The notes under the pieces: model-generated | Databases searched by the model: none | Told to the model about the DNA's origin: nothing | The model's input: only the letters and a program-made list of their open reading frames with translations | Translations under genes and position numbers: made by a program | DNA from: a virus | Lineage: Duplodnaviria; Heunggongvirae; Uroviricota; Caudoviricetes | Strand: one strand, 5' to 3' | Length of the DNA stretch: 33,493 nt | Virus record (IMG/VR): IMGVR_UViG_2579779076_000013 | Shown: positions 1-33,493 of the stretch, piece by piece | Layout: each line of letters starts with the position of its first letter | Numbering within the stretch: the stretch's first letter is position 1

Positions 1-1032
1 TCAAAAAATTCCTATTGATGTTGGTAGTGTTGCCAGCGGATTAAACCGTAATGCAGTTTCCAGGTGATCCGGTGCCAGATGTGCGTAACGCATAGTCATT
101 TTTATGTCGTGATGTCCGAGGATTTTTTGCAAAGCAAGGATATTTCCACCCGACATCATGAAATGCGCCGCAAACGTATGGCGCAGAACGTGTGTCAGTT
201 GACCGCGAGGGAGCACGATAGACGTTTTTTCCATCACGGATAAAAATTGAAAATAGCAGTCTGTAAAGAAATTGAACCCATCAAGCGCCATGATCTCTTC
301 GTAAAGCTCTTTACTGATAGGGATGCTTCTGTTTTTCTTCCCCTTCGTTCTTACAAAGGTAATTCGGTATTTGGTCACTTGCGAGCGGGTAAGATTTATT
401 GCTTCTCGCCAGCGTGCGCCTGTGCTTAGGCATATCTTGACTACCAGTGCCAGAATTGGGTCCTGACGTTTGCAATCAGCCAGCAGTTCAACAATCTGCT
501 CATGGGTAAGCCATGCCATCTCTTTTTCTGCGATGGTGAATTTTCGCATGTTCTCCAGTGGGTTCGGATACGACCATTCGCCCAGGCGGGATAGTTCGCT
601 AAAAACACTACTTAGATAGCTTTGCTCCAGGTTAATGGTGACCGGGCTTGCTCCTTTCTTCCATTTCTCGCTGAAGTAGATCTCGCCTGTCAGGCGTTTA
701 TCTCGATAGTGGGCAAACATTTTAGAGGTGAGATCGGTTGCAAGAGGATTGCCCAGAGCGCCAACCATCAGCAGCAATTTGTCATAGACATGCTGCCCAG
801 CAGTCAGAGATTTACCATGTAGTTTGAACCATAGCTCAACCACGTCTTTCAGGGTTCGACGATCCACTGATTCGCCCAGCCATGGCTTTGATTCGGTTTC
901 TTCCATAGTGTGACGCTCAAAAGCCAGAGCTTCGCCTTTGGTGGCGAATTGTTTACACACACGACGCCCACTTCGTCCGGCGGGGTAACATTCGCAAAGC
1001 CATTTCCCTGTGGTGAGTTTTCGTACTGCCAT
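1..1032 (-). CDS. int: tyrosine integrase (P2 Int-like)
   Basis: ORF track 1..1188, but P2 Int-like sequence begins at the internal Met (MAVRKLTTGKW...), which has a GGAGG RBS 9 nt upstream on the minus strand. Tyrosine-recombinase motifs present: TGARWRE, HVLRHTFA, MRYAHL. Stop codon at window positions 1-3. Confidence 0.9.
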   Translation of the reverse strand: MAVRKLTTGKWLCECYPAGRSGRRVCKQFATKGEALAFERHTMEETESKPWLGESVDRRTLKDVVELWFKLHGKSLTAGQHVYDKLLLMVGALGNPLATDLTSKMFAHYRDKRLTGEIYFSEKWKKGASPVTINLEQSYLSSVFSELSRLGEWSYPNPLENMRKFTIAEKEMAWLTHEQIVELLADCKRQDPILALVVKICLSTGARWREAINLTRSQVTKYRITFVRTKGKKNRSIPISKELYEEIMALDGFNFFTDCYFQFLSVMEKTSIVLPRGQLTHVLRHTFAAHFMMSGGNILALQKILGHHDIKMTMRYAHLAPDHLETALRFNPLATLPTSIGIF

Positions 1033-1063
1033 AAAAAATGCCCTCCAGTAGAGAGCATTTTTA

Positions 1064-1079
1064 CTGTATGTATAACCAG
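1064..1079. promoter_or_regulatory. LexA-box-like palindrome upstream of int
   Basis: TACTGTATGTATAACCAGTG fits CTG-N10-CAG with an AT-rich centre; one deviation from CTGT-N8-ACAG (CCAG). Lies about 32-47 bp upstream of the int start codon. Confidence 0.35.
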
Positions 1080-1220
1080 TGTCAATGTATGAAATCCTAC
1101 GACCATACATCTCACTGAAGCCATAATGAAGTTGGCTATTCTTTTTGCTATGTGAGCATGTAACTTTTGCGGTTAACCTGCGGCTCATTTTTATTTTAGA
1201 CGCAGATATAAAAGCAAAAG

Positions 1221-1412
1221 TTATCGTGAGTTTTTAGTACAGATTTTTTTGGATTTACTAATAGTTCCATCATTGCAAACGAATTTGCCATCTGAGGTAC
1301 AGTGAGAAACACCTCCCTTTTTCCCTGAGCAGGGATAATTTCTAGCATAGGTAGTTAGTGGGTTTAATAACAAAGAACATGATAAAACCACAAAAAATAC
1401 CTTACCAAGCAT
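1221..1412 (-). CDS. small secreted cysteine-rich protein (63 aa), moron in the cI-int operon
   Basis: Strong GGGAGG RBS 5 nt upstream of ATG. N-terminal signal-peptide-like segment [23 protein letters not shown], then a Cys/Lys/Gly-rich mature part. Visibly AT-rich relative to neighbours. Confidence 0.55.
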
Positions 1413-1427
1413 AGTTTCCTCCCGGTA

Positions 1428-1997
1428 CTATTTAACATACTTGACTGTTAAACTTATAATTTTACCAATTATTTCAATGTCTTCTATCTTACATTCGAAG
1501 GCTCTGTTTCCACCCTCGACGAAGATTCTTCCACCGGGTAAACGAGTAATGTCACGGATCGTTATTTCGCCATCAATACTTATTACCCATTTACCATCAC
1601 GTATATCATCAAATTCCTTATCACAAATAAATTCAGAATTATTATCTGTGATTACAAAAAGATTCTTGAATGCCGACGGTAGAAATTCTCTATCGAAAAT
1701 ATAAAAACCGTCTTCACACAAAGCCCCATCAGATAATACATATTTAGCAACTTCCATAGTATTTGTATTACCTGAAGTTTGCTTTGAACCATGCCCGGTT
1801 GTGAGCCAATTAAGCGAAGTGCCTGTTTCAAGGGCGCACTGGATTACCCATTCTGCTGGGAATGAGTCACGCATGTAGCGTGTGGCGAGTGTACTTTTAG
1901 AGATTCCTAAATGATCGCACAACGCCTGTCGAGTCTTGAATCCATAAGCTTCTACCATGCGCTCTATAGCGCCTCGTCCGCCTTTCTCCAAATTCAT
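1428..1997 (-). CDS. cI: CI-type immunity repressor (N-terminal HTH), 186-like
   Basis: ORF track 1428..2003 begins at GTG; the ATG two codons in is more likely. HTH-like segment TRQALCDHLGISKSTLATRYMR. Divergent from the apl/cII operon, the classic switch arrangement. Confidence 0.75.
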   Translation of the reverse strand: MNLEKGGRGAIERMVEAYGFKTRQALCDHLGISKSTLATRYMRDSFPAEWVIQCALETGTSLNWLTTGHGSKQTSGNTNTMEVAKYVLSDGALCEDGFYIFDREFLPSAFKNLFVITDNNSEFICDKEFDDIRDGKWVISIDGEITIRDITRLPGGRIFVEGGNRAFECKIEDIEIIGKIISLTVKYVK

Positions 1998-2021
1998 GGT
2001 CACTCCAAGTGAACTTTTGTC

Positions 2022-2050
2022 TTGACGATTTCACTGTGCGATCGTATGTT
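2022..2050 (+). promoter_or_regulatory. candidate early lytic promoter (pR-like)
   Basis: TTGACG - 17 nt - TATGTT in the cI/apl divergent intergenic region, oriented toward apl/cII. Confidence 0.45.
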
Positions 2051-2122
2051 TATGGTGTTCACAAAATACAAACGATCCGTATTCGTCCTGATTAATCATC
2101 ATTAAACGAGGAATGTTGCATC

Positions 2123-2344
2123 ATGAGACCTAACATTTCAATCACTCTTACCACGCCTCATGTGACTATTGAACGCTATAGCGAGCTGACAGGGCTGTCC
2201 ATCGATACTATCAATGACATGTTGGCTGATGGACGCCTTATCCGTCACCGTTTGCGCAAAGATAAAAAACGCGAAAAAGTGATGATCAACATAGCAGCCA
2301 TGACCGTTGATGCGCTTTCAGAATGCAATCTAAACCTTAATTAG
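2123..2344 (+). CDS. Apl/Cox-like small excisionase/regulator
   Basis: 73-aa ORF that is first in the rightward early operon opposite cI. Small basic protein (RHRLRKDKKREK) at the position of P2 cox / 186 apl. Confidence 0.55.
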   Translation: MRPNISITLTTPHVTIERYSELTGLSIDTINDMLADGRLIRHRLRKDKKREKVMINIAAMTVDALSECNLNLN

Positions 2345-2376
2345 TTCGATTCTGAAATACATCAGAGGCATTGACT

Positions 2377-2886
2377 ATGTTTGATTACCAAGTTTCCAAA
2401 CATCCACATTTTGATGAAGCCTGTCGTGCATTCGCACTGCGCCACAACCTGGTGCAACTGGCAGAACGTGCAGGCATGAATGTGCAGATTCTGCGGAACA
2501 AGCTGAACCCAGCTCAACCTCATTTATTAACCGCACCAGAAATCTGGTTGCTTACCGATCTGACTGAAGATTCAACGCTAGTAGATGGTTTTCTGGCTCA
2601 GATTCACTGCCTGCCATGTGTACCGATTAATGAGGTGGCAAAAGAGAAACTGCCACATTACGTCATGAGTGCAACCGCAGAGATCGGGCGTGTTGCTGCA
2701 GGTGCGGTATCTGGCGATGTAAAAACCAGTGCAGGCCGTCGTGATGCTATCAGCAGCATTAACTCTGTAACACGACTGATGGCGTTGGCTGCTGTTTCAT
2801 TGCAGGCCCGTTTACAGGCTAACCCTGCGATGGCGAGTGCAGTTGATACCGTGACTGGCCTCGGTGCTTCATTTGGTTTGCTGTGA
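2377..2886 (+). CDS. CII-like early regulator
   Basis: ORF track 2371 starts at TTG; ATG at 2377 has an AGAGG RBS 8 nt upstream. N-terminus [24 protein letters not shown] resembles 186-type CII as I recall it. Confidence 0.5.
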
Positions 2887-2893
2887 GGTACTT

Positions 2894-3190
2894 ATGCTGA
2901 CGAAAGAACCATCATTTGCATCGCTGCTGGTAAAGCAAAGCCCGGCAATGCACTACGGTCACGGCTGGATCATGGGTGAGGATGGAAAACGCTGGCATCC
3001 ATGTCATTCACAAGATGAATTGCTGTCTGAATTGACCACGAGGAAACGGAGAAAGTCAAAATGTATGCAGCGGAAAGTGAAGTGGTTTATCAGTTTCGTT
3101 ACAGAGGGGAGAGTTATTCAGTACCTGAAGATGATTTGCTCTGTTGTTATCCGTCGTTGTCGGGCGATGGCAGTTACTTTTTCACGCTAA
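2894..3190 (+). CDS. hypothetical early protein (overlaps next ORF in another frame)
   Basis: ATG at 2894 with GAGG RBS. The second half is low-complexity and basic, and the ORF overlaps 3061..3285. Confidence 0.3.
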   Translation: MLTKEPSFASLLVKQSPAMHYGHGWIMGEDGKRWHPCHSQDELLSELTTRKRRKSKCMQRKVKWFISFVTEGRVIQYLKMICSVVIRRCRAMAVTFSR

Positions 3191-3285
3191 AAGATGGGAC
3201 GTTTTTACGGGGAGAGCAGGTTAAAGAGACGATACGAAAAAATGTATCTCCTCTTGAACGTTACCGTAATAACAAACAACGATAG
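3061..3285 (+). CDS. hypothetical early protein (74 aa)
   Basis: GGAG RBS before the ATG; protein-like composition. Confidence 0.45.
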   Translation: MYAAESEVVYQFRYRGESYSVPEDDLLCCYPSLSGDGSYFFTLKDGTFLRGEQVKETIRKNVSPLERYRNNKQR

Positions 3286-3307
3286 TTGCGTTTTGGGGAT
3301 ATGAATT

Positions 3308-3649
3308 ATGGCAATTAATGGCGCTGCGGCGACTGTTCCATTAAGCCCCGGTGAACGCCTGAATGGACTTAATCACATTGCGGAGCTAAGGGCGAAAGTT
3401 TTTGGCCTGAATATTGAGTCAGAGCTTGAGCGGTTTATTAAAGATATGCGTGATCCACGGGATATCAATAATGAACAAAATAAACGGGCACTGGCTGCCA
3501 TATTCTTTATGGCAAAAATTCCAGCTGAACGTCATAGCATCAGCATTAATGAGCTGACCACTGACGAAAAGCGGGAGCTGATTAAAGCAATGAATCATTT
3601 TCGTGCAGTGGTGAGCTTATTTCCCAGACGGCTAACCATGCCGAATTAA
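3308..3649 (+). CDS. hypothetical early protein (113 aa)
   Basis: ORF with GGGGA RBS 9 nt upstream; sits in the early operon. Confidence 0.5.
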   Translation: MAINGAAATVPLSPGERLNGLNHIAELRAKVFGLNIESELERFIKDMRDPRDINNEQNKRALAAIFFMAKIPAERHSISINELTTDEKRELIKAMNHFRAVVSLFPRRLTMPN

Positions 3650-3716
3650 CCAACTAATGAAATTAATGGCGTAAACCCGCCGGGCATCCCTTTATCTAAA
3701 TTCAGGAGAATTGATT

Positions 3717-3950
3717 ATGCGTAATATTGAAACCCTCACGACTAAAACCGGACCGGATGACGCAGGGCTTAATATTTTACTGACAGAGGCTCGTCTGGAA
3801 GAACGCCGGGCAAGGGCTGAAGCAATGGCAGCTCGCCTTGATAGCCTGGCGTGTCATATCTCATCCCGTCAGCTAAACCACGTCGAAGCGGCAGAACTGC
3901 TGCGTGTGACTGCTGAAGCAATCCAGAACGAAGCGCAGGAGATCCACTAA
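3717..3950 (+). CDS. hypothetical early protein
   Basis: ORF track start 3711 is TTG; ATG at 3717 has an AGGAG RBS 8 nt upstream. Stop overlaps the next start (TAATG). Confidence 0.5.
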   Translation: MRNIETLTTKTGPDDAGLNILLTEARLEERRARAEAMAARLDSLACHISSRQLNHVEAAELLRVTAEAIQNEAQEIH

Positions 3951-4177
3951 TGGCTGATGCAATGGATCTCGTACAGCAGCGCGTTGAAGAAGAACGCCAG
4001 CGCCATATCCGTGCTGCCCGTGCCAAAACGCCGGGCGTGTCCCGCGTGCTTTGCGTTGAGTGTGAAGCGCCAATTCCGCCAGCACGCCGCCGTGCCATTC
4101 CGGGTGTGCAGCTTTGCATTACCTGTCAGGAAATCGCAGAGCTGAAAGGCAAACATTACAACGGAGGTGCTGTATGA
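3950..4177 (+). CDS. TraR/DksA-family C4 zinc-finger protein
   Basis: CVECEAPIPPARRRAIPGVQLCITCQ = C-x2-C-x17-C-x2-C; 75 aa; translationally coupled to neighbours. Confidence 0.7.
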   Translation: MADAMDLVQQRVEEERQRHIRAARAKTPGVSRVLCVECEAPIPPARRRAIPGVQLCITCQEIAELKGKHYNGGAV

Positions 4178-5031
4178 GCACCATCCTGAAATGGGCGGGT
4201 AATAAAACCGCCATTATGCCAGAACTGAAAAAATACCTTCCTGCTGGCCCGCGACTGGTTGAACCTTTCGCGGGTTCTTGTGCTGTGATGATAGAGACGG
4301 ATTACCCCAGCTATCTTGTTGCGGATATTAATCCTGATTTAATCAACCTCTATAAAAAGGTTGCTGCTGATTGCGAGGCGTTTATATCTCGTGCCAGAGC
4401 TTTATTTGAGGAAGCAAACAGGGAGGTGGCTTATTACAACATAAGGCAGGAGTTTAATTACTCCACTGAAATTACTGATTTCATGAAAGCGGTATATTTC
4501 CTGTATCTCAATCGTCATGGTTACCGTGGGTTATGTCGCTATAACAAGAGCGGGCATTTCAACATTCCCTATGGGAATTATAAAAATCCGTATTTCCCTG
4601 AAAAAGAAATTCGCAAATTTGCAGAAAAAGCCCAGCGAGCAACGTTTATCTGCGCCAGCTTTGATGAAACGCTGGCGATGTTGAAGGCGGGGGATGTGGT
4701 GTATTGCGATCCGCCTTATTACGGTACGTTTTCCGGCTATCACACTGATGGCTTCACTGAGGATGACCAGTATCACCTGGCATCCGTTCTTGAACATCGA
4801 TCATCTGAAGGTCATCCGGTCATTGTTTCTAACAGTGACACATCCCTGATTCGTTCGCTGTATCGCAATTTCACTCACCACTACATCAAGGCAAAACGCA
4901 GCATCGGCGTGTCGGCTGGCGAGAGTAAATCTGCAACAGAAATCATTGCTGTTTCCGGGGCGCGCTGCTGGGTGGGATTTGATCCTTCGCGTGGCGTAGA
5001 TAGTTCTGCTGTGTACGAGGTGCGTGTATGA
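4174..5031 (+). CDS. dam: DNA adenine (N6) methyltransferase, Dam-like
   Basis: ATG at 4174 (GGAGG RBS) overlaps the upstream stop. Motif I FAGSCAV and motif IV DPPY ([12 protein letters not shown]). N-terminus [11 protein letters not shown] is typical of Dam. Confidence 0.85.
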
Positions 5032-7442
5032 GTCATGACGATATGAGCAACTCTAGCGGCTTTAACGAGGCCGCCGCATCATTTTCATGGAACGGCCCGA
5101 AAAAGGCCATTAACCCTTATCTGGACCCGGCGGAAGTTGCGCCGGAGTCTGCACTTTCAAACCTGATCACTCTGTATGCTGCCGATAACGAGCAGGAACA
5201 ACTGCGCCGCGAGGCACTGAGTGAGCAGGTCTGGGAGCGTTATTTCTTTAATGAATCCCGTGATCCTGTCCAGCGCGAAATGGAGCAGGATAAGCTCATT
5301 AGCCGGGCAAAGCTGGCGCATGAGCAGCAGCGTTTTAATCCAGACATGGTCATTCTGGCTGACGTCAACGCCCAGCCTTCCCATATCAGCAAGCCGCTGA
5401 TGCAACGTATTGAATACTTCAGCAGCCTGGGCAGGCCAAAGGCTTATTCCCGCTATTTGCGTGAGACGATTAAGCCATGTCTGGAACGGCTGGAGCATAT
5501 ACGCGACAGTCAGCTATCCACTTCTTTTCGCTTTATGGCGAGCCATGAAGGGCTGGACGGCCTGCTGATCCTGCCTGAAATGAGTCAGGATCAGGTGAAA
5601 CGCCTGTCCACCCTGGTAGCTGCGCATATGAGCATGTGCCTTGATGCAGCTTGTGGCGATTTGTATGCCACCGATGACGTTAAGCCAGAAGAAATCCGCA
5701 AGACATGGGAAAGGGTGGCAGCAGAAACCCTGCGACTGGATGTCATCCCACCTGCGTTTGAGCAACTCCGCCGGAAAAGAAACCGCCGTAAACCCGTGCC
5801 CTATGAACTCATTCCGGGTTCGCTAGCGCGTATGTTGTGCGCCGACTGGTGGTACCGGAAATTATGGAAGATGCGTTGCGAATGGCGGGAAGAGCAGTTG
5901 CGCGCTGTCTGCCTGGTCAGCAAAAAAGCATCTCCCTATGTCAGCTATGAAGCCGTGATGCATAAACGTGAGCAGCGCCGTAAGTCGCTGGAGTTTTTTC
6001 GTTCTCATGAACTGGTGAACGAAGACGGCGACACGCTGGATATGGAAGACGTGGTAAACGCCAGCAGCAGCAACCCTGCACATCGCCGCAATGAGATGAT
6101 GGCCTGTGTTAAAGGTCTGGAGCTTATCGCGGAAATGCGCGGTGACTGCGCCGTTTTCTACACCATCACCTGTCCGTCACGTTTCCATTCCACGCTCAAT
6201 AACGGCAGACCAAACCCAACCTGGACAAATGCGACGGTAAGACAAAGCAGCGATTATCTGGTCGGCATGTTTGCTGCATTTCGTAAGGCGATGCACAAAG
6301 CCGGGTTGCGCTGGTATGGCGTGCGGGTGGCTGAGCCGCATCATGACGGTACGGTTCACTGGCACCTGTTGTGTTTCATGCGCAAAAAAGACCGCCGTGC
6401 CATTACTGCATTGTTGTGTAAGTTTGCCATCCGTGAAGACCGCGAGGAACTGGGTAATAACACTGGTCCACGCTTTAAATCTGAGCTGATAAACCCGCGC
6501 AAAGGAACACCGACAAGCTACATCGCGAAATACATTAGTAAGAACATTGACGGGCGTGGTCTGGCTGGCGAGATCAGCAAGGAAACGGGTAAATCCCTGC
6601 GTGATAACGCTGAATACGTTAATGCCTGGGCGTCTCTGCATCGTGTTCAGCAATTCCGCTTCTTTGGTATTCCGGGGCGTCAGGCTTACCGTGAACTGCG
6701 ATTGCTGGCTGGTCAGGCGGCAAGGCAACAGGGTGACAAAAAAGCAGGTGCGCCGGTACTGGATAACCCGCGCCTTGATGCCATCCTGGCTGCTGCTGAT
6801 GCTGGTTGTTTTGCCACTTACATCATGAAGCAGGGTGGCGTACTGGTTCCCCGCAAATATCACCTCATCAGAACTGCTTATGAAATTAACGAAGAGCCGA
6901 CCGCCTATGGCGATCACGGCATTCGTATTTATGGCATCTGGTCACCCATTGCAGAGGGCAAGATCTGCACTCATGCAGTGAAGTGGAAAATGGTTCGTAA
7001 AGCCGTTGACGTTCAGGAGGCGGTAGCCGACCAGGGCGCTTGCGCCCCTTGGACTCGTGGCAATAACTGTCCCCTTGCTGAAAATTTGAACCAACAGGAG
7101 AAAGATAAATCAGCTGATGGGGACCCCAGAACGGACATTACCAGCATGGATGACAAGGAGTTGCACGATTACCTGCACAGTATGAGCAAAAAAGAGCGCC
7201 GGGAACTGGCAGCAAGGTTACGCCTGGTGAAACCGAAACGGCGTAAAGACTACAAACAGCGAATTACAGACCATCAGCGACTGCAGCTCGTGTATGAGCT
7301 GAAGTCCAGAGGATTTGATGGCAGCGAGAAAGAGGTCGATTTACTCCTTCGCGGAGGCAGTATTCCGTCAGGAGCAGGCCTGCGTATCTTCTATCGGAAC
7401 CAGCGTTTGCAGGAAGATGATCAGTGGCGGAACCTGTATTAA
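5028..7442 (+). CDS. A: replication initiation endonuclease gpA (HUH rolling-circle initiator)
   Basis: 804-aa ORF coupled to dam (ATGA overlap). HUH-type motif VHWHLLCF. Size and position match P2/186 gene A. Confidence 0.9.
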
Positions 7443-7536
7443 TTACGCGGGTTAACAATTCGTGCTCTTAATAATACCAGGCATATCAGGCTGATGAACG
7501 TAAAAAAACGTTTTACATCAGTAAGATTATTATATA

Positions 7537-7552
7537 CTGTAAATATAAACAG
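7537..7552. promoter_or_regulatory. LexA box (SOS operator) overlapping the promoter of the downstream two-gene operon
   Basis: TACTGTAAATATAAACAGTG is a perfect CTGT-N8-ACAG with an AT-rich centre. An upstream TTTACA -35-like element is present. Confidence 0.7.
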
Positions 7553-7595
7553 TGGTTATACATACAGTATTGCGTGTGGTGTCATAGGAGGAAAG

Positions 7596-7784
7596 ATGCA
7601 GGACTATTTTTTGGAGTCTTTGAAGCTCCAGCGCATTGATTTTTTTCTTAAGCTTGTAGCGGCTAGTGAGTGTAGTGATGAAGAGAAGGGGCTGGCTCTG
7701 CAGTGGGTTTCTGAATTGACTGATGAACTCATGGCAAAAATCAGAACCCACGAATACAACCGCTCAATGGATGTCATCAGCTGA
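7596..7784 (+). CDS. small SOS-controlled protein, candidate Tum-like antirepressor (62 aa)
   Basis: AGGAGG RBS 4-9 nt upstream of ATG 7596 and immediately downstream of the LexA box. The longer track ORF (7494) would contain the operator and RBS, so the shorter start is preferred. Confidence 0.45.
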   Translation: MQDYFLESLKLQRIDFFLKLVAASECSDEEKGLALQWVSELTDELMAKIRTHEYNRSMDVIS

Positions 7785-7794
7785 GGTGACTTTT

Positions 7795-8028
7795 ATGCGC
7801 ATTGAAATAATGATCGATAAAGAGCAGAAGATTAGCCAGTCTACCCTAGACGCCCTTGAATCCGAGCTTTACCGCAATCTGCGCCCCCTGTATCCCAAAA
7901 CGGTAATTCGCATTCGCAAAGGTAGCTCTAACGGTGTGGAACTAACCGGACTGCAACTGGACGAAGAAAGAAAACAAGTGATGAAAATTATGCAGAAGGT
8001 GTGGGAAGACGACAGCTGGCTGCATTAA
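7795..8028 (+). CDS. DinI-family protein
   Basis: MRIEIMIDK...LDALESEL...QKVWEDDSWLH parallels E. coli DinI (MRIEVTIAK...IDALAGEL...QETWESADDWF). 77 aa; GAGGTGA RBS. Confidence 0.7.
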   Translation: MRIEIMIDKEQKISQSTLDALESELYRNLRPLYPKTVIRIRKGSSNGVELTGLQLDEERKQVMKIMQKVWEDDSWLH

Positions 8029-8163
8029 GAAACGTTGCTGGCGTCTGAACTTGCTTCTGGCGTCAGCAAGGTTGAACAACGAGCCCTTGCGAGGCGTTAG
8101 CTCTGTAGTGCATGTCTATGCCGCATGAGATCGCATGATCGTTTGAGGATCGTTTTTGCTAAG

Positions 8164-8187
8164 GCCCGCCAGAACTGGCGGGCTTTT
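8164..8187 (+). terminator. rho-independent terminator after the SOS operon
   Basis: GCCCGCCAG-aa-CTGGCGGGC stem followed by TTTT. Confidence 0.6.
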
Positions 8188-8232
8188 GCGTAGATCATGC
8201 AGGTGCATGAAAACCACTACATAAAGCGGGCA

Positions 8233-8251
8233 GGCGTGGCGGGGATACGAT
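8233..8251. other. candidate cos (cohesive end) sequence
   Basis: GGCGTGGCGGGGATACGAT resembles the 19-nt cohesive ends of P2/186 as I remember them (GGCG[A/T]GGCGGGGAAAGCA[C/T]). Lies between gene A and the portal gene as expected. Confidence 0.4.
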
Positions 8252-8311
8252 TGCGCACTGTCGTGGTTAGAGATAAGCTATCAATAAATATGCTACTGTA
8301 TAGAGGAAAAT

Positions 8312-10081
8312 ATGGCTGAACTTGCGTCACAACCAACATCTATTCAATCTATTTATAACTGGTATATTGATAACAGACTCTTTGTTAATAGGAGATATCA
8401 ACGTAAATTAGTTTGGACATTAATTGAAAAGCAAAAGCTTGTAGATTCGATTTTGAAAAAATATCCAGTACCAGCAATACTTATTGCTGAAAGAGAAGGT
8501 TCCCCTGGTACGTATGAAATAATTGATGGTTTACAGCGTCTCCACGCCATTATGTCGTTTATAGAAACTTCTTATACGACCATTGATGGTAAAATATTCA
8601 ATCTTCAATTTTTCCCAACAGCTCAAACAAGAGCAGATGAAGGTTTTTTTGAGCCTGACATACAATCCGAAGTAATTTCGCAACGAGATGTGGGAACGTT
8701 TCTTGATTATCCATTAGCTTTGTCTGTGATGCGAAATGCTACTGAAAATGAGATCAATGATGTTTTTGATAGAATTAACTCGTATGGTCACAGACTTAGC
8801 GATCAAGAAAGAAGACAGTCAGGGGTGGAAAACAGTTTTTCAACAATGGTTAGAAATATTTCCTGTTCGATTCGAGGTGATGTTTCAAGTGATATATTAC
8901 CCCTTCGTGATATGCCATCCATTAGTATCGACTTGCCTTTAACCAGGCACGGGTATTCAGTTAAGGCTGATGATGTATTCTGGGTTAAACATGGCGTTTT
9001 GCGTTCAACTGATCTAAGAGACAGTATGGATGAGCAATGTATAGCTGATATTGCTGCTTGTGTAATATTAGGTGAGCCTATTGAAAGATCAAAGGTTGCG
9101 CTTGATAGGATTTATGATCAATCTCGTCCAGAATATATTCAGCTTAACTCTGCGCTTGAGGTTTATGGAGATACTAAGTTTATTGAAGAGTTTAAGTATT
9201 GTCTCGATGAAATTATTAAAGTCTGTGAAAATGGTACTTTCATAAAATTAAGGGAGTTGATTTTCCCCGATGCAAATAATAATGCATATCCATCTGTTTT
9301 TTCGATTTTATTCTTATCTTTCTATGAGTTGATTGTCGGCGAAAATAAAAAAGTGGCTAATTATTCTGAACTAAGGAACCGAATGAATAATATTGTCGAT
9401 AGAATTAATATAGGACGAAGAGCAGGAAGCGTTGATGAACGAAGAGCAAATATCGATGCTGTAAAAGGTTTGATTGGTGTATCTTTTGTGGTTTCTGATG
9501 AACCTCTACCTATTTATGAAAACCATACCGGCATGGACATAGAGAATTATATTAGAAGGTCTGAAGTGGAATTGGCTAACTATGAGTTAAAGCAGGGGAT
9601 GTTGAACTTAAATAATTCGAGAACATTGAATCAAGATGTTGTGCACAGAATTATTAATACTATATGTGCAATAGCTAATAATGGGAAAGGGACGCTCGGA
9701 AAAATTATCATTGGTGTTGCTGATGATGACCATGATGCAGAGAGAGTAAGACAGTTAGATCGTATTGAACCAAAACGAGTTGGTTTAAAAAACGTTGTAG
9801 GTGTTTCAAGAGAAGCTAGAGCGCTCGGTATTACTAATGAAGAGTATTTAACTCGGTGGGTCAATGCTATTCAAAATTCAGAGTTATCAGAGCCACTGAA
9901 AAGTAATGTTTTGTCAAAGATAGACTATAATGATTTTTATGGATTAGGGGTCATCGTTATTACGGTACCTCCCCAACAATCGATTTCCGCGGTAGGTCAA
10001 GATATTTATTGGCGAGAAGCTGATAAAACAACCTTAGCTCATGGCTTACAAATAGCGACAATAGCTACTAGATTTAGTTAA
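8312..10081 (+). CDS. DUF262/ParB-like N-terminal domain protein with C-terminal Schlafen/AlbA_2-like domain; candidate anti-phage defence cargo
   Basis: 589-aa ORF with AGAGGA RBS. N-terminal DGQQR-type motif (YEIIDGLQRLHAI) after a basic RRYQRK segment. C-terminal motif SEVELANYELK...ICAIANNGKGTLGKIIIGVADDD resembles the AlbA_2/Schlafen signature. No HxxP/HNH (DUF1524) motif seen. Visibly AT-rich. Confidence 0.8.
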   Translation: MAELASQPTSIQSIYNWYIDNRLFVNRRYQRKLVWTLIEKQKLVDSILKKYPVPAILIAEREGSPGTYEIIDGLQRLHAIMSFIETSYTTIDGKIFNLQFFPTAQTRADEGFFEPDIQSEVISQRDVGTFLDYPLALSVMRNATENEINDVFDRINSYGHRLSDQERRQSGVENSFSTMVRNISCSIRGDVSSDILPLRDMPSISIDLPLTRHGYSVKADDVFWVKHGVLRSTDLRDSMDEQCIADIAACVILGEPIERSKVALDRIYDQSRPEYIQLNSALEVYGDTKFIEEFKYCLDEIIKVCENGTFIKLRELIFPDANNNAYPSVFSILFLSFYELIVGENKKVANYSELRNRMNNIVDRINIGRRAGSVDERRANIDAVKGLIGVSFVVSDEPLPIYENHTGMDIENYIRRSEVELANYELKQGMLNLNNSRTLNQDVVHRIINTICAIANNGKGTLGKIIIGVADDDHDAERVRQLDRIEPKRVGLKNVVGVSREARALGITNEEYLTRWVNAIQNSELSEPLKSNVLSKIDYNDFYGLGVIVITVPPQQSISAVGQDIYWREADKTTLAHGLQIATIATRFS

Positions 10082-10127
10082 AAAACAGGGTTACCTTTAA
10101 ATTTTATTAGAGGTAACCACTTAAAAA

Positions 10128-11153
10128 CTATAACTTATAGTTAGTGAAATTGATGACTTTATCATTCAACCAATAGTTAATCTCTTCAATTATTCTTTGA
10201 AGGGGTATTAATTCATTTCGAACAAATACTTTACTAGCCTTCTCCACATCCCCAAAACCCCCAACATTATTTGGCATAATCCCCATCATCTGAGGCGGTA
10301 CGCGGTGCGCAGCCATCATGTCATCACGGCTCACGTTTTTGATATTCAGAAACTCATCCTTCGCTGCGACTTCTGACAACGGGATAATCTGAAGCCCGTC
10401 CTTTTTGCCGTTAGGCGAGTACATAAACAGATTGCGGAAGTTGCCTGGACCTTTGGCGCTTTTCATCGCGTTGCGGAGGTTGTTCACATCCTCCTGATTC
10501 TGCGCGGCGTCGGTCATGTACATGATGAAGCCTGCATGGCTGCCGTTGATGTAATACTTACGGCGGAACAGCGTGGCGGATTCGTTGAGCAGGGCGGATG
10601 GAATGGCAGAAAGATAGCCGGGCAGGCCGTAGATCTCCTGGTTGATGTCCGGTTCCATCAGATGAAAAATGCTGCCTTTCGTGAACTGATACGGCTGGGT
10701 TGTCATACCGTATTGCACAAACCAGTAGGTATCCAGGTCTAACCCGCGTCGGGTGTATTTTGCCAGCGCAGGCTCAAGGGCGATAACTTCACCGAATCGG
10801 TTCGTGCGTTTCTCCAGGTAGGCGTTACCAAATACCAGATAGTCCTGCACAAAACGCGAAAAAGCCTGTTGGCTGAGCAGCGGATGAGGGATATAGGTAC
10901 TGGTCAGAATGTTGCACTTTACTGCAATCGGGGAACTGTGATGCACGGCAGCGCGGAAGGTGCGCGCCAGTCCGTCAAAGCTGACGGGAGGCTCATACCA
11001 GCGATCTGTCTGAACACATTCCACATAGTCCAGCAGTTCGCGGCGGTCAAGTACTGGAACGGGATCACCGAAGCTGAATGCTTCGGCTGAAGTCTGGTTT
11101 TTATGCTGGATCTGATTCGTCGCCGCAGCGCGGTTTTTCTTACTCTTTCCCAT
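10128..11153 (-). CDS. Q: portal protein gpQ
   Basis: 342-aa ORF at the P2 Q position; ATG overlaps the P stop (ATGA). Convergent with the cargo gene across a 46-bp hairpin-containing gap. Confidence 0.9.
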   Translation of the reverse strand: MGKSKKNRAAATNQIQHKNQTSAEAFSFGDPVPVLDRRELLDYVECVQTDRWYEPPVSFDGLARTFRAAVHHSSPIAVKCNILTSTYIPHPLLSQQAFSRFVQDYLVFGNAYLEKRTNRFGEVIALEPALAKYTRRGLDLDTYWFVQYGMTTQPYQFTKGSIFHLMEPDINQEIYGLPGYLSAIPSALLNESATLFRRKYYINGSHAGFIMYMTDAAQNQEDVNNLRNAMKSAKGPGNFRNLFMYSPNGKKDGLQIIPLSEVAAKDEFLNIKNVSRDDMMAAHRVPPQMMGIMPNNVGGFGDVEKASKVFVRNELIPLQRIIEEINYWLNDKVINFTNYKL

Positions 11154-12919
11154 CAAAAAATCTCCACAATATTGCTGGTATTGGCGGACTCGCCCTGCAG
11201 CGGTTCATTAAACAGTGCGTGCATTGTTGCCCAGGCCAGATCGGCGTGGCTGGCTTCTTCGCTGCGGCTGGCTTCATAGGTCGGGCGGTTGCCACTGGCG
11301 GTGGTGGCACGACGGATTGCCATGAATGACTGCGCAATGTCGGTGTGCCCGGCGTCAAACTCCAGACGGCGGTGGCTGATAATGTCGTAGGCCTTGAGTA
11401 CCAGGGCATTTTTAACGTTGGGGTTGTAGACAAACTCCCGGACGGCAGGAAAGAACGCTTTCACGTTCTCGTAAACTCCGTGACCGACACCTGTCGAGTC
11501 GATACCGATATAGGTCACGTTGTACTGTTCGGTCAGTTTTTTGATGGCGTCAGCCTGGGCGCGGAAGTCCATCCCGCGCCATTGGTAACGCTCAAGAATG
11601 CGAAACTTACCGCCTGGCACGGCTGGCGGTGCCACCACCACGCATCCGGCGCTGTCGCCGTTCTGCGTACCTTTTGCCGGGTCATAACCGATCCACACTT
11701 CGCGCCAGCCAAACGGGCGCAGGGCCAGAGCATGAAAGTCGGTCCAGACTTCCCAACTGTCCACCATGCACGCCTGCAGCTCGCTGAGCGGGAACACGGA
11801 CGCGAGATCGTCCACGAACTCACACATCAGCAGGTTCTGGTATTCGTCCGGGCTGTATTCCATGCGCAACTGGTCAAGGTCGAACAGGTTACAGCCGCCG
11901 CGCACCGCATCTTCCACGGTGACTATCTGGCGGTATTGCCCGTCTGCGCACAGCAGGCCGGGGGCCAGATTGCTGTGGGACAGGTCGATGTCCACCTTGT
12001 CAGCTTTGTTGCGTCCACGGTTGAACAGCGCACCGGACCAGAACGGATAAGCACTGTGGGTCAGGCTGGATGGCGTGGAAAAATAGGTTTGTCGCCATTT
12101 CTTGTGAATAGCCATCCCGGAAGCCACTTTGCGCAGCTCCTGGAATTTCGGTATCCAGAAATATTCATCCAGATACAGGTTGCCGTGATAACTCTGGGCC
12201 GTGCGGGCATTGGTGCCGAGGAAGTAAAGCGTGGCTCCGTTAGGAAGCACCATCGGATCGCCTTTTAGCTCCACCTCGACTTCTTTGGCGAAGTCGATGA
12301 TGTATTGTTTAAAGACGTGGGCCTGAGCTTTACTGGCAGAAAGGAAAATCTGGTTACGTCCGGTAAGCAGGGCGTCAATCAGGGCTTCACGGGCAAAATA
12401 GAAGGTCGCGCCGATCTGGCGAGACTTCAGCAGGTTGCGGATGCGGTTGGTTTTTCCGGCTTCCCACCAGTGGCGCTGGTAGTTGAACATGGAGGAATGG
12501 AAGATTTCTTCCAGCTTCTCAATCTGTTCATCGGTGAAGACATTCTTTTCCGGCTGACGGCGTGGGCCTTTGTTGCGGTTGGCGACGTTAGGGTTTAAGT
12601 CGGCTTCGTTGCCGCCATTGTTAAACTTGCCGATCCGCGCGTGGCGCTCTGACTGGCGCGCCAGCAGGTCAATCTCTTTGAAATCTTTCCCTTCTTTGTG
12701 CTCCTTCATAATGAGCTGGCAGTAGCGGGCGGCGGTGGTGAGCTGCATCTGATCCAGTGGCCCATAGTCACCCCACTTGTCGCGTTTCTTCCAGCTGTGA
12801 ACGGTTGCAACTTTCTCGCCCAGCATTTCAGCAATGCGGGCTACGCGGTATCCCTGAAAGTACAGCAGCATGGCCTGCCGACGGGGATCGAGATCTGCGG
12901 GTGTCAGTGTGGTGTTCAT
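11153..12919 (-). CDS. P: terminase large subunit (ATPase) gpP
   Basis: 588 aa; size and position match P2 gpP. Confidence 0.9.
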   Translation of the reverse strand: MNTTLTPADLDPRRQAMLLYFQGYRVARIAEMLGEKVATVHSWKKRDKWGDYGPLDQMQLTTAARYCQLIMKEHKEGKDFKEIDLLARQSERHARIGKFNNGGNEADLNPNVANRNKGPRRQPEKNVFTDEQIEKLEEIFHSSMFNYQRHWWEAGKTNRIRNLLKSRQIGATFYFAREALIDALLTGRNQIFLSASKAQAHVFKQYIIDFAKEVEVELKGDPMVLPNGATLYFLGTNARTAQSYHGNLYLDEYFWIPKFQELRKVASGMAIHKKWRQTYFSTPSSLTHSAYPFWSGALFNRGRNKADKVDIDLSHSNLAPGLLCADGQYRQIVTVEDAVRGGCNLFDLDQLRMEYSPDEYQNLLMCEFVDDLASVFPLSELQACMVDSWEVWTDFHALALRPFGWREVWIGYDPAKGTQNGDSAGCVVVAPPAVPGGKFRILERYQWRGMDFRAQADAIKKLTEQYNVTYIGIDSTGVGHGVYENVKAFFPAVREFVYNPNVKNALVLKAYDIISHRRLEFDAGHTDIAQSFMAIRRATTASGNRPTYEASRSEEASHADLAWATMHALFNEPLQGESANTSNIVEIF

Positions 12920-12965
12920 GGCACAAACCTACAGCCTTGAATGAAGGCTTTCCCCGCCTGCGGTT

Positions 12966-12983
12966 TGTGTGGTTGTCGGTACA
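12966..12983. promoter_or_regulatory. late-promoter activator (Ogr-type) site TGT-N12-ACA
   Basis: TGTGTGGTTGTCGGTACA in the divergent P/O intergenic region, centred about 90 bp upstream of the O start codon. Confidence 0.45.
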
Positions 12984-13061
12984 AATACCGCGCATTGTTT
13001 CACTGCCCCCATCACCGCAACCATAAGGCTCCAGTAAGTTTTTTCTAACGGAGCACGGCTC

Positions 13062-13895
13062 ATGACAGTGAAAGCAAAGCGTTTTCGCATCGGGGTGGAA
13101 GGTGCCACCACCGACGGACGCGAAATCCAGCGTGAATGGCTGGAACAGATGGCAGCCAGCTACAACCCGGCGGTGTACACCGCGCTGATTAACCTTGAGC
13201 ACATCAAGTCTTATCTGCCGGACAGCACCTTTAACCGCTACGGCAAGGTGACGGCGCTGTTTGCTGAAGAAATCACGGAAGGTCCGCTGGCAGGCAAGAT
13301 GGCGCTGTATGCCGATGTTGAGCCAACGGAGTCCCTGGTGGAGCTGGTGAAAAAAGGCCAGAAATTATTCACCTCTATGGAAGTCAGCCCGAAGTTCGCT
13401 GATACGGGCAAAGCCTACCTGGTTGGCCTGGCCGCCACTGATGATCCAGCCAGTCTGGGTACGGAAATGCTGACATTCAGCGCCAGCGCAGCCCATAACC
13501 CGCTGGCAAACCGCAAGCAGAATCCCGCCAATCTTTTTACCGCTGCAGAGGAAACGGTGATCGAACTGGAAGAAGTCCAGGACGAAAAACCATCCCTGTT
13601 TGCCCGTGTCACGGCGCTGTTCACCAAAAAAGAGCAGTCCGATGATGCCCGGTTCTCTGATGTGCATAAGGCCGTGGAGCTGGTTGCCACTGAGCAGCAA
13701 AACCTGAGTGCGCGCACCGAAAAATCCCTGTCTGAACAGGAAGAACGCCTGTCTGAGCTGGAGACAGCCCTGCAGGCACAGCTGACAGCTTTTAACGAAC
13801 TGGTGGACAAGCTGAGCCATGAAGACAGCCGCCAGGACTACCGCCAGCGTGCAACAGGCGGTAACGCCCCCGCTGACACTCTGACCAATTGCTGA
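13062..13895 (+). CDS. O: capsid scaffolding protein gpO
   Basis: 277 aa; position and size match P2 gpO; GGAG RBS. Confidence 0.85.
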   Translation: MTVKAKRFRIGVEGATTDGREIQREWLEQMAASYNPAVYTALINLEHIKSYLPDSTFNRYGKVTALFAEEITEGPLAGKMALYADVEPTESLVELVKKGQKLFTSMEVSPKFADTGKAYLVGLAATDDPASLGTEMLTFSASAAHNPLANRKQNPANLFTAAEETVIELEEVQDEKPSLFARVTALFTKKEQSDDARFSDVHKAVELVATEQQNLSARTEKSLSEQEERLSELETALQAQLTAFNELVDKLSHEDSRQDYRQRATGGNAPADTLTNC

Positions 13896-13911
13896 TGGAG
13901 CACAAAACCTG

Positions 13912-14970
13912 ATGAAGAAGAATACCCGCTTTGCTTTTAACGCTTACCTGCAGCAGCTGGCGCGTCTGAACGGTGTGGCAGTTGAAGAACTGTCCAGCAA
14001 GTTCACCGTGGAGCCGTCTGTACAGCAGACGCTGGAAGACCAGATCCAGCAGTCCGCCGCTTTCCTGACGCTGATTAACGTCACGCCAGTGACTGAGCAG
14101 TCCGGTCAGCTGCTGGGGCTGGGTGTTGGCAGCACCATTGCCGGAACCACTGACACCACCGCGAAAGAGCGTGAACCTGTCGATCCGACGCTGATGGTCG
14201 ATGTGGAATACAAATGCGAGCAGACCAACTTTGACACGGTGCTGACCTACGCGAAGCTGGACCTGTGGGCGAAGTTTCAGGATTTCCAGGTGCGTATTCG
14301 TGACGCCATCGTGAAACGTCAGGCACTGGACCGCATCATGATCGGCTTTAACGGCGTGAAGCGTGCGAAAACCTCCAACCGTAGCGAAAACCCGCTACTG
14401 CAGGATGTGAATAAAGGCTGGCTGCAGAAAATCCGTGAGGATGCACCGGATCACGTCATGGGCAGCACCACCACGGGCGGTGAAACCACACCGGGTGCAG
14501 TGAAAGTCGGGAAAGGTGGCGAATATGCCAACCTGGACGCCGTGGTGATGGATGCCGTTAACGAGCTTATCGACGTGGTCTATCAGGACGATGACGATCT
14601 GGTGGTGATTTGCGGTCGTGAACTGCTATCTGACAAGTATTTCCCGCTGGTCAACAAAGAGCAGGAAAACAGTGAAAAACTGGCTGCCGATATGATCATC
14701 AGTCAGAAACGCATGGGTGGCCTGCAGGCCGTGCGTGCGCCGTTCTTCCCGCCGAATGCGCTGCTGATCACCCGTCTGGATAACCTGTCCATCTACTGGC
14801 AGGAAGACACCCGCCGCCGTTCAGTTATCGACAACCCGAAACGTGACCGGATTGAAAACTTTGAATCCGTTAACGAAGCCTATGTGGTTGAGGACTACCG
14901 CTGCGCCGCACTGGTGGAAAACATCCAGATTGGTGATTTCAGCGCCGCCGCAGCCGAAACAGGAGCGTAA
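13912..14970 (+). CDS. N: major capsid protein gpN
   Basis: 352 aa with strong resemblance to P2 gpN (TRFAFNAYL..., KFTVEPSVQQTL..., GKGGEYANLDA...). Confidence 0.9.
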   Translation: MKKNTRFAFNAYLQQLARLNGVAVEELSSKFTVEPSVQQTLEDQIQQSAAFLTLINVTPVTEQSGQLLGLGVGSTIAGTTDTTAKEREPVDPTLMVDVEYKCEQTNFDTVLTYAKLDLWAKFQDFQVRIRDAIVKRQALDRIMIGFNGVKRAKTSNRSENPLLQDVNKGWLQKIREDAPDHVMGSTTTGGETTPGAVKVGKGGEYANLDAVVMDAVNELIDVVYQDDDDLVVICGRELLSDKYFPLVNKEQENSEKLAADMIISQKRMGGLQAVRAPFFPPNALLITRLDNLSIYWQEDTRRRSVIDNPKRDRIENFESVNEAYVVEDYRCAALVENIQIGDFSAAAAETGA

Positions 14971-14973
14971 TCC

Positions 14974-15624
14974 ATGAGCCTGAGTCCCGCACGGCAGCAT
15001 CGCCTGCGCGTTCAGGCTGAACAGGCCGCCCGCGAGGGCGGCAGTGTTCGCCACGCATCGGGCTATGACCTGATGCTGCTGCAACTGGCGGAAGACCGCC
15101 GCCGTCTCAAGGGCGTTCAGTCCACGGTCAAAAAAGCGGAAATCAAGGTGGAGCTGCTGCCGAAGTACGCCGCCTGGGCAGAGGGTGTCCTGGCTGCCGG
15201 AGGCGCTCAACAGGATGACGTGCTGATGTACGTGATGCTGTGGCGCATTGATGCCGGAGATTATGCCGGAGCGCTGGAGATCGGGCGTCATGCCCTGCGT
15301 CATGGCTGGGTGATGCCGCTGGGTAACCGCAACGTGCAGACCGTGCTGGCAGAGGAAATGGCAGACGCCGCGCAGAGCGCAATGCTTGCCGCCACCGGCT
15401 TTGATGCTGATCTGTTGCTGCAGACGCTGGAGCTGACAGACGGTCTGGATATGCCGGACCAGTCACGGGCGCGTCTGCATAAAGCGATTGGCGCTGTCCT
15501 GAGTGAAAGCAATCCGGCGTCCGCCCTTAATCATCTCAACCATGCGTTACAGCTCGATCCCCGCTGTGGCGTGAAAAAAGACAAACAGCAGCTGGAGCGC
15601 AGACTGCGCAATGACAGCCGCTGA
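14974..15624 (+). CDS. M: terminase endonuclease/small subunit gpM
   Basis: 216 aa at the P2 M position, with matching motifs (GAQQDDVLMYVMLWRIDAGDYAGALEIGRHAL). Confidence 0.85.
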   Translation: MSLSPARQHRLRVQAEQAAREGGSVRHASGYDLMLLQLAEDRRRLKGVQSTVKKAEIKVELLPKYAAWAEGVLAAGGAQQDDVLMYVMLWRIDAGDYAGALEIGRHALRHGWVMPLGNRNVQTVLAEEMADAAQSAMLAATGFDADLLLQTLELTDGLDMPDQSRARLHKAIGAVLSESNPASALNHLNHALQLDPRCGVKKDKQQLERRLRNDSR

Positions 15625-15719
15625 CAGAACGTGCCCCCGCGCACGGGCGGCACGGGGTGGCGAAAGGCACAGCCTCATCAAAACCCCGTCCACCGCCCTC
15701 TATTTCAGGAGAAAGCAGC

Positions 15720-16184
15720 ATGAAGTTTGTTGCGCCAGAACAGGCACCGGAACAGGCGGAAATCATCAGAAATACGCCGTTCTGGCCTGATGTGGACCTG
15801 TCGGAGTTTCGCAGTGTCATGCGCACTGACGGCACGGTGACGCAGCCGCGTTTAAAGCAGGTTGCCCTGTCGGCAATTTCGGAGGTCAACGCAGAGCTGT
15901 ATGAGTTTCGCAGACGCCAGCAGATGCTGGGGTATGCCTCGCTGGCAGAGGTTCCGGCGGAACAGCTGGACGGGAAAAGTGAGCGCATTCAGCACTATTT
16001 CAACGCGGTTTACTGCTGGGCACGCGCCATGCTCAACGAACGATACCAGGACTATGACGCCACGGCATCCGGTGTGAAGCGAGGCGAAGAACTGGCGGAA
16101 GCCAGCGGTGATTTGTGGCGTGACGCCCGCTGGGCCATCAGCCGGGTGCAGGATGCGCCGCACTGCACAGTGGAGCTTATCTGA
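15720..16184 (+). CDS. L: head completion/stabilisation protein gpL
   Basis: ATG at 15720 with AGGAG RBS; the ORF track's longer form lacks an RBS. Confidence 0.8.
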   Translation: MKFVAPEQAPEQAEIIRNTPFWPDVDLSEFRSVMRTDGTVTQPRLKQVALSAISEVNAELYEFRRRQQMLGYASLAEVPAEQLDGKSERIQHYFNAVYCWARAMLNERYQDYDATASGVKRGEELAEASGDLWRDARWAISRVQDAPHCTVELI

Positions 16185-16387
16185 TGAAAGTGCGTGCGTA
16201 TCAGTATGACACGGTGGACGCGCTTTGCTGGCGTCATTACGGGCGCACGCAGGGTGTCACGGAGCAGGTACTGAAGGCAAATCCGGGGCTTGCCGAATAC
16301 GGCCCCTTTTTACCTCACGGGCTGCAGGTGGAGCTGCCGGACATACCGACCACCACCACCGTGCAGACCGTCCAGCTATGGGACTGA
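16184..16387 (+). CDS. X: tail protein X
   Basis: 67 aa, coupled to L, at the P2 X position. Confidence 0.75.
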   Translation: MKVRAYQYDTVDALCWRHYGRTQGVTEQVLKANPGLAEYGPFLPHGLQVELPDIPTTTTVQTVQLWD

Positions 16388-16390
16388 ATT

Positions 16391-16606
16391 ATGACGCTTG
16401 AGCGAATCAGCGCCTTTATCACGTATTGCATCGCCGTCGTGCTGGCCTGGCTGGGCGATTTGTCCATCAAGGATGCCTCAACGCTGGGCGGCCTGATGAT
16501 TGGTGTGCTGATGCTGGCTATCAACTGGTACTACAAACACAAAGCCTACCAGCTTCTGCGCGACGGGCAGATCTCGCGGGAGGACTATGAATCCATCAAT
16601 CGTTAA
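16391..16606 (+). CDS. holin (small two-TM, possibly pinholin-type)
   Basis: 71 aa with two hydrophobic segments (AFITYCIAVVLAWLG, GGLMIGVLMLAINWYY) and a charged C-terminus, immediately upstream of the endolysin. Confidence 0.65.
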   Translation: MTLERISAFITYCIAVVLAWLGDLSIKDASTLGGLMIGVLMLAINWYYKHKAYQLLRDGQISREDYESINR

Positions 16607-17102
16607 ACGCTGCCTTGTCGGGGCCGTGCTGGCTATTGCTGCCACGCTGCCGGGTTTTCAGCAGCTTCACACCTCCGTGGAGGGGCTGAAACTGATTGCC
16701 GATTACGAAGGCTGTCGTCTGCAGCCGTATCAGTGCAGCGCGGGTGTCTGGACCGACGGCATTGGTAATACATCGGGCGTCATTCCCGGCAAAACAATCA
16801 CGGAACGACAGGCAGCAGAAGGGCTGATCTCCAACGTGCTGCGTGTGGAGCGGGCACTGGAAAGGTGTGTGAAGCAACAGCCACCACAGAAGGTGTATGA
16901 CGCTACGGTGTCGTTTGCCTTCAACGTGGGGACGGGCAATGCCTGCAGCTCCACGCTGGTGAAATTGCTCAATCAGCGGCTCTGGGCGGATGCGTGCCGA
17001 CAGTTGCCGCGCTGGGTTTATGTAAAAGGTGTGTTTAATCAGGGGCTGGATAACCGCCGTGCGCGGGAGATGGCCTGGTGCCTTAAAGGAGCTGGACTAT
17101 GA
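16587..17102 (+). CDS. SAR-type endolysin (T4-lysozyme-like muramidase)
   Basis: Catalytic region YEGCRLQPYQCSAGVWTDGIGNT. N-terminal hydrophobic, Gly/Ala-rich segment KRCLVGAVLAIAATLPGF typical of signal-anchor-release endolysins. C-terminal region resembles phage 21 R-type lysozyme. Confidence 0.85.
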   Translation: MNPSIVKRCLVGAVLAIAATLPGFQQLHTSVEGLKLIADYEGCRLQPYQCSAGVWTDGIGNTSGVIPGKTITERQAAEGLISNVLRVERALERCVKQQPPQKVYDATVSFAFNVGTGNACSSTLVKLLNQRLWADACRQLPRWVYVKGVFNQGLDNRRAREMAWCLKGAGL

Positions 17103-17527
17103 CGCGTGCGCTGGCAGTAGTGGTGGCGCTGATACTCGTTGCGCTGGGCTGGCAGTCGTGGCGGCTTAACAGCGCCAGCCACACCATCGAAACGCAGCGC
17201 GCGGCGCTAGAAAGTAAAGCGCAGGAACTAACGAAGAAAAATAGCCAGTTGATCAGTCTGTCCATTCTGGCTGAAACCAACAACCGGGAGCAGGCGCGGC
17301 TCTATGCCGAATCAGAACAGACCAGCGCGCTGCTGAGACAACGACAACACCGGATCGAGGAACTGAAACGTGAGAACGAGGATTTACGCCGCTGGGCTGA
17401 TATTCCTTTGCCTGCTGACATTATCCGGCTGCGGGAACGTCCGACACTCACCGGAGGTGCAGCTTACCGTCAGTGGTTGTCCGCGAGTGACGCCGTGTCG
17501 GCTGGATCAGGCAACGCCGCGCACTAA
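17099..17527 (+). CDS. lysB: LysB (Rz-like i-spanin)
   Basis: 142 aa with an N-terminal TM segment (ALAVVVALILVALGW) and a coiled-coil region, at the P2 lysB position. Confidence 0.75.
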   Translation: MTRALAVVVALILVALGWQSWRLNSASHTIETQRAALESKAQELTKKNSQLISLSILAETNNREQARLYAESEQTSALLRQRQHRIEELKRENEDLRRWADIPLPADIIRLRERPTLTGGAAYRQWLSASDAVSAGSGNAAH

Positions 17528-17660
17528 CGGTGATCTGAACGCGTTGCTGGATGAAACGGAGGCCGCCTGGGCGGTCTGTGCAGACAAAGTGGATATGATT
17601 ATTGCTTGTCAGGAGCGAAACAGTGAACAAACCACAATCCCTGCGCCACGCCCTCAATAA
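17370..17660 (+). CDS. lysC: LysC (Rz1-like lipoprotein o-spanin), overlapping lysB in another frame
   Basis: Lipobox LTLSGC; Pro-rich; embedded in and extending past lysB as in P2. Confidence 0.7.
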   Translation: MRTRIYAAGLIFLCLLTLSGCGNVRHSPEVQLTVSGCPRVTPCRLDQATPRTNGDLNALLDETEAAWAVCADKVDMIIACQERNSEQTTIPAPRPQ

Positions 17661-18054
17661 AGCGGTGCCTTATGTCCGCAATAACCCGGACAAACTGCAT
17701 CTGTTTGTGGATAACGGTTCGCTGGTTGCCACGGGGGCCAGCTCCATGTCATGGGAGTACCGCTACACCCTGAACGTGGTGATTGAGGATTTCAGCGGCG
17801 ACCAGAATCTGCTGATGGCCCCGGTTTTGCTGTGGTTGCGGGATAACCAGCCCGATGCCATCAATAACCCGGCGTTACGGGAAAAGCTATTCACCTTTGA
17901 GGTGGATATTCTGCGCAACGATGTCTGTGATATCAGCCTTAACCTGCAACTGACGGAGCGTGTGCTGGTCAGCACTGACGGCAGTGTGTCGAACGTTGAA
18001 GCGGTAGCGGAACCTGATGAACCTGAAGAAATGTGGACGGTGAAACGTGGCTGA
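17623..18054 (+). CDS. R: tail completion protein gpR
   Basis: GTG at 17623 with AGGAG RBS is preferred over the track's ATG at 17602. Conserved YTLNVVIEDFSGD region. Confidence 0.75.
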   Translation: MNKPQSLRHALNKAVPYVRNNPDKLHLFVDNGSLVATGASSMSWEYRYTLNVVIEDFSGDQNLLMAPVLLWLRDNQPDAINNPALREKLFTFEVDILRNDVCDISLNLQLTERVLVSTDGSVSNVEAVAEPDEPEEMWTVKRG

Positions 18055-18493
18055 ACTGCAGAAGGTGGACGACTGGCTGAGTGCATTATTGGCGAATCTG
18101 GAGCCAGCCGCAAGAAGCCGCATGATGCGCCAGCTGGCGCAGGAACTGCGCCGGACACAGCAGCAGAACATCAGGATGCAGCGCAATCCAGATGGCAGCA
18201 GTTATGAGCCGCGCAGGGTAACAGCACGCAGCAAAAAGGGGCGCATCAAACGTCAGATGTTTGCGAAGCTGCGCACCACAAAATACCTGAAAACTGCCGC
18301 CAGCGCCGACTCTGCCAGCGTGCAGTTTGAAGGCAAGGTGCAGCGCATTGCCCGCGTTCATCACTACGGCCTGCGTGATCGCGTCAGTCGCAAAGGACCT
18401 GAGGTCCGTTATGCAGAGCGTCGTTTGTTAGGGGGGAATGATGAAGTAGAAACTCGAACTAGGAATATCCTAGTTCGATGGCTTATAAGTTAG
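18047..18493 (+). CDS. S: tail completion / virion morphogenesis protein gpS
   Basis: 148 aa at the P2 S position. The 3' end runs into AT-rich sequence and a hairpin. Confidence 0.8.
   Translation: MAELQKVDDWLSALLANLEPAARSRMMRQLAQELRRTQQQNIRMQRNPDGSSYEPRRVTARSKKGRIKRQMFAKLRTTKYLKTAASADSASVQFEGKVQRIARVHHYGLRDRVSRKGPEVRYAERRLLGGNDEVETRTRNILVRWLIS
18454..18478. repeat. perfect 11-bp inverted repeat with 3-nt loop at the S / moron convergent junction
   Basis: TCGAACTAGGA-ata-TCCTAGTTCGA, read directly from the sequence. Confidence 0.5.
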
Positions 18494-19149
18494 CTCTTAT
18501 TTTTGGATGAGCGTAAAAGACTCATTAATTCTATGATGATTTTTTCTTGAAGTAGATTGGGGGTTTTTTCGAAACTTACATTGTGTTCACGTAATGTTTG
18601 AATGATTTTGCCGAACTCATCAGTATCACCTTGCGATAGTAAGAATGCAATTCTCTGGTTGTCATAGTCGTTGCTCATTTGCATGTTGTATTTAATGAAC
18701 ACAATAAATAACCGAAGTATATATCCAGTGAATAATATTCCAGATAAGATTAGTAAATAAGGTGCCGCGGTTTCAATGGCTTTTTCAAAGGTGCTTTTAG
18801 TATTTAGGTATGTTGAATTAATACCTGATTCATTTTTTTTGATTATCGGGTTTGAATTTTTTGAAGCGTTGAGGTTTTCTGATGCTTGTGCAAGTTTATC
18901 AGTTAACTGTTGCATGATGGTGAACTTTTCGAAAGCAGATTCTATTTGCTGAGAGCTCAATCTAAGTGAGGCAAGTGCATTGTCACGCTTATTACTTTCT
19001 GCTTTATAAAAAATATAAGTTGCAGGAATGCAGAGTACAGCAGTTAATAAAATATATAAAAATAAGAGCGTAGTAATTTTAGAGCGGCTAGCTCGTTTTT
19101 CCATTGTTTTCAATATTTCGTTATATTTTTGTTCGTCAAGAACCATCAT
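18490..19149 (-). CDS. two-transmembrane membrane protein (antisense AT-rich moron between S and V)
   Basis: ORF track 18490..19251; the internal ATG at 19149 (AAGGA upstream) is preferred because the longer form overlaps the V start. Two TM segments (ITTLLFLYILLTAVLCIPATYIFY, AAPYLLILSGILFTGYILRLFIVFI) flank a roughly 100-aa Ser/Asn/Lys-rich region. Confidence 0.6.
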   Translation of the reverse strand: MMVLDEQKYNEILKTMEKRASRSKITTLLFLYILLTAVLCIPATYIFYKAESNKRDNALASLRLSSQQIESAFEKFTIMQQLTDKLAQASENLNASKNSNPIIKKNESGINSTYLNTKSTFEKAIETAAPYLLILSGILFTGYILRLFIVFIKYNMQMSNDYDNQRIAFLLSQGDTDEFGKIIQTLREHNVSFEKTPNLLQEKIIIELMSLLRSSKNKS

Positions 19150-19241
19150 CTTAAATTTTATCCTTGGAAGATACATTGTGCCATTTATAGCACAATGTAC
19201 CTGATCTACCGTAGAAGTCGATAATTCATCATCCTTAGTAG

Positions 19242-19820
19242 ATGAACGCACAACTAACAGAAATCATGCGCCTTATCACCAACCTGATCCGCACAGGGGT
19301 AGTCACCGAAGTGGACCGGGAAAACTGGCTTTGCCGGGTGAAAACGGGCGAGCTTGAAACCAACTGGATCAGCTGGCTGACGCTGCGTGCCGGGAATGCC
19401 CGCACATGGTGGCGACCATCGGAAGGTGAGCAGGTGGTGGTGCTGAGTCTGGGAGGCAATCTGGAAACTGCCTTTGCGTTGCCCGCTGTCTATTCGAATC
19501 AGTTCGCGCCACCTTCGACGTCGGCGGACGCCTGCGTGACAGAACATCCTGACGGTGGCTGGTTTGAATACGAACCCGCCACCGGGCGCTGGTATGTCAG
19601 GGGCATCAAATCCATGGTCATTGAGGCTGCCGACAACATCACCCTGAAAACCAGTGAGTTTGTGCTGGAGGCTGACCGCACGCGTATTAACAGCGAAGTA
19701 GTGATCAATGGTGGCGTTATCCAGGGCGGCGGTGCAATGAGTTCTAACGGAATTGTGGTTGATGCACATCAGCATACTGGCGTCCTGAAAGGCGGCGATA
19801 CAACCGGAGGCCCGGTATGA
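19242..19820 (+). CDS. V: baseplate spike protein gpV
   Basis: 192 aa with strong resemblance to P2 gpV (TWWRPSEGEQVVVLSLGGNLETAFALP..., SSNGIVVDAHQHTG). Confidence 0.9.
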   Translation: MNAQLTEIMRLITNLIRTGVVTEVDRENWLCRVKTGELETNWISWLTLRAGNARTWWRPSEGEQVVVLSLGGNLETAFALPAVYSNQFAPPSTSADACVTEHPDGGWFEYEPATGRWYVRGIKSMVIEAADNITLKTSEFVLEADRTRINSEVVINGGVIQGGGAMSSNGIVVDAHQHTGVLKGGDTTGGPV

Positions 19821-20176
19821 CGCTTTATAGCGGGATGAACAATACCAGCGGCAAAGTCATTACTGATATTGACCATCTGCGCCAGTCGGTGCGGGACATT
19901 CTGCTGACGCCGCAGGGTAGCCGCATTGCCCGTCGGGAATATGGTTCCCTGCTGTCGGCACTGATAGACCAGCCACAAAATCCGGCGTTACGCCTGCAGG
20001 TCATGTCGGCAGTGTATGTGGCGCTGAGTCGCTGGGAGCCACGGCTGATGCTGGATTCCATCACCATCAACAGCAACTTTGACGGTTCTATGGTGGTGGA
20101 GCTGACCGGGCGGCGGAATAACGGTGTGCCTGTGTCCCTTTCCGTATCAACAGGAGCAGAGAATGGCAGTGATTGA
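19817..20176 (+). CDS. W: baseplate wedge protein gpW
   Basis: 119 aa, coupled to V, at the P2 W position. Confidence 0.85.
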   Translation: MTLYSGMNNTSGKVITDIDHLRQSVRDILLTPQGSRIARREYGSLLSALIDQPQNPALRLQVMSAVYVALSRWEPRLMLDSITINSNFDGSMVVELTGRRNNGVPVSLSVSTGAENGSD

Positions 20177-21071
20177 CCTTTCGCAGTTGCCTGCACCGCA
20201 GATTGTGGATGTGCCGGACTTTGAGACGCTGCTTGCCGAACGCAAGGCTGAATTTGTGGCGCTTCATCCTAAAGATGAACAGGAAGCCGTGATCCGTACG
20301 CTGGAACTGGAATCTGAACCCGTCACCAAATTGTTGCAGGAGAACGCTTACCGTGAGTTGCTTCTGCGCCAGCGCATTAACGAAGCCGCGCAGGCGGTGA
20401 TGGTGGCTTACGCGATGGGCGGCGATCTTGACCAGCTCGCTGCCAACTACAACGTGAAACGCCTGACGGTGACGCCTGCTGATAATGATGCTGTGCCGCC
20501 CGTTGCGGCTGTGATGGAAAGTGATGAAGCGTTACGCCTGCGTGTGCCTGCAGCCTTTGAAGGGCTTTCAGTTGCGGGGCCAACTGCAGCTTATGAATTT
20601 CATGCCCGAAGCGCCGACGGTCGGGTGGCGGATGCCAGTGCAACCAGCCCGGCACCTGCAGAGGTGGTGCTGACTGTCCTTAGCCGCGAAGGCGATGGAA
20701 CTGCAGAAAAAGACCTGCTGGACGTGGTGGAAAAAGCTCTGAACAGTGAGAACGTCCGCCCGGTGGCTGACCGTCTTACGGTTCGCAGCGCAGAAATCAT
20801 CCCGTATCGCGTGGAAGCCACCATTTTTCTCTATCCGGGACCGGAAGCAGAGCCGGTAATGGCAGCGGCAAAAGCCAGTCTGCAGAAGTACATTGCCAGC
20901 CAGACGAGGCTTGGTCGGGATATTCGCCGTAGCGCCATCTTTGCTGCTCTGCATGTTGAGGGTGTTCAACGTGTGGAACTGGCTTCTCCGCTGGCGGATG
21001 TGGTCCTGAACAAAACACAGGCGGCATCATGTACGCAGTGGAGCGTAACCAACGGAGGAACGGATGAATAG
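20163..21071 (+). CDS. J: baseplate protein gpJ
   Basis: ATG at 20163 with AGGAG RBS (the track's longer form starts at 20124). Confidence 0.85.
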   Translation: MAVIDLSQLPAPQIVDVPDFETLLAERKAEFVALHPKDEQEAVIRTLELESEPVTKLLQENAYRELLLRQRINEAAQAVMVAYAMGGDLDQLAANYNVKRLTVTPADNDAVPPVAAVMESDEALRLRVPAAFEGLSVAGPTAAYEFHARSADGRVADASATSPAPAEVVLTVLSREGDGTAEKDLLDVVEKALNSENVRPVADRLTVRSAEIIPYRVEATIFLYPGPEAEPVMAAAKASLQKYIASQTRLGRDIRRSAIFAALHVEGVQRVELASPLADVVLNKTQAASCTQWSVTNGGTDE

Positions 21072-21669
21072 TCTGCTGCCACCGGGTTCAACTTCACTGG
21101 AGCGCCGACTGGCGCAAACCTGTAGCGGGATTTCTGATCTGCAGGTGCCGCTGCGTGACTTGTGGAATCCGGCTACCTGTCCGGTCAGCTTCCTGCCTTA
21201 TCTCGCTTGGGCGTTCTCTGTGGATCGCTGGGACGAGGGCTGGACAGAAAGCGTCAAACGCCAGGTAGTGAAGGATGCTTTTTATATTCATCAGCATAAA
21301 GGAACCACCAGTGCCGTGCGGCGGGTGGTGGAACCGTTCGGATTCCTGATCCGCATTATTGAGTGGTGGCAGACCGGGGAAACACCGGGCACGTTTCGCC
21401 TGGATATCGGCGTGCAGGACCAGGGCATCACTGAAGATACCTATCTGGAACTTGAGCGGCTGATAAGCGATGCCAAACCATGTAGCCGTCACATGATCGG
21501 CATGTCCATCAATCTGCAGACCAGCGGTCCGCATTGGGTGGGGGCCGCCAGCTATCTTGGCGAAGAAATCACGATCTATCCGTATATCAACGAAACAATT
21601 ATTTCCGGCGGCACCGCGCATGAAGGCGGGGCGGTCCATGTTATTGACACAATGAGAGTGAATCCATGA
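21064..21669 (+). CDS. I: baseplate protein gpI
   Basis: 201 aa, coupled to J and H. Confidence 0.85.
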   Translation: MNSLLPPGSTSLERRLAQTCSGISDLQVPLRDLWNPATCPVSFLPYLAWAFSVDRWDEGWTESVKRQVVKDAFYIHQHKGTTSAVRRVVEPFGFLIRIIEWWQTGETPGTFRLDIGVQDQGITEDTYLELERLISDAKPCSRHMIGMSINLQTSGPHWVGAASYLGEEITIYPYINETIISGGTAHEGGAVHVIDTMRVNP

Positions 21670-22745
21670 GCACAAAATTTTATACCCTGCTGACGGATAT
21701 TGGCGCGGCGAAACTTGCCAGCGCCGCCGCGCTCGGTGTGCCTTTAAAAATTACCCATATGGCGGTCGGCGATGGCGGCGGAACATTGCCAACGCCGGAC
21801 GCAAAGCAGACAGCATTGGTAAATGAGAAACGCCGGGCTGCGCTGAATATGCTCTATATCGAACCGCAGAACAGCAGCCAGATTATTGCTGAACAGGTGA
21901 TCCCTGAAAACGAGGGCGGTTGGTGGATACGTGAAGTGGGCCTGTTTGATGAATCCGGGGCATTGATTGCCGTGGGCAACTGCCCGGAAAGCTATAAGCC
22001 GCAACTGGCTGAAGGCAGCGGGCGCACCCAGACCGTGCGCATGGTGCTGATTACCAGCAGTACGGACAATATCACCCTGAAAATCGACCCTGCTGTAGTG
22101 CTGGCAACCCGCAAGTATGTGGATGACAAGGCACTGGAGCTGAAGGTGTACGTGGATGACCTGATGGCAAAACATCTTGCTGCACCGGACCCGCATTCAC
22201 AGTATGCACAGAAAGAAAGTCCGGCGTTTACCGGGACACCAAAAGCGCCAACGCCAGCGGCGGGGAATAATACTACGCAGCTTGCGACCACCGCGTTTGT
22301 TCAGGCGGCACTGACAGCCCTTATTAATGGTGCGCCAGCCACACTGGACACACTGAAAGAAATAGCCGCAGCCATTAACAATGATCCGAAATTCAGTACC
22401 ACCATTAACAATGCGCTGGCACAAAAAGCGCCGCTGTCGAGTCCTGCACTCACCGGAACGCCAACAGCACCTACTGCGGCACAGTCGGTCAACAATACAC
22501 AGATTGCCACTACAGCTTTTGTGAAATCGGCGATTGCAGCAATGGTGGGGTCTGCACCTGCGGCACTGGATACATTGAACGAACTGGCAGCGGCGCTGGG
22601 GAATGACCCGAACTTTGCCACGACAATGCTTAATGCGCTGGCAGGTAAACAACCGCTGGACAATACGCTGACTAATTTGAGTGGAAAGGATGTAGCTGGT
22701 CTTCTCGCATACCTTCGTTTAAGAAAATGCAGAGGTAACAGCTAA
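21666..22745 (+). CDS. H: tail fibre protein gpH, apparently the constant N-terminal part only (likely truncated)
   Basis: 359 aa with two copies of a fibre repeat (ATTAFVQAALTALINGAPATLDTLKEIAAAINNDPKF / ATTAFVKSAIAAMVGSAPAALDTLNELAAALGNDPNF). Ends ...LSGKDVAGLLAYL then RLRKCRGNS-stop, exactly at a hix/gix-like site. Confidence 0.7.
   Translation: MSTKFYTLLTDIGAAKLASAAALGVPLKITHMAVGDGGGTLPTPDAKQTALVNEKRRAALNMLYIEPQNSSQIIAEQVIPENEGGWWIREVGLFDESGALIAVGNCPESYKPQLAEGSGRTQTVRMVLITSSTDNITLKIDPAVVLATRKYVDDKALELKVYVDDLMAKHLAAPDPHSQYAQKESPAFTGTPKAPTPAAGNNTTQLATTAFVQAALTALINGAPATLDTLKEIAAAINNDPKFSTTINNALAQKAPLSSPALTGTPTAPTAAQSVNNTQIATTAFVKSAIAAMVGSAPAALDTLNELAAALGNDPNFATTMLNALAGKQPLDNTLTNLSGKDVAGLLAYLRLRKCRGNS
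22702..22727. other. hix/gix-like 26-bp recombination site (single copy)
   Basis: TTCTCGCATACC-TT-CGTTTAAGAAAA matches my recollection of hixL at 17/26 and gix at 15/26 positions. Sits at the 3' end of H, just upstream of the invertase gene. Confidence 0.35.
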
Positions 22746-22782
22746 CTGGCATCATCTCCGGTTTTTATTCAGGGGGATGATC

Positions 22783-23349
22783 ATGCTTATTGGCTATGTA
22801 CGCGTGTCAACAAATGACCAGAACACCGATTTGCAACGTAATGCACTGAACTGCGCGGGATGTGAGCGGATTTTTGAGGACAAAATCAGTGGCACTAAGT
22901 CCGACAGACCGGGGCTGAAAAAACTACTCAGGACACTATCGGCAGGAGACACGCTGGTTGTCTGGAAGCTGGACAGGTTAGGGCGCAGTATGCGGCATCT
23001 TGTTACGCTGATAGAAGAGTTGCGCCAGCGTGGCGTGAATTTCCGAAGCCTGACTGACAGTATTGATACCAGTACCCCAATGGGCCGTTTCTTTTTTCAT
23101 GTCATGGGTGCCCTGGCTGAAATGGAACGCGAACTGATAGTTGAACGTACCAGGGCAGGGCTGGCTGCAGCTCGTGTTAAAGGCAGAGTAGGTGGACGCC
23201 GTCCTAAGTTGACCAGCGAACAGTGGGCACAGATTGGGCGTTTACTCAAGGCCGGAGAATCAAGACAGCGTATTGCACTGATTTTTGATGTAGGCGTTTC
23301 TACCATTTATCGAAAATTTCCGGCAAATAAGAGCAATGAATCTCCCTGA
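22783..23349 (+). CDS. serine DNA invertase (Gin/Cin/Pin/Hin family)
   Basis: MLIGYVRVSTNDQNTDLQRNAL...TLVVWKLDRLGRSM...GRFFFHVMGALAEMERELIVERT is near-identical in pattern to Gin/Hin. C-terminal HTH. GGGGG RBS 6 nt upstream of ATG 22783. Confidence 0.9.
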   Translation: MLIGYVRVSTNDQNTDLQRNALNCAGCERIFEDKISGTKSDRPGLKKLLRTLSAGDTLVVWKLDRLGRSMRHLVTLIEELRQRGVNFRSLTDSIDTSTPMGRFFFHVMGALAEMERELIVERTRAGLAAARVKGRVGGRRPKLTSEQWAQIGRLLKAGESRQRIALIFDVGVSTIYRKFPANKSNESP

Positions 23350-23397
23350 ATCAGCTTTATTTTGATTATCCCTGAAAGCAGACAAATACCGTCATTT

Positions 23398-23415
23398 TGT
23401 GTGAATAACGGTACA
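23398..23415. promoter_or_regulatory. late-promoter activator (Ogr-type) site TGT-N12-ACA upstream of FI
   Basis: TGTGTGAATAACGGTACA centred about 85 bp upstream of the FI ATG, with a -10-like CAATAACT downstream. Confidence 0.5.
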
Positions 23416-23491
23416 ACTGCGCTTAGCTGTTTGTCAGGCACAATAACTTCAACATAGGGCGAAGCCTAATCCAATCAGGAGGTTCGCCACT

Positions 23492-24664
23492 ATGGCTCAG
23501 GATTACCACCACGGGGTGCGCGTTGTTGAAGTCAACGAAGGCACCCGATCTATTACCACGGTGAGCACCGCCATCGTGGGTATGGTCTGCACGGGCGATG
23601 ATGCCGATGCAAAAATGTTTCCTCTTAATAAACCCGTGCTGATCACTGATGTGCTGACTGCCAGCGGTAAAGCGGGTGAGTCCGGCACGCTGGCCCGTTC
23701 GCTGGATGCCATCGCTGACCAGGCAAAACCCGTGACCGTTGTTGTGCGTGTGCCGCAGGGTGAAACGGAAGAAGAAACCACGACCAATATCATCGGCGCA
23801 GTGACTGCTGAAGGTAAAAAAACAGGCATGAAAGCTCTGTTATCTGCCCAGTCACAGCTCGGCGTTAAACCGCGCATTCTCGGCGTGCCAGGCCATGATA
23901 ACAAAGCCGTTGCGACTGAGTTGCTGAGCGTGGCGCAAAGCCTGCGTGGGTTTGCTTACCTGTCAGCGTATGGCTGCAAGACAGTGCAGGAGGCGATCAC
24001 TTACCGTGAAAACTTCAGTCAGCGTGAAGGAATGCTGATCTGGCCCGACTTTACTGGCTGGGACACGGTGCTGAATGCCGAAGCAACGGCTTATGCCACC
24101 GCCCGTGCGCTTGGTCTGCGCGCCAAAATTGACGAGCAGACCGGATGGCACAAAAGCCTGTCCAACGTGGGCGTAAACGGTGTCACCGGAATTTCTGCTG
24201 ATGTGTTCTGGGATCTGCAGGACCCGGCAACCGATGCGGGACTGCTGAACCAGAACGACGTCACCACCCTTATCCGCAAAGACGGTTTTCGCTTCTGGGG
24301 TTCCCGCTGCCTGAGTGATGACCCGCTCTTTGCCTTCGAAAACTACACCCGCACGGCGCAGGTGCTGACGGACACAATGGCAGAAGCGCACATGTGGGCA
24401 GTGGACAAACCGCTGAACCCGTCGCTGGCGCGCGACATCATCGAGGGCATCCGCGCCAAAATGCGCAGCCTGGTCAGTCAGGGGTATCTCATTGGTGGTG
24501 ATTGCTGGCTGGACGAGTCGGTGAACGACAAAGACACGCTGAAAGCCGGAAAACTCACCATCGACTACGACTATACGCCAGTGCCGCCACTTGAAAACCT
24601 GATGTTGCGTCAGCGCATCACCGATCAGTACCTGGTGAATTTCGCCAGCCAGGTCAGCGCGTAA
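23492..24664 (+). CDS. FI: tail sheath protein gpFI
   Basis: 390 aa at the P2 FI position; AGGAGG RBS. Confidence 0.9.
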
Positions 24665-24673
24665 GGGGACAAC

Positions 24674-25189
24674 ATGGCTTTACCACGCAAATTAAAACAT
24701 CTGAACCTGTTTAACGACGGGAACAACTGGCAGGGGATCGTTGAGTCGCTGACGCTGCCGAAATTCACCCGCAAATATGAGAAGTATCGCGGCGGCGGAA
24801 TGCCGGGTGCAGTGGATGTGGATCTGGGGCTTGATGATAGTGCGCTGGACACAGAATTTTCCATTGGTGGTACTGAACTGCTGCTGTTTAAGCAGATGGG
24901 CAAAGCCACGGTGGATGGCATCCAGTTGCGCTTTACCGGCTCTATCCAGCGTGACGATACCGGGGAAGTGCAGGCCGTGGAGCTTGTGGTGCGAGGACGT
25001 CACAAAGAAGTGGATTCCGGTGAGTGGAAGACGGGCGAAAGCAACACCACCAAAGTGACCAGTACCAACAGCTACGCGAAGCTGACCATCAATGGTGAGG
25101 TGCTCTATGAAGTGGACCTTATCAACATGGTGGAAATTGTGGACGGTGTGGACCTGATGGAAGCGCACCGCAACGCCCTCGGGCTCTGA
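24674..25189 (+). CDS. FII: tail tube protein gpFII
   Basis: 171 aa directly after FI. Confidence 0.9.
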   Translation: MALPRKLKHLNLFNDGNNWQGIVESLTLPKFTRKYEKYRGGGMPGAVDVDLGLDDSALDTEFSIGGTELLLFKQMGKATVDGIQLRFTGSIQRDDTGEVQAVELVVRGRHKEVDSGEWKTGESNTTKVTSTNSYAKLTINGEVLYEVDLINMVEIVDGVDLMEAHRNALGL

Positions 25190-25243
25190 TGTATCTGAAC
25201 GGCGCGGGATTCCGCGCCAGAACCCAATTTACAGGACAACAAA

Positions 25244-25546
25244 ATGAGCGATAAGCAGACTGAAAAGACCATTCAACTGGATACCCCTATCAAGCGCGGT
25301 AAAACAGAAATTACCGAAATTGTGCTGCGTAAACCGCAGTCCGGTGCGCTGCGCGGTACACGCCTGCAGGCCATTATGGATATGGATGTGAACGCGATGA
25401 TGACCGTGATCCCCCGCATCTCCAGTCCGGCACTGACTGCACAGGAAATTGCAGAGATGGACCCGGCAGATCTCACTGCCATGTCGGTTGAGGTTGTCAC
25501 TTTTTTGTTGAAGAAGTCGGTGCTTGCCGGTTTACCGACAGCCTGA
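25244..25546 (+). CDS. E: tail assembly chaperone gpE
   Basis: 100-aa ORF preceding the tape measure gene, with a slippery heptamer near its 3' end. Confidence 0.8.
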   Translation: MSDKQTEKTIQLDTPIKRGKTEITEIVLRKPQSGALRGTRLQAIMDMDVNAMMTVIPRISSPALTAQEIAEMDPADLTAMSVEVVTFLLKKSVLAGLPTA

Positions 25547-25680
25547 CGGTTGACGATCTGGTGGCAGATATCGCCACCATTTTTCACTGGCCGCCATCCG
25601 TTACTGACGTTATGCCGCTGACCGAAGTGCTGGGATGGCGGTATAAAGCGATTCAGAGAAGCGGGGCCAACGATGAGTGA
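25244..25680 (+). CDS. gpE+E' fusion made by programmed -1 frameshift
   Basis: Slippery T TTT TTG at 25501..25507. The -1 frame is open from there to TGA at 25678..25680, overlapping the T start (ATG 25673). Confidence 0.6.
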
Positions 25681-28600
25681 TAACAACCTGCGCCTGCAGG
25701 TCATTCTTAATGCGGTTGACAAACTCACCCGCCCATTCCGTACTGCACAGGCCAGTTCGAAAGAGCTGGCTGGTGCAATCAGAAACTCCCGTGACGCATT
25801 AAAGCAACTCAATCAGGCGGGTAACAGCCTGGAAAAATTTCGCAAGCTGCAGGCCGATAACAAGAAGTTAGGCGACAGGCTGAACTATGCCAGACAGAAG
25901 GCTAATTTGCTTAGCTCTGAGCTGGAGGCGATGGAACAACCATCACAACGGCACCTTGTGGCTTTAGGTCGGCAAACGCTGGCAGTCCAACGCCTGGAAG
26001 AACAACAAAAATATTTGCAGAAGCAAACGGCGCTTGTGCGTGCAGAACTGTACCGGGCGGGAATTTCTGCGAAAGATGATGCGGGAGCAACTGCCCGTTT
26101 AGCCCGTGAAACATCACGTTATAACCAGGAATTGTCGAAACAGGAGGCGCGGCTGAAGCGACTGGGTGAAGCTCAGCGCAGGATGAATGCGGCGCGTGCC
26201 AGTTATGCCCGTTCGCTGGAGGTGCGCGATCGCATCGCAGGAGCCGGAGCCACTACCACGGCTGCAGGGCTGGCAATGGGTGCGCCAGTGATGGCGGCAG
26301 TAAAAAGCTATACCAGCATGGAAGATGCCATGAAAGGTGTGGCAAAGCAGGTCAATGGTCTGCGTGACGATAATGGCAACCGCACTGCACGTTTTTATGA
26401 AATGCAGGATGCCATCAAGGCTGCCAGCGAACAGTTGCCGATGGAAAACGGTGCTGTGGACTTCGCTGCACTGGTTGAAGGTGGTGCGCGCATGAACGTC
26501 GCAAACCCTGACGACAGCTGGGAAGACCAGAAACGTGATCTGCTGGCCTTCGCCAGCACAGCAGCAAAGGCGGCAACAGCCTTTGAGCTGCCAGCGGATG
26601 AACTGTCAGAAAGTCTGGGGAAAATCGCCCAGCTCTACAAAATCCCTACCCGCAATATTGAACAGCTCGGTGATGCGCTGAACTATCTGGATGATAACGC
26701 CATGTCGAAAGGGGCAGACATTATTGATGTCATGCAACGCCTGGGCGGTGTGGCGGACCGTCTGGATTATCGTAAAGCGGCGGCGCTGGGTTCCACCTTC
26801 CTGACACTGGGCGCTGCGCCGGAGGTTGCAGCCAGTGCAGCAAACGCGATGGTGCGTGAATTGTCCATTGCCACCATGCAGAGCAAGAGTTTCTTTGAAG
26901 GGATGAATCTGCTGAAACTCAATCCTGAAGTGATTGAAAAGCAGATGACGAAGGATGCGATGGGAACCATCCAGCGCGTGCTGGAGAAGGTGAACGCACT
27001 GCCGCAGGACAAGCGTCTGTCTGCCATGACTATGTTGTTTGGTAAAGAGTTTGGCGATGACGCGGCGAAACTGGCAAACAACCTGCCGGAACTGCAGCGC
27101 CAGTTAAAGCTGACAGCGGGCAATGATGCGCTCGGTTCCATGCAGAAAGAATCCGACATCAACAAGGACTCACTTTCTGCTCAGTGGTTGCTGGTCAAAA
27201 CCGGAGCGCAGAACACCTTCAGCAGCCTGGGCGAAACGCTGCGCCAGCCGCTGATGGATATTCTGTACACGGTGAAAAGCGTCACGGGGGCGTTGCGTCG
27301 CTGGGTGGAAGCTAACCCGGAACTGACGGGCACACTGATGAAAGCAGCGGCTGTTGTGGCTGCGGTTACCGTGGGACTCGGCACCTTAGCGATGGTGTTA
27401 GCTGCAGTGCTGGGGCCGCTGGCAGTGATCCGTCTGGGATTCTCTGTGCTGGGCATCAAAACGTTACCTTCCGTTACGGCAGCAGTAACACGAACCAGCA
27501 GCGCGTTGTCCTGGCTGGCTGGCGCTCCACTGGCAGTGCTGCGACGCGGGCTTGCTTCATCGGGTAACGCAGCGGGTTTACTTACTGCGCCGTTGTCGTC
27601 TTTGCGCCGTACGGCATCACTGACGGGAAATGTCCTGAAAACTGTAGCAGGTGCGCCGGTTGCACTATTGCGGTCTGGATTATCCGCTTTACGTGCTGTT
27701 GCTGTGATGTTTATGAATCCTCTGGCGGTACTGCGCGGTGGACTGGCTGCCGCAGGCGCGGTGCTTCGTGTGCTTGCATCTGGTCCGCTGGCGATGCTGC
27801 GCGTTGCCCTGTATGCCATATCTGGTCTGTTAGGTGCTCTGCTCAGTCCGATAGGTCTTGTGGTTACTGCACTGGCGGGCGTGGCGCTGGTTGTCTGGAA
27901 ATACTGGCAACCCATCACCGCATTTCTCGGTGGCGTGGTTGAAGGATTCAAAGCGGCGGCAGCTCCCATCAGTGCTGCATTCGAACCACTTAAGCCTGTG
28001 TTTCAGTGGATTGGCGACAAAGTACAGGCGCTGTGGGGCTGGTTTACTGATCTGCTGACGCCCGTTAAGTCGACCTCTGCCGAACTGCAGAGTGCAGCGG
28101 CAATGGGGCGGCGATTCGGAGAGGCACTGGCGGAAGGGCTGAATATGGTCATGCATCCGCTGGACTCCCTGAAATCCGGCGTTTCCTGGTTGCTGGAGAA
28201 ACTCGGCATTGTCAGTAAAGAGGCCGCAAAGGCAAAACTACCGGAAAGCGTGACGCGTCAGCAACCTGCGACGGTGAATGCAGACGGTAAAGTGATGATG
28301 CCATCGGGTGATTTTCCGTCATGGGGATATGGCTTTGCGGGGATGTATGACAGCGGCGGCTATATCCCGCGCGGGCAGTTTGGCATCGTCGGTGAAAACG
28401 GGCCGGAAATTGTTAACGGCCCGGCAAACGTGACCAGCCGGAGAAATACAGCTGCACTGGCTGCGGTTGTTGCCGGAATGATGGGCGTTGCTGCCGCGCC
28501 TACAGAGCTTCCACCGTTACATCCTTTGGCACTTCCCGCGAAAGGCGGCGAAGCGATGGTGATTCGTGCAGCCACTGTGCCGCCCGTTCAACGGATTGAG

Positions 28601-28750
28601 GCACCGACGCAGATCATCATTCAGACGCAGCCAGGACAAAGTGCGCAGGATATTGCGCGGGAGGTGGCCCGCCAGCTTGATGAACGTGAACGCAGGCTGA
28701 AGGCAAAAGCCAGGAGTAACTACAGCGATCAGGGGGGATACGACGCATGA
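25673..28750 (+). CDS. T: tail tape measure protein gpT
   Basis: 1025 aa; coiled-coil N-terminal half, Ala/Leu/Gly-rich repetitive middle, conserved C-terminal region. Confidence 0.9.
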   Translation: MSDNNLRLQVILNAVDKLTRPFRTAQASSKELAGAIRNSRDALKQLNQAGNSLEKFRKLQADNKKLGDRLNYARQKANLLSSELEAMEQPSQRHLVALGRQTLAVQRLEEQQKYLQKQTALVRAELYRAGISAKDDAGATARLARETSRYNQELSKQEARLKRLGEAQRRMNAARASYARSLEVRDRIAGAGATTTAAGLAMGAPVMAAVKSYTSMEDAMKGVAKQVNGLRDDNGNRTARFYEMQDAIKAASEQLPMENGAVDFAALVEGGARMNVANPDDSWEDQKRDLLAFASTAAKAATAFELPADELSESLGKIAQLYKIPTRNIEQLGDALNYLDDNAMSKGADIIDVMQRLGGVADRLDYRKAAALGSTFLTLGAAPEVAASAANAMVRELSIATMQSKSFFEGMNLLKLNPEVIEKQMTKDAMGTIQRVLEKVNALPQDKRLSAMTMLFGKEFGDDAAKLANNLPELQRQLKLTAGNDALGSMQKESDINKDSLSAQWLLVKTGAQNTFSSLGETLRQPLMDILYTVKSVTGALRRWVEANPELTGTLMKAAAVVAAVTVGLGTLAMVLAAVLGPLAVIRLGFSVLGIKTLPSVTAAVTRTSSALSWLAGAPLAVLRRGLASSGNAAGLLTAPLSSLRRTASLTGNVLKTVAGAPVALLRSGLSALRAVAVMFMNPLAVLRGGLAAAGAVLRVLASGPLAMLRVALYAISGLLGALLSPIGLVVTALAGVALVVWKYWQPITAFLGGVVEGFKAAAAPISAAFEPLKPVFQWIGDKVQALWGWFTDLLTPVKSTSAELQSAAAMGRRFGEALAEGLNMVMHPLDSLKSGVSWLLEKLGIVSKEAAKAKLPESVTRQQPATVNADGKVMMPSGDFPSWGYGFAGMYDSGGYIPRGQFGIVGENGPEIVNGPANVTSRRNTAALAAVVAGMMGVAAAPTELPPLHPLALPAKGGEAMVIRAATVPPVQRIEAPTQIIIQTQPGQSAQDIAREVARQLDERERRLKAKARSNYSDQGGYDA

Positions 28751-29232
28751 TGATGGTGCTGGGATTGTACGTGTTTATGCTGCGCACCGTGCCGTATCAG
28801 GAGCTGCAGTATCAACGCAGCTGGCGACATGCGGCAAACAGCCGGGTAAACCGACGTCCGTCCACGCAGTTTCTGGGACCGGACAACGACATGCTGACGC
28901 TTTCCGGTGTTCTTATGCCGGAGATAACAGGTGGCAGGATGTCGTTGCTGGCACTGGAGCAGATGGCAGAACAGGGGAAAGCATGGCCCCTGATTGAAGG
29001 CAGCGGCATGATTTATGGCATGTATGTGATTGAGGGACTGAATCAGACTAAAACGGAGTTTTTCCGCGATGGTATGCCGCGCCGGATTGAGTTTACCCTG
29101 TCGCTCAAACGGGTGGATGAATCCCTGTCCGATATGTTCGGTGATCTCAGTGCGCAGCTGAATAATTTGCAGGATACGGCAACGTCTGCCTTAAGCGATA
29201 TCAGTAAAACGGTGGGAGGGCTGCTGTCGTGA
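28747..29232 (+). CDS. U: tail protein gpU
   Basis: 161 aa, coupled to T and D. Confidence 0.85.
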   Translation: MMMVLGLYVFMLRTVPYQELQYQRSWRHAANSRVNRRPSTQFLGPDNDMLTLSGVLMPEITGGRMSLLALEQMAEQGKAWPLIEGSGMIYGMYVIEGLNQTKTEFFRDGMPRRIEFTLSLKRVDESLSDMFGDLSAQLNNLQDTATSALSDISKTVGGLLS

Positions 29233-30329
29233 ATTTCAGCTCTGAACTGCTTAACAAAGGCAACAAAACTCCCGCATTCAGCATCAGTATTGAGGGGAAG
29301 GATATCACCACTGTGCTGGATAACCGCCTGATGAGTCTGACGTTGACGGACAATCGGGGCTTTGAAGCAGACCAGCTTGATCTGGAGCTGGACGACGCCG
29401 ACGGAAAAATCGTGCTGCCGCGCCGTGGTGCGGTCATCACGCTGGCGCTGGGCTGGAAGGGGCAGCAGCTTTTCCCGAAAGGGGCATTCACGGTGGACGA
29501 GATTGAACACACCGGCGCACCGGATCGCCTGACTATCCGGGCGCGAAGTGCTGATTTTAGGGAAACGCTGAATACCCGCCGTGAAAAATCGTGGCACAAG
29601 ACCACTGTCGGGGAAGTGGTGAAGGAAATAGCCGCGCGTCATAAGCTGAAGATGGCACTGGGTAAAGACCTGTCGGATAAGCCCGTGGAGCATATAGACC
29701 AGACTAATGAGAGTGACGGCAGTTTTCTGATGCGGCTGGCGCGCCAGTACGGTGCCATCGCGTCGGTGAAAAATGGCAATCTGTTATTCATCCGGCAGGG
29801 ACAGGGCAAAAGCGCCAGCGGTAAACCACTGCCGGTGATCTCAATCACACGTAAGGACGGCGACAGTCACCGCTTTACCCTGGCAGATCGCGGAGCCTAC
29901 ACGGGCGTAATTGCCAGTTGGTTGCATACCCGCGAACCCGCGAAGAAAGAAAGCACCACGGTGAAGCGTAAGCGCAGGACTAAGAAGCAGAAGAAAGAGC
30001 CGGAAGCGAAGCAGGGCGATTACCTGGTGGGTACGGATGAAAACGTGCTGGTACTTAATCGCACTTATGCCAACCGGAGCAACGCCGAACGGGCAGCGAA
30101 AATGCAGTGGGAACGCCTGCAACGCGGCGTTGCATCATTCTCGCTACAACTGGCGGAAGGGCGGGCAGATCTCTACACAGAAATGCCTGTGAAGGTCAGT
30201 GGCTTTAAACAGCCGATAGATGATGCGGAATGGACCATTACGACTCTGACGCATACCGTCAGCCCCGATAACGGTTTTACAACCAGTCTGGAGCTTGAAG
30301 TGAGGATTGATGATTTCGAAATGGAATGA
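29229..30329 (+). CDS. D: tail protein gpD (late control gene D)
   Basis: 366 aa at the P2 D position. Confidence 0.85.
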   Translation: MNFSSELLNKGNKTPAFSISIEGKDITTVLDNRLMSLTLTDNRGFEADQLDLELDDADGKIVLPRRGAVITLALGWKGQQLFPKGAFTVDEIEHTGAPDRLTIRARSADFRETLNTRREKSWHKTTVGEVVKEIAARHKLKMALGKDLSDKPVEHIDQTNESDGSFLMRLARQYGAIASVKNGNLLFIRQGQGKSASGKPLPVISITRKDGDSHRFTLADRGAYTGVIASWLHTREPAKKESTTVKRKRRTKKQKKEPEAKQGDYLVGTDENVLVLNRTYANRSNAERAAKMQWERLQRGVASFSLQLAEGRADLYTEMPVKVSGFKQPIDDAEWTITTLTHTVSPDNGFTTSLELEVRIDDFEME

Positions 30330-30419
30330 TTCTTCGCAATGGAGAACTTTTAAGTTTGCAAAATGGAATAATGCGGTATCATTATTGTGAATTTAGCAAA
30401 AATGGGGAGAACTCGAAAA

Positions 30420-30638
30420 ATGATGATTTGCCCACTGTGTGGAAGTGCCGCCCATACTCGCAGCAGTTTTCAGGTATCTTCATTGACCAAAGAGCGTTAC
30501 AACCAGTGCCAGAATATTAACTGCAGTCATACTTTTGTAACCCATGAAACTTTTGTTCGTTCGATTGCAACGCCAAAAGAGTCAAATCCGGTTCAGCCGC
30601 ATCCAATGAAATCAGGACAGGTGGCGCTCTCTCTTTGA
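30420..30638 (+). CDS. ogr: late transcription activator Ogr (zinc finger)
   Basis: 72 aa from ATG 30420 (GGGGAGA RBS). CPLCGSAAH...CQNINCSHTF matches the Ogr/Delta zinc-finger pattern of P2 Ogr. Confidence 0.85.
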   Translation: MMICPLCGSAAHTRSSFQVSSLTKERYNQCQNINCSHTFVTHETFVRSIATPKESNPVQPHPMKSGQVALSL

Positions 30639-30716
30639 CGCTGCCGCCATTTTGTCGCCATCGTTAAAAAACAGTGCTTCTAACGTCATGATTTTAAACG
30701 GCATAAATTTCAGGCA

Positions 30717-30761
30717 ACAAAAAACCCATCAACCTTGAACCGAAATGGCGGGGTTGATGGG
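30717..30761 (-). terminator. rho-independent terminator downstream of ybjL (minus strand); marks host DNA
   Basis: On the minus strand, stem CCCATCAACC/GGTTGATGGG followed by a T-run (plus-strand A-run at 30717-30724). Confidence 0.45.
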
Positions 30762-30873
30762 CTCCACAAAATGGGGACATCAAAGAAAAGCAGTGGCATT
30801 AATTAAGACTGATGCCCTGCGGAAAAGTTCTGCGGTTGTGCAAAAAAATTTCATTTTCAGGGCAACTTCAGTT

Positions 30874-32559
30874 TTATCCTAATCCTGGCCATACCATGAC
30901 GATGATTGTCCCTGCCAGCGTCAGCAGGACGTTGGCGATTGCGTAGGTGCCCGCATAGCCCAGCGCAGGGATGTTACTGCGAGCTGTATCACTGATGATC
31001 TCCATTGCCGGCGCGCAGGTGCGTGCGCCCATCATTGCGCCGAACAACAGTGCGCGGTTCATTCGCAATACATAAGCACCGAACAAGAAACAGATAACCA
31101 CGGGCACAAGACTGACAATTAATCCGGCAATCAACATCTGACCGCCAATCGCGCCCAGGCCGTTATTAATACCGCTACCGGCGCTCAGACCAACGCCTGC
31201 CATAAACACCATCAAGCCGAACTCTTTCACCATGCTTAATGCACCTTGCGGAATGTAACCGAAGGTCGGGTGGTTAGCACGCATAAAGCCCAGCATAATT
31301 CCGGCGAATAACAACCCGGCAGCGTTCCCCATGCCGAAACTGAATGTGCTGAACTGGAAGGTGATCATCCCGATCATCAGCCCAATAACAAAGAAGGCGC
31401 AAAATGCCAGCAGGTCAGTGACCTGGCTGTGAATCGAGATAAAGCCGATGCGATCGGCGATGGTTTTTACGCGACGGGCATCACCGCTGACTTGTAAAAC
31501 GTCACCTTTGTTAAGCACGACGTTGTCATCTATCGGCATCTCAATCTGGCTACGAATGACGCGGTTAAGGAAGCAACCGTGATCGGTCAACTTCAGTTGT
31601 GCGAGACGTTTACCTACAGCGTTATGGTTTTTAACGACCACTTCTTCAGTGACGATACGCATGTCGAGAAGGTCACGATCGAAAACTTCTTTACCGTTAC
31701 GGAAGCTGGGATCGAGTCGGGCATGGGCGTCGGGATAGCCTACCAACGCTATTTCATCGCCCATTTGTAGCACGGCATCACCGTCTGGATTTGCCAGAAT
31801 CCCGTTACGTCGAATACGTTCAATGTAGCAGCCGGTTTGTCGATAAATACCCAGTTCACGCAGATTTTTGCCGTCGGTCCAGGCCACCAGCTCCGGGCCG
31901 ACGCGATAGGCGCGGATCACCGGTAAATAAACCTTACGGTTGGCATCAGTGTCCAGGCCACGTTCGCGGGCGATTTGCTGGGCGCTGGTCTGTAAGTCCT
32001 GATGCTGCAATTTCGGCAAGTAACGCGCACCAACAATCAAACTCACCAGACCGATTAAATAGGTTAAGGCATACCCGAGGCTCAGATTATCCAGTGCCAG
32101 TGAGAGCTGCCTGCTTTCCATGCCGGAATGACGCAGTGTATCGCCAGCACCGACCAGAACCGGTGTCGACGTCATAGAGCCTGCTAACATACCGGCCGTC
32201 AGGCCAATATCCCAGCCAAACAGCTTACCTAACCCTAAGGCGATCACCAGCGCACTGCCAACCATCACCAGTGCTAACATTAGGTAATTTTTCCCATCGC
32301 GAAAAAAAATGGAAAAAAAGTTCGGTCCGGCTTCGACCCCGACGCAGAAAATAAACAGCATAAAGCCAAGATTAAGCGCATCGGTGTTAATGCTGAAATG
32401 TTGTTGGCCTAATAACAGCGATACGACTAAAACGCCAATGGAATTACCCAGTTGGATCGAACCAAGTCGTAACTTTCCGAGACATAGCCCAAGCGCGAGG
32501 ACCACAAATAATAACAGAATGTAATTCCCATTTAACAATTCGGCGACGTTTATATTCAC
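30874..32559 (-). CDS. ybjL: YbjL putative transporter (AAE/YidE family)
   Basis: 561 aa, recognised as E. coli YbjL ([20 protein letters not shown]...); GTG start. Confidence 0.85.
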
Positions 32560-32828
32560 GGAGGCTAACTTCTTGTTTACTAGTAAGCTGTTGAAAGAAA
32601 TGGTAATTTACGATAATGTTTTTTACCAGAATTCAGGGCGCAGATTCATTCAGCGCACCTAAACGATAGTAAAGTAACAATATATTTTACTAGTGTAATC
32701 ACATTAGGTATCAACGGCTATATGAATTGCGTTGGCCTATATTAGCATGGAATGCGAAGCGGCTTTATCTTACTGAACGCCACACTGGCGAAAAATGTGT
32801 TCGATAGACGCAGTGTCAGGAGGAACGA

Positions 32829-33206
32829 GTGAAACATAAACAACGTTGGGCGGGGGCAATCTGCTGTTTTGTCCTCTTCATTGTGGTGTGCCTTTTTCTG
32901 GCGACGCACATGAAAGGCGCTTTTCGGGCTGCCGGGCATCCTGAAATCGGCTTGCTATTTTTCATTCTTCCTGGAGCAGTCGCCAGCTTCTTTTCACAGC
33001 GTAGAGAAGTCCTGAAACCTCTATTTGGCGCAATGCTGGCGGCACCCTGTTCAATGCTCATTATGCGGCTGTTTTTTTCACCGACGCGCTCATTCTGGCA
33101 AGAGCTGGCATGGTTACTAAGCGCGGTGTTCTGGTGTGCGCTGGGGGCACTGTGTTTCTTATTTATCAGTAGTTTGTTTAAACCACAGCACAGAAAAAAT
33201 CAGTAA
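32829..33206 (+). CDS. ybjM: inner membrane protein YbjM
   Basis: 125-aa multi-TM protein between ybjL and grxA, as in E. coli K-12 gene order. Confidence 0.7.
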   Translation: MKHKQRWAGAICCFVLFIVVCLFLATHMKGAFRAAGHPEIGLLFFILPGAVASFFSQRREVLKPLFGAMLAAPCSMLIMRLFFSPTRSFWQELAWLLSAVFWCALGALCFLFISSLFKPQHRKNQ

Positions 33207-33226
33207 AGCCCTCAACGCGAGGGCTT
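33206..33226. terminator. bidirectional hairpin between ybjM and grxA
   Basis: AAGCCCTC-aacgc-GAGGGCTT stem-loop. Confidence 0.4.
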
Positions 33227-33235
33227 GTCAGACGA

Positions 33236-33493
33236 TCAGGCGTCCAGATTTTCTTTCACCCATGCAGCAAAATCGGTATAGCCGCCGATATGTTGCTGAT
33301 CGACAAAAATCTGCGGCACGGTTTCTACGGGTTTACCTGCCTTTTGTTGTAGATCTTCTTTAGTGATCCCTTCCGCACGAATATCTACATACTGATACTG
33401 AAAATCATCGCGTTCATTGCTCAATTTCTCAGCCAGATCTTTTGCACGCACACAGTAAGGGCAACCCGAACGACCAAAAATAACGGTTTGCAT
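33236..33493 (-). CDS. grxA: glutaredoxin 1
   Basis: 85 aa, MQTVIFGRSGCPYCVRAKDLAEKL with the CPYC active site; start codon at the window end. Confidence 0.9.
   Translation of the reverse strand: MQTVIFGRSGCPYCVRAKDLAEKLSNERDDFQYQYVDIRAEGITKEDLQQKAGKPVETVPQIFVDQQHIGGYTDFAAWVKENLDA

Follow-up and report, generated by a model that had tools for sequence, protein, structure and literature searches.

The integrase gene (int) of this prophage is most likely driven by its own dedicated promoter, P_int, under the repression of LexA, and DNA damage would probably switch on the excising integrase directly. The window, i.e., the whole 33,493-nt stretch of DNA analyzed here, carries a putative LexA operator (SOS box), TACTGTATGTATAACCAGTG, at positions 1062 to 1081, with its CTG-N10-CAG core at 1064-1079. 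Judged by matrix score and conservation, the palindrome is genuine and lies well outside chance expectation. What was read directly from the DNA is that the elements described below exist, how they score, how they are arranged, and how they are conserved and distributed. Two of them, an inverted repeat beside the -35 hexamer that resembles the CII operator of phage 186 and a leader hairpin predicted to hide the int ribosome-binding site (RBS), were absent from the sequence-only reading that preceded our analysis.

The window represents a complete-looking prophage of the P2/186 family (Peduoviridae). It maps to the chromosome of Escherichia coli UC4224 beside rcdA, with 100% identity over its first 1.4 kb, and the lineage was found in 987 of 5,426 complete E. 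coli genomes (roughly a fifth) and in many other Enterobacterales. The int gene (1-1032, minus strand; ATG at 1032-1030, not at 1031, and stop codon at 3-1) encodes a 343-aa tyrosine integrase with the Pfam domains Int_N and Phage_integrase, 55% identical to 186 Int, and the RefSeq start of int in UC4224 is the same. A longer open reading frame spanning 1-1188, which would put the box within coding sequence, was dismissed because the int start is 1032 both in RefSeq and in all relatives and because the sequence upstream of 1032 shows no protein-level conservation. Upstream of int on the minus strand are a 63-aa cargo ORF (1221-1412; a YdcA family protein according to RefSeq, phrog_6000) and cI (1428-2003), coding for a 186-type immunity repressor (Pfam Phage_CI_repr and Phage_CI_C). 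These are followed by a gene for a Cox/Apl-type excisionase (2123-2344), by cII of the CP76 family (2377-2886; Pfam Phage_CP76, E 3e-42), and by the replication gene A (5028-7442).

Several other features of this neighborhood were recorded. By eye, the N-terminus of the 63-aa cargo protein is hydrophobic and signal-peptide-like. The cI-int interval is a cargo hotspot, with unrelated inserts of 1 to 3.3 kb in relatives; in phage 813R9 the insert between cI and int is a 1.7-kb gene annotated as "chromosome segregation ATPase." A near-consensus promoter-like site on the plus strand, TTAACA-N17-TATAAT (1432-1460), agrees at 11 of 12 positions; situated at the 3' end of cI, it is oriented antisense to that gene and may be a chance occurrence. 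In the early operon, just upstream of gene A, an ORF occupies 4174-5031 (plus strand), where 4LV2017 and 813R9 have an annotated DNA adenine methylase and 186 has other ORFs at the corresponding position.

The sequence-only reading had described a CTG-N10-CAG palindrome with an AT-rich center about 20 nt upstream of the int RBS, and both statements held: CTGTATGTATAACCAG is present at 1064-1079 (plus strand), and the box ends 17 nt upstream of the GGAGGG at 1046-1041. That reading had also urged caution because CCAG stands in place of ACAG, a ground that falls away given that CCAG occurs in 7 of 18 documented E. coli boxes (those of recN, dinI, dinB, uvrB, uvrD, ruvA, and cho; PMC3009722, Table 4). 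The check it had proposed, scoring against a LexA matrix, was performed with two matrices, one made from 32 E. coli boxes and the other restricted to the 18 documented boxes of PMC3009722 (Table 4). The two gave the same result, 24.2 and 24.1 bits, respectively, for TACTGTATGTATAACCAGTG, a value in the top third of those of genuine E. coli LexA boxes. With the 18-box matrix, the documented boxes themselves span 13.2 to 28.2 bits, and the int box scored higher than those of recA, sulA, lexA, and dinI. Compared to the consensus TACTGTATATATATACAGTA, it matches at 16 of 20 positions.

Within the whole window, the int box ranked first or second, the rest of the top being two boxes at 7535-7569 that belong to the SOS operon of the phage. 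Only three sites in the 33.5 kb exceeded 11 bits, and the next site scored 11 bits. When the window was shuffled 300 times, no site at 24 bits was obtained and the mean best score was 11. Counts of the bare patterns were uninformative as a test, with 22 matches in the window to CTG-N10-CAG against 9.7 expected and 7 matches to CTGT-N9-CAG; matrix scoring was used instead.

A promoter scan predicted P_int as TTGACA-N17-AAAAAT, directed at int and agreeing with the sigma-70 consensus at 10 of 12 positions. The -35 hexamer TTGACA is located at 1080-1085 and the -10 hexamer AAAAAT at 1057-1062, both on the minus strand, and the 3' end of P_int lies 25 nt before the int ATG (1032); an alternative -10, TAAAAA, at 1063-1058 on the same strand would leave a 16-bp spacer. 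The LexA box exactly fills the 17-bp spacer of the predicted promoter, sharing 2 nt with the -35 and 1 nt with the -10, and as is characteristic of SOS boxes, the site thus overlaps core promoter elements. A LexA dimer placed in such a spacer would exclude RNA polymerase, as is classical for SOS promoters.

We surveyed int loci by scanning one genome per species with the Int protein, which yielded 77 loci. Of these, 41, representing 40 distinct sequences, carry a box of 15 to 27 bits at -47 to -54 relative to the int ATG. The box-bearing loci come from about 20 Enterobacterales genera, with Int identity of 53-99%; among these genera are Escherichia, Klebsiella, Raoultella, Citrobacter, Enterobacter, Kluyvera, Serratia, and Yersinia, and further ones include Pectobacterium, Rahnella, Ewingella, Pantoea, Mixta, and Brenneria. 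CTG is retained in 39 and CAG in all of the 40 distinct box-bearing loci, with a variable box interior and randomized flanks, and column statistics over the same 40 loci showed that the TTGA of the -35 and a -10 of the TAAAAT/TTAAAT type are conserved. At the place of the -10, the relatives have TAAAAT, TTAAAT, or TAGAAT. The box was also kept, together with the promoter, in each of 80 viral contigs examined (29 distinct upstream sequences). The site is stronger, and far better conserved, than the sequence-only reading had assumed.

The distribution of the box follows gene order. Among loci with a recognizable cI, none of the 16 in which int abuts cI, the arrangement of 186, carries the box, as opposed to 27 of 35 loci in which 395 to 3,286 nt of cargo lie between the two genes. 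This ties the box to the architecture in which the lysogenic transcript no longer reliably reaches int, and since 8 of those 35 loci with int apart from cI are without it, the module is not obligatory. In the loci L039-L045 and L072 (Pectobacterium, Brenneria, Budvicia, and Orbus), int lies 0.5 to 2 kb from cI; no LexA box was detected upstream of int in these loci, nor any CII-like repeat except a 2-mismatch match at -255 in L042. In these lineages, int must be expressed some other way.

Comparison of mosaic relatives, e.g., Klebsiella 4LV2017 and E. coli 813R9, revealed homology that covers int and about 60-80 nt upstream of it. This homology ends a little past the -35, which makes the promoter part of the int module, with which it travels. 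In whole-phage scans of 4LV2017 and 813R9, the SOS operon and int were the only places with strong LexA sites; in 186, the only strong site was at p95.

The SOS operon of the phage, located downstream of gene A, served as an internal control. Its two overlapping LexA boxes (7535-7569) scored 24.5 and 17.9 bits with the 18-box matrix and sit on a p95-like promoter, TTTACA-N17-TACTGT, at the position of p95 in 186. The operon comprises a 62-aa ORF (7596-7784) and a DinI-like ORF (7795-8028), the latter assigned by a DinI family match. The 62-aa ORF is a candidate antirepressor; it gave no BLASTP alignment with 186 Tum and is placed in phrog_698, a PHROG family of unknown function. The 17-mer TGGTTATACATACAGTA is identical in the second SOS-operon box (7553-7569) and in the int box (1063-1079, minus strand), and when flanks are included, the two match at 20 of 21 positions. 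Duplication, gene conversion, or chance could be the source of this shared sequence; the corresponding boxes of 4LV2017 and 813R9 are similar, not identical. Directly after the SOS operon, at a variable locus of the P2 family, a 589-aa protein is encoded at 8312-10081 (plus strand) that combines GmrSD_N (DUF262-type) and Schlafen AlbA_2 domains and is a candidate anti-phage defense gene.

Next to the -35 of P_int is an inverted repeat, ATGTATG-N12-CATACAT (1085-1110), that resembles a 186 CII operator; its half-site nearer the promoter (1085-1091) shares 1 nt with the -35. The CII operator of pE in the window, ATGTTTG-N13-CAAACAT, occupies 2377-2403, the first 27 nt of cII; the equivalent site of 186, at the same place and with the same sequence, is annotated in U32222 as "CII, activate pE." The pattern ATGTWTG-N12/13-CAWACAT, for which 0.01 occurrences would be expected in the window, occurs there only at these two sites, int and pE. 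The distance from the proximal half-site to a -10-like hexamer is 22 nt in both cases, the pE hexamers being our own reading, as they have no individual annotation in U32222. In our prediction, pE reads TAGTCA-N17-CAGAAT on the minus strand (2377-2438), immediately downstream of the CII operator. That operator is conserved in 39 loci, with N13 in all 39, and a -10-like hexamer (CAGAAT, CAAAAT, or CATAAT) stands at a fixed distance in most of them.

The int half-sites fit ATGTTTG/CAAACAT with one symmetric T-to-A change, the same change being found at pE of Pectobacterium and Brenneria relatives. They are kept with at most two mismatches in 36 of the 40 box-bearing loci, the interior of the repeat being random; nearly all box-less loci show 3 to 5 mismatches to the half-sites, which is the background expectation. 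A cognate activator is encoded by the phage: the window CII shares 69% identity with its 186 counterpart, from which it hardly differs over residues 26-46. Other identities of the repeat were considered. It stays constant among loci in which cI identity ranges from 40 to 100%, and because cI type varies and the repeat does not, it is not an immunity operator; CI was rejected as its ligand on this ground. An Apl or Cox site was likewise rejected, the Apl and Cox sites being direct and not inverted repeats (PMC7498355). Inspection of the inverted repeat by eye revealed no match to the IHF consensus. With these comparisons in hand, we lean toward a role for CII at int that is exerted through the repeat at 1085-1110.

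The main competing explanation, plausible though we regard it as rather doubtful, is that P_int answers to LexA only and CII has no role at int, with the repeat at 1085-1110 being a relic of a pE duplication, an AT-rich element of the UP type, or a site bound by some other protein. The spacing speaks for it: the repeat in the window has N12, i.e., 19 bp from center to center, as opposed to the N13 (20 bp) present at every pE, and Shearwin and Egan reportedly found in 2000 that a 1-bp change in spacing weakens CII binding markedly. The consensus TTGACA also favors it, since with such a -35 an activator is not obviously needed at P_int, which argues that any CII dependence is partial. Furthermore, 186 has been reported to possess a single CII-activated promoter (PMC7708051), although that statement concerns 186 itself, which is without the int module. 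On the other hand, half-sites kept around a random interior in 36 of 40 diverged loci are not expected of a relic, and their register relative to the -10 is the same at int and at pE. N12 is not the rule either; the box-bearing relatives have N12 in 19 and N13 in 18 of the 40. The repeat also stays constant while cI type varies, and the Apl and Cox sites are direct repeats (PMC7498355).

The sequence-only reading had suggested that int could be expressed independently of the cI transcript, and this is supported by the cargo between cI and int, by a terminator-like hairpin before the int ATG, and by the absence of the box exactly where int abuts cI. In an operon of the 186 type, int abuts or overlaps the cI stop codon and neither promoter nor terminator intervenes; the window instead has a 395-nt gap with the cargo ORF, the predicted promoter, and the hairpin. 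The hairpin spans 1034-1062 on the minus strand, with its 5' arm at 1062-1050, its loop at 1049-1047, and its 3' arm at 1046-1034, and a U-run on this strand (1038-1033) comes after the G+C-rich core of the stem. The sequence and the fold place the Shine-Dalgarno sequence of int, GGAGGG (1041-1046, minus strand), within the 3' arm, and the 5' arm lies upstream of the predicted start of P_int transcripts. RNA that reads through from upstream folds into a 13-bp stem with -17.2 kcal/mol and a z of -5.6. In comparison, RNA that begins at the predicted start, approximately 1049-1051 (6-8 nt past the -10), is without the 5' arm and showed no significant structure (z of about 0). A stable, G+C-containing stem-loop followed by U6, the hallmark of an intrinsic terminator, is present in the sequence; in a simple terminator scan, it was not among the minus-strand results.

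In relatives, 35 distinct leaders form hairpins at this same position, with a median z of -5.4. The stems differ too much for an alignment, and the leaders were therefore folded one by one. The hairpins comprise at least eight unrelated stem sequences, and with few exceptions their 3' arm contains the RBS; a compensatory pair of changes, C-to-T and G-to-A (AGTCCTCA/TGAGGACT), is seen in one variant. Roughly half of the hairpins carry a U-run and are terminator-like, and the others run straight into the start codon. Weaker leader hairpins were seen in several Pantoea, Mixta, and Pectobacterium loci, and these same loci instead have, just upstream of the inverted repeat, the 3' end of a GC-rich, terminator-like stretch with a T-run. 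An Rfam search of 900-1500 returned nothing credible, the sole match being Phe_leader at 22 bits versus a gathering score of 55. Altogether, the folds suggest that upstream transcripts would be terminated or untranslatable and that int would be expressed from P_int transcripts only.

It is unlikely that the hairpin and U-run act as an attenuator that stops P_int transcripts as well, in which case P_int would yield mainly a short RNA or would need an antiterminator or an RNA-binding factor such as Int. For P2 int, Int itself has been proposed as such an RNA-binding factor, and here the stem and U-run do resemble an intrinsic terminator placed between promoter and ATG. In relatives with the -10 TTAAAT, moreover, the predicted start falls near the base of the 5' arm, and part of the stem could be transcribed. 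However, the G+C-rich part of the 5' arm (1056-1050) lies wholly at or upstream of the predicted start in the window, and RNA from 1049-1051 is unstructured. The many hairpins among relatives that have no U-run and adjoin the start codon also fit masking of the RBS in read-through RNA better than termination.

A much less probable view takes the palindrome for a chance or decayed LexA-like sequence, with int expressed by read-through from the cI promoters, as in 186. The CTG-N10-CAG pattern is indeed common, as its 22 matches in the window attest, and int of 186 is co-transcribed with cI. Yet the score of the box was not reached in 300 shuffles, and in diverged relatives the box keeps a fixed position with a near-invariant CTG (39 of 40) and CAG (40 of 40). 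It fits exactly into a promoter spacer, and it is absent precisely where int abuts cI; read-through would also have to pass the strong hairpin and U-run that separate the cargo gene from the int ATG. Least credible of all is that LexA at 1062-1081 forms a roadblock to cI read-through and does not repress a local promoter: the site does lie between the upstream operon and int, but the box is bordered in all relatives by a conserved -35 and a conserved -10 that are set exactly a promoter spacing apart, the hairpin is already a block, and we know of no report of efficient roadblock action by LexA.

The reading we prefer, of a LexA-repressed P_int with a probable contribution of CII, can be put together as follows; that LexA binds, that P_int is active and starts where indicated, that transcripts terminate, and that CII acts here are all predictions from the DNA. 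Instead of being the distal gene of the cI operon, int would be transcribed from its own sigma-70 promoter. In a healthy lysogen, LexA bound in the spacer of P_int would block RNA polymerase, and little integrase would be made. Upon DNA damage, RecA-stimulated self-cleavage of LexA would derepress P_int and the SOS operon (7535-8028) together. With CI repression lost, the early lytic promoter would express the Cox/Apl-type excisionase, and the joint presence of integrase and excisionase would allow the prophage to excise. Read-through RNA from cI and the cargo gene would carry the whole hairpin (1062-1034) and the U-run and would either be terminated before the ATG or have its RBS buried, whereas P_int transcripts, with their predicted start at about 1049-1051, would be without the 5' arm and could be translated.

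During the establishment of lysogeny, the repeat at the -35 would function as a second CII operator and P_int would be boosted, as pI does for int in phage lambda. This meets a difficulty: since LexA is present in undamaged cells, P_int would also be repressed at infection, when integrase is needed. The model therefore needs leakiness of the promoter, CII-aided competition with LexA, or another source of Int. In an infected cell, RNA polymerase may prevail over LexA at P_int with the aid of CII, so that Int is supplied for integration, which is the weakest step. The full three-part module, in which a second CII operator and a LexA operator in the spacer are joined to a promoter nested within the terminator/anti-Shine-Dalgarno hairpin of upstream transcripts, with CII turning int on for integration, loss of LexA turning it on for excision, and read-through staying silent, is put forward tentatively, as a combination somewhat short of an even prospect.

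Among the closest known systems is 186 itself, the textbook case of SOS induction via a LexA-controlled antirepressor, in which int is on the cI transcript and CII acts at one promoter. The p95 promoter and the tum SOS operon of 186 are LexA-repressed (GenBank U32222 annotation; PMC7708051). Phage family and host repressor are the same as here, the boxes are nearly the same (TACTGTATGTTTATACAGTA in 186 versus TACTGTATGTATAACCAGTG in the window), and the window has an equivalent SOS operon with its two boxes at 7535-7569. In 186, however, LexA controls the antirepressor operon only, whereas the window has a second putative LexA operator at a separate int promoter. The box covers the -10 at 186 p95 and lies in the spacer at P_int, and int of 186 overlaps the cI stop codon by 1 nt and is transcribed with cI, unlike the separated int of the window. 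The likeness to 186 pE is in the inverted 7-bp half-sites about two helical turns apart, the proximal half-site that abuts the -35, and the 22 nt to the -10; P_int differs from pE in its N12, in its consensus -35 (poor at pE), and in the LexA box in its spacer.

Two further systems share parts of this design. The pI promoter of lambda is a CII-activated int promoter (mentioned in PMC7708051). Like P_int, it is a dedicated int promoter apart from the repressor operon that, in the case of P_int possibly, is switched on by the establishment activator; the proteins and operators are unrelated, and there is no LexA input at pI. After induction, lambda int depends on read-through from pL and on sib retroregulation, not on LexA. 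The integron integrase (intI) promoters are LexA-repressed (PMC3108266), and intI is like the window int a tyrosine recombinase gene with its own promoter and a conserved LexA box by which recombination is coupled to SOS. It differs in coding for a cassette integrase and in having no excisionase partner, CII-like operator, or terminator-embedded promoter. The module of the window thus departs from the 186 paradigm but consists of familiar parts. Our search, whose scope was the literature outside subscription journals, found nothing on LexA control of int in P2- or 186-like phages, either by topic or by box sequence.

If the three-part reading is true, this would be the first direct LexA control of an integrase in the P2/186 family and would add a second CII-dependent promoter to a family thought to have one. 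The sister lineage described here is much commoner than 186, and in it the SOS signal is probably wired to the recombinase as well as to the antirepressor. The module is about 80 bp long and could be put to use as a small promoter that responds to DNA damage and is shielded from transcription arriving from upstream. For the phages themselves, it would explain how variable cargo genes and terminators are tolerated between cI and int, and it would account for the silence of the integrase in lysogens, with less spontaneous curing and less off-target recombination as the consequence. It would also explain the mobilization of these prophages by antibiotics that trigger the SOS response.

Follow-up and report, generated by a model that had tools for sequence, protein, structure and literature searches.

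Accessory genes that are linked to the repressor and expressed in the lysogen are found in several temperate phages, such as rexAB in lambda and sim in P1. In the annotation of phage 186, cI, int, and orf69 form one lysogenic operon transcribed from pL/pE, and cI overlaps int. The YdcA family of small bacterial proteins appears under the labels K-12 YdcA, Pfam PF27300, NCBIfam NF007462/NF007463, and PRK10040. The function of chromosomal ydcA has been stated as unknown, but deletion of ydcA in E. coli W caused sensitivity to 300 mM 3-hydroxypropionate, and up-regulation of ydcA at pH 5 under YdcI has also been cited (PMC7642389). Our literature search found no functional study of the YdcA family, PF27300, or PRK10040. 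[quoted passage not shown] It is a stoichiometric part of the system, has two lobes and five disulfides, and contacts DotK, DotC, and DotD, lipoproteins of the cap, under the outer membrane (PMC8486379, PMC12716638). Published work treats Dis2 as Legionellales-specific.

The locus described here is at one end of a stretch of 33,493 nucleotides from a virus of the Caudoviricetes (IMGVR_UViG_2579779076_000013), which is called the window below. A first-pass annotation of the letters had pointed out a 63-aa open reading frame (ORF) with a strong ribosome-binding site between cI and int, on the same strand as both, and this description was correct. The ORF is on the minus strand, with its ATG at 1412-1410 and its stop codon at 1223-1221. 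The cI stop codon (TAG) is at 1430-1428, which leaves a gap of 15 nt between cI and the ORF. RefSeq starts cI at the ATG at 1997 (189 aa) and the mechanical ORF starts it at the GTG at 2003 (191 aa). Beyond cI, divergent apl/cox-like and cII genes are found on the plus strand. The features of the locus are as follows.

1..1032, minus strand: tyrosine integrase, P2/186-type (Pfam Int_N 7.4e-32 and Phage_integrase 7e-22; RefSeq)
1033..1220, minus strand: spacer between ydcA and int, 188 nt (blastn against relatives; promoter/terminator scan)
1221..1412, minus strand, stop codon included: ydcA-family coding sequence, 63-aa precursor (ORF list; RefSeq; NF007463; phrog_6000)
1224..1343, minus strand: predicted mature domain, 40 aa, with four invariant Cys (invariant columns; pI; AF2 model; nucleotide conservation)
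1344..1412, minus strand: predicted signal peptide, residues 1-23 (hydropathy; invariant Ala23; pattern in homologs; high dN)
1418..1422, minus strand: GGAGG ribosome-binding site, 5 nt before the ATG (read from the sequence)
1428..1997, minus strand: cI repressor, 186/P2 CI type (Pfam Phage_CI_repr 2.8e-33 and Phage_CI_C 2.7e-27; RefSeq)

As was also noted on first reading, the ORF is AT-rich, with a GC content of 34.9% compared to 51.3% for the whole window. The GC contents of the surrounding parts are 39.8% for cI, 36.7% for the spacer, and 47.6% for int.

The ORF product is 100% identical to WP_000900883.1, annotated in RefSeq as "YdcA family protein." It matched the NCBIfam equivalog NF007463 with 115.8 bits (cut-off 93, E 5.3e-34) and phrog_6000 with an E value of 1.9e-34. 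In addition, close homologs of the product have a precomputed Pfam assignment to PF27300, "YdcA." The ORF belongs to the named YdcA family (PF27300, NF007463), and the gene is already catalogued and not an orphan. The exact protein was found on at least 1000 contigs. A query of 241 nt, consisting of the ORF and its flanks (window 1190-1430), matched 648 of 5426 complete E. coli genomes (~12%), including BL21(DE3) at locus B21_RS23140, where the encoded protein is 98% identical. In E. coli UC4224, whose chromosome matches the first 3 kb of the window with 100% identity, the prophage adjoins rcdA.

Conservation of the gene was examined in 82 fetched loci carrying the same prophage type (80 from IMG/VR, plus UC4224 and BL21). 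All 82 copies are intact, and three protein alleles are found among them. Compared to the BL21 allele, the mature part has nine synonymous changes and one non-synonymous change, giving a dN/dS of ~0.02. Synonymous sites are saturated in comparisons with loci from another E. coli (L087), Klebsiella (L091), and Hafnia (L093), and dN is 0.05-0.08 in the mature part and 0.65-0.95 in the signal peptide. The ORF is, thus, a real, functional coding gene under strong purifying selection on its mature part. A chance open frame or a decaying remnant without a product might be suspected from its short length, its AT-richness, and the name "hypothetical protein" in some RefSeq annotations. A chance frame is ruled out by the RefSeq identity, the matches to family models, the low dN/dS, and the saturated synonymous sites with the peptide kept. 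The intact state of every sampled copy, a family of 455 clusters, and the strong ribosome-binding site also count against this explanation, which the conservation pattern has already refuted and to which we assign practically no weight.

Three further observations were made at this locus. An overlapping ORF of 50 aa (1196-1348), in another frame of the same strand, was treated as a chance frame. Between the window and BL21(DE3) (L006), nine synonymous differences are found in the mature-coding half of ydcA and one in the signal-peptide half, while the upstream cI is 98% identical. This packing of synonymous differences next to a nearly identical cI suggests a recombination junction inside ydcA. 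Lastly, a 3 kb contig labeled "MAG: Bacillota bacterium" (L097, JAEWTL010000113.1) carries the cI-ydcA-int segment with a 100% identical YdcA. The Bacillota label is probably the result of binning contamination.

The first-pass annotation had described the N-terminus as signal-peptide-like and the mature region as short and rich in Cys, Lys, and Gly, and both descriptions hold. The N-terminus contains Lys4, a hydrophobic core (Kyte-Doolittle 9-mer values up to 2.7), and T-Y-A before the mature part. Signal peptidase I cleavage is predicted after Ala23, which is invariant in an alignment of 24 sequences. The same pattern is seen throughout the family. The 76 distinct homologs collected from 80 species genomes include 75 with a hydrophobic core at the N-terminus, 75 with a basic n-region, and 74 with an Ala located 2-6 residues ahead of the conserved Pro-Cys-Ser. 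Export was called by heuristics (hydropathy) together with this family-wide pattern. Furthermore, a leader that varies freely before a mature part that hardly changes, as is seen here, is characteristic of exported proteins. These data suggest export of the 63-aa precursor by the Sec pathway, with cleavage after Ala23. One homolog is labeled a lipoprotein in UniRef. This label was rejected for the ORF product, which has no lipobox and whose Cys12 is inside the hydrophobic core. Homologs that keep Cys12 have Ile, Val, or Phe before it, and the other homologs lack it.

The mature part of 40 aa contains four Cys and has a pI of 9.7 and a net charge of about +7 (~+6.8). The invariant columns of its portion of the 24-sequence alignment are P27, C28, S29, K32, G33, G34, C38, F44, C46, D48, G49, S52, S54, K55, and C58, and all 16 invariant columns of the alignment are present in the ORF product. 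The AF2 model shows a beta-hairpin, with a pLDDT of 80-88 in the mature part and a mean of 75. The mature-coding part is also the only stretch of ydcA that is conserved at the nucleotide level in divergent prophages. The mature product is likely a periplasmic beta-hairpin domain of ~4.3 kDa, presumably held by two disulfides formed from the four Cys.

Between ydcA and int, the promoter/terminator scan did not detect any terminator-like sequence on the minus strand. Co-transcription of ydcA with cI and int in the lysogen is the natural reading, because the three genes are on the same strand, no terminator-like site is found in between, and cI and int of phage 186 are annotated as parts of a lysogenic operon. 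The part of the spacer next to int (1033-1121, ~90 nt upstream of the int ATG) is conserved in divergent relatives, whatever lies upstream of it. A promoter-like site on the minus strand at 1085-1057 (a match to TTGACA-17-AAAAAT) is located there. This could mean that int has its own regulatory region or promoter. The other ~100 nt of the spacer (1121-1220) are lineage-specific by blastn, and their position is that of a cargo slot in the relatives.

The order of the genes was compared in relatives whose cI is 98, 71, 70, 59, and 32% identical to that of the window. A YdcA gene directly follows cI in all of them, and its mature domain is 97.5, 92, 87, 86, and 74% identical, respectively. The hosts of the relatives with 98-59% cI are BL21, other E. 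coli, Klebsiella, and Hafnia. The relative with 32% cI is the Haemophilus phage HP2, which has a YdcA homolog of 60 aa whose ATG overlaps the cI stop codon (ATGA). The HP2 homolog (L001:2920-3102, plus strand; NC_003315.1 complement 2486-2668) is unannotated and is present in phage S2 also. In HP2, it is followed by a gene for a signal-peptide protein (orf1, 254 aa) and then by int. The same cI-ydcA-int order was found in Yersinia and Pasteurellaceae genomes. Int and cII can be 97-100% identical beside a different cI module, which indicates that an immunity module comprising both cI and ydcA is exchanged as a whole. For example, L087 has a 71% identical cI and carries ydcA, while Klebsiella phage 4LV2017 has a 48% identical cI and does not. 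The gene had first been described as inserted in the operon. Given its position directly after cI in divergent relatives, it is more aptly seen as the constant companion of a single cI lineage than as an insertion unique to one phage.

Relatives with 71%, 70%, and 59% cI have a cargo gene between ydcA and int. One type of cargo encodes a 443-aa KAP NTPase that matches PDC-S20, a candidate defense system in PADLOC, with an E value of 1e-171. The other type is a 347-aa ORF of no assigned function. The cargo-slot regions are listed below.

L087:4198-5529: cargo-slot region
L093:4247-5290: cargo-slot region
Window 1121-1220: counterpart of the slot, consisting of the spacer alone

The only nucleotide stretches common to the divergent relatives are mature-coding ydcA and the ~90 nt upstream of int. 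A minor defense hotspot of P2, between integrase and primase, has been listed previously (2026 NAR paper, PMC13586616).

Most deposited phages of the 186/P2 type do not carry ydcA, including 186 and 4LV2017. A tblastn search of 50,697 phage records did not find an Escherichia phage with a ydcA homolog, so the initial statement that no counterpart of the gene was known in P2 is valid as far as deposited phages are concerned. Homologs were found in Haemophilus, Moraxella, and Acinetobacter phages, and those of the Moraxella and Acinetobacter phages are in the structural-gene region. None of the 50,697 records contains a cI more than 55.6% identical to that of the window. This common immunity type is, therefore, unrepresented among them.

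A bacteriocin-like peptide was among the roles originally proposed. As would suit an antimicrobial peptide of the bacteriocin or microcin type that the lysogen releases, the product is small, cationic, Cys-stabilized, and predicted to be exported. The gene content, however, makes this role highly improbable. The neighbors are cI and int, with no adjoining genes for immunity, processing, or outer-membrane export, and the cargo downstream in relatives is the KAP NTPase or the 347-aa ORF instead of immunity or export genes. Also, a Sec signal delivers its protein to the periplasm only. K-12 ydcA is a chromosomal copy outside any prophage, and the family, which extends across alpha-, beta-, and gammaproteobacteria, is nearly invariant in sequence across these classes, unlike diversifying toxin families.

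The YdcA family was examined at large by a profile search of 1.84 billion representative proteins, which gave the 455 clusters, and by scanning one genome per species. Members were found in unrelated neighborhoods across the three proteobacterial classes, and 58 of 72,556 plasmids carry a homolog. Among the 76 homologs, the median net charge of the 33-residue core is +5. Variants include tandem proteins of two and three copies and a two-domain form with a C-terminal CxGPRGGxYC module. Three Providencia loci (L137, L167, and L172) encode YdcA followed by Lys/Ala/Glu-rich repeat tails (KEKASKAADK-like) of 150-200 residues. The YdcA domain is also found N-terminal to secreted nucleases of three unrelated folds, as listed below.

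SNase: P0112 and an ORF of L170
Endonuclease_NS: P0185, P0161, and P0197
PLD-like: P0198

The SNase fusion of L170 is a 250-aa ORF containing the match at L170:4001-4147. Separately, SNase genes directly adjoin ydcA in two of the species loci.

Several names attached to the family or to the ORF were set aside. The UniRef cluster label "Conjugal transfer protein" looks like an annotation artifact because so few plasmids carry a homolog and no conjugation genes were found alongside in the contexts examined. Relatedness to namesakes called ydcA (in the gonococcal genetic island, in pS88, and the Bacillus rhomboid protease) is not shown. For the ORF itself, a match to GULLO2-like_3rd (Pfam, E 0.075) was considered a sub-threshold chance match, and a match to the lpg1681 family (NCBIfam, E 0.11) was considered noise.

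The fusions to secreted nucleases of three folds and the strongly basic character of the domain fit nucleic-acid binding. One possible explanation of the gene is superinfection exclusion, in which a cationic periplasmic peptide would block DNA entry by phage infection, conjugation, or transformation at its periplasmic step. In lambda, rexAB are co-expressed with the repressor, and Sim of P1 is processed and periplasmic. The peptide would be co-expressed in the manner of rexAB or act like Sim. The gene is within the immunity module and co-inherited with cI, the slot just downstream holds the candidate defense gene in relatives, and homologs are found in phages of three other genera. On the other hand, PADLOC gave no match to a known exclusion or defense homolog at E <= 0.01, and many copies are stand-alone genes on chromosomes or plasmids, away from phages. 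Injected phage DNA is also generally thought to be shielded in the periplasm. On balance, we consider exclusion in this form unlikely.

Outside prophages, genomic neighbors are heterogeneous and point to no pathway. In Escherichia and Shigella, chromosomal ydcA is located beside cytochrome b561. The prophage protein could do whatever chromosomal YdcA does, acting as a host-fitness factor under envelope or acid/organic-acid stress with no role against other elements. The 3-hydroxypropionate sensitivity of the deletion and the cited up-regulation at pH 5 support such a factor, as does the chromosomal copy by cytochrome b561, and the high conservation of the mature domain across proteobacterial classes would fit a universal envelope target. 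However, the phenotype is a single indirect one, from one study and without a mechanism. This explanation also does not account for the close association of the gene with cI in three P2-like lineages that have diverged, or for the recurrent nuclease fusions. We regard it as possible, though somewhat unlikely.

Next, the family profile was compared with known structures. The top match in the PDB was Dis2 (7MUC chain AN, E 9.9e-6), to whose score the signal peptide contributed in part. When the query was limited to the mature part, Dis2 remained first at an E value of 0.07, and Foldseek with the AF2 model also placed it first with a probability of 0.84. In the reverse direction, Dis2 homologs that lack a signal peptide matched only the YdcA models in NCBIfam (E 2e-4 to 1e-3). 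In 3/4 of these matches there were two matching stretches, which is consistent with both lobes, and one Dis2 homolog has a precomputed assignment to PF27300. A comparison of YdcA and Dis2 by hhalign gave an E value of 3.3e-5 and a probability of 72%. Together, these results make homology of YdcA and Dis2 probable, as a remote relationship whose matches are individually weak once the signal peptide is removed.

Since Dis2 contacts DotK, DotC, and DotD under the outer membrane, remote homology to its lobes raises another explanation, that YdcA is an accessory subunit that docks on a secretion, pilus, or lipoprotein complex of the host and tunes it. The fusion of one family member to the C-terminal domain of VasL, from a type VI secretion system (T6SS), points in the same direction. 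This explanation is very unlikely, though, in view of the single lobe with 4 Cys compared to two lobes with 10 Cys in Dis2, the lack of secretion-system genes (T4SS families included) among the neighbors at the 80 species loci, and the low plasmid count, with conjugation genes never found alongside. At the locus itself, the neighbors are cI and int.

Taking these findings together, we lean, with modest confidence, toward YdcA being a repressor-linked, lysogen-expressed periplasmic binding module that serves as a conversion or exclusion factor. Based on the gene order and the analogy to phage 186, cI, ydcA, and int would form one transcript that starts at the lysogenic promoter. YdcA would, in consequence, be made continuously in the lysogen, as part of an immunity module that recombines as a unit. 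Steady production within the immunity module would make ydcA a lysogenic-conversion gene (a "moron"). The precursor would be exported by Sec and cleaved after Ala23, and a small, disulfide-held domain, predicted by remote homology to be a stand-alone version of one Dis2 lobe, would fold in the periplasm. There it may bind a conserved, probably polyanionic ligand of the envelope or a nucleic acid near the outer membrane. Candidate ligands are nucleic acid, lipid or LPS head groups, and a lipoprotein complex. The binding-module reading comes from the Dis2 homology and the nuclease fusions, which could reflect envelope anchoring instead of nucleic-acid binding. The gain for the lysogen would lie either in keeping out incoming DNA or in a more robust envelope.

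A more specific and quite doubtful version is that YdcA proteins are single-lobe relatives of Dis2 and periplasmic binders of DNA or another polyanion, one of which is kept at the repressor by prophages of the P2/186 and HP2 types as a 40-residue barrier to phage, conjugative, or transforming DNA. If this barrier exists, it would represent a type of repressor-linked exclusion factor not previously described and would provide the first function for both the YdcA family and the Dis2 fold.

The prophage protein is very common, being encoded by roughly one of every eight complete E. coli genomes, and is presumably made in every lysogen. In P2-like phages of Enterobacteriaceae, Yersinia, and Pasteurellaceae, its gene is coupled to that of the immunity repressor. 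Since the gene was already catalogued, our finding adds no new element. What is added here is that ydcA stays linked to cI even in distantly related P2-like phages, that the family is probably related to Dis2, and that the domain is fused to nucleases. The Dis2 homology and the fusion to three kinds of secreted nucleases are new leads that were not found in the literature searched, and they provide the testable idea of a periplasmic module that binds polyanions or the envelope. If borne out, this idea would account for a lysogenic-conversion gene that is found widely and would assign a first function to a fold whose structure is solved but whose role is unexplained.

The prophage gene can be compared to four known systems. 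Like lambda rexAB, orf69 of phage 186, and sim of P1, ydcA would have a place in the transcript that maintains repression of the prophage. By analogy with the 186 operon, this place means that its product should be made in every lysogen. These genes have no sequence similarity to ydcA, and the YdcA product is far smaller. Dis2 is similar in that YdcA, too, is predicted to be an exported, disulfide-rich mini-domain and in that each Dis2 lobe has the pattern (C)Cxx(M/R)GG(I/V)...G..(V/L)VCN(N/D)G..S..C, which is common to YdcA. In contrast to the two lobes and 10 Cys of Dis2, prophage YdcA has one lobe and four Cys and is much more basic. Conservation of the Lys residues typical of YdcA does not extend to Dis2 and, thus, the ligand of YdcA need not be that of Dis2. 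Prophage YdcA is not a Dis2.

The N-terminal modules of the SNase, Endonuclease_NS, and PLD-like proteins contain the same YdcA domain, but in the prophage it is alone, without a catalytic partner in the protein or in neighboring genes. As a member of the YdcA family, the prophage protein has the same size as K-12 YdcA and the rest of the family, and likewise a signal peptide and a core of ~35 residues with four Cys. The core common to the family and the ORF product is PCSGxKGG(V/I)SHC...(K)F(V/I)CxDG(S/T)xSxSKKxC. Over the part that aligns, the prophage protein and the K-12-type copy (loci L142 and L143) are ~57% identical. The genes also differ in location: prophage ydcA is found inside the cI-int operon, while K-12 ydcA stands alone on the chromosome, next to cytochrome b561.

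Follow-up and report, generated by a model that had tools for sequence, protein, structure and literature searches.

The SOS operon of coliphage 186 (p95-tum-orf97) lies downstream of gene A and is transcribed from a LexA-repressed promoter with its -10 hexamer inside a single SOS box. The annotation of 186 records the p95 promoter, the LexA site, and a Tum protein that "inhibits CI DNA binding," as well as a truncated, DinI-like form of Tum that "modulates SOS induction." According to this annotation and to papers that cite Shearwin 1998, Tum binds 186 CI reversibly and blocks its binding to operators. The antirepressor and DinI-like parts are fused in one protein of 146 amino acids with nested starts, with orf97, the third gene, located beyond a partial terminator. 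In Fels-2 and PSP3, a stop codon divides tum in two, and the antirepressor is encoded by the upstream part (Lemire et al. 2011). The PSP3 annotation describes tumA as "similar to 5' end 186 tum; UV induction of prophage" and tumB as "similar to dinI and 3' end of 186 tum," and a literature search on tumA and tumB as names retrieved no relevant paper. LexA-controlled antirepressors (GfoA, GftA, and FsoA) that act without cleavage of the repressor have also been described for Gifsy and Fels-1 prophages (Lemire et al. 2011).

The described system closest to the present locus is that of DuoHS, a prophage of E. coli HS. In-frame deletion of DuoHS tum (ECHS_RS04495, a 189-bp ORF ahead of a DinI-like gene) abolished mitomycin C induction, as did lexA(Ind-), and neither mutant showed lysis or viral foci after mitomycin C (PMC12055606). 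The requirement for both tumA and a cleavable LexA in mitomycin C induction is thus established in a prophage near-identical to the one described here.

Prophage type and layout of the SOS operon

The window (the whole stretch of 33,493 nucleotides that was analyzed) carries int, a gene for a 186-type CI immunity repressor of 189 amino acids (1428 to 1997, minus strand), an Apl/Cox-like gene, genes for CII, a Fil-like protein, and a Dam methylase, and gene A (5028 to 7442), a replication gene of the P2 gpA type (Pfam Phage_GPA, E = 3.7e-127). Gene A is followed by the operator and tum genes, one cargo gene, and P2-like late genes, with the set of structural ORFs, from Q/P through D and ogr, being P2-like and complete. 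The cargo gene lies 3' of the operon terminator and encodes a GmrSD_N/Schlafen-like protein of 589 amino acids, and the RybB sRNA gene and ybjL are located at the window's right end. The CI protein aligned with 186 CI from end to end (32% identity) and was identical to DuoHS CI at all 189 positions. CI, Apl/Cox, CII, Fil, A, and tum were all of the 186/Fels-2 type, and the gene layout is likewise that of 186/Fels-2-type members of the Peduoviridae, the family to which 186, Fels-2, PSP3, and the closest records are all assigned. Judged by these gene comparisons, the prophage belongs to the 186/Fels-2 group and is unexceptional there. A mosaic of P2 late genes and 186 immunity, as proposed in an earlier, sequence-only reading of this DNA, was rejected as unneeded, given the 186/Fels-2-like character of the early region as a whole. 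P2 is not known to carry tum or to be UV-inducible. P2-type immunity and the lack of an SOS operon, the marks of P2 proper, were not found, the window having instead a 186-type CI, Apl, CII, and Fil together with a tum operon.

The anatomy, homologies, and conservation of the operon were established in the present analysis. On the plus strand, a Shine-Dalgarno sequence read directly as AGGAGG (7586 to 7591) precedes a tumA-type antirepressor gene with an ATG start codon (7596 to 7784, 62 amino acids), which is followed by the DinI-family gene tumB (7795 to 8028, 77 amino acids). The tumB Shine-Dalgarno sequence, GAGGTG, overlaps the tumA stop codon, and a small hairpin (7773 to 7790) followed by TTTTATG extends across both elements, an arrangement that possibly serves translational coupling or attenuation. 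Folding of the 3' untranslated region predicted a conserved stem-loop without a U-tract (8031 to 8073), and the operon ends at a predicted intrinsic terminator, GCCCGCCA-GAAC-TGGCGGGC-TTTT (8163 to 8190), in which a GC-rich hairpin (8163 to 8183) is followed by UUUU (-24.8 kcal/mol with flanks, z = -4.96). The LexA box, the AGGAGG sequence, the two ORFs, and the terminator all lay where the sequence-only reading had placed them. The region 3' of tumB (8029 to approximately 8260) was present in 1219 E. coli genomes. An Rfam search gave no match in the SOS region, the sole match within the window being RybB at the right-hand end of the prophage.

DuoHS has the same gene order after gene A as the window, an identical double SOS box, a TumA protein identical at 61 of 62 positions (the sole difference being T52S), and a TumB protein identical at all 77. 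It also occupies the same integration region (rcdA ... rybB/ybjL), sitting between rcdA and ybjL, with ybjL bounding both prophages on the right. The two differ after tumB, where DuoHS has two other genes and the window has the terminator and then the cargo gene. The published DuoHS deletion primers (PMC12055606 supplement) match the window at the tumA start and stop. Fels-2 (STM2728/STM2726.1) and PSP3 resemble the window in having a LexA box, a small ORF, and a separate gene for a 77-residue DinI homologue after gene A. The CI protein of Fels-2 is 47% identical to that of the window, whereas PSP3 is more distant, with a TumA only approximately 17% identical and assigned to a different PHROG (1993 versus 698), a single SOS box, and a CI of 286 amino acids. 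The 186 operon shares with the window the position and type of its promoter, an antirepressor directed against a 186-type CI, a DinI-like module, and a terminator after tum, but its fused Tum corresponds to two genes here and its single SOS box to two. The Gifsy and Fels-1 operons likewise combine an SOS box, a small antirepressor gene, and a dinI homologue, but in these lambdoid phages dinI comes first and the repressors are unrelated.

We conclude that the locus is very probably an SOS induction operon with a split tum, belonging to a temperate phage of the 186/Fels-2 type. The proposal of a 186-style, LexA-repressed induction module of two genes is in agreement with the genetics of DuoHS (PMC12055606), with tumA/tumB of PSP3, and with the account of Lemire et al. 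2011. In a lysogen, LexA bound at two overlapping SOS boxes over the -10 element and start of a p95-like promoter would keep the operon silent. On DNA damage, activated RecA would promote self-cleavage of LexA, and the operon would be transcribed as far as the terminator at 8163 to 8190. TumA would then bind the 186-type CI and prevent its binding to operators, which would free the early lytic promoter and lead to excision and lytic growth. Rather than acting on CI, TumB most likely attaches to RecA filaments and adjusts how strong the SOS signal is or how long it lasts.

The split tum SOS operon of 186-like phages is already known, and a TumA differing by one residue has already been characterized. 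Given that the DuoHS module is essentially identical and its CI identical, the idea of a small antirepressor has in effect already been tested genetically. Because the nature of the module was already established, the finding mainly confirms annotation. The module was found by Megablast in 1144 of 5426 complete E. coli genomes (about 21%), with up to four copies per genome, and it is also present in phages of Klebsiella, Salmonella, and Yersinia. It would set when a very common prophage family of E. coli, Salmonella, and Klebsiella exits the chromosome after DNA damage, including that caused by antibiotics. The remaining interest lies in a double, colicin-like operator, an invariant TumA found with many CI proteins, and a LexA-like box at int, three observations that would refine the view of induction thresholds and of cross-talk between prophages.

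TumA, TumB, and the trigger of induction

The 62-residue protein is a full-length member of phrog_698 (E = 3.6e-38) and also matched phrog_8554 (2.4e-8) and phrog_1993 (2.2e-3). Residues 1 to 70 of 186 Tum matched the same three profiles (phrog_1993, 2e-23; phrog_8554, 3e-12; phrog_698, 6.7e-6), and PSP3 TumA is a member of phrog_1993, with phrog_8554 and phrog_1993 being common to all three proteins. A C-x7-AL motif is also in register in the three proteins. Comparison with 186 Tum, suggested by the sequence-only reading as a check, thus gave homology to the NH2-terminal half of Tum at the level of PHROG profiles, but pairwise BLASTP produced no alignment; identity between TumA and this half is approximately 20%, and the relationship is detectable only with profiles. 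Searches of the protein against Pfam, PDB sequences, and PADLOC gave no match. Given the shared profiles and the common motif, the 62-residue ORF counts, on profile homology, as a homologue of the antirepressor part of Tum that has diverged and is encoded apart from the DinI half. The protein is 98% identical (61 of 62 residues) to Fels-2 STM2728, and its near-identity to the DuoHS tum product, together with the identical CI and the PHROG matches, bears out its earlier nomination as the candidate antirepressor. By analogy with 186 Tum, we infer that TumA binds the CI protein of this prophage. The "hypothetical protein" annotated ahead of the DinI-like gene should be named TumA or Tum.

The 77-residue protein, which the earlier reading had assigned to the DinI family, matched PF06183 over its full length (E = 6.6e-23; 81.3 bits against a gathering cut-off of 24.2). 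It also matched E. coli DinI chains 1GHH/7YWA (E = 2.7e-6, residues 1 to 75) and was 41% identical to residues 71 to 145 of 186 Tum. Identity was 78% to PSP3 TumB and 100% to the corresponding proteins of Fels-2, DuoHS, and 813R9. On the basis of its family membership, TumB would be expected to bind RecA filaments and modulate the SOS signal.

It might be argued that TumB, and not the 62-residue protein, inactivates CI and triggers induction, with the small ORF being a leader or coupling peptide for tumB. The two halves do form a single polypeptide in 186. Moreover, because the tumA stop codon, the tumB Shine-Dalgarno sequence, and the hairpin overlap, an in-frame tumA deletion such as that in DuoHS might alter translation of tumB, and, given this possible translational coupling, the DuoHS deletion does not fully separate TumA from TumB. 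The deletion nevertheless left the tumB ribosome binding site intact, as judged from primer NHR28, and in Gifsy prophages induction was not significantly affected when dinI was removed by non-polar deletion (Lemire et al. 2011). PSP3 TumA is annotated with the UV-induction function, antirepressor activity in the split operons has been ascribed to the upstream gene (Lemire et al. 2011), and the truncated DinI-only products of 186 are annotated as modulators, not as antirepressors. In ESSI2_ev015 a LexA box and a TumA-like gene occur without any DinI gene, and such ESSI2-type phages point to TumA as the essential part. We therefore consider a triggering role for TumB very unlikely.

Slightly less probable again is the view that the operon is an SOS-induced accessory "moron" that serves the host through DinI-like control of RecA and has no role in the choice between lysis and lysogeny, for instance in a defective prophage. 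SOS-controlled DinI homologues are indeed common prophage cargo (Lemire et al. 2011), but a near-identical module paired with an identical CI is needed for induction of DuoHS (PMC12055606), and the complete set of P2-like structural ORFs in the window does not suggest a defective prophage. TumA as the antirepressor of an induction operon thus remains the preferred reading.

The overlapping LexA boxes

The LexA box consensus is TACTGTATATATATACAGTA. Box 1, TACTGTAAATATAAACAGTG (7535 to 7554, plus strand; core, 7537 to 7552), contains the sole CTGT-N8-ACAG match within the window and starts 93 nucleotides past the gene A stop codon (7442), a position that agrees with those in the related loci examined. 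By our own count it matches the consensus at 17 of 20 positions. The box is real and conserved, but its earlier description as "perfect" was an overstatement. The 16-nucleotide core alone was not significant, being expected 0.53 times per window and occurring at least once in 44 of 100 shuffled sequences. The extended pattern TACTGT-W8-ACAGT was significant, with 0.02 matches expected when up to two mismatches were allowed. We compared the site among eight related loci (186, PSP3, Fels-2, SopEPhi, E. coli HS, 813R9, a Yersinia phage, and ESSI2_ev015), and CTGT-N8-ACAG preceded tum or tumA in all eight, with diverged flanks. A CTGT-N8-ACAG sequence within PSP3 orf28 was also considered as a LexA box but was taken as a chance match, given that its spacer is not AT-rich and that it lies within coding sequence.

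The single LexA box of the sequence-only reading was thus present, but a second, weaker box that overlaps it (7550 to 7569, plus strand) had been missed. The core of box 2, GTGGTTATACATACAG (7552 to 7567), shares one base with that of box 1, and one of its half-sites is degenerate. The composite pattern CTGT-N8-ACAG-TGG-N8-ACAG was kept in 71 of the 75 related IMG/VR loci that had enough upstream DNA. Across these 75 loci box 1 was nearly invariant and the variation in box 2 fell mostly in its 8-nucleotide spacer, a pattern consistent with that expected of a selected LexA site. Both boxes were present in every phrog_698-type locus aligned (the window, DuoHS, Fels-2, SopEPhi, and Yersinia MLG42), whereas 186, PSP3, and ESSI2 have a single box and lack box 2. 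The least probable of the alternatives is that the box arose by chance in AT-rich DNA, with the operon being constitutive or controlled by CI. Although the core alone is expected approximately 0.5 times per window, the extended motif is expected 0.02 times. Moreover, the box is kept at the same place, between diverged flanks, in 186, PSP3, Fels-2, SopEPhi, DuoHS, ESSI2, and Yersinia phage loci, and it is also kept in the 75 IMG/VR loci. In addition, lexA(Ind-) blocks DuoHS induction (PMC12055606).

A scan for the sigma-70 consensus called no promoter at tum. This result was discounted, since p95 of 186, an annotated promoter, was likewise missed. Alignment with 186 p95 instead placed a putative -35 hexamer, TTTACA, at 7512 to 7517 (plus strand), corresponding to the annotated p95 -35 hexamer (TTCACA), and, after a spacing of 17 nucleotides, a presumed -10 hexamer, TACTGT, at 7535 to 7540, the first six bases of box 1. 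The earlier statement that the operator overlaps a promoter is consistent with this placement of the -10 hexamer.

A 46-nucleotide operator query matched over 900 plasmids, with E values of approximately 1e-4; small, mobilizable plasmids were numerous among them. The two plasmid matches that we opened lay approximately 45 nucleotides upstream of a gene for a colicin-like pore former and of a klebicin-like tRNase gene, respectively. Gap-free alignment with colicin and klebicin promoters over approximately 37 nucleotides yielded the pattern CTGT-N8-(A/C)CAG-TGG-N8-ACAG-TA. By this pattern, the tum operator is a double SOS operator of the colicin type. The overlapping SOS boxes of colicin and klebicin genes have the same weak GTGG half-site in the second box, but they control bacteriocin genes rather than a phage antirepressor gene, and their promoter hexamers are placed differently. 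At the colicin double operator, two bound LexA dimers give tight repression and delayed induction (PMC2994835), and by analogy we infer that two LexA dimers would occupy both boxes at tum.

TumA, CI diversity, and a LexA-like site at int

TumA was identical (100%) across the 80 best matches in IMG/VR. CI was found in 70 of these 80, with 41 distinct sequences that formed at least 17 clusters at 80% identity. The clusters are 41 to 56% identical to the CI of the window, the presumed target of TumA, whose own type was found in only 29 loci. Similarly, 813R9 and Fels-2 have TumA proteins 98 to 100% identical to that of the window together with CI proteins of 54% and 47% identity, respectively. 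Columns invariant across all CI clusters numbered 22 of 75 in the NH2-terminal helix-turn-helix domain versus 4 of 105 in the COOH-terminal domain, and a conserved segment, RD-x-FP-xx-W, differs in 186 CI. The pairing of an invariant TumA with divergent CI proteins that are conserved in the NH2-terminal domain suggests that TumA recognizes a surface conserved in the DNA-binding domain of CI and that related prophages in the same cell could be open to its action in trans. Such conservation may, however, simply reflect the constraint of DNA binding. We raise only tentatively, as somewhat doubtful, the further idea that this TumA variant might be near-universal in its antirepressor action and not tied to any one immunity type. 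If TumA does dock on this surface, the SOS operon of one prophage could induce in trans co-resident 186-like prophages with other CI types.

A stricter motif search detected a second LexA-like site, TACTGTATGTATAACCAGT, at 1062 to 1080. The minus strand at this site reads TTGACA-CTGGTTATACATACAG-TAAAAAT, and here the sigma-70 scan called a promoter (TTGACA-17-AAAAAT, with 10 of 12 matches). This stretch ends approximately 25 nucleotides ahead of the likely int start (MAVRKL, at about 1032), and the arrangement looks like a candidate LexA-repressed int promoter. A literature search found no description of LexA-regulated int in P2-like phages. The sequence CTG[GT]-N8-ACAG was present upstream of int in 38 of 39 IMG/VR loci with the int type of the window, and two variants of the site are perfect CTGT-N8-ACAG boxes. 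Together with docking of TumA on a conserved CI surface, such a promoter would complete a three-part SOS circuit composed of a double operator on tum, which would impose a high damage threshold, a shared antirepressor, and a LexA-repressed int promoter, which would supply integrase for excision. Homology to other phages starts approximately at the -35 hexamer of the candidate int promoter and runs into int, with the DNA upstream being different. The int gene directly follows cI in Fels-2 and SopEPhi, whereas another gene lies between cI and int in the window, DuoHS, and 813R9.

TumA and its repressor partners

One TumA sequence, the 62-aa antirepressor-type product, was found 100% identical across the 80 best IMG/VR matches (L015-L094), where it stands alongside at least 17 clusters of CI, the 186-type immunity repressor. 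The CI proteins of the clusters that are paired with this identical TumA share only 41-56% identity with the CI of the window (1428-1997), and conservation across clusters in the IMG/VR loci resides mainly in the N-terminal domain. In Escherichia phage ESSI2_ev015 (L006, 656-913), one LexA box precedes a TumA-like gene of 70 aa with a GTG start; the phage lacks a DinI gene there, with a gene on the opposite strand instead coming next after the TumA-like gene.

The region upstream of int

A promoter-like site, TTGACA-17-AAAAAT (1057-1085, minus strand), ends approximately 25 nt before the likely start of int, and its spacer is occupied by a LexA-like box, CTGGTTATACATACAG (1062-1080). This box is kept in DuoHS (a near-identical prophage of E. 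coli HS), in the related phage 813R9, and in Klebsiella 4LV2017 and KP12, as well as in 38 of 39 IMG/VR loci with the same int type; two variants of the box among such loci have the perfect form CTGT-N8-ACAG. The 1057-1085 site is possibly an int promoter repressed by LexA, and we met no description of such a promoter in the literature searched.

Directly 5' of the int ATG (position ~1032) lies a hairpin, GCTCTC...GAGGGC, followed by T6 (1036-1056, minus strand), the 3' arm of which contains a GGAGG Shine-Dalgarno motif. The hairpin in the other int lineage reads GCCCTC/GAGGGC, with a C-G pair replacing the T-G wobble. The hairpin suggests that int may be subject to attenuation or translational control.

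Variable slots and the prophage's right end

The DinI-family gene tumB is followed by a structured 3' region (8029-8260, plus strand) comprising a stem-loop (8031-8073) and a terminator. Matches to this region occur in 1219 E. coli genomes, and in a subset of these they stop near 8260, ahead of the next gene. That gene (8312-10081, plus strand) encodes a protein of 589 aa that combines GmrSD_N (DUF262) and Schlafen/AlbA_2 domains and whose N-terminus resembles PADLOC NsnA and PD-T4-2_A. At the corresponding position, 186 has orf97, and DuoHS, 813R9 and Fels-2 have different genes. The 589-aa protein is probably anti-phage cargo, occupying the variable position that separates tum from the portal gene.

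Between cI and int, the window holds a 63-aa ORF (1221-1412, minus strand) with several cysteines and a signal-peptide-like N-terminus, whose E. coli HS counterpart, ECHS_RS23290, is annotated as hypothetical. The same slot is instead filled by a 1.7-kb 'chromosome segregation ATPase' gene in 813R9 and KP12 and by a DUF2511 gene in PSP3.

Just past the ogr end of the prophage, the RybB sRNA (30716-30794, minus strand; Rfam RF00110, 105 bits) adjoins ybjL, which borders the same side of DuoHS.

Follow-up and report, generated by a model that had tools for sequence, protein, structure and literature searches.

Prokaryotic Schlafen (Slfn) nucleases were recently surveyed by Perez Taboada et al. 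(bioRxiv July 2025, PMC12330615; Nat Microbiol March 2026;11:1037, PMC13056530), with 5,930 proteins sorted into 55 architectures (pSlfn1-55) and Ex4(E/D)xK defined as their catalytic motif. Fusions with a DUF262 domain make up 1.8% of these proteins. Seven pSlfn systems from the Enterobacterales were tried in MG1655 with their native promoters (PMC13056530). EcoSlfn7, a fusion of DUF262 with Slfn found in E. coli UC4224, makes phages of a broad range plate less well, with the largest effect on T7 (a 538-fold drop in efficiency of plating; PMC13056530), and T3 is also restricted (preprint, PMC12330615). RorSlfn5 cuts tRNA in the anticodon arm once activated, and is the one pSlfn for which tRNA cleavage on phage activation has been shown (PMC13056530). 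For the DUF262-Slfn class the main text of the paper contains no catalytic mutant, tRNA-cleavage assay or trigger (PMC13056530), and a literature search for subsequent studies of mechanism in DUF262-Slfn or ParB-Schlafen fusions found none.

DUF262 domains in GmrSD and SspE sense modified DNA and activate nucleases through their NTPase activity, and an eight-helix DNA-binding domain, "ParBDB", is common to NsnA, DndB, GmrSD, and SspE (PMC12065111). The Menshen system is defined by NsnA together with the ABC-ATPase NsnB and the effector NsnC, all in one operon (PMC12065111). P2-like phages have a documented defence hotspot beside cos, in the region between gpA and gpQ (PMC9122126; Rousset et al. 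2022).

The window analysed here, a viral stretch of 33,493 nt (IMGVR_UViG_2579779076_000013), is a P2/186-like prophage with a DUF262-Schlafen fusion gene in this region (Table 1). An initial annotation, made from the sequence alone, had described this gene as a 589-aa AT-rich ORF and as a candidate undescribed single-gene anti-phage system. Coordinates, strand, start codon, and size were all correct, and the quoted peptides were all found in the translation (YEIIDGLQRLHAI at aa 68-80, ELANYELK at aa 420-427, and GKIIIGVADDD at aa 463-473). The claim that the family was undescribed and unnamed did not survive, as DUF262-Slfn is already among the 55 catalogued architectures and EcoSlfn7 from UC4224 has been published, including the anti-phage phenotype that had been predicted and whose absence would have counted against the proposal (PMC13056530).

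Table 1. Features of the cargo locus; positions are counted from the first letter of the window.
Feature	Position	Strand	Basis or remark
cos cohesive-end sequence (GGCGTGGCGGGGATACGAT)	8233-8251	+	Comparison with 186 and P2; left border of the cargo slot
AT-rich cargo cassette	8257-10127	+	Takes the place of the ~170-bp cos-to-portal spacer of P2/186
Shine-Dalgarno GAGG	8303-8306	+	5 nt 5' of the ATG, read from the sequence
DUF262-Schlafen fusion gene	8312-10081	+	ATG start, 589 aa; WP_028985442.1 of E. coli UC4224
ParB-like GmrSD_N/DUF262 domain	8366-8815	+	Pfam, aa 19-168; PADLOC and fold matches, about aa 6-185
Mostly helical middle region	8867-9526	+	About aa 186-405; without a Pfam family; AF2 secondary structure and pLDDT
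Schlafen catalytic motif Ex4ExK (E420-L-A-N-Y-E425-L-K427)	9569-9592	+	Fits the published Ex4(E/D)xK
SLFN_AlbA_2 (Schlafen nuclease-like) domain	9578-10030	+	Pfam, aa 423-573; includes G468-V-A-D471
Hairpin between the convergent stops of the cargo gene and portal gene Q	10087-10121		Folding energy compared with shuffles

Over 1770 nt the gene and its counterpart in UC4224 (NZ_CP104472.1, 4519514-4521283) show 100% identity, as do the sequences around them. Only one copy was found in the UC4224 chromosome by distant blastn, a search that a paralogue of less than 60% DNA identity could escape, and neither pUC4224_1 nor pUC4224_2 has a DUF262-Slfn gene by annotation or tblastn (best E 0.44). The cargo gene is almost certainly the published EcoSlfn7, identified by strain and architecture rather than by accession. 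It is thus an already known defence gene, whose presence here is confirmed and not new. As the accession is no part of this identification, the opposite reading, in which some other gene was the one studied, has a little room, but the single chromosomal copy and the absence from the plasmids speak against it; the companion idea, a role in the prophage other than defence, is taken up below with the distribution of the family.

In base composition the gene stands apart from its neighbours, with a GC content of 0.360 against 0.529 in gene A, 0.499 in Q, 0.563 in P, and 0.522 in the window outside the gene. The initial annotation gave it a ribosome binding site of its own, which is present, and placed it convergent with Q across a hairpin. 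The hairpin does lie between the two stop codons, that of Q being at 10128; at -16 kcal/mol (z = -3.85) it was matched in stability by none of 200 shuffles. P2 and 186 have annotated terminators (tQ and tW) at the equivalent position, and the hairpin is likely a bidirectional terminator standing in for them.

On the other side, 3' of the DinI-like gene and immediately 5' of cos, there is a GC-rich hairpin followed by TTTT (GGCCCGCCAGAACTGGCGGGCTTTTGCG, 8162-8191), which phage 186 shares in part. With this hairpin the cargo gene would be shielded from read-through out of the early operon, so that it would need its own promoter in the 60 bp after cos. No sigma-70-like promoter passed a scan of these 60 bp between cos and the ATG; by eye there is a weak candidate, TTAGAG-16-TATGCT, at 8267-8294. 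The pseudogene that RefSeq places at about 8125-8319 ("hypothetical protein, internal stop"), across cos and into the beginning of the cargo gene, is probably not a genuine one.

The cos-like sequence noted upstream of the gene is real. The annotated 19-nt cos of phage 186 maps to it with 16 of 19 positions identical (21 of 24 with flank), and the stretch 8167-8256 is colinear with the junction of the circularised 186 genome, with homology ending at 8256. P2 cosL matches at 14 of 19 positions, but taken alone this is barely above chance, because 13/19 matches are found elsewhere in the window; it was dropped as sole evidence for cos and replaced by the colinear alignment. Aligned with 186 and with 86 further records of P2-like phages, the window loses homology at 8256-8259, and in the comparison with 186 there is no match from this point through the stop of Q. 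The cassette that takes up this space is 1.87 kb long and contains a single gene and its own hairpin, with a GC content of 0.34-0.38 against about 0.52-0.60 in the flanks. P2 and 186 have only ~170 bp, including the tQ/tW terminator, between cos and the portal stop.

The cargo gene is the sole ORF with homologues between cos and Q, in keeping with the description of it as standing alone there, and its assignment to the accessory region between A and Q also holds: it is beside cos, in an interval that varies among related prophages. The annotated order in UC4224 is int, CI, CII, Fil, Dam, replication endonuclease A, a small ORF, the DinI-like gene, and WP_028985442.1 (annotated as "DUF262 domain-containing protein"), followed on the opposite strand by portal and terminase. 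Two other AT-rich stretches were seen in the prophage. One is a cargo-like gene of 219 aa (18493-19149, minus strand, GC about 0.34), located between a virion-morphogenesis (S-like) gene and the baseplate gene V and on the strand opposite to both; its only Pfam match is a sub-threshold one to DUF3112 (21.4 bits, cut-off 23.3), and PADLOC gave none. It may mark a further accessory or moron slot. The other is a low-GC region (0.354) at 1001-1500, between the integrase and CI repressor genes, which includes a small gene for a "YdcA family protein" (~1221-1412).

The exact allele was found in three of 5,426 complete E. coli genomes, UC4224, UC4315, and UC4316, which hardly differ in genome size or in the position of the gene and appear to be close relatives. 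Any family member detectable at the DNA level (distant blastn) was found in 42 of the 5,426. This is not the distribution of a conserved core gene of P2-like phages, which the initial annotation had named as a finding that would tell against its proposal. E. coli W has a homologue of 60% identity in the same cos-to-Q slot (L002, 6001-7782), and E. coli Ec-FL1-1X one of 69% identity at the psu-int hotspot within a P4-like satellite (L003, 6001-7767); to judge from the sequences, this divergence fits independent acquisitions. A domain swap in E. coli W had been considered on the basis of blastn matches to the first 52% of the gene only (in ~30 genomes), but was rejected on protein comparison, which gave a colinear full-length homologue of 60% identity with ELANYELK intact.

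Beyond E. coli, full-length relatives of 30-59% identity are encoded on 144 plasmid records, those inspected including IncF, IncC, and Lactobacillales conjugative plasmids. No homologue was found in 50,697 deposited phage genomes, even by tblastn. In the protein collection there are at least 120 clusters, 58-90% identical over their full length, from Enterobacterales, Burkholderiales, cyanobacteria, and a thaumarchaeon. With about 60% identity over the full length among its members from E. coli, cyanobacteria, Burkholderiales, and a thaumarchaeon, the family is unusually uniform for a sensor-bearing defence protein. Either its sensor is very constrained or it has spread horizontally, widely and recently; both would suit such uniformity.

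No neighbouring gene is conserved in the contexts examined, which were the P2-like prophages of the window and of E. coli W, the P4-like satellite, a Dickeya island between toxin-antitoxin pairs, a Leptolyngbya locus, and the IncF, IncC, and Lactobacillales plasmids. The gene stands alone in every one of them and is accordingly a single-gene system, as had been proposed. The same contexts bear on whether it might serve the prophage itself, for example in packaging or partition. Its position abutting cos would suit such a role, but homologues also occur where there is no cos, on plasmids, satellites, and chromosomal islands, and the gene is absent from all the deposited phage genomes and from almost all P2-like prophages. 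Together with the single copy in UC4224, this makes it very hard to credit that the cargo gene is either not the one in the paper or not a defence gene.

The protein has two recognizable domains in one polypeptide. The N-terminal one, called DUF262/ParB-like in the initial annotation, matches Pfam PF03235 (GmrSD_N) with 74.9 bits (cut-off 33.2, E 1.2e-20) and has the motifs QRKLVW (aa 30-35) and DGLQR (aa 72-76, nt 8525-8539). The C-terminal one, called AlbA_2/Schlafen-like, matches PF04326 (SLFN_AlbA_2) with 30.9 bits (cut-off 25.3, E 4.4e-7). Both calls stand, and so does the remark that a DUF1524/HNH domain is lacking: Pfam gave no such match even at E<=1, nor did NCBIfam, and the C-terminus is SLFN_AlbA_2 instead, so that this objection, too, which the initial annotation had raised against its own proposal, does not apply. 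In PADLOC the best matches were NsnA of Menshen (8.6e-26) and PD-T4-2_A (6.8e-16), over the N-terminal ~180 residues only (aa 6-184). Full-length similarity was found to PHROG 26759, a family of no known function; NCBIfam gave nothing useful for the protein as a whole, and a PDB sequence search with the family profile gave noise only (best E 0.039).

An AlphaFold2 model built from 53 homologues had a mean pLDDT of 82.6 and a pTM of 0.66. In a Foldseek search of the PDB its best full-length match was BrxU, of the GmrSD family (7p9k, E 4.6e-4), with further matches to the AlbA_2 protein DIP2311, to ParB/Noc CTPases, and to SLFN5/11/12/13/14. Fold matches of the N-terminal domain were to BrxU (8.5), SspE (7.9), the ParB-like PadC (6.4), and a DUF262 protein of the DndI complex (5.9), while those of the C-terminal domain included SAMD9, SLFN5/11/12, and DIP2311. 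The mostly helical middle region contains an invariant acidic block (R236-D-S-x-D-E-Q242); by analogy it is possibly the counterpart of the ParBDB domain that follows DUF262 in NsnA, GmrSD, and SspE.

Conservation was followed in 55 homologues. Invariant among them are N26-R-x-Y-Q-R-K-L-V-W35, D72-G-L-Q-R76, and R161-L-S-D-Q-E-R-R-Q169 on the N-terminal side, T233 along with the acidic block in the middle, and E418, E420, E425, K427, and G468 in the Schlafen domain; D471 is conserved in at least 90%. When three distant homologues are added to the 55, E420 and K427 are still invariant and position 425 is either E or D. Plasmid relatives of just 29-38% identity keep NRxYQRKLVW, DGxQR, S238, D240, E241, E420, E/D425, K427, G468, and D471. 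With these core residues kept at such distances, both ends of the protein look catalytically or ligand-competent. The active-site triad of SLFN13 is E205/E210/D248, and by comparison with it D471, in G468-V-A-D471, is probably the third acidic residue of the active site.

By analogy with RorSlfn5 and with human SLFN11/13, the Slfn domain is probably an RNase or tRNase effector. The reverse division of labour would make the ParB-like DUF262 domain a toxic effector (NTPase or nuclease) and leave the Schlafen-like domain only to bind or sense nucleic acid. This is quite improbable, since E420, E/D425, K427, and D471 are still kept in relatives as distant as 29% identity, a sign of catalysis and not of binding; moreover Slfn is treated as the effector across the 55 architectures (PMC13056530), and DUF262 is the sensor in GmrSD, SspE, and Menshen (PMC12065111). 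For the DUF262 domain of the cargo protein, a part as sensor or switch is about an even bet, again by analogy.

A second alternative resembles type IV restriction, with DUF262 recognizing phage DNA and the AlbA_2/Schlafen-like domain binding or cutting it, so that the phage genome is degraded. It is unlikely, if somewhat less so than the reverse arrangement just described. There is no DUF1524/HNH domain, the C-terminal Ex4(E/D)xK is an RNase signature (with it RorSlfn5 and the characterized human Schlafens cleave tRNA), and it is T7 and T3, phages with unmodified DNA, that are most strongly restricted. All three alternatives considered here are disfavoured, because the RNase-type motif is conserved, phages with unmodified DNA are restricted, no HNH domain is present, and the gene occurs sporadically on mobile elements.

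The two-domain architecture and fold, the conserved active-site signatures, and the stand-alone mobile character of the gene are established here, and phage resistance is established in print. The reading preferred overall, that this is EcoSlfn7, a single-gene pSlfn defence acquired horizontally as cargo, is held with good confidence; its mechanism would be that of a DUF262 switch and a tRNase. The N-terminal ParB-like domain and the helical middle region would form an NTP-dependent sensor or switch, which by analogy with GmrSD, BrxU, and SspE would probably answer phage nucleic acid or some other general cue of infection. Once triggered, it would license the C-terminal Schlafen nuclease (E420, E425, K427, and probably D471) to cleave the anticodon arm of tRNAs, and translation would be shut down and phage yield lowered, as has been shown for the related RorSlfn5.

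DNA modification cannot be the trigger, as T7 and T3 have unmodified DNA; since these are the phages best restricted, the modified-DNA sensing of GmrSD and SspE is not directly transferable. The uniform sequence of the family across phyla (~60% identity among members from E. coli, cyanobacteria, and an archaeon) and the broad phage range suggest a generic cue, and would fit a sensor that is not phage-specific. One tentative possibility is that DUF262 and the helical module together are a nucleic-acid-sensing NTP switch, which activates the tRNase on detecting incoming phage DNA or an intermediate of replication or packaging. If so, this Schlafen would be triggered by DNA and would differ in mechanism from RorSlfn5, whose trigger is a protein. 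Dimerisation of the ParB type, driven by NTP, could join two single-lobe Slfn domains into a tRNA-binding cleft. The interest that remains lies in the trigger and in how an NTPase of the ParB fold controls a Schlafen nuclease, a coupling that bears on how human tRNases of the SLFN11 type may have been regulated ancestrally.

Among known systems, old and tin of P2 are similar in setting, being also in the A-to-Q, cos-adjacent hotspot and encoding exclusion of other phages by the prophage, but their proteins are unrelated to the cargo protein and they are on the A side of cos, whereas the cargo gene is on the Q side. Menshen NsnA and PD-T4-2_A share only the DUF262 domain. Both belong to multi-gene systems, while here no NsnB, NsnC, or other partner is adjacent and the effector is fused in cis; the neighbours of the gene are cos and the portal gene, so that the operon by which Menshen is defined is absent. 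GmrSD, BrxU, and SspE are closer in plan, as single polypeptides of ~580 aa with an N-terminal DUF262 domain bearing QRxxxW and DGxQR and then a helical region. They end however in a DUF1524 HNH DNase, and with a Schlafen RNase-type domain in its place the cargo protein is not a member of this group.

On the Schlafen side, the human antiviral tRNA nucleases SLFN11/12/13 and SAMD9 are only 8-19% identical to the cargo protein, and mammalian Schlafens have two Slfn lobes along with helicase or other domains, where the cargo protein has a single lobe (PMC13056530). RorSlfn5 from Raoultella ornithinolytica is likewise a Slfn nuclease with Ex4(E/D)xK that acts as a single-gene phage defence. Its Slfn domain is N-terminal, its C-terminal Ig-like sensor binds the T5 tail assembly chaperone, and its range is limited to T5; in the cargo protein the Slfn domain is C-terminal, its partner is the ParB-like DUF262 and helical domain, and the range is broad. 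From EcoSlfn7, a single gene of the same architecture from the same strain, active from its native promoter, no difference was detected. Added here to its published description are its location in a 186-like prophage, where it lies on the Q side of cos within a 1.87-kb cassette that replaces the cos-to-portal spacer, the presence of family members in a P4-satellite hotspot and on conjugative plasmids, and the conservation of the ParB-like and Schlafen motifs across the family.

Follow-up and report, generated by a model that had tools for sequence, protein, structure and literature searches.

We found that an antisense, AT-rich gene lodged between tail genes S and V of a 186/P2-like prophage is almost certainly a horizontally acquired, self-contained moron at the P2 orf30 locus, and that it encodes a real, selectively maintained inner-membrane protein of 219 aa. 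The window, to which all coordinates refer, is the whole stretch of 33,493 nt of viral DNA that was analysed. An anti-phage function of some kind is slightly favoured for this protein. Our preferred reading is more specific, namely a prophage-expressed exclusion protein that would block genome delivery at the envelope, and it is advanced tentatively, at somewhat short of even probability.

The maximal ORF at this site (18490..19251, minus strand) has 253 codons from a GTG, and at its upstream end it runs across the V start codon (19242), which is read from the opposite strand. The true moron start is, on sequence grounds, the ATG at 19149, and the GTG at 19251 opens the maximal frame only. This assignment was made because 15 homologues start at the matching residue, an identical copy is annotated by NCBI as a 660-bp CDS, and a Shine-Dalgarno motif, AAGGA (19161..19165, minus strand), stands 11 nt 5' of the ATG. 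The coding sequence accordingly occupies 18490..19149 on the minus strand (ATG 19149-19147, TAA 18492-18490). An alternative in-frame ATG at 19176, giving 228 aa in one database entry, is absent as a conserved start in the homologues. The upstream extension of the maximal ORF (19150..19251, minus strand, from GTG 19251) is expected to remain untranslated and contains the 5' signals of the moron and the divergent P_V promoter region. At local composition, 219 stop-free codons would arise by chance with a probability of about 7e-8. The interval from the S stop to the V start has 33.3% GC, compared with 58% in S, 57% in V and roughly 57% in the phage DNA. Both the minus-strand ORF of about 219 aa and the AT-rich antisense insert between S and V, reported in a first-pass annotation, were thus confirmed.

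The left neighbour, gene S (18047..18493, plus strand; tail completion and virion morphogenesis; Pfam Phage_tail_S, 9e-41), ends in a TAG at 18491-18493 that overlaps the moron stop codon. On the right, V (19242..19820, plus strand; Pfam Phage_base_V and Apex) encodes the baseplate spike and is the first gene of the V operon. When the window was aligned to Escherichia phage 500465-1, homology was lost near 18446 and came back at the V ATG. Relative to moron-free relatives, 18447..19241 is an AT-rich replacement module, made up of the last ~16 codons of S, which are recoded, the moron, and the entire S-V intergenic region with P_V control. The cassette is absent from phage 500465-1 and from others with flanks of ~96% identity, in which the junction measures 68 bp, and among the 80 closest S loci the junction is empty in 76. 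The tail-fibre gene of this prophage also seems to lack its distal part, presumably by loss.

The module carries candidate expression signals of its own. A consensus match to an extended -10 promoter, TGcTATAAA (19184..19192, minus strand), predicts a moron transcription start near 19176-19178; a consensus promoter scan gave a different, weak candidate at 19184..19155. At the candidate promoter, TGCTATAAA/TGTTATAAA is kept in homologue loci L008-L012 and L015, and this conservation is confounded with that of an overlapping dyad. The dyad is a perfect 8-bp inverted repeat, CATTGTGC-N8-GCACAATG (19174..19197), which contains TGT-N12-ACA (19177-19194) and is centred 56.5 nt 5' of the V ATG. We infer that it is a putative Ogr/B-type late-activator site of P_V: the P2 record has the same geometry, with an annotated 'activator binding site; activation of pV promoter' centred 55.5 nt from V, and this prophage encodes an ogr/Delta-like protein. 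The candidate moron promoter falls within this putative activator site of the divergent late promoter. Control of the moron itself by the late activator was rejected, because with the standard -55 geometry transcription would begin within the CDS. At the other end, a terminator-like hairpin (18454..18478, minus strand) with an 11-bp stem, a 3-nt loop and a following T-rich tract lies 12 nt past the moron stop, within the final codons of S; its RNA fold has a centroid energy of -15.9 kcal/mol and z = -4.2. No RNA family was found by Rfam on either strand of 18300-19400. H-NS is likely to target DNA with as little as 33% GC in E. coli, and the moron may therefore be silenced by H-NS.

Hydrophobicity analysis (Kyte-Doolittle, 19-residue windows) gave two segments with means above 2.2, at residues 25-47 (TM1) and 131-153 (TM2). 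These divide the protein into a 24-aa N-terminus (1-24), a variable loop of 83 aa (48-130) that is 48% S/N/K/T/Q, and a conserved tail of 66 aa (154-219). The two membrane segments, short N-terminus and C-terminal part of about 60 aa described at first pass hold, with the loop shortened from about 100 to 83 aa; the loop described there as probably coiled is modelled as a helical hairpin of low confidence. The N-terminus is predicted to be cytoplasmic, the hairpin loop periplasmic, and the ~66-aa tail cytoplasmic and packed on the N-terminus, the hairpin and the contact between the termini both being features of AlphaFold models of low confidence (pLDDT 63-69).

Conservation follows this layout. 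The protein is under purifying selection, with dN/dS of 0.03-0.12 for TM2 together with the C-terminal tail and of 0.1-0.6 for the loop. Identity is 16-26% in the loop versus 66-67% in the tail. Every invariant residue lies on the predicted cytoplasmic side, where a juxtamembrane module, F-x-[KR]-Y...Y..Q...S.G...K.P....EK, is conserved. Positive selection in the loop was not demonstrable because dS was saturated or counts were too small. The loops of some relatives carry residues 33-94 of MepS (3e-18), and NlpC/P60 sequence is present in the loops of 5 of 70 family members. These are fragments of periplasmic peptidoglycan hydrolases, and they support a periplasmic location of the loop; the loop of the protein studied here has no hydrolase fragment.

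The first-pass annotation had recognised no named family, and among Pfam, NCBIfam, PADLOC, PDB and PHROG the only match was indeed to PHROG phrog_2611 (E = 5.3e-29, with profile positions 4-216 of 230 aligned to residues 40-244 of the long ORF). Since phrog_2611 has no annotation, membership gives no functional information. Two sub-threshold Pfam hits were treated as compositional: DUF3112, a membrane family of fungi that 2 of 70 relatives also match, at 21.5 bits under a cut-off of 23.3, and DUF2999 at E = 0.11. The moron protein had no match in NCBIfam, none in PDB by sequence profile or by fold, none to holin families in Pfam, and none at E <= 1 in PADLOC-DB v2.0.0. PADLOC likewise gave nothing for relatives P0115, P0118 and P0045 and one weak, unrelated match for P0020, and no SLATT or 2TM-effector Pfam domain was found in the moron protein or in 70 relatives. 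A holin or antiholin was rejected: these have ~70-150 aa and are co-oriented in the lysis cassette, whereas the moron protein has 219 aa with an 83-aa loop, is encoded on the opposite strand and is separated from the lysis genes by R and S. The topology is superficially like that of Wzz-like polysaccharide co-polymerases, but there is no Wzz match in Pfam or NCBIfam and the loop is only 83 aa. Homology to the DUF6216 cargo of another S/V locus (L037) was also rejected on comparison. In the literature, WP_000989498 and PDC-S59 were not mentioned in any paper found, and a search on orf30 function found nothing.

The gene recurs at the same place in other phages. A check whether other P2-like phages carry it at their S/V junction was positive: all 19 homologue loci in IMG/VR lie there in antisense orientation, at 33-100% identity, and all 19 have low GC relative to their phage. 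The moron is present in 7 of 5,426 complete E. coli genomes. A profile search returned 98 cluster representatives, and all homologues have an uninterrupted frame. A pattern scan of a genome collection gave seven candidates and one relative, in Serratia, the pattern being too narrow for a taxonomic census. Hosts of family members extend from Enterobacteriaceae to Paraburkholderia. In all contexts read, the distant relatives proved to be single genes, always in accessory positions: antisense in lambdoid nin regions, adjacent to the integrase at prophage ends, in the tail-fibre hotspot of another P2-like phage, adjoining RnlAB, Cap4 nuclease and HNH genes, or flanked by two TIR proteins.

The junction corresponds to the P2 orf30 locus, which is recognised as a place where genes are gained by horizontal transfer (PMC3091744), and genes that run antisense to lytic operons are typical accessory loci (PMC7067206). 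Among 66 Klebsiella-type P2-like loci the S/V junction is occupied in 45, and 13 of these 45 hold cargo recognised by PADLOC: Septu (PtuA, 2e-140), AbiU-like, ApeA-like, SIR2 and PDC candidates (PDC-S59/S31). Such defence cargo is almost always antisense and has 29-41% GC. Guilt by location is nevertheless a weak argument here, because 16 further junctions carry other small membrane proteins without assigned function or no clear ORF, and 12 carry soluble proteins without assigned function. The expectation stated at first pass, that morons of this kind often act as exclusion, abortive-infection or conversion factors, has gained support from context, in that the hotspot holds recognised defence genes; the moron itself matched no known defence model.

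In the mechanism that we favour, the moron would be transcribed leftward from its own promoter in the lysogen. Because the candidate promoter lies inside the P_V activator site, a late activator bound there in lytic growth would be expected to occlude it. The protein would insert in the inner membrane and guard the lysogen against other phages at the envelope, hindering delivery of their genomes across the periplasm and inner membrane, that is, superinfection exclusion. Specificity would reside in the fast-evolving periplasmic hairpin, and the conserved juxtamembrane cytoplasmic module may have a common role in anchoring, oligomerisation or host contact. A broader reading, which we regard as possible and hold with some doubt, makes the protein the first representative of a superfamily, as yet unrecognised, of stand-alone two-TM anti-phage proteins, in which the cytoplasmic module would do a common job and the hypervariable hairpin would decide which phages are halted on entry, in the periplasm or at the inner membrane; in some members the hairpin has taken up an N-terminal portion of MepS, a peptidoglycan endopeptidase of the host. 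The two-TM family comprises about 100 clusters at 50% identity, from Enterobacteriaceae to Burkholderiaceae. Under this broader reading, the gene may move as a single-gene cassette among chromosomal defence islands and prophage hotspots of at least five kinds, and the S/V (orf30) junction may be a distinct P2-like defence hotspot that holds many small membrane proteins without assigned function.

As counterpoints to exclusion, the conserved part of the protein is cytoplasmic and fits a sensor or effector as well as it fits an exclusion protein, and those relatives that lie in chromosomal defence islands look more like effectors of abortive infection than like exclusion proteins specific to particular phages. 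In abortive infection, the cytoplasmic module would sense a product or process of the phage and the two-TM hairpin would oligomerise and depolarise or permeabilise the inner membrane or trigger early lysis, so that the infected lysogen dies before progeny are released. The cytoplasmic or juxtamembrane position of all conserved residues agrees with this, as do the chromosomal-island relatives near RnlAB, Cap4 nuclease and TIR proteins and the sharing of the S/V hotspot with abortive-type AbiU-like and Septu systems. Transmembrane suicide effectors also have precedent, being treated as such in defence work (PMC9122126). However, the gene is always alone, with no sensor or signal-generating partner; the cytoplasmic part has only ~90 aa and no recognisable domain; there is no SLATT, 2TM-effector or PADLOC match; and the hypervariable, length-variable periplasmic loop and captured hydrolase fragments are left unexplained. 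We judge this alternative unlikely.

Lysogenic conversion unrelated to defence also has a low probability. The protein would then change the envelope, as lambda bor/lom-type morons do, affecting stress tolerance, peptidoglycan remodelling, susceptibility to colicins or antibiotics, or colonisation. An antisense moron with its own signals is consistent with such a role; the MepS and NlpC/P60 fragments of some relatives hint at contact with the cell-wall machinery, many other S/V cargo genes encode small membrane proteins without a defence signature, and P2 Orf30 itself has no known function. Against it, the family spans Enterobacteriaceae to Paraburkholderia and is found repeatedly near defence genes, which makes a niche-specific virulence role less likely, and the moron protein itself carries no hydrolase fragment.

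A function in the phage's own cycle is very unlikely. The locus could serve the timing or inhibition of lysis, or its overlapping promoter, terminator and antisense arrangements could regulate both P_V and the end of the O operon, the protein being secondary; the candidate promoter within the P_V activator dyad, the terminator hairpin inside the 3' end of S and the lysis cassette immediately upstream would suit this. Yet the junction is empty at 76 of the 80 closest S loci, unrelated cargo fills the same slot, the family also occurs outside P2-like phages and the protein sequence is strongly constrained; moreover, the gene and the lysis genes lie on opposite strands, and its product is far larger than class II holins. 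Finally, a non-functional or decaying ORF, carried as a passive passenger in a recombination-prone junction, would agree with the rarity of the gene in complete E. coli genomes and the apparent tail-fibre loss, but is essentially refuted by the selection analysis (dN/dS 0.03-0.12 across alleles with saturated synonymous divergence), by a frame intact in all homologues, by the 98 cluster representatives of the profile search, and by the improbability of so long a stop-free frame in 33% GC DNA.

Anti-phage genes of E. coli, Klebsiella and Salmonella have P2-like prophages as one of their main vehicles, and systematic work on the hotspots of these prophages has centred on gpA-gpQ and Z/fun. The moron points to the older orf30 locus as an additional cargo slot, about two-thirds occupied in Klebsiella-type phages, which also holds several unrelated families of small membrane proteins outside any defence catalogue. 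If the two-TM family does exclude phages, it would represent a new single-gene mechanism at the envelope, a compact tool to map the passage of contractile-tailed or other phages through the inner membrane, and a factor to consider when lysogens of Klebsiella and E. coli are targeted by phage therapy. Otherwise, the gene is one more uncharacterised moron.

Among known systems, the defence cargo of other S/V junctions (Septu PtuAB, AbiU-like, ApeA-like, SIR2 and PDC-S59/S31) shares the insertion point of the moron, but consists of soluble enzymes and ATPases with recognised defence models, whereas the moron matches none. HK97 gp15 and T4 Imm and Sp are single-gene, small inner-membrane exclusion proteins that are expressed from a prophage or early in infection and stop incoming genomes at the envelope. 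Their sizes and topologies differ from those of the moron protein, and the likeness is one of general type. T4 Sp acts on a virion lysozyme, to which the loops of hydrolase origin in some moron relatives are comparable in concept.

P22 SieA is, like the moron product, a small prophage-encoded inner-membrane protein. The sieA gene lies antisense directly after a virion/ejection-protein gene and has its own promoter; the moron is likewise antisense after S. SieA types are less than 30% identical and share a cytoplasmic motif after the last TM, FxRYPxEAxxFNK (PMC10883804), at a position where the moron family has F-[IM]-[KR]-Y after TM2. Homology was rejected, with an hhalign probability of 2.25% over 14 columns and an alignment of 'FGRY' with 'FIKY' that is too short. 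SieA, with 162-164 aa and three or four TM helices (PMC10883804), also lacks a long loop in the periplasm, against 219 aa and two TMs in the moron protein, and its block of DNA injection is an experimental finding, whereas exclusion by the moron protein is a prediction.

The closest counterpart in location is the nonessential P2 S/V gene orf30 (product NP_046770). Homology of the two proteins was rejected (BLASTP E = 0.86, hhalign probability 0.9%), and the number of hydrophobic segments differs, as far as the sequence suggests. The two genes are nonetheless alike in locus, antisense orientation and size (261 aa in Orf30, 219 aa here), and both are AT-rich, encode predicted membrane proteins and start a few tens of nucleotides from the P_V activator site.

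The minus-strand gene between the plus-strand tail genes S (18047-18493; Phage_tail_S at 9e-41) and V (19242-19820; Phage_base_V plus Apex), here called the moron, is a real, horizontally mobile and constrained gene that the phage can do without, and it encodes a protein with two transmembrane (TM) segments. Its maximal ORF spans 18490..19251. Because the corresponding Met is the start in all homologues, the NCBI annotation of an identical copy in E. coli EC21Z-137 has a 660-bp CDS, and AAGGA lies 11 nt 5' of the ATG, we assigned the translated gene to 18490-19149, 219 aa, in agreement with the first-pass annotation. The AT-rich DNA reported there was also evident. GC content falls from ~57% to 33% precisely across the interval from the S stop to the V start, and at that composition 219 stop-free codons have a probability of ~7e-8. 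Hydropathy revealed two clear TM segments, 25-47 and 131-153, as had been predicted; the S/N/K/T/Q-rich loop between them is 83 aa, and the earlier figure of ~100 aa was a slight overestimate. TM1 is preceded by an N-terminus of 24 aa, in which KRASRSK lies just ahead of the segment, and TM2 is followed by a tail of 66 aa.

The window consists of a 186/P2-like prophage and host flank. E. coli EC21Z-137 holds an identical region, annotated integrase, CI, CII, Fil, replication endonuclease, portal and so on to ogr, then ybjL. Beyond the ogr-like gene come the host genes ybjL and ybjM (region 30874-33493), so that the window takes in the attachment site and the right-hand prophage end. In the 21666-23349 region, tail-fibre gene H codes for just 359 aa, and a serine invertase gene (22777-23349) comes directly after its end at 22745. 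A related E. coli prophage (L004; L-numbers are loci fetched for comparison) has 2.2 kb more here, comprising the H C-terminus, chaperone G and a family-9 glycosyltransferase, and the H/invertase junction resembles an invertase crossover site. The prophage may therefore lack a functional tail-fibre tip. The 589-aa product of the gene in the classical gpA-gpQ hotspot (8312-10081, plus strand) combines a GmrSD_N domain (1e-20) with a Schlafen AlbA_2 domain. It matches NsnA (8.6e-26) and PD-T4-2_A (6.8e-16) in the PADLOC defence-protein library, and its gene is likely a defence gene.

When the moron product was searched against 5.8 billion proteins, 19 clusters were recovered, which came from E. 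coli, Enterobacter and Klebsiella and were all annotated 'hypothetical'; with a profile run against 1.84 billion representatives, 98 reached E <= 1e-3 and 27 reached E <= 1e-10. The first-pass annotation had not recognised a named family, and the protein matched none: its sole Pfam match was sub-threshold (DUF3112), searches of NCBIfam, PADLOC and PDB sequence profiles gave no match, and its PHROGs match, phrog_2611 (5e-29), is labelled 'unknown function'. The window allele was present in 7 of 5,426 complete E. coli genomes, all 100% identical. Compared with the L010 and L008 alleles, identity was 16-26% in the loop and 66-67% in TM2 plus tail, with dN/dS of 0.1-0.6 and 0.03-0.12, respectively; positive selection in the loop was not demonstrable from these comparisons. 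Eight residues were invariant across 25 diverse members (R19, F151, Y154, Y162, Q165, P197, E202 and K203), all on the predicted cytoplasmic side, and loop length ranged from ~70 to >250 residues. The loop of lambdoid-prophage members (P0118 residues 94-155; L026-L028, 6001-6750) includes residues 33-94 of MepS (NF008096 at 3e-18), the N-terminal part of this host murein endopeptidase, stopping just short of the catalytic Cys. Partial NlpC/P60 matches occurred in 5 of 70 members; besides the lambdoid-prophage members with MepS, others retain a GDLVFF...VGIYLG NlpC/P60 fragment. The positive-inside rule predicts an N-in, loop-out topology, which these periplasmic-enzyme fragments in the loop support.

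In IMG/VR, each of the 19 loci that harboured a relative had it antisense at the S/V junction, the co-occurrence that the first-pass annotation had proposed to look for. These relatives were just 33-48% identical to the window protein; the flanking S and V proteins were 70-100% identical. More distant members were likewise single AT-rich genes at accessory positions: antisense between KilA-N and RusA genes in lambdoid prophages (L026-L028), adjoining integrase at prophage ends (L029, L032, L114), 3' of the tail-fibre chaperone in another P2-like phage (L031), between HNH genes near terminase and a KAP NTPase (L030), in a Paraburkholderia island with RnlA/RnlB, Cap4 nuclease, HNH and TniQ (L024, L025), and between a CAP12-PCTIR TIR protein and a SEFIR/TIR_2 protein (L115).

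Escherichia phage 500465-1, whose flanks are ~96% identical, has an S-V gap of 68 bp and no moron. In the alignment homology was lost near 18446 and returned at the V start codon, indicating that the replaced module comprises the last ~16 S codons, the moron and the complete control region of P_V, the late promoter of the V operon. The final ~16 S codons (18447-18493) are recoded and AT-rich (36% GC), and the S C-terminal peptide remains S-like (…EVETRTRNILVRWLIS vs …DVEAMTRDMILQWLAG), which places the recombination breakpoint inside S. This coding end, whose stop codon overlaps that of the moron, houses a terminator-like hairpin 3' of the moron stop (18454-18478; 11-bp stem, then a T-rich tract; centroid -15.9 kcal/mol, z = -4.2).

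Upstream of the moron lies a perfect inverted repeat, CATTGTGC-N8-GCACAATG (19174-19197). It includes TGT-N12-ACA, which at about -55 is an established feature of P2 late promoters. Its centre is 56.5 nt from the V ATG, against 55.5 nt from V for the centre of the 'activator binding site; activation of pV promoter' in the P2 record, and the prophage has a gene for an ogr/Delta-like protein; we therefore read the repeat as the putative late-activator site of P_V. A candidate extended -10, TGcTATAAA, matches the consensus on the moron strand in the dyad spacer (19192-19184). TG-n-TATAAA is retained in several diverged alleles (L008-L012, L015), also where a duplication parts moron from V. The moron promoter may thus overlap the activator site, in which case activator binding late in infection would silence the gene; geometry rules out that the dyad serves for canonical activation of the moron. 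The moron plausibly carries autonomous expression signals and is predicted to be expressed in the lysogen. In phage P2 (L003, 1690-1830), orf30 has a strong AAGGAG Shine-Dalgarno, and ~20 nt separate its start from the P_V activator site annotated there, so close packing of cargo start and activator site seems general for this hotspot. Several Klebsiella prophages (L008, L009, L012, L016; ~2700-5600) have (lysB')-R-S copies on both sides of the moron, the end of the O operon being tandemly duplicated around the cassette with the activator dyad remaining on the moron side.

The S/V (orf30) locus is one of three sites of horizontally acquired genes (PMC3091744), and a Burkholderia phage has a DNA methylase there (PMC13366799). 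Recent hotspot studies stress the gpA-gpQ, Z/fun and tail-CI sites and mention defence genes 'within the tail genes', leaving the S/V junction unresolved. Two samples were taken among IMG/VR loci L033-L112 and L117-L185 (S match at about 3501-3944 in each): the 80 whose S is nearest to that of the window (E. coli-type) and 66 centred on Klebsiella; counts are raw and may include redundant phages. The junction was empty in 76 of the 80, the cargo being the two-TM moron (2), a DUF6216 membrane protein (1) and the PADLOC candidate PDC-S59 (1; 1.9e-197). It was occupied in 45 of the 66, by cargo of 29-41% GC that was antisense in 41 of 45: Septu (4; PtuA 2e-140, PtuB 3e-74), AbiU-like (2), PDC-S31 (2), one each of ApeA-like, SIR2 (LmuA/ThsA-like), PDC-S59, PDC-M28C-like and PDC-S66-like, the window's two-TM family (5), other small membrane proteins without a match (13) and soluble proteins with no function assigned (12). 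The remaining 2 lack an ORF of 50 codons or longer. The unmatched small membrane proteins at S/V junctions form at least four unrelated families. The junction of Klebsiella-type P2-like phages thus behaves as a defence hotspot.

The reading of the gene as an exclusion, abortive-infection or conversion moron is thus supported in part. That the protein is an anti-phage factor of some kind seems to us somewhat probable; that it acts at the envelope, most likely in superinfection exclusion, is our tentative proposal. We propose this role because the moron encodes a single small protein without an enzymatic domain, the part that evolves fast is predicted to face the compartment crossed by incoming genomes, the family recurs at moron and defence positions in several phage lineages, the slot is shared with bona fide defence systems, and P22 SieA offers a precedent. 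We consider the main rival rather doubtful: here the protein would be a membrane effector or sensor of abortive infection, for which its conservation on the cytoplasmic side and the relatives in chromosomal defence islands speak. An envelope conversion function outside defence is unlikely to a similar degree. A role in the phage's own cycle is improbable, and a junk ORF highly so.

The SieA precedent for an envelope anti-phage role lies in gene placement and in a conserved cytoplasmic motif after the last TM, FxRY in SieA and F-[IM]-[KR]-Y after TM2 in the window family. SieA FxRY (L113, 1337-1831) aligned with window residues 142-155 at an insignificant hhalign probability of 2%, a curiosity only. 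In phage P2 itself the junction holds orf30, a nonessential gene that is likewise antisense and encodes a membrane protein, although its sequence is unrelated. The moron, whose protein family is uncharacterised, is an antisense accessory cassette of a known kind at the P2 orf30 hotspot.

Follow-up and report, generated by a model that had tools for sequence, protein, structure and literature searches.

A truncated tail-fibre gene, a hybrid crossover site and an intact Gin-family invertase in a P2-like prophage of Escherichia coli

The fibre-invertase locus and its surroundings

The window (the whole stretch of DNA analysed, 33,493 nucleotides) holds a P2/186-like (Peduoviridae) prophage that adjoins ybjL in the E. 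coli draft genome GCA_000647455.1, contig AQGP01000043.1; the window sequence comes from a draft assembly. Pfam searches on the source contig gave the gene order of such a phage, namely int-CI-CII...A, Q P / O N M L X, the lysis genes, and R S V W J I H ... FI FII E E' T U D ogr, and the integrase, CI, CII and Ogr were recognised in the window. The region between the tail-fibre gene H and the tail sheath gene FI contains the following features:

21666..22745, plus strand: H, truncated tail-fibre gene (open reading frame and translation, 359 aa)
21666..22715, plus strand: H residues 1-350, the constant baseplate-proximal part (N-terminal collar domain and two fibre repeats)
22702..22727, no strand: hybrid 26-bp crossover site, a deletion scar (from site comparison with intact relatives)
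22702..22713: left outer half-site, part of the hybrid site
22714..22715: central dinucleotide TT, part of the hybrid site
22716..22727: right outer half-site, part of the hybrid site
22716..22742, plus strand: H residues 351-359, out-of-context codons from the right half-site and flank
22728..22782, plus strand: right-site flank, which precedes the invertase in all intact relatives examined
22743..22745, plus strand: H stop codon
22783..23349, plus strand: DNA invertase of the Gin/Hin/Cin/Pin family, 188 aa, intact
23398..23415, plus strand: TGT-N12-ACA dyad upstream of FI (read from the sequence)
23492..24664, plus strand: FI, tail sheath gene, intact; right-hand limit of the degenerate locus

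Pfam domain PF12571 covers residues 1-150 of H (E = 9e-65), and residues 1-350 are 100% identical to the 463-/580-aa H proteins of the prophages in E. coli strains ECE228, UC4315 and UC4224. The constant part ends at the left crossover site, into which the frame runs at ...LLAYL; codon 351 (CGT) begins at 22716, the first base past the junction, and the product ends as ...LSGKDVAGLLAYL followed by RLRKCRGNS and the stop. The H proteins of the relatives examined are 422-580 aa long and continue with GLGE... after ...LLAYL. When the last 56 residues of H were compared with a protein database, the RLRKCRGNS tail was found in none of the inspected matches (the candidate set comprised only 85 proteins), and the matches were short fragments at contig ends or frameshifted parts of ordinary H genes. 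We rejected the idea that a 359-aa H is a normal short fixed fibre: Klebsiella phages without an invertase (Kp4860-7) possess a 473-aa H that continues beyond LLAYLGLGE, and a 158-aa assembly gene is also present in them.

The invertase begins 37 bases after the H stop codon when counted to its ATG, the program-made list of open reading frames placing the start 6 bases earlier at 22777. Its assignment to the Gin/Hin/Cin/Pin enzymes, which are small serine recombinases, rests on domain content and on closeness to a characterised enzyme. Pfam identified a Resolvase domain (PF00239, E = 1.7e-52) and a C-terminal helix-turn-helix domain (HTH_7, PF02796, E = 1.2e-15), Ser9 is present within MLIGYVRVSTNDQ, and the protein, which is full length, aligned over residues 1-184 with the Gin structure PDB 3UJ3 (E = 8e-93). 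Against Mu Gin, 139 of the 188 residues are identical (74%). The protein is 100% identical to the invertases of ECE228, UC4224 and UC4315, and the DNA of the right arm that includes the gene (22696..27200) shows 99.9% identity to UC4224 and UC4315. In fibre-switching systems the 5' part of the invertase gene contains a Fis-dependent recombinational enhancer; such an element may be retained here, since the segment has flipped in those two strains.

A functional P2-type fibre requires H together with the chaperone G, and a switching system requires an invertible segment bearing alternative fibre C-termini and assembly genes; neither the chaperone nor such a segment is present in the window. A tblastn search with 14 Hv, Tfa and small-ORF proteins from five relatives identified no homologue in the 33.5 kb. 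The preliminary description had already noted from the letters that H leaves its fibre sequence at a hix/gix-like site and stops after nine codons, that a Gin/Hin-family invertase follows directly, and that no G-like or Z/fun gene precedes FI at 23492, and each of these points was upheld. It had also named two observations that would speak against a degenerate locus, a chaperone elsewhere in the prophage and a complete, conserved 359-aa H. The search described above found no such chaperone in the window, and the exact 359-aa protein is on record from a single contig.

The remainder of the prophage appears undamaged. FI is 100% identical to that of ECE228 across its full length and carries the Pfam sheath domains, and, judged against the ECE228 annotation, all other shared genes are full length and the late genes are 95-100% identical. 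A scan of 22500..23550 for promoters and terminators revealed nothing exceeding shuffle expectation; a weak hairpin followed by a T-run at 22744..22763 was seen in a consensus scan only.

Comparison with intact relatives

The same prophage was found in five complete E. coli genomes (ECE228, ECE218, UC4224, UC4315 and UC4316). Positions 19242..26200 of the window aligned with these genomes at 99.9% identity in two pieces, between which the genomes contain 1455 extra bases, and in all five a 1453-bp invertible segment lies between a left and a right crossover site. More distant relatives, the phages Cartapus (NC_070909) and 500465-1 (NC_049342), are 96-97% identical in the tail region. The 55 bases of flank beyond the right site (22728..22782) are identical in 500465-1, KP12, ECE228, UC4315 and UC4224 and differ by two bases in Cartapus; in the window this flank now holds the end of the H reading frame. 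UC4224 and UC4315 are a parent and its laboratory mutant, and the segment is exactly reverse-complemented between them, an inversion for which another invertase of the strain, acting in trans, could have been responsible.

In the 99.9%-identical relatives the left site reads TTCTCGCATACC-TT-GGTTTGGGAGAA and the right site reads TTCTCCCAAACC-AA-CGTTTAAGAAAA. Read base by base, the window site (TTCTCGCATACCTTCGTTTAAGAAAA) is TTCTCGCATACC-TT-CGTTTAAGAAAA, that is, the left outer half, the dinucleotide TT and the right outer half, and is thus an exact hybrid of the two. The 1455 missing bases comprise the 1453-bp segment and a single central dinucleotide. Against each intact relative, the BLAST alignments of the left and right arms share 20-28 bases at the site (22701..22720 for the first three). 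The change from left to right sequence can be fixed exactly between site positions 14 and 15, an interval of zero length, since the left site has TT at positions 13-14 and G at position 15, where the right site has AA and C. The junction therefore falls between 22715 and 22716, is free of microhomology and sits on the top-strand cleavage position. Table 3 of the EC958 paper marks the central dinucleotide and a staggered cut just after it, which splits the site 14|12 (PMC4134206), and the breakpoint in the window corresponds to the same 14|12 split.

Only one crossover site is present in the window, where a switching system requires two inverted 26-bp sites, and two were seen in the intact relatives examined. 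Using a search pattern built from the relatives' crossover sites, 22702..22727 was the only match in the window, and about 0.04 chance matches would be expected even with three mismatches allowed. The site matched the left and the right sites of related phages at 22 of 26 positions each, and gixL and gixR of Mu at 16 of 26 each, the conserved frame behind these alignments being TT...A.ACC-NN-.GTTT...A.AA.

A second scar was found in the finished genome EC16, in which PGAP annotates the scarred gene as a pseudogene. Here the outer halves of its own lineage are joined as TTCTCACATACC|CGTTTATGAAAA and the dinucleotide is absent; its closest intact relative, KE58, has TTCTCACATACC-TT-... and ...-AA-CGTTTATGAAAA. 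EC16 is thus an independent second event. Since its scar lacks the dinucleotide, unlike that of the window, either extra trimming and ligation by host enzymes or a 2-base sequencing error would have to be assumed. Such junctions are rare: a contiguous junction was present in 1 of the 1455 complete E. coli genomes that have the locus, and the scar pattern TCTCRCATACCN{0,2}CGTTTAWGAAAA gave 0 matches in the collections genome_contigs, viral_contigs and metagenome_contigs.

The suggestion in the preliminary description that a deletion had removed the variable part of the fibre and its chaperone is accordingly supported. The third observation that it had named as contrary, a site that fails to align with genuine crossover sites, is likewise not borne out. 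To this reading the comparison adds the identity of the ancestor, the size of the loss, the position of the breakpoint at the recombinase cleavage point and a second, independent case.

Origin of the scar

We consider it probable that the locus descends from an ancestor of the Mu G-segment type through one recent loss of 1455 bp, with aberrant joining by the invertase as the proposed cause and a fibre-less phage as the predicted result. This ancestor would have carried the constant part of H ending at the left site, the 1453-bp segment with two alternative H C-termini and their small downstream ORFs, the right site, and a Gin-family invertase. The enzyme would have cut both sites in its usual way, with a 2-nt stagger, after which the two outer half-sites would have been joined to each other, whereas the normal reaction links each of them to the inner half of the opposite site. 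With the sites in inverted orientation, such an outer-outer joint would face a TT overhang with a TT overhang, a mismatch. In the window the top-strand TT would have been retained through replication or mismatch repair, and in EC16 both overhangs would have been lost; the excised 1.45-kb circle, unable to replicate, would have disappeared. We infer that the cuts and the joint were made by the invertase itself.

In wild-type invertases, invertasome topology and core mismatch both act strongly against deletion, and the reaction proposed here is therefore one that the enzyme normally avoids. In Cin work by Iida and Hiestand-Nauer in 1986 and 1987, one of the two dinucleotides was reportedly kept when exchange took place between non-matching cores, and the retention of TT in the window fits that outcome. 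Exchange between sites with non-pairing core dinucleotides is strongly disfavoured, and in the case of Hin a core-nucleotide mismatch prevents ligation in the recombinant configuration (PMC4817059). Such a block to ligation would explain the rarity of the scar among the genomes and the three collections. The Cin and Hin mismatch studies dealt with inversion at quasi-sites or on engineered plasmids, whereas the window presents a natural deletion that joins the outer halves of inverted sites.

A real deletion that did not involve the invertase, through replication slippage, microhomology-mediated end joining or RecA recombination between the sites, appears improbable. Decaying prophages commonly suffer deletions between short repeats, and when the two sites are read in one direction they are 18/26 identical and share the short direct matches TTCTC, ACC and GTTT, as each site is near-palindromic. 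The breakpoint in the window, however, has no shared base on either side, and collapse of the shared ACC would have yielded ACC-AA-CG in EC16, where ACC-CG is observed. Moreover, both independent events end exactly at known scissile positions in both sites. We also rejected an ancestor with several sites (Min- or shufflon-like) in which a legitimate deletion between direct repeats took place, since the 99.9%-identical relatives are plainly two-site and the right outer half is inverted in every case.

Two further explanations would dispense with a deletion altogether. An assembly artefact, in which a short-read assembler skipped an intact segment present in mixed orientations, would be in keeping with the draft source, with the tendency of invertible segments to break or confuse assemblies (PMC4134206) and with the many contigs of about 240 bp in the protein database that end at the site. 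We regard it as very unlikely: the junction string CATACCTTCGTTTAAG occurs in neither orientation of the intact locus, so that no overlap or k-mer path through real reads could have produced it, an assembler that collapsed the sequence would be expected to do so at the inner halves within the inverted repeat and not from outer to outer, and a scar of the same kind is present in the finished EC16 genome. The notion that a short H with a single site represents a functional or ancestral "empty" docking state awaiting a cassette draws on the intact invertase and on a site made of two bona fide half-sites, but we find it scarcely credible. The state is unique (one contig with the exact protein, 1 of 1455 genomes with a contiguous junction) and nested within a 99.9%-identical intact lineage, and the nine terminal codons of H are mere read-through of the right-site flank. 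Furthermore, a circle integrating at a single site would leave directly repeated sites, and every intact relative examined has inverted ones.

Consequences and relation to known inversion systems

The receptor-binding domain of H and its chaperone are both gone, and the prophage probably makes fibre-less particles that would not adsorb, the exception being particles that receive a compatible fibre from another prophage. Since the other shared phage genes are intact, induction should still yield lysis and particles, albeit without fibres. The invertase is an orphan: in cis it has only the hybrid site, without a partner. We propose that H should be annotated as a pseudogene and the invertase as an orphan; the case illustrates how a prophage that seems complete can be very probably unable to adsorb through one lesion.

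The locus is not a new kind of system but a degenerate member of a known one, and represents ordinary prophage decay by an uncommon, readable route. As in the Mu G segment with Gin (also P1 C with Cin and e14 P with Pin), a constant fibre part leads into a 26-bp site and the invertase lies beyond the right site. Unlike these systems, the window has no invertible segment, alternative ends or chaperones and only one hybrid site, and its phage is P2/186-like and not Mu-like. The closest counterparts are the intact prophages of ECE228, UC4224 and UC4315, whose constant H part, invertase and outer half-sites are identical to those of the window; these three, together with Cartapus, 500465-1 and EC958 Phi2, carry segments of 1.45-1.9 kb with two H C-termini and assembly genes, which the window lacks.

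PinQ (Qin) and PinR (Rac) of E. coli K-12 are Gin-family enzymes, as is the invertase of the window, and to our knowledge neither pinQ nor pinR is accompanied by a working invertible segment. Their prophages are old, heavily decayed remnants, whereas that of the window is otherwise complete and bears a single recent loss with a base-exact scar. PinQ, encoded by a cryptic prophage, acts on the P segment of e14 in trans (PMC12529663), and by analogy the orphan invertase of the window could act in trans as well.

The two base-exact scars provide natural examples of a deletion between inverted sites with mismatched cores, a product that the design of DNA invertases works against, and they could guide a simple amplicon assay of deletion frequency and mismatch resolution. 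It seems doubtful, at present, that outer-outer joining is a recurrent natural route by which P2-like prophages are disarmed in one step, with the orphan invertase still expressed and working in trans on the invertible segments of other prophages of that cell, as with PinQ and e14. Were this so, the two scar types (TT kept and dinucleotide lost) would document the way in which a mismatched-core exchange is resolved by a serine invertase in vivo.

Downstream of the invertase, the dyad TGT-N12-ACA at 23398..23415 has what we take to be the motif of Ogr-dependent P2 late promoters. This putative promoter suggests that the sheath operon may keep a promoter of its own.

Tail-fiber gene, invertase and sheath gene

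The window is a P2/186-like prophage that extends from an integrase (1..1188, - strand) through CI and CII to ogr (30420..30640), beyond which lie the chromosomal genes ybjL and ybjM. Comparison with the near-identical prophage of E. coli ECE228 showed that Q, P, O, N, M, L, X, holin, lysozyme, LysB, LysC, R, S, V, W, J, I, FI, FII, E, E', T, U, D and ogr are full length at 95-100% identity and that the replication genes are intact. H alone is truncated; what the window lacks altogether is the pair of small ORFs and the second H end. The following features, taken from the ORF list and raw sequence, make up the locus:

21666..22745, + strand: tail-fiber gene H, 359 aa, C-terminal end ...LSGKDVAGLLAYL-RLRKCRGNS*
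22702..22727: hybrid crossover site, 26 bp, TTCTCGCATACCTTCGTTTAAGAAAA
22783..23349, + strand: invertase ORF, 188 aa, with 37 bases between the H stop codon and its start
23492 (start), + strand: sheath gene FI

Residues 1-150 of H form the tail-collar fiber N-terminal domain (Pfam PF12571), codon 351 begins exactly at 22716, and the last nine residues are the right half-site and its flank translated in the H frame. The 188-aa ORF matched Pfam Resolvase (E 2e-52), HTH_7 (E 1e-15) and the Gin structure 3UJ3 (E 8e-93, catalytic serine kept); with 74% identity to Mu Gin, its product is an intact Gin-family serine invertase. The crossover site is the sole match in the window to a pattern built from the sites of relatives (approximately 0.04 expected by chance), and the conserved frame that it has in common with Mu gixL and gixR upholds the hix/gix-like identity proposed for it. 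The arrangement given in the preliminary description, a truncated H ending at such a site and followed by a Gin-family invertase and then FI, is thus borne out by the ORFs, the Pfam matches and the site pattern.

The invertase gene lies on the same strand as H, with no more than a weak hairpin between the H stop codon and its start, and one might speculate that late transcription runs on into the invertase gene. A TGT-N12-ACA dyad was read from the sequence at 23398..23415, some 75 bases ahead of the start codon of FI. Such a dyad is characteristic of P2 late promoters that Ogr activates, so the sheath-tube operon probably retains a putative promoter of its own after the deletion.

The invertible segment and the base-exact junction

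In the related phages Cartapus, 500465-1 and Klebsiella KP12 (96-97% identity), window positions 21000..24000 were matched as two pieces separated by 1.5-1.9 kb of extra DNA, each strand of which (+ and -) encodes one fiber C-terminus together with an assembly gene. In five complete genomes of E. coli (ECE228, ECE218, UC4224, UC4315 and UC4316), 19242..26200 was matched at 99.9%, the match again being split in two, with 1455 extra bases between. Depending on segment orientation, H of ECE228, UC4315 and UC4224 comprises 463 or 580 aa; its residues 1-350 are 100% identical to those of the window H, as are the invertases. UC4315, according to its database record a mutant of UC4224, carries the 1453-bp segment (4475..5927 in both extracted loci) as the exact reverse complement of that in UC4224, and H differs in length between the two strains (463 aa versus 580 aa). 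Since parent and mutant carry opposite orientations, this is direct evidence that the segment flips on a laboratory time scale, the catalyst being either its own invertase or a different one present in the same cell.

In this lineage, as seen within the ECE228 segment (locus L005, 23803..24235), a very small ORF, of 65 or 88 aa and annotated as hypothetical, comes after each of the alternative H ends; Cartapus and 500465-1 have the usual tail-fiber assembly proteins of 131-200 aa at this place. Protein searches also matched dozens of contigs of about 240 bp in public E. coli drafts, which contain nothing but the constant H end running into the crossover site; these are a signature of assemblers breaking at the invertible segment.

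Crossover-site halves in the intact relatives and in the window
Left site, intact relatives: left half TTCTCGCATACC; center TT; right half GGTTTGGGAGAA
Right site, intact relatives: left half TTCTCCCAAACC; center AA; right half CGTTTAAGAAAA
Window site: left half TTCTCGCATACC; center TT; right half CGTTTAAGAAAA

Positions 1-14 of the window site are left-site bases (G6, T9, TT13-14) and positions 15-26 are right-site bases (C15, AA20-21, A24), so that one bond, that joining positions 14 and 15 (window 22715 and 22716), marks the switch. In Table 3 of the EC958 genome paper, such 26-bp sites are divided into 14 and 12 bases at this same point, and both the central dinucleotide and a staggered cut immediately behind it are marked (PMC4134206). 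Comparison of the window site with the left and right sites revealed no base common to both sides of the breakpoint; hence, neither slippage nor joining through microhomology accounts for the junction. The 99.9%-identical relatives with their 1455 extra bases, together with this exact hybrid junction, support and sharpen the earlier reading of the locus as a deletion product.

A second deletion and the probable origin of the scars

A 301-base junction probe was run against 5426 complete E. coli genomes, 1455 of which gave matches; it was contiguous in one, strain EC16. The prophage of EC16 shares about 96-97% identity with that of the window and lies at the same ybjL site, and PGAP annotates its H as a pseudogene with the C-terminus missing. 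Its scar (locus L004, 20143..20166) is 24 bp, TTCTCACATACC/CGTTTATGAAAA. The sites of its closest intact relative, KE58 (98.5%), are TTCTCACATACC-TT-GGTTTGGGAGAA on the left and TTCTCCCAAACC-AA-CGTTTATGAAAA on the right. Since the scar halves equal the KE58 outer halves, EC16 has, from these sequences, both outer halves of its own lineage joined with the dinucleotide missing, and it is an event independent of the window deletion. The join corresponds to the left-site duplex end of a bottom-strand cut and the right-site duplex end of a top-strand cut; the 24-bp scar means either that the same mismatched exchange was resolved in another way or that the EC16 assembly is in error by 2 bases.

Serine invertases make 2-nt staggered cuts in both strands and then exchange half-sites, which at inverted sites normally gives inversion. 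The deletion most likely arose through aberrant joining by the invertase, in which the two outer halves would have been joined in place of the normal exchange, setting TT overhang against TT overhang. The TT in the window would then be the top-strand remainder after replication or repair of a TT/TT heteroduplex, and the EC16 scar could reflect trimming of both overhangs followed by blunt joining. The enhancer-dependent synapse works against deletion. Likewise, Hin with a mismatched core cannot ligate in the recombinant configuration (PMC4817059). On both counts the outer-to-outer product is expected to be rare, and rare it was: 1/1455 genomes contained it, the scar pattern had no match in three large collections, and among the database matches inspected no other protein carries an RLRKCRGNS tail. 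What is uncommon about this locus is its base-exact record of a deletion that invertases are built to avoid.

A deletion independent of the invertase is disfavored, given the lack of microhomology and the double coincidence with cleavage positions that it would entail; that two independent events should have all their end points on the four scissile positions is difficult to account for without the recombinase. That the junction is an assembly artefact is unlikely, as neither orientation of the intact locus contains the junction string and a finished genome bears a scar of this kind. The preliminary description had also raised the question of whether the 359-aa H might be a conserved, complete fiber. 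The exact protein is recorded on one contig only (GCA_000647455.1 AQGP01000043.1, 158 kb), and a functional or ancestral short fiber is excluded by the uniqueness of the allele, its nesting in an intact lineage of 99.9% identity, and the 473-aa H with an assembly gene found in invertase-less relatives (Kp4860-7).

Consequences, related systems and cargo genes

No variable fiber end, assembly gene or second site was found elsewhere in the window, in agreement with the suggestion that the variable fiber part and its chaperone are missing. The prophage should stay inducible and lytic; because H and G are essential in P2 and receptor binding resides in the C-terminal part of H, its particles would be unable to adsorb unless another prophage provided a compatible fiber.

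As a degenerate member, the locus belongs to the well-known tail-fiber switching systems driven by invertases, among them Mu G/Gin, P1 C/Cin, e14 P/Pin and P2-like versions such as EC958 Phi2. Its invertase protein clearly belongs to their invertase family, whereas the locus lacks the two inverted sites and the invertible segment that define such systems. A comparable state is seen in the orphan pin genes of cryptic K-12 prophages, and PinQ, one of these cryptic-prophage invertases, is reported to work in trans on e14 (PMC12529663). By analogy, the window invertase may possibly act in trans.

Compared with the ECE228 prophage, to which the window is otherwise near-identical, the immunity region (1428..2003, - strand) shows mosaicism: the window CI has 191 aa vs 313 aa in ECE228, with 48% identity over the shared part, and CII is 100% identical. 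Between a DinI-like gene and the portal gene Q lies a low-GC (36%) cargo gene (8312..10081, + strand) whose 589-aa product has an N-terminal GmrSD_N/DUF262 domain, a C-terminal Schlafen AlbA_2 domain and NsnA as its top PADLOC match (E 9e-26). The same slot holds a DUF4145 gene and three ORFs in ECE228 and another DUF262 protein in EC16; the gene is probably an anti-phage defense gene in a variable cargo slot. An AT-rich gene (33.5% GC; 18490..19251, - strand) is inserted between tail genes S and V on the opposite strand. Its ORF encodes 253 aa (219 aa as annotated in relatives) with two hydrophobic stretches, and no family match was found except DUF3112, under its cutoff. ECE228 carries this gene at 100% identity; EC16 lacks it.
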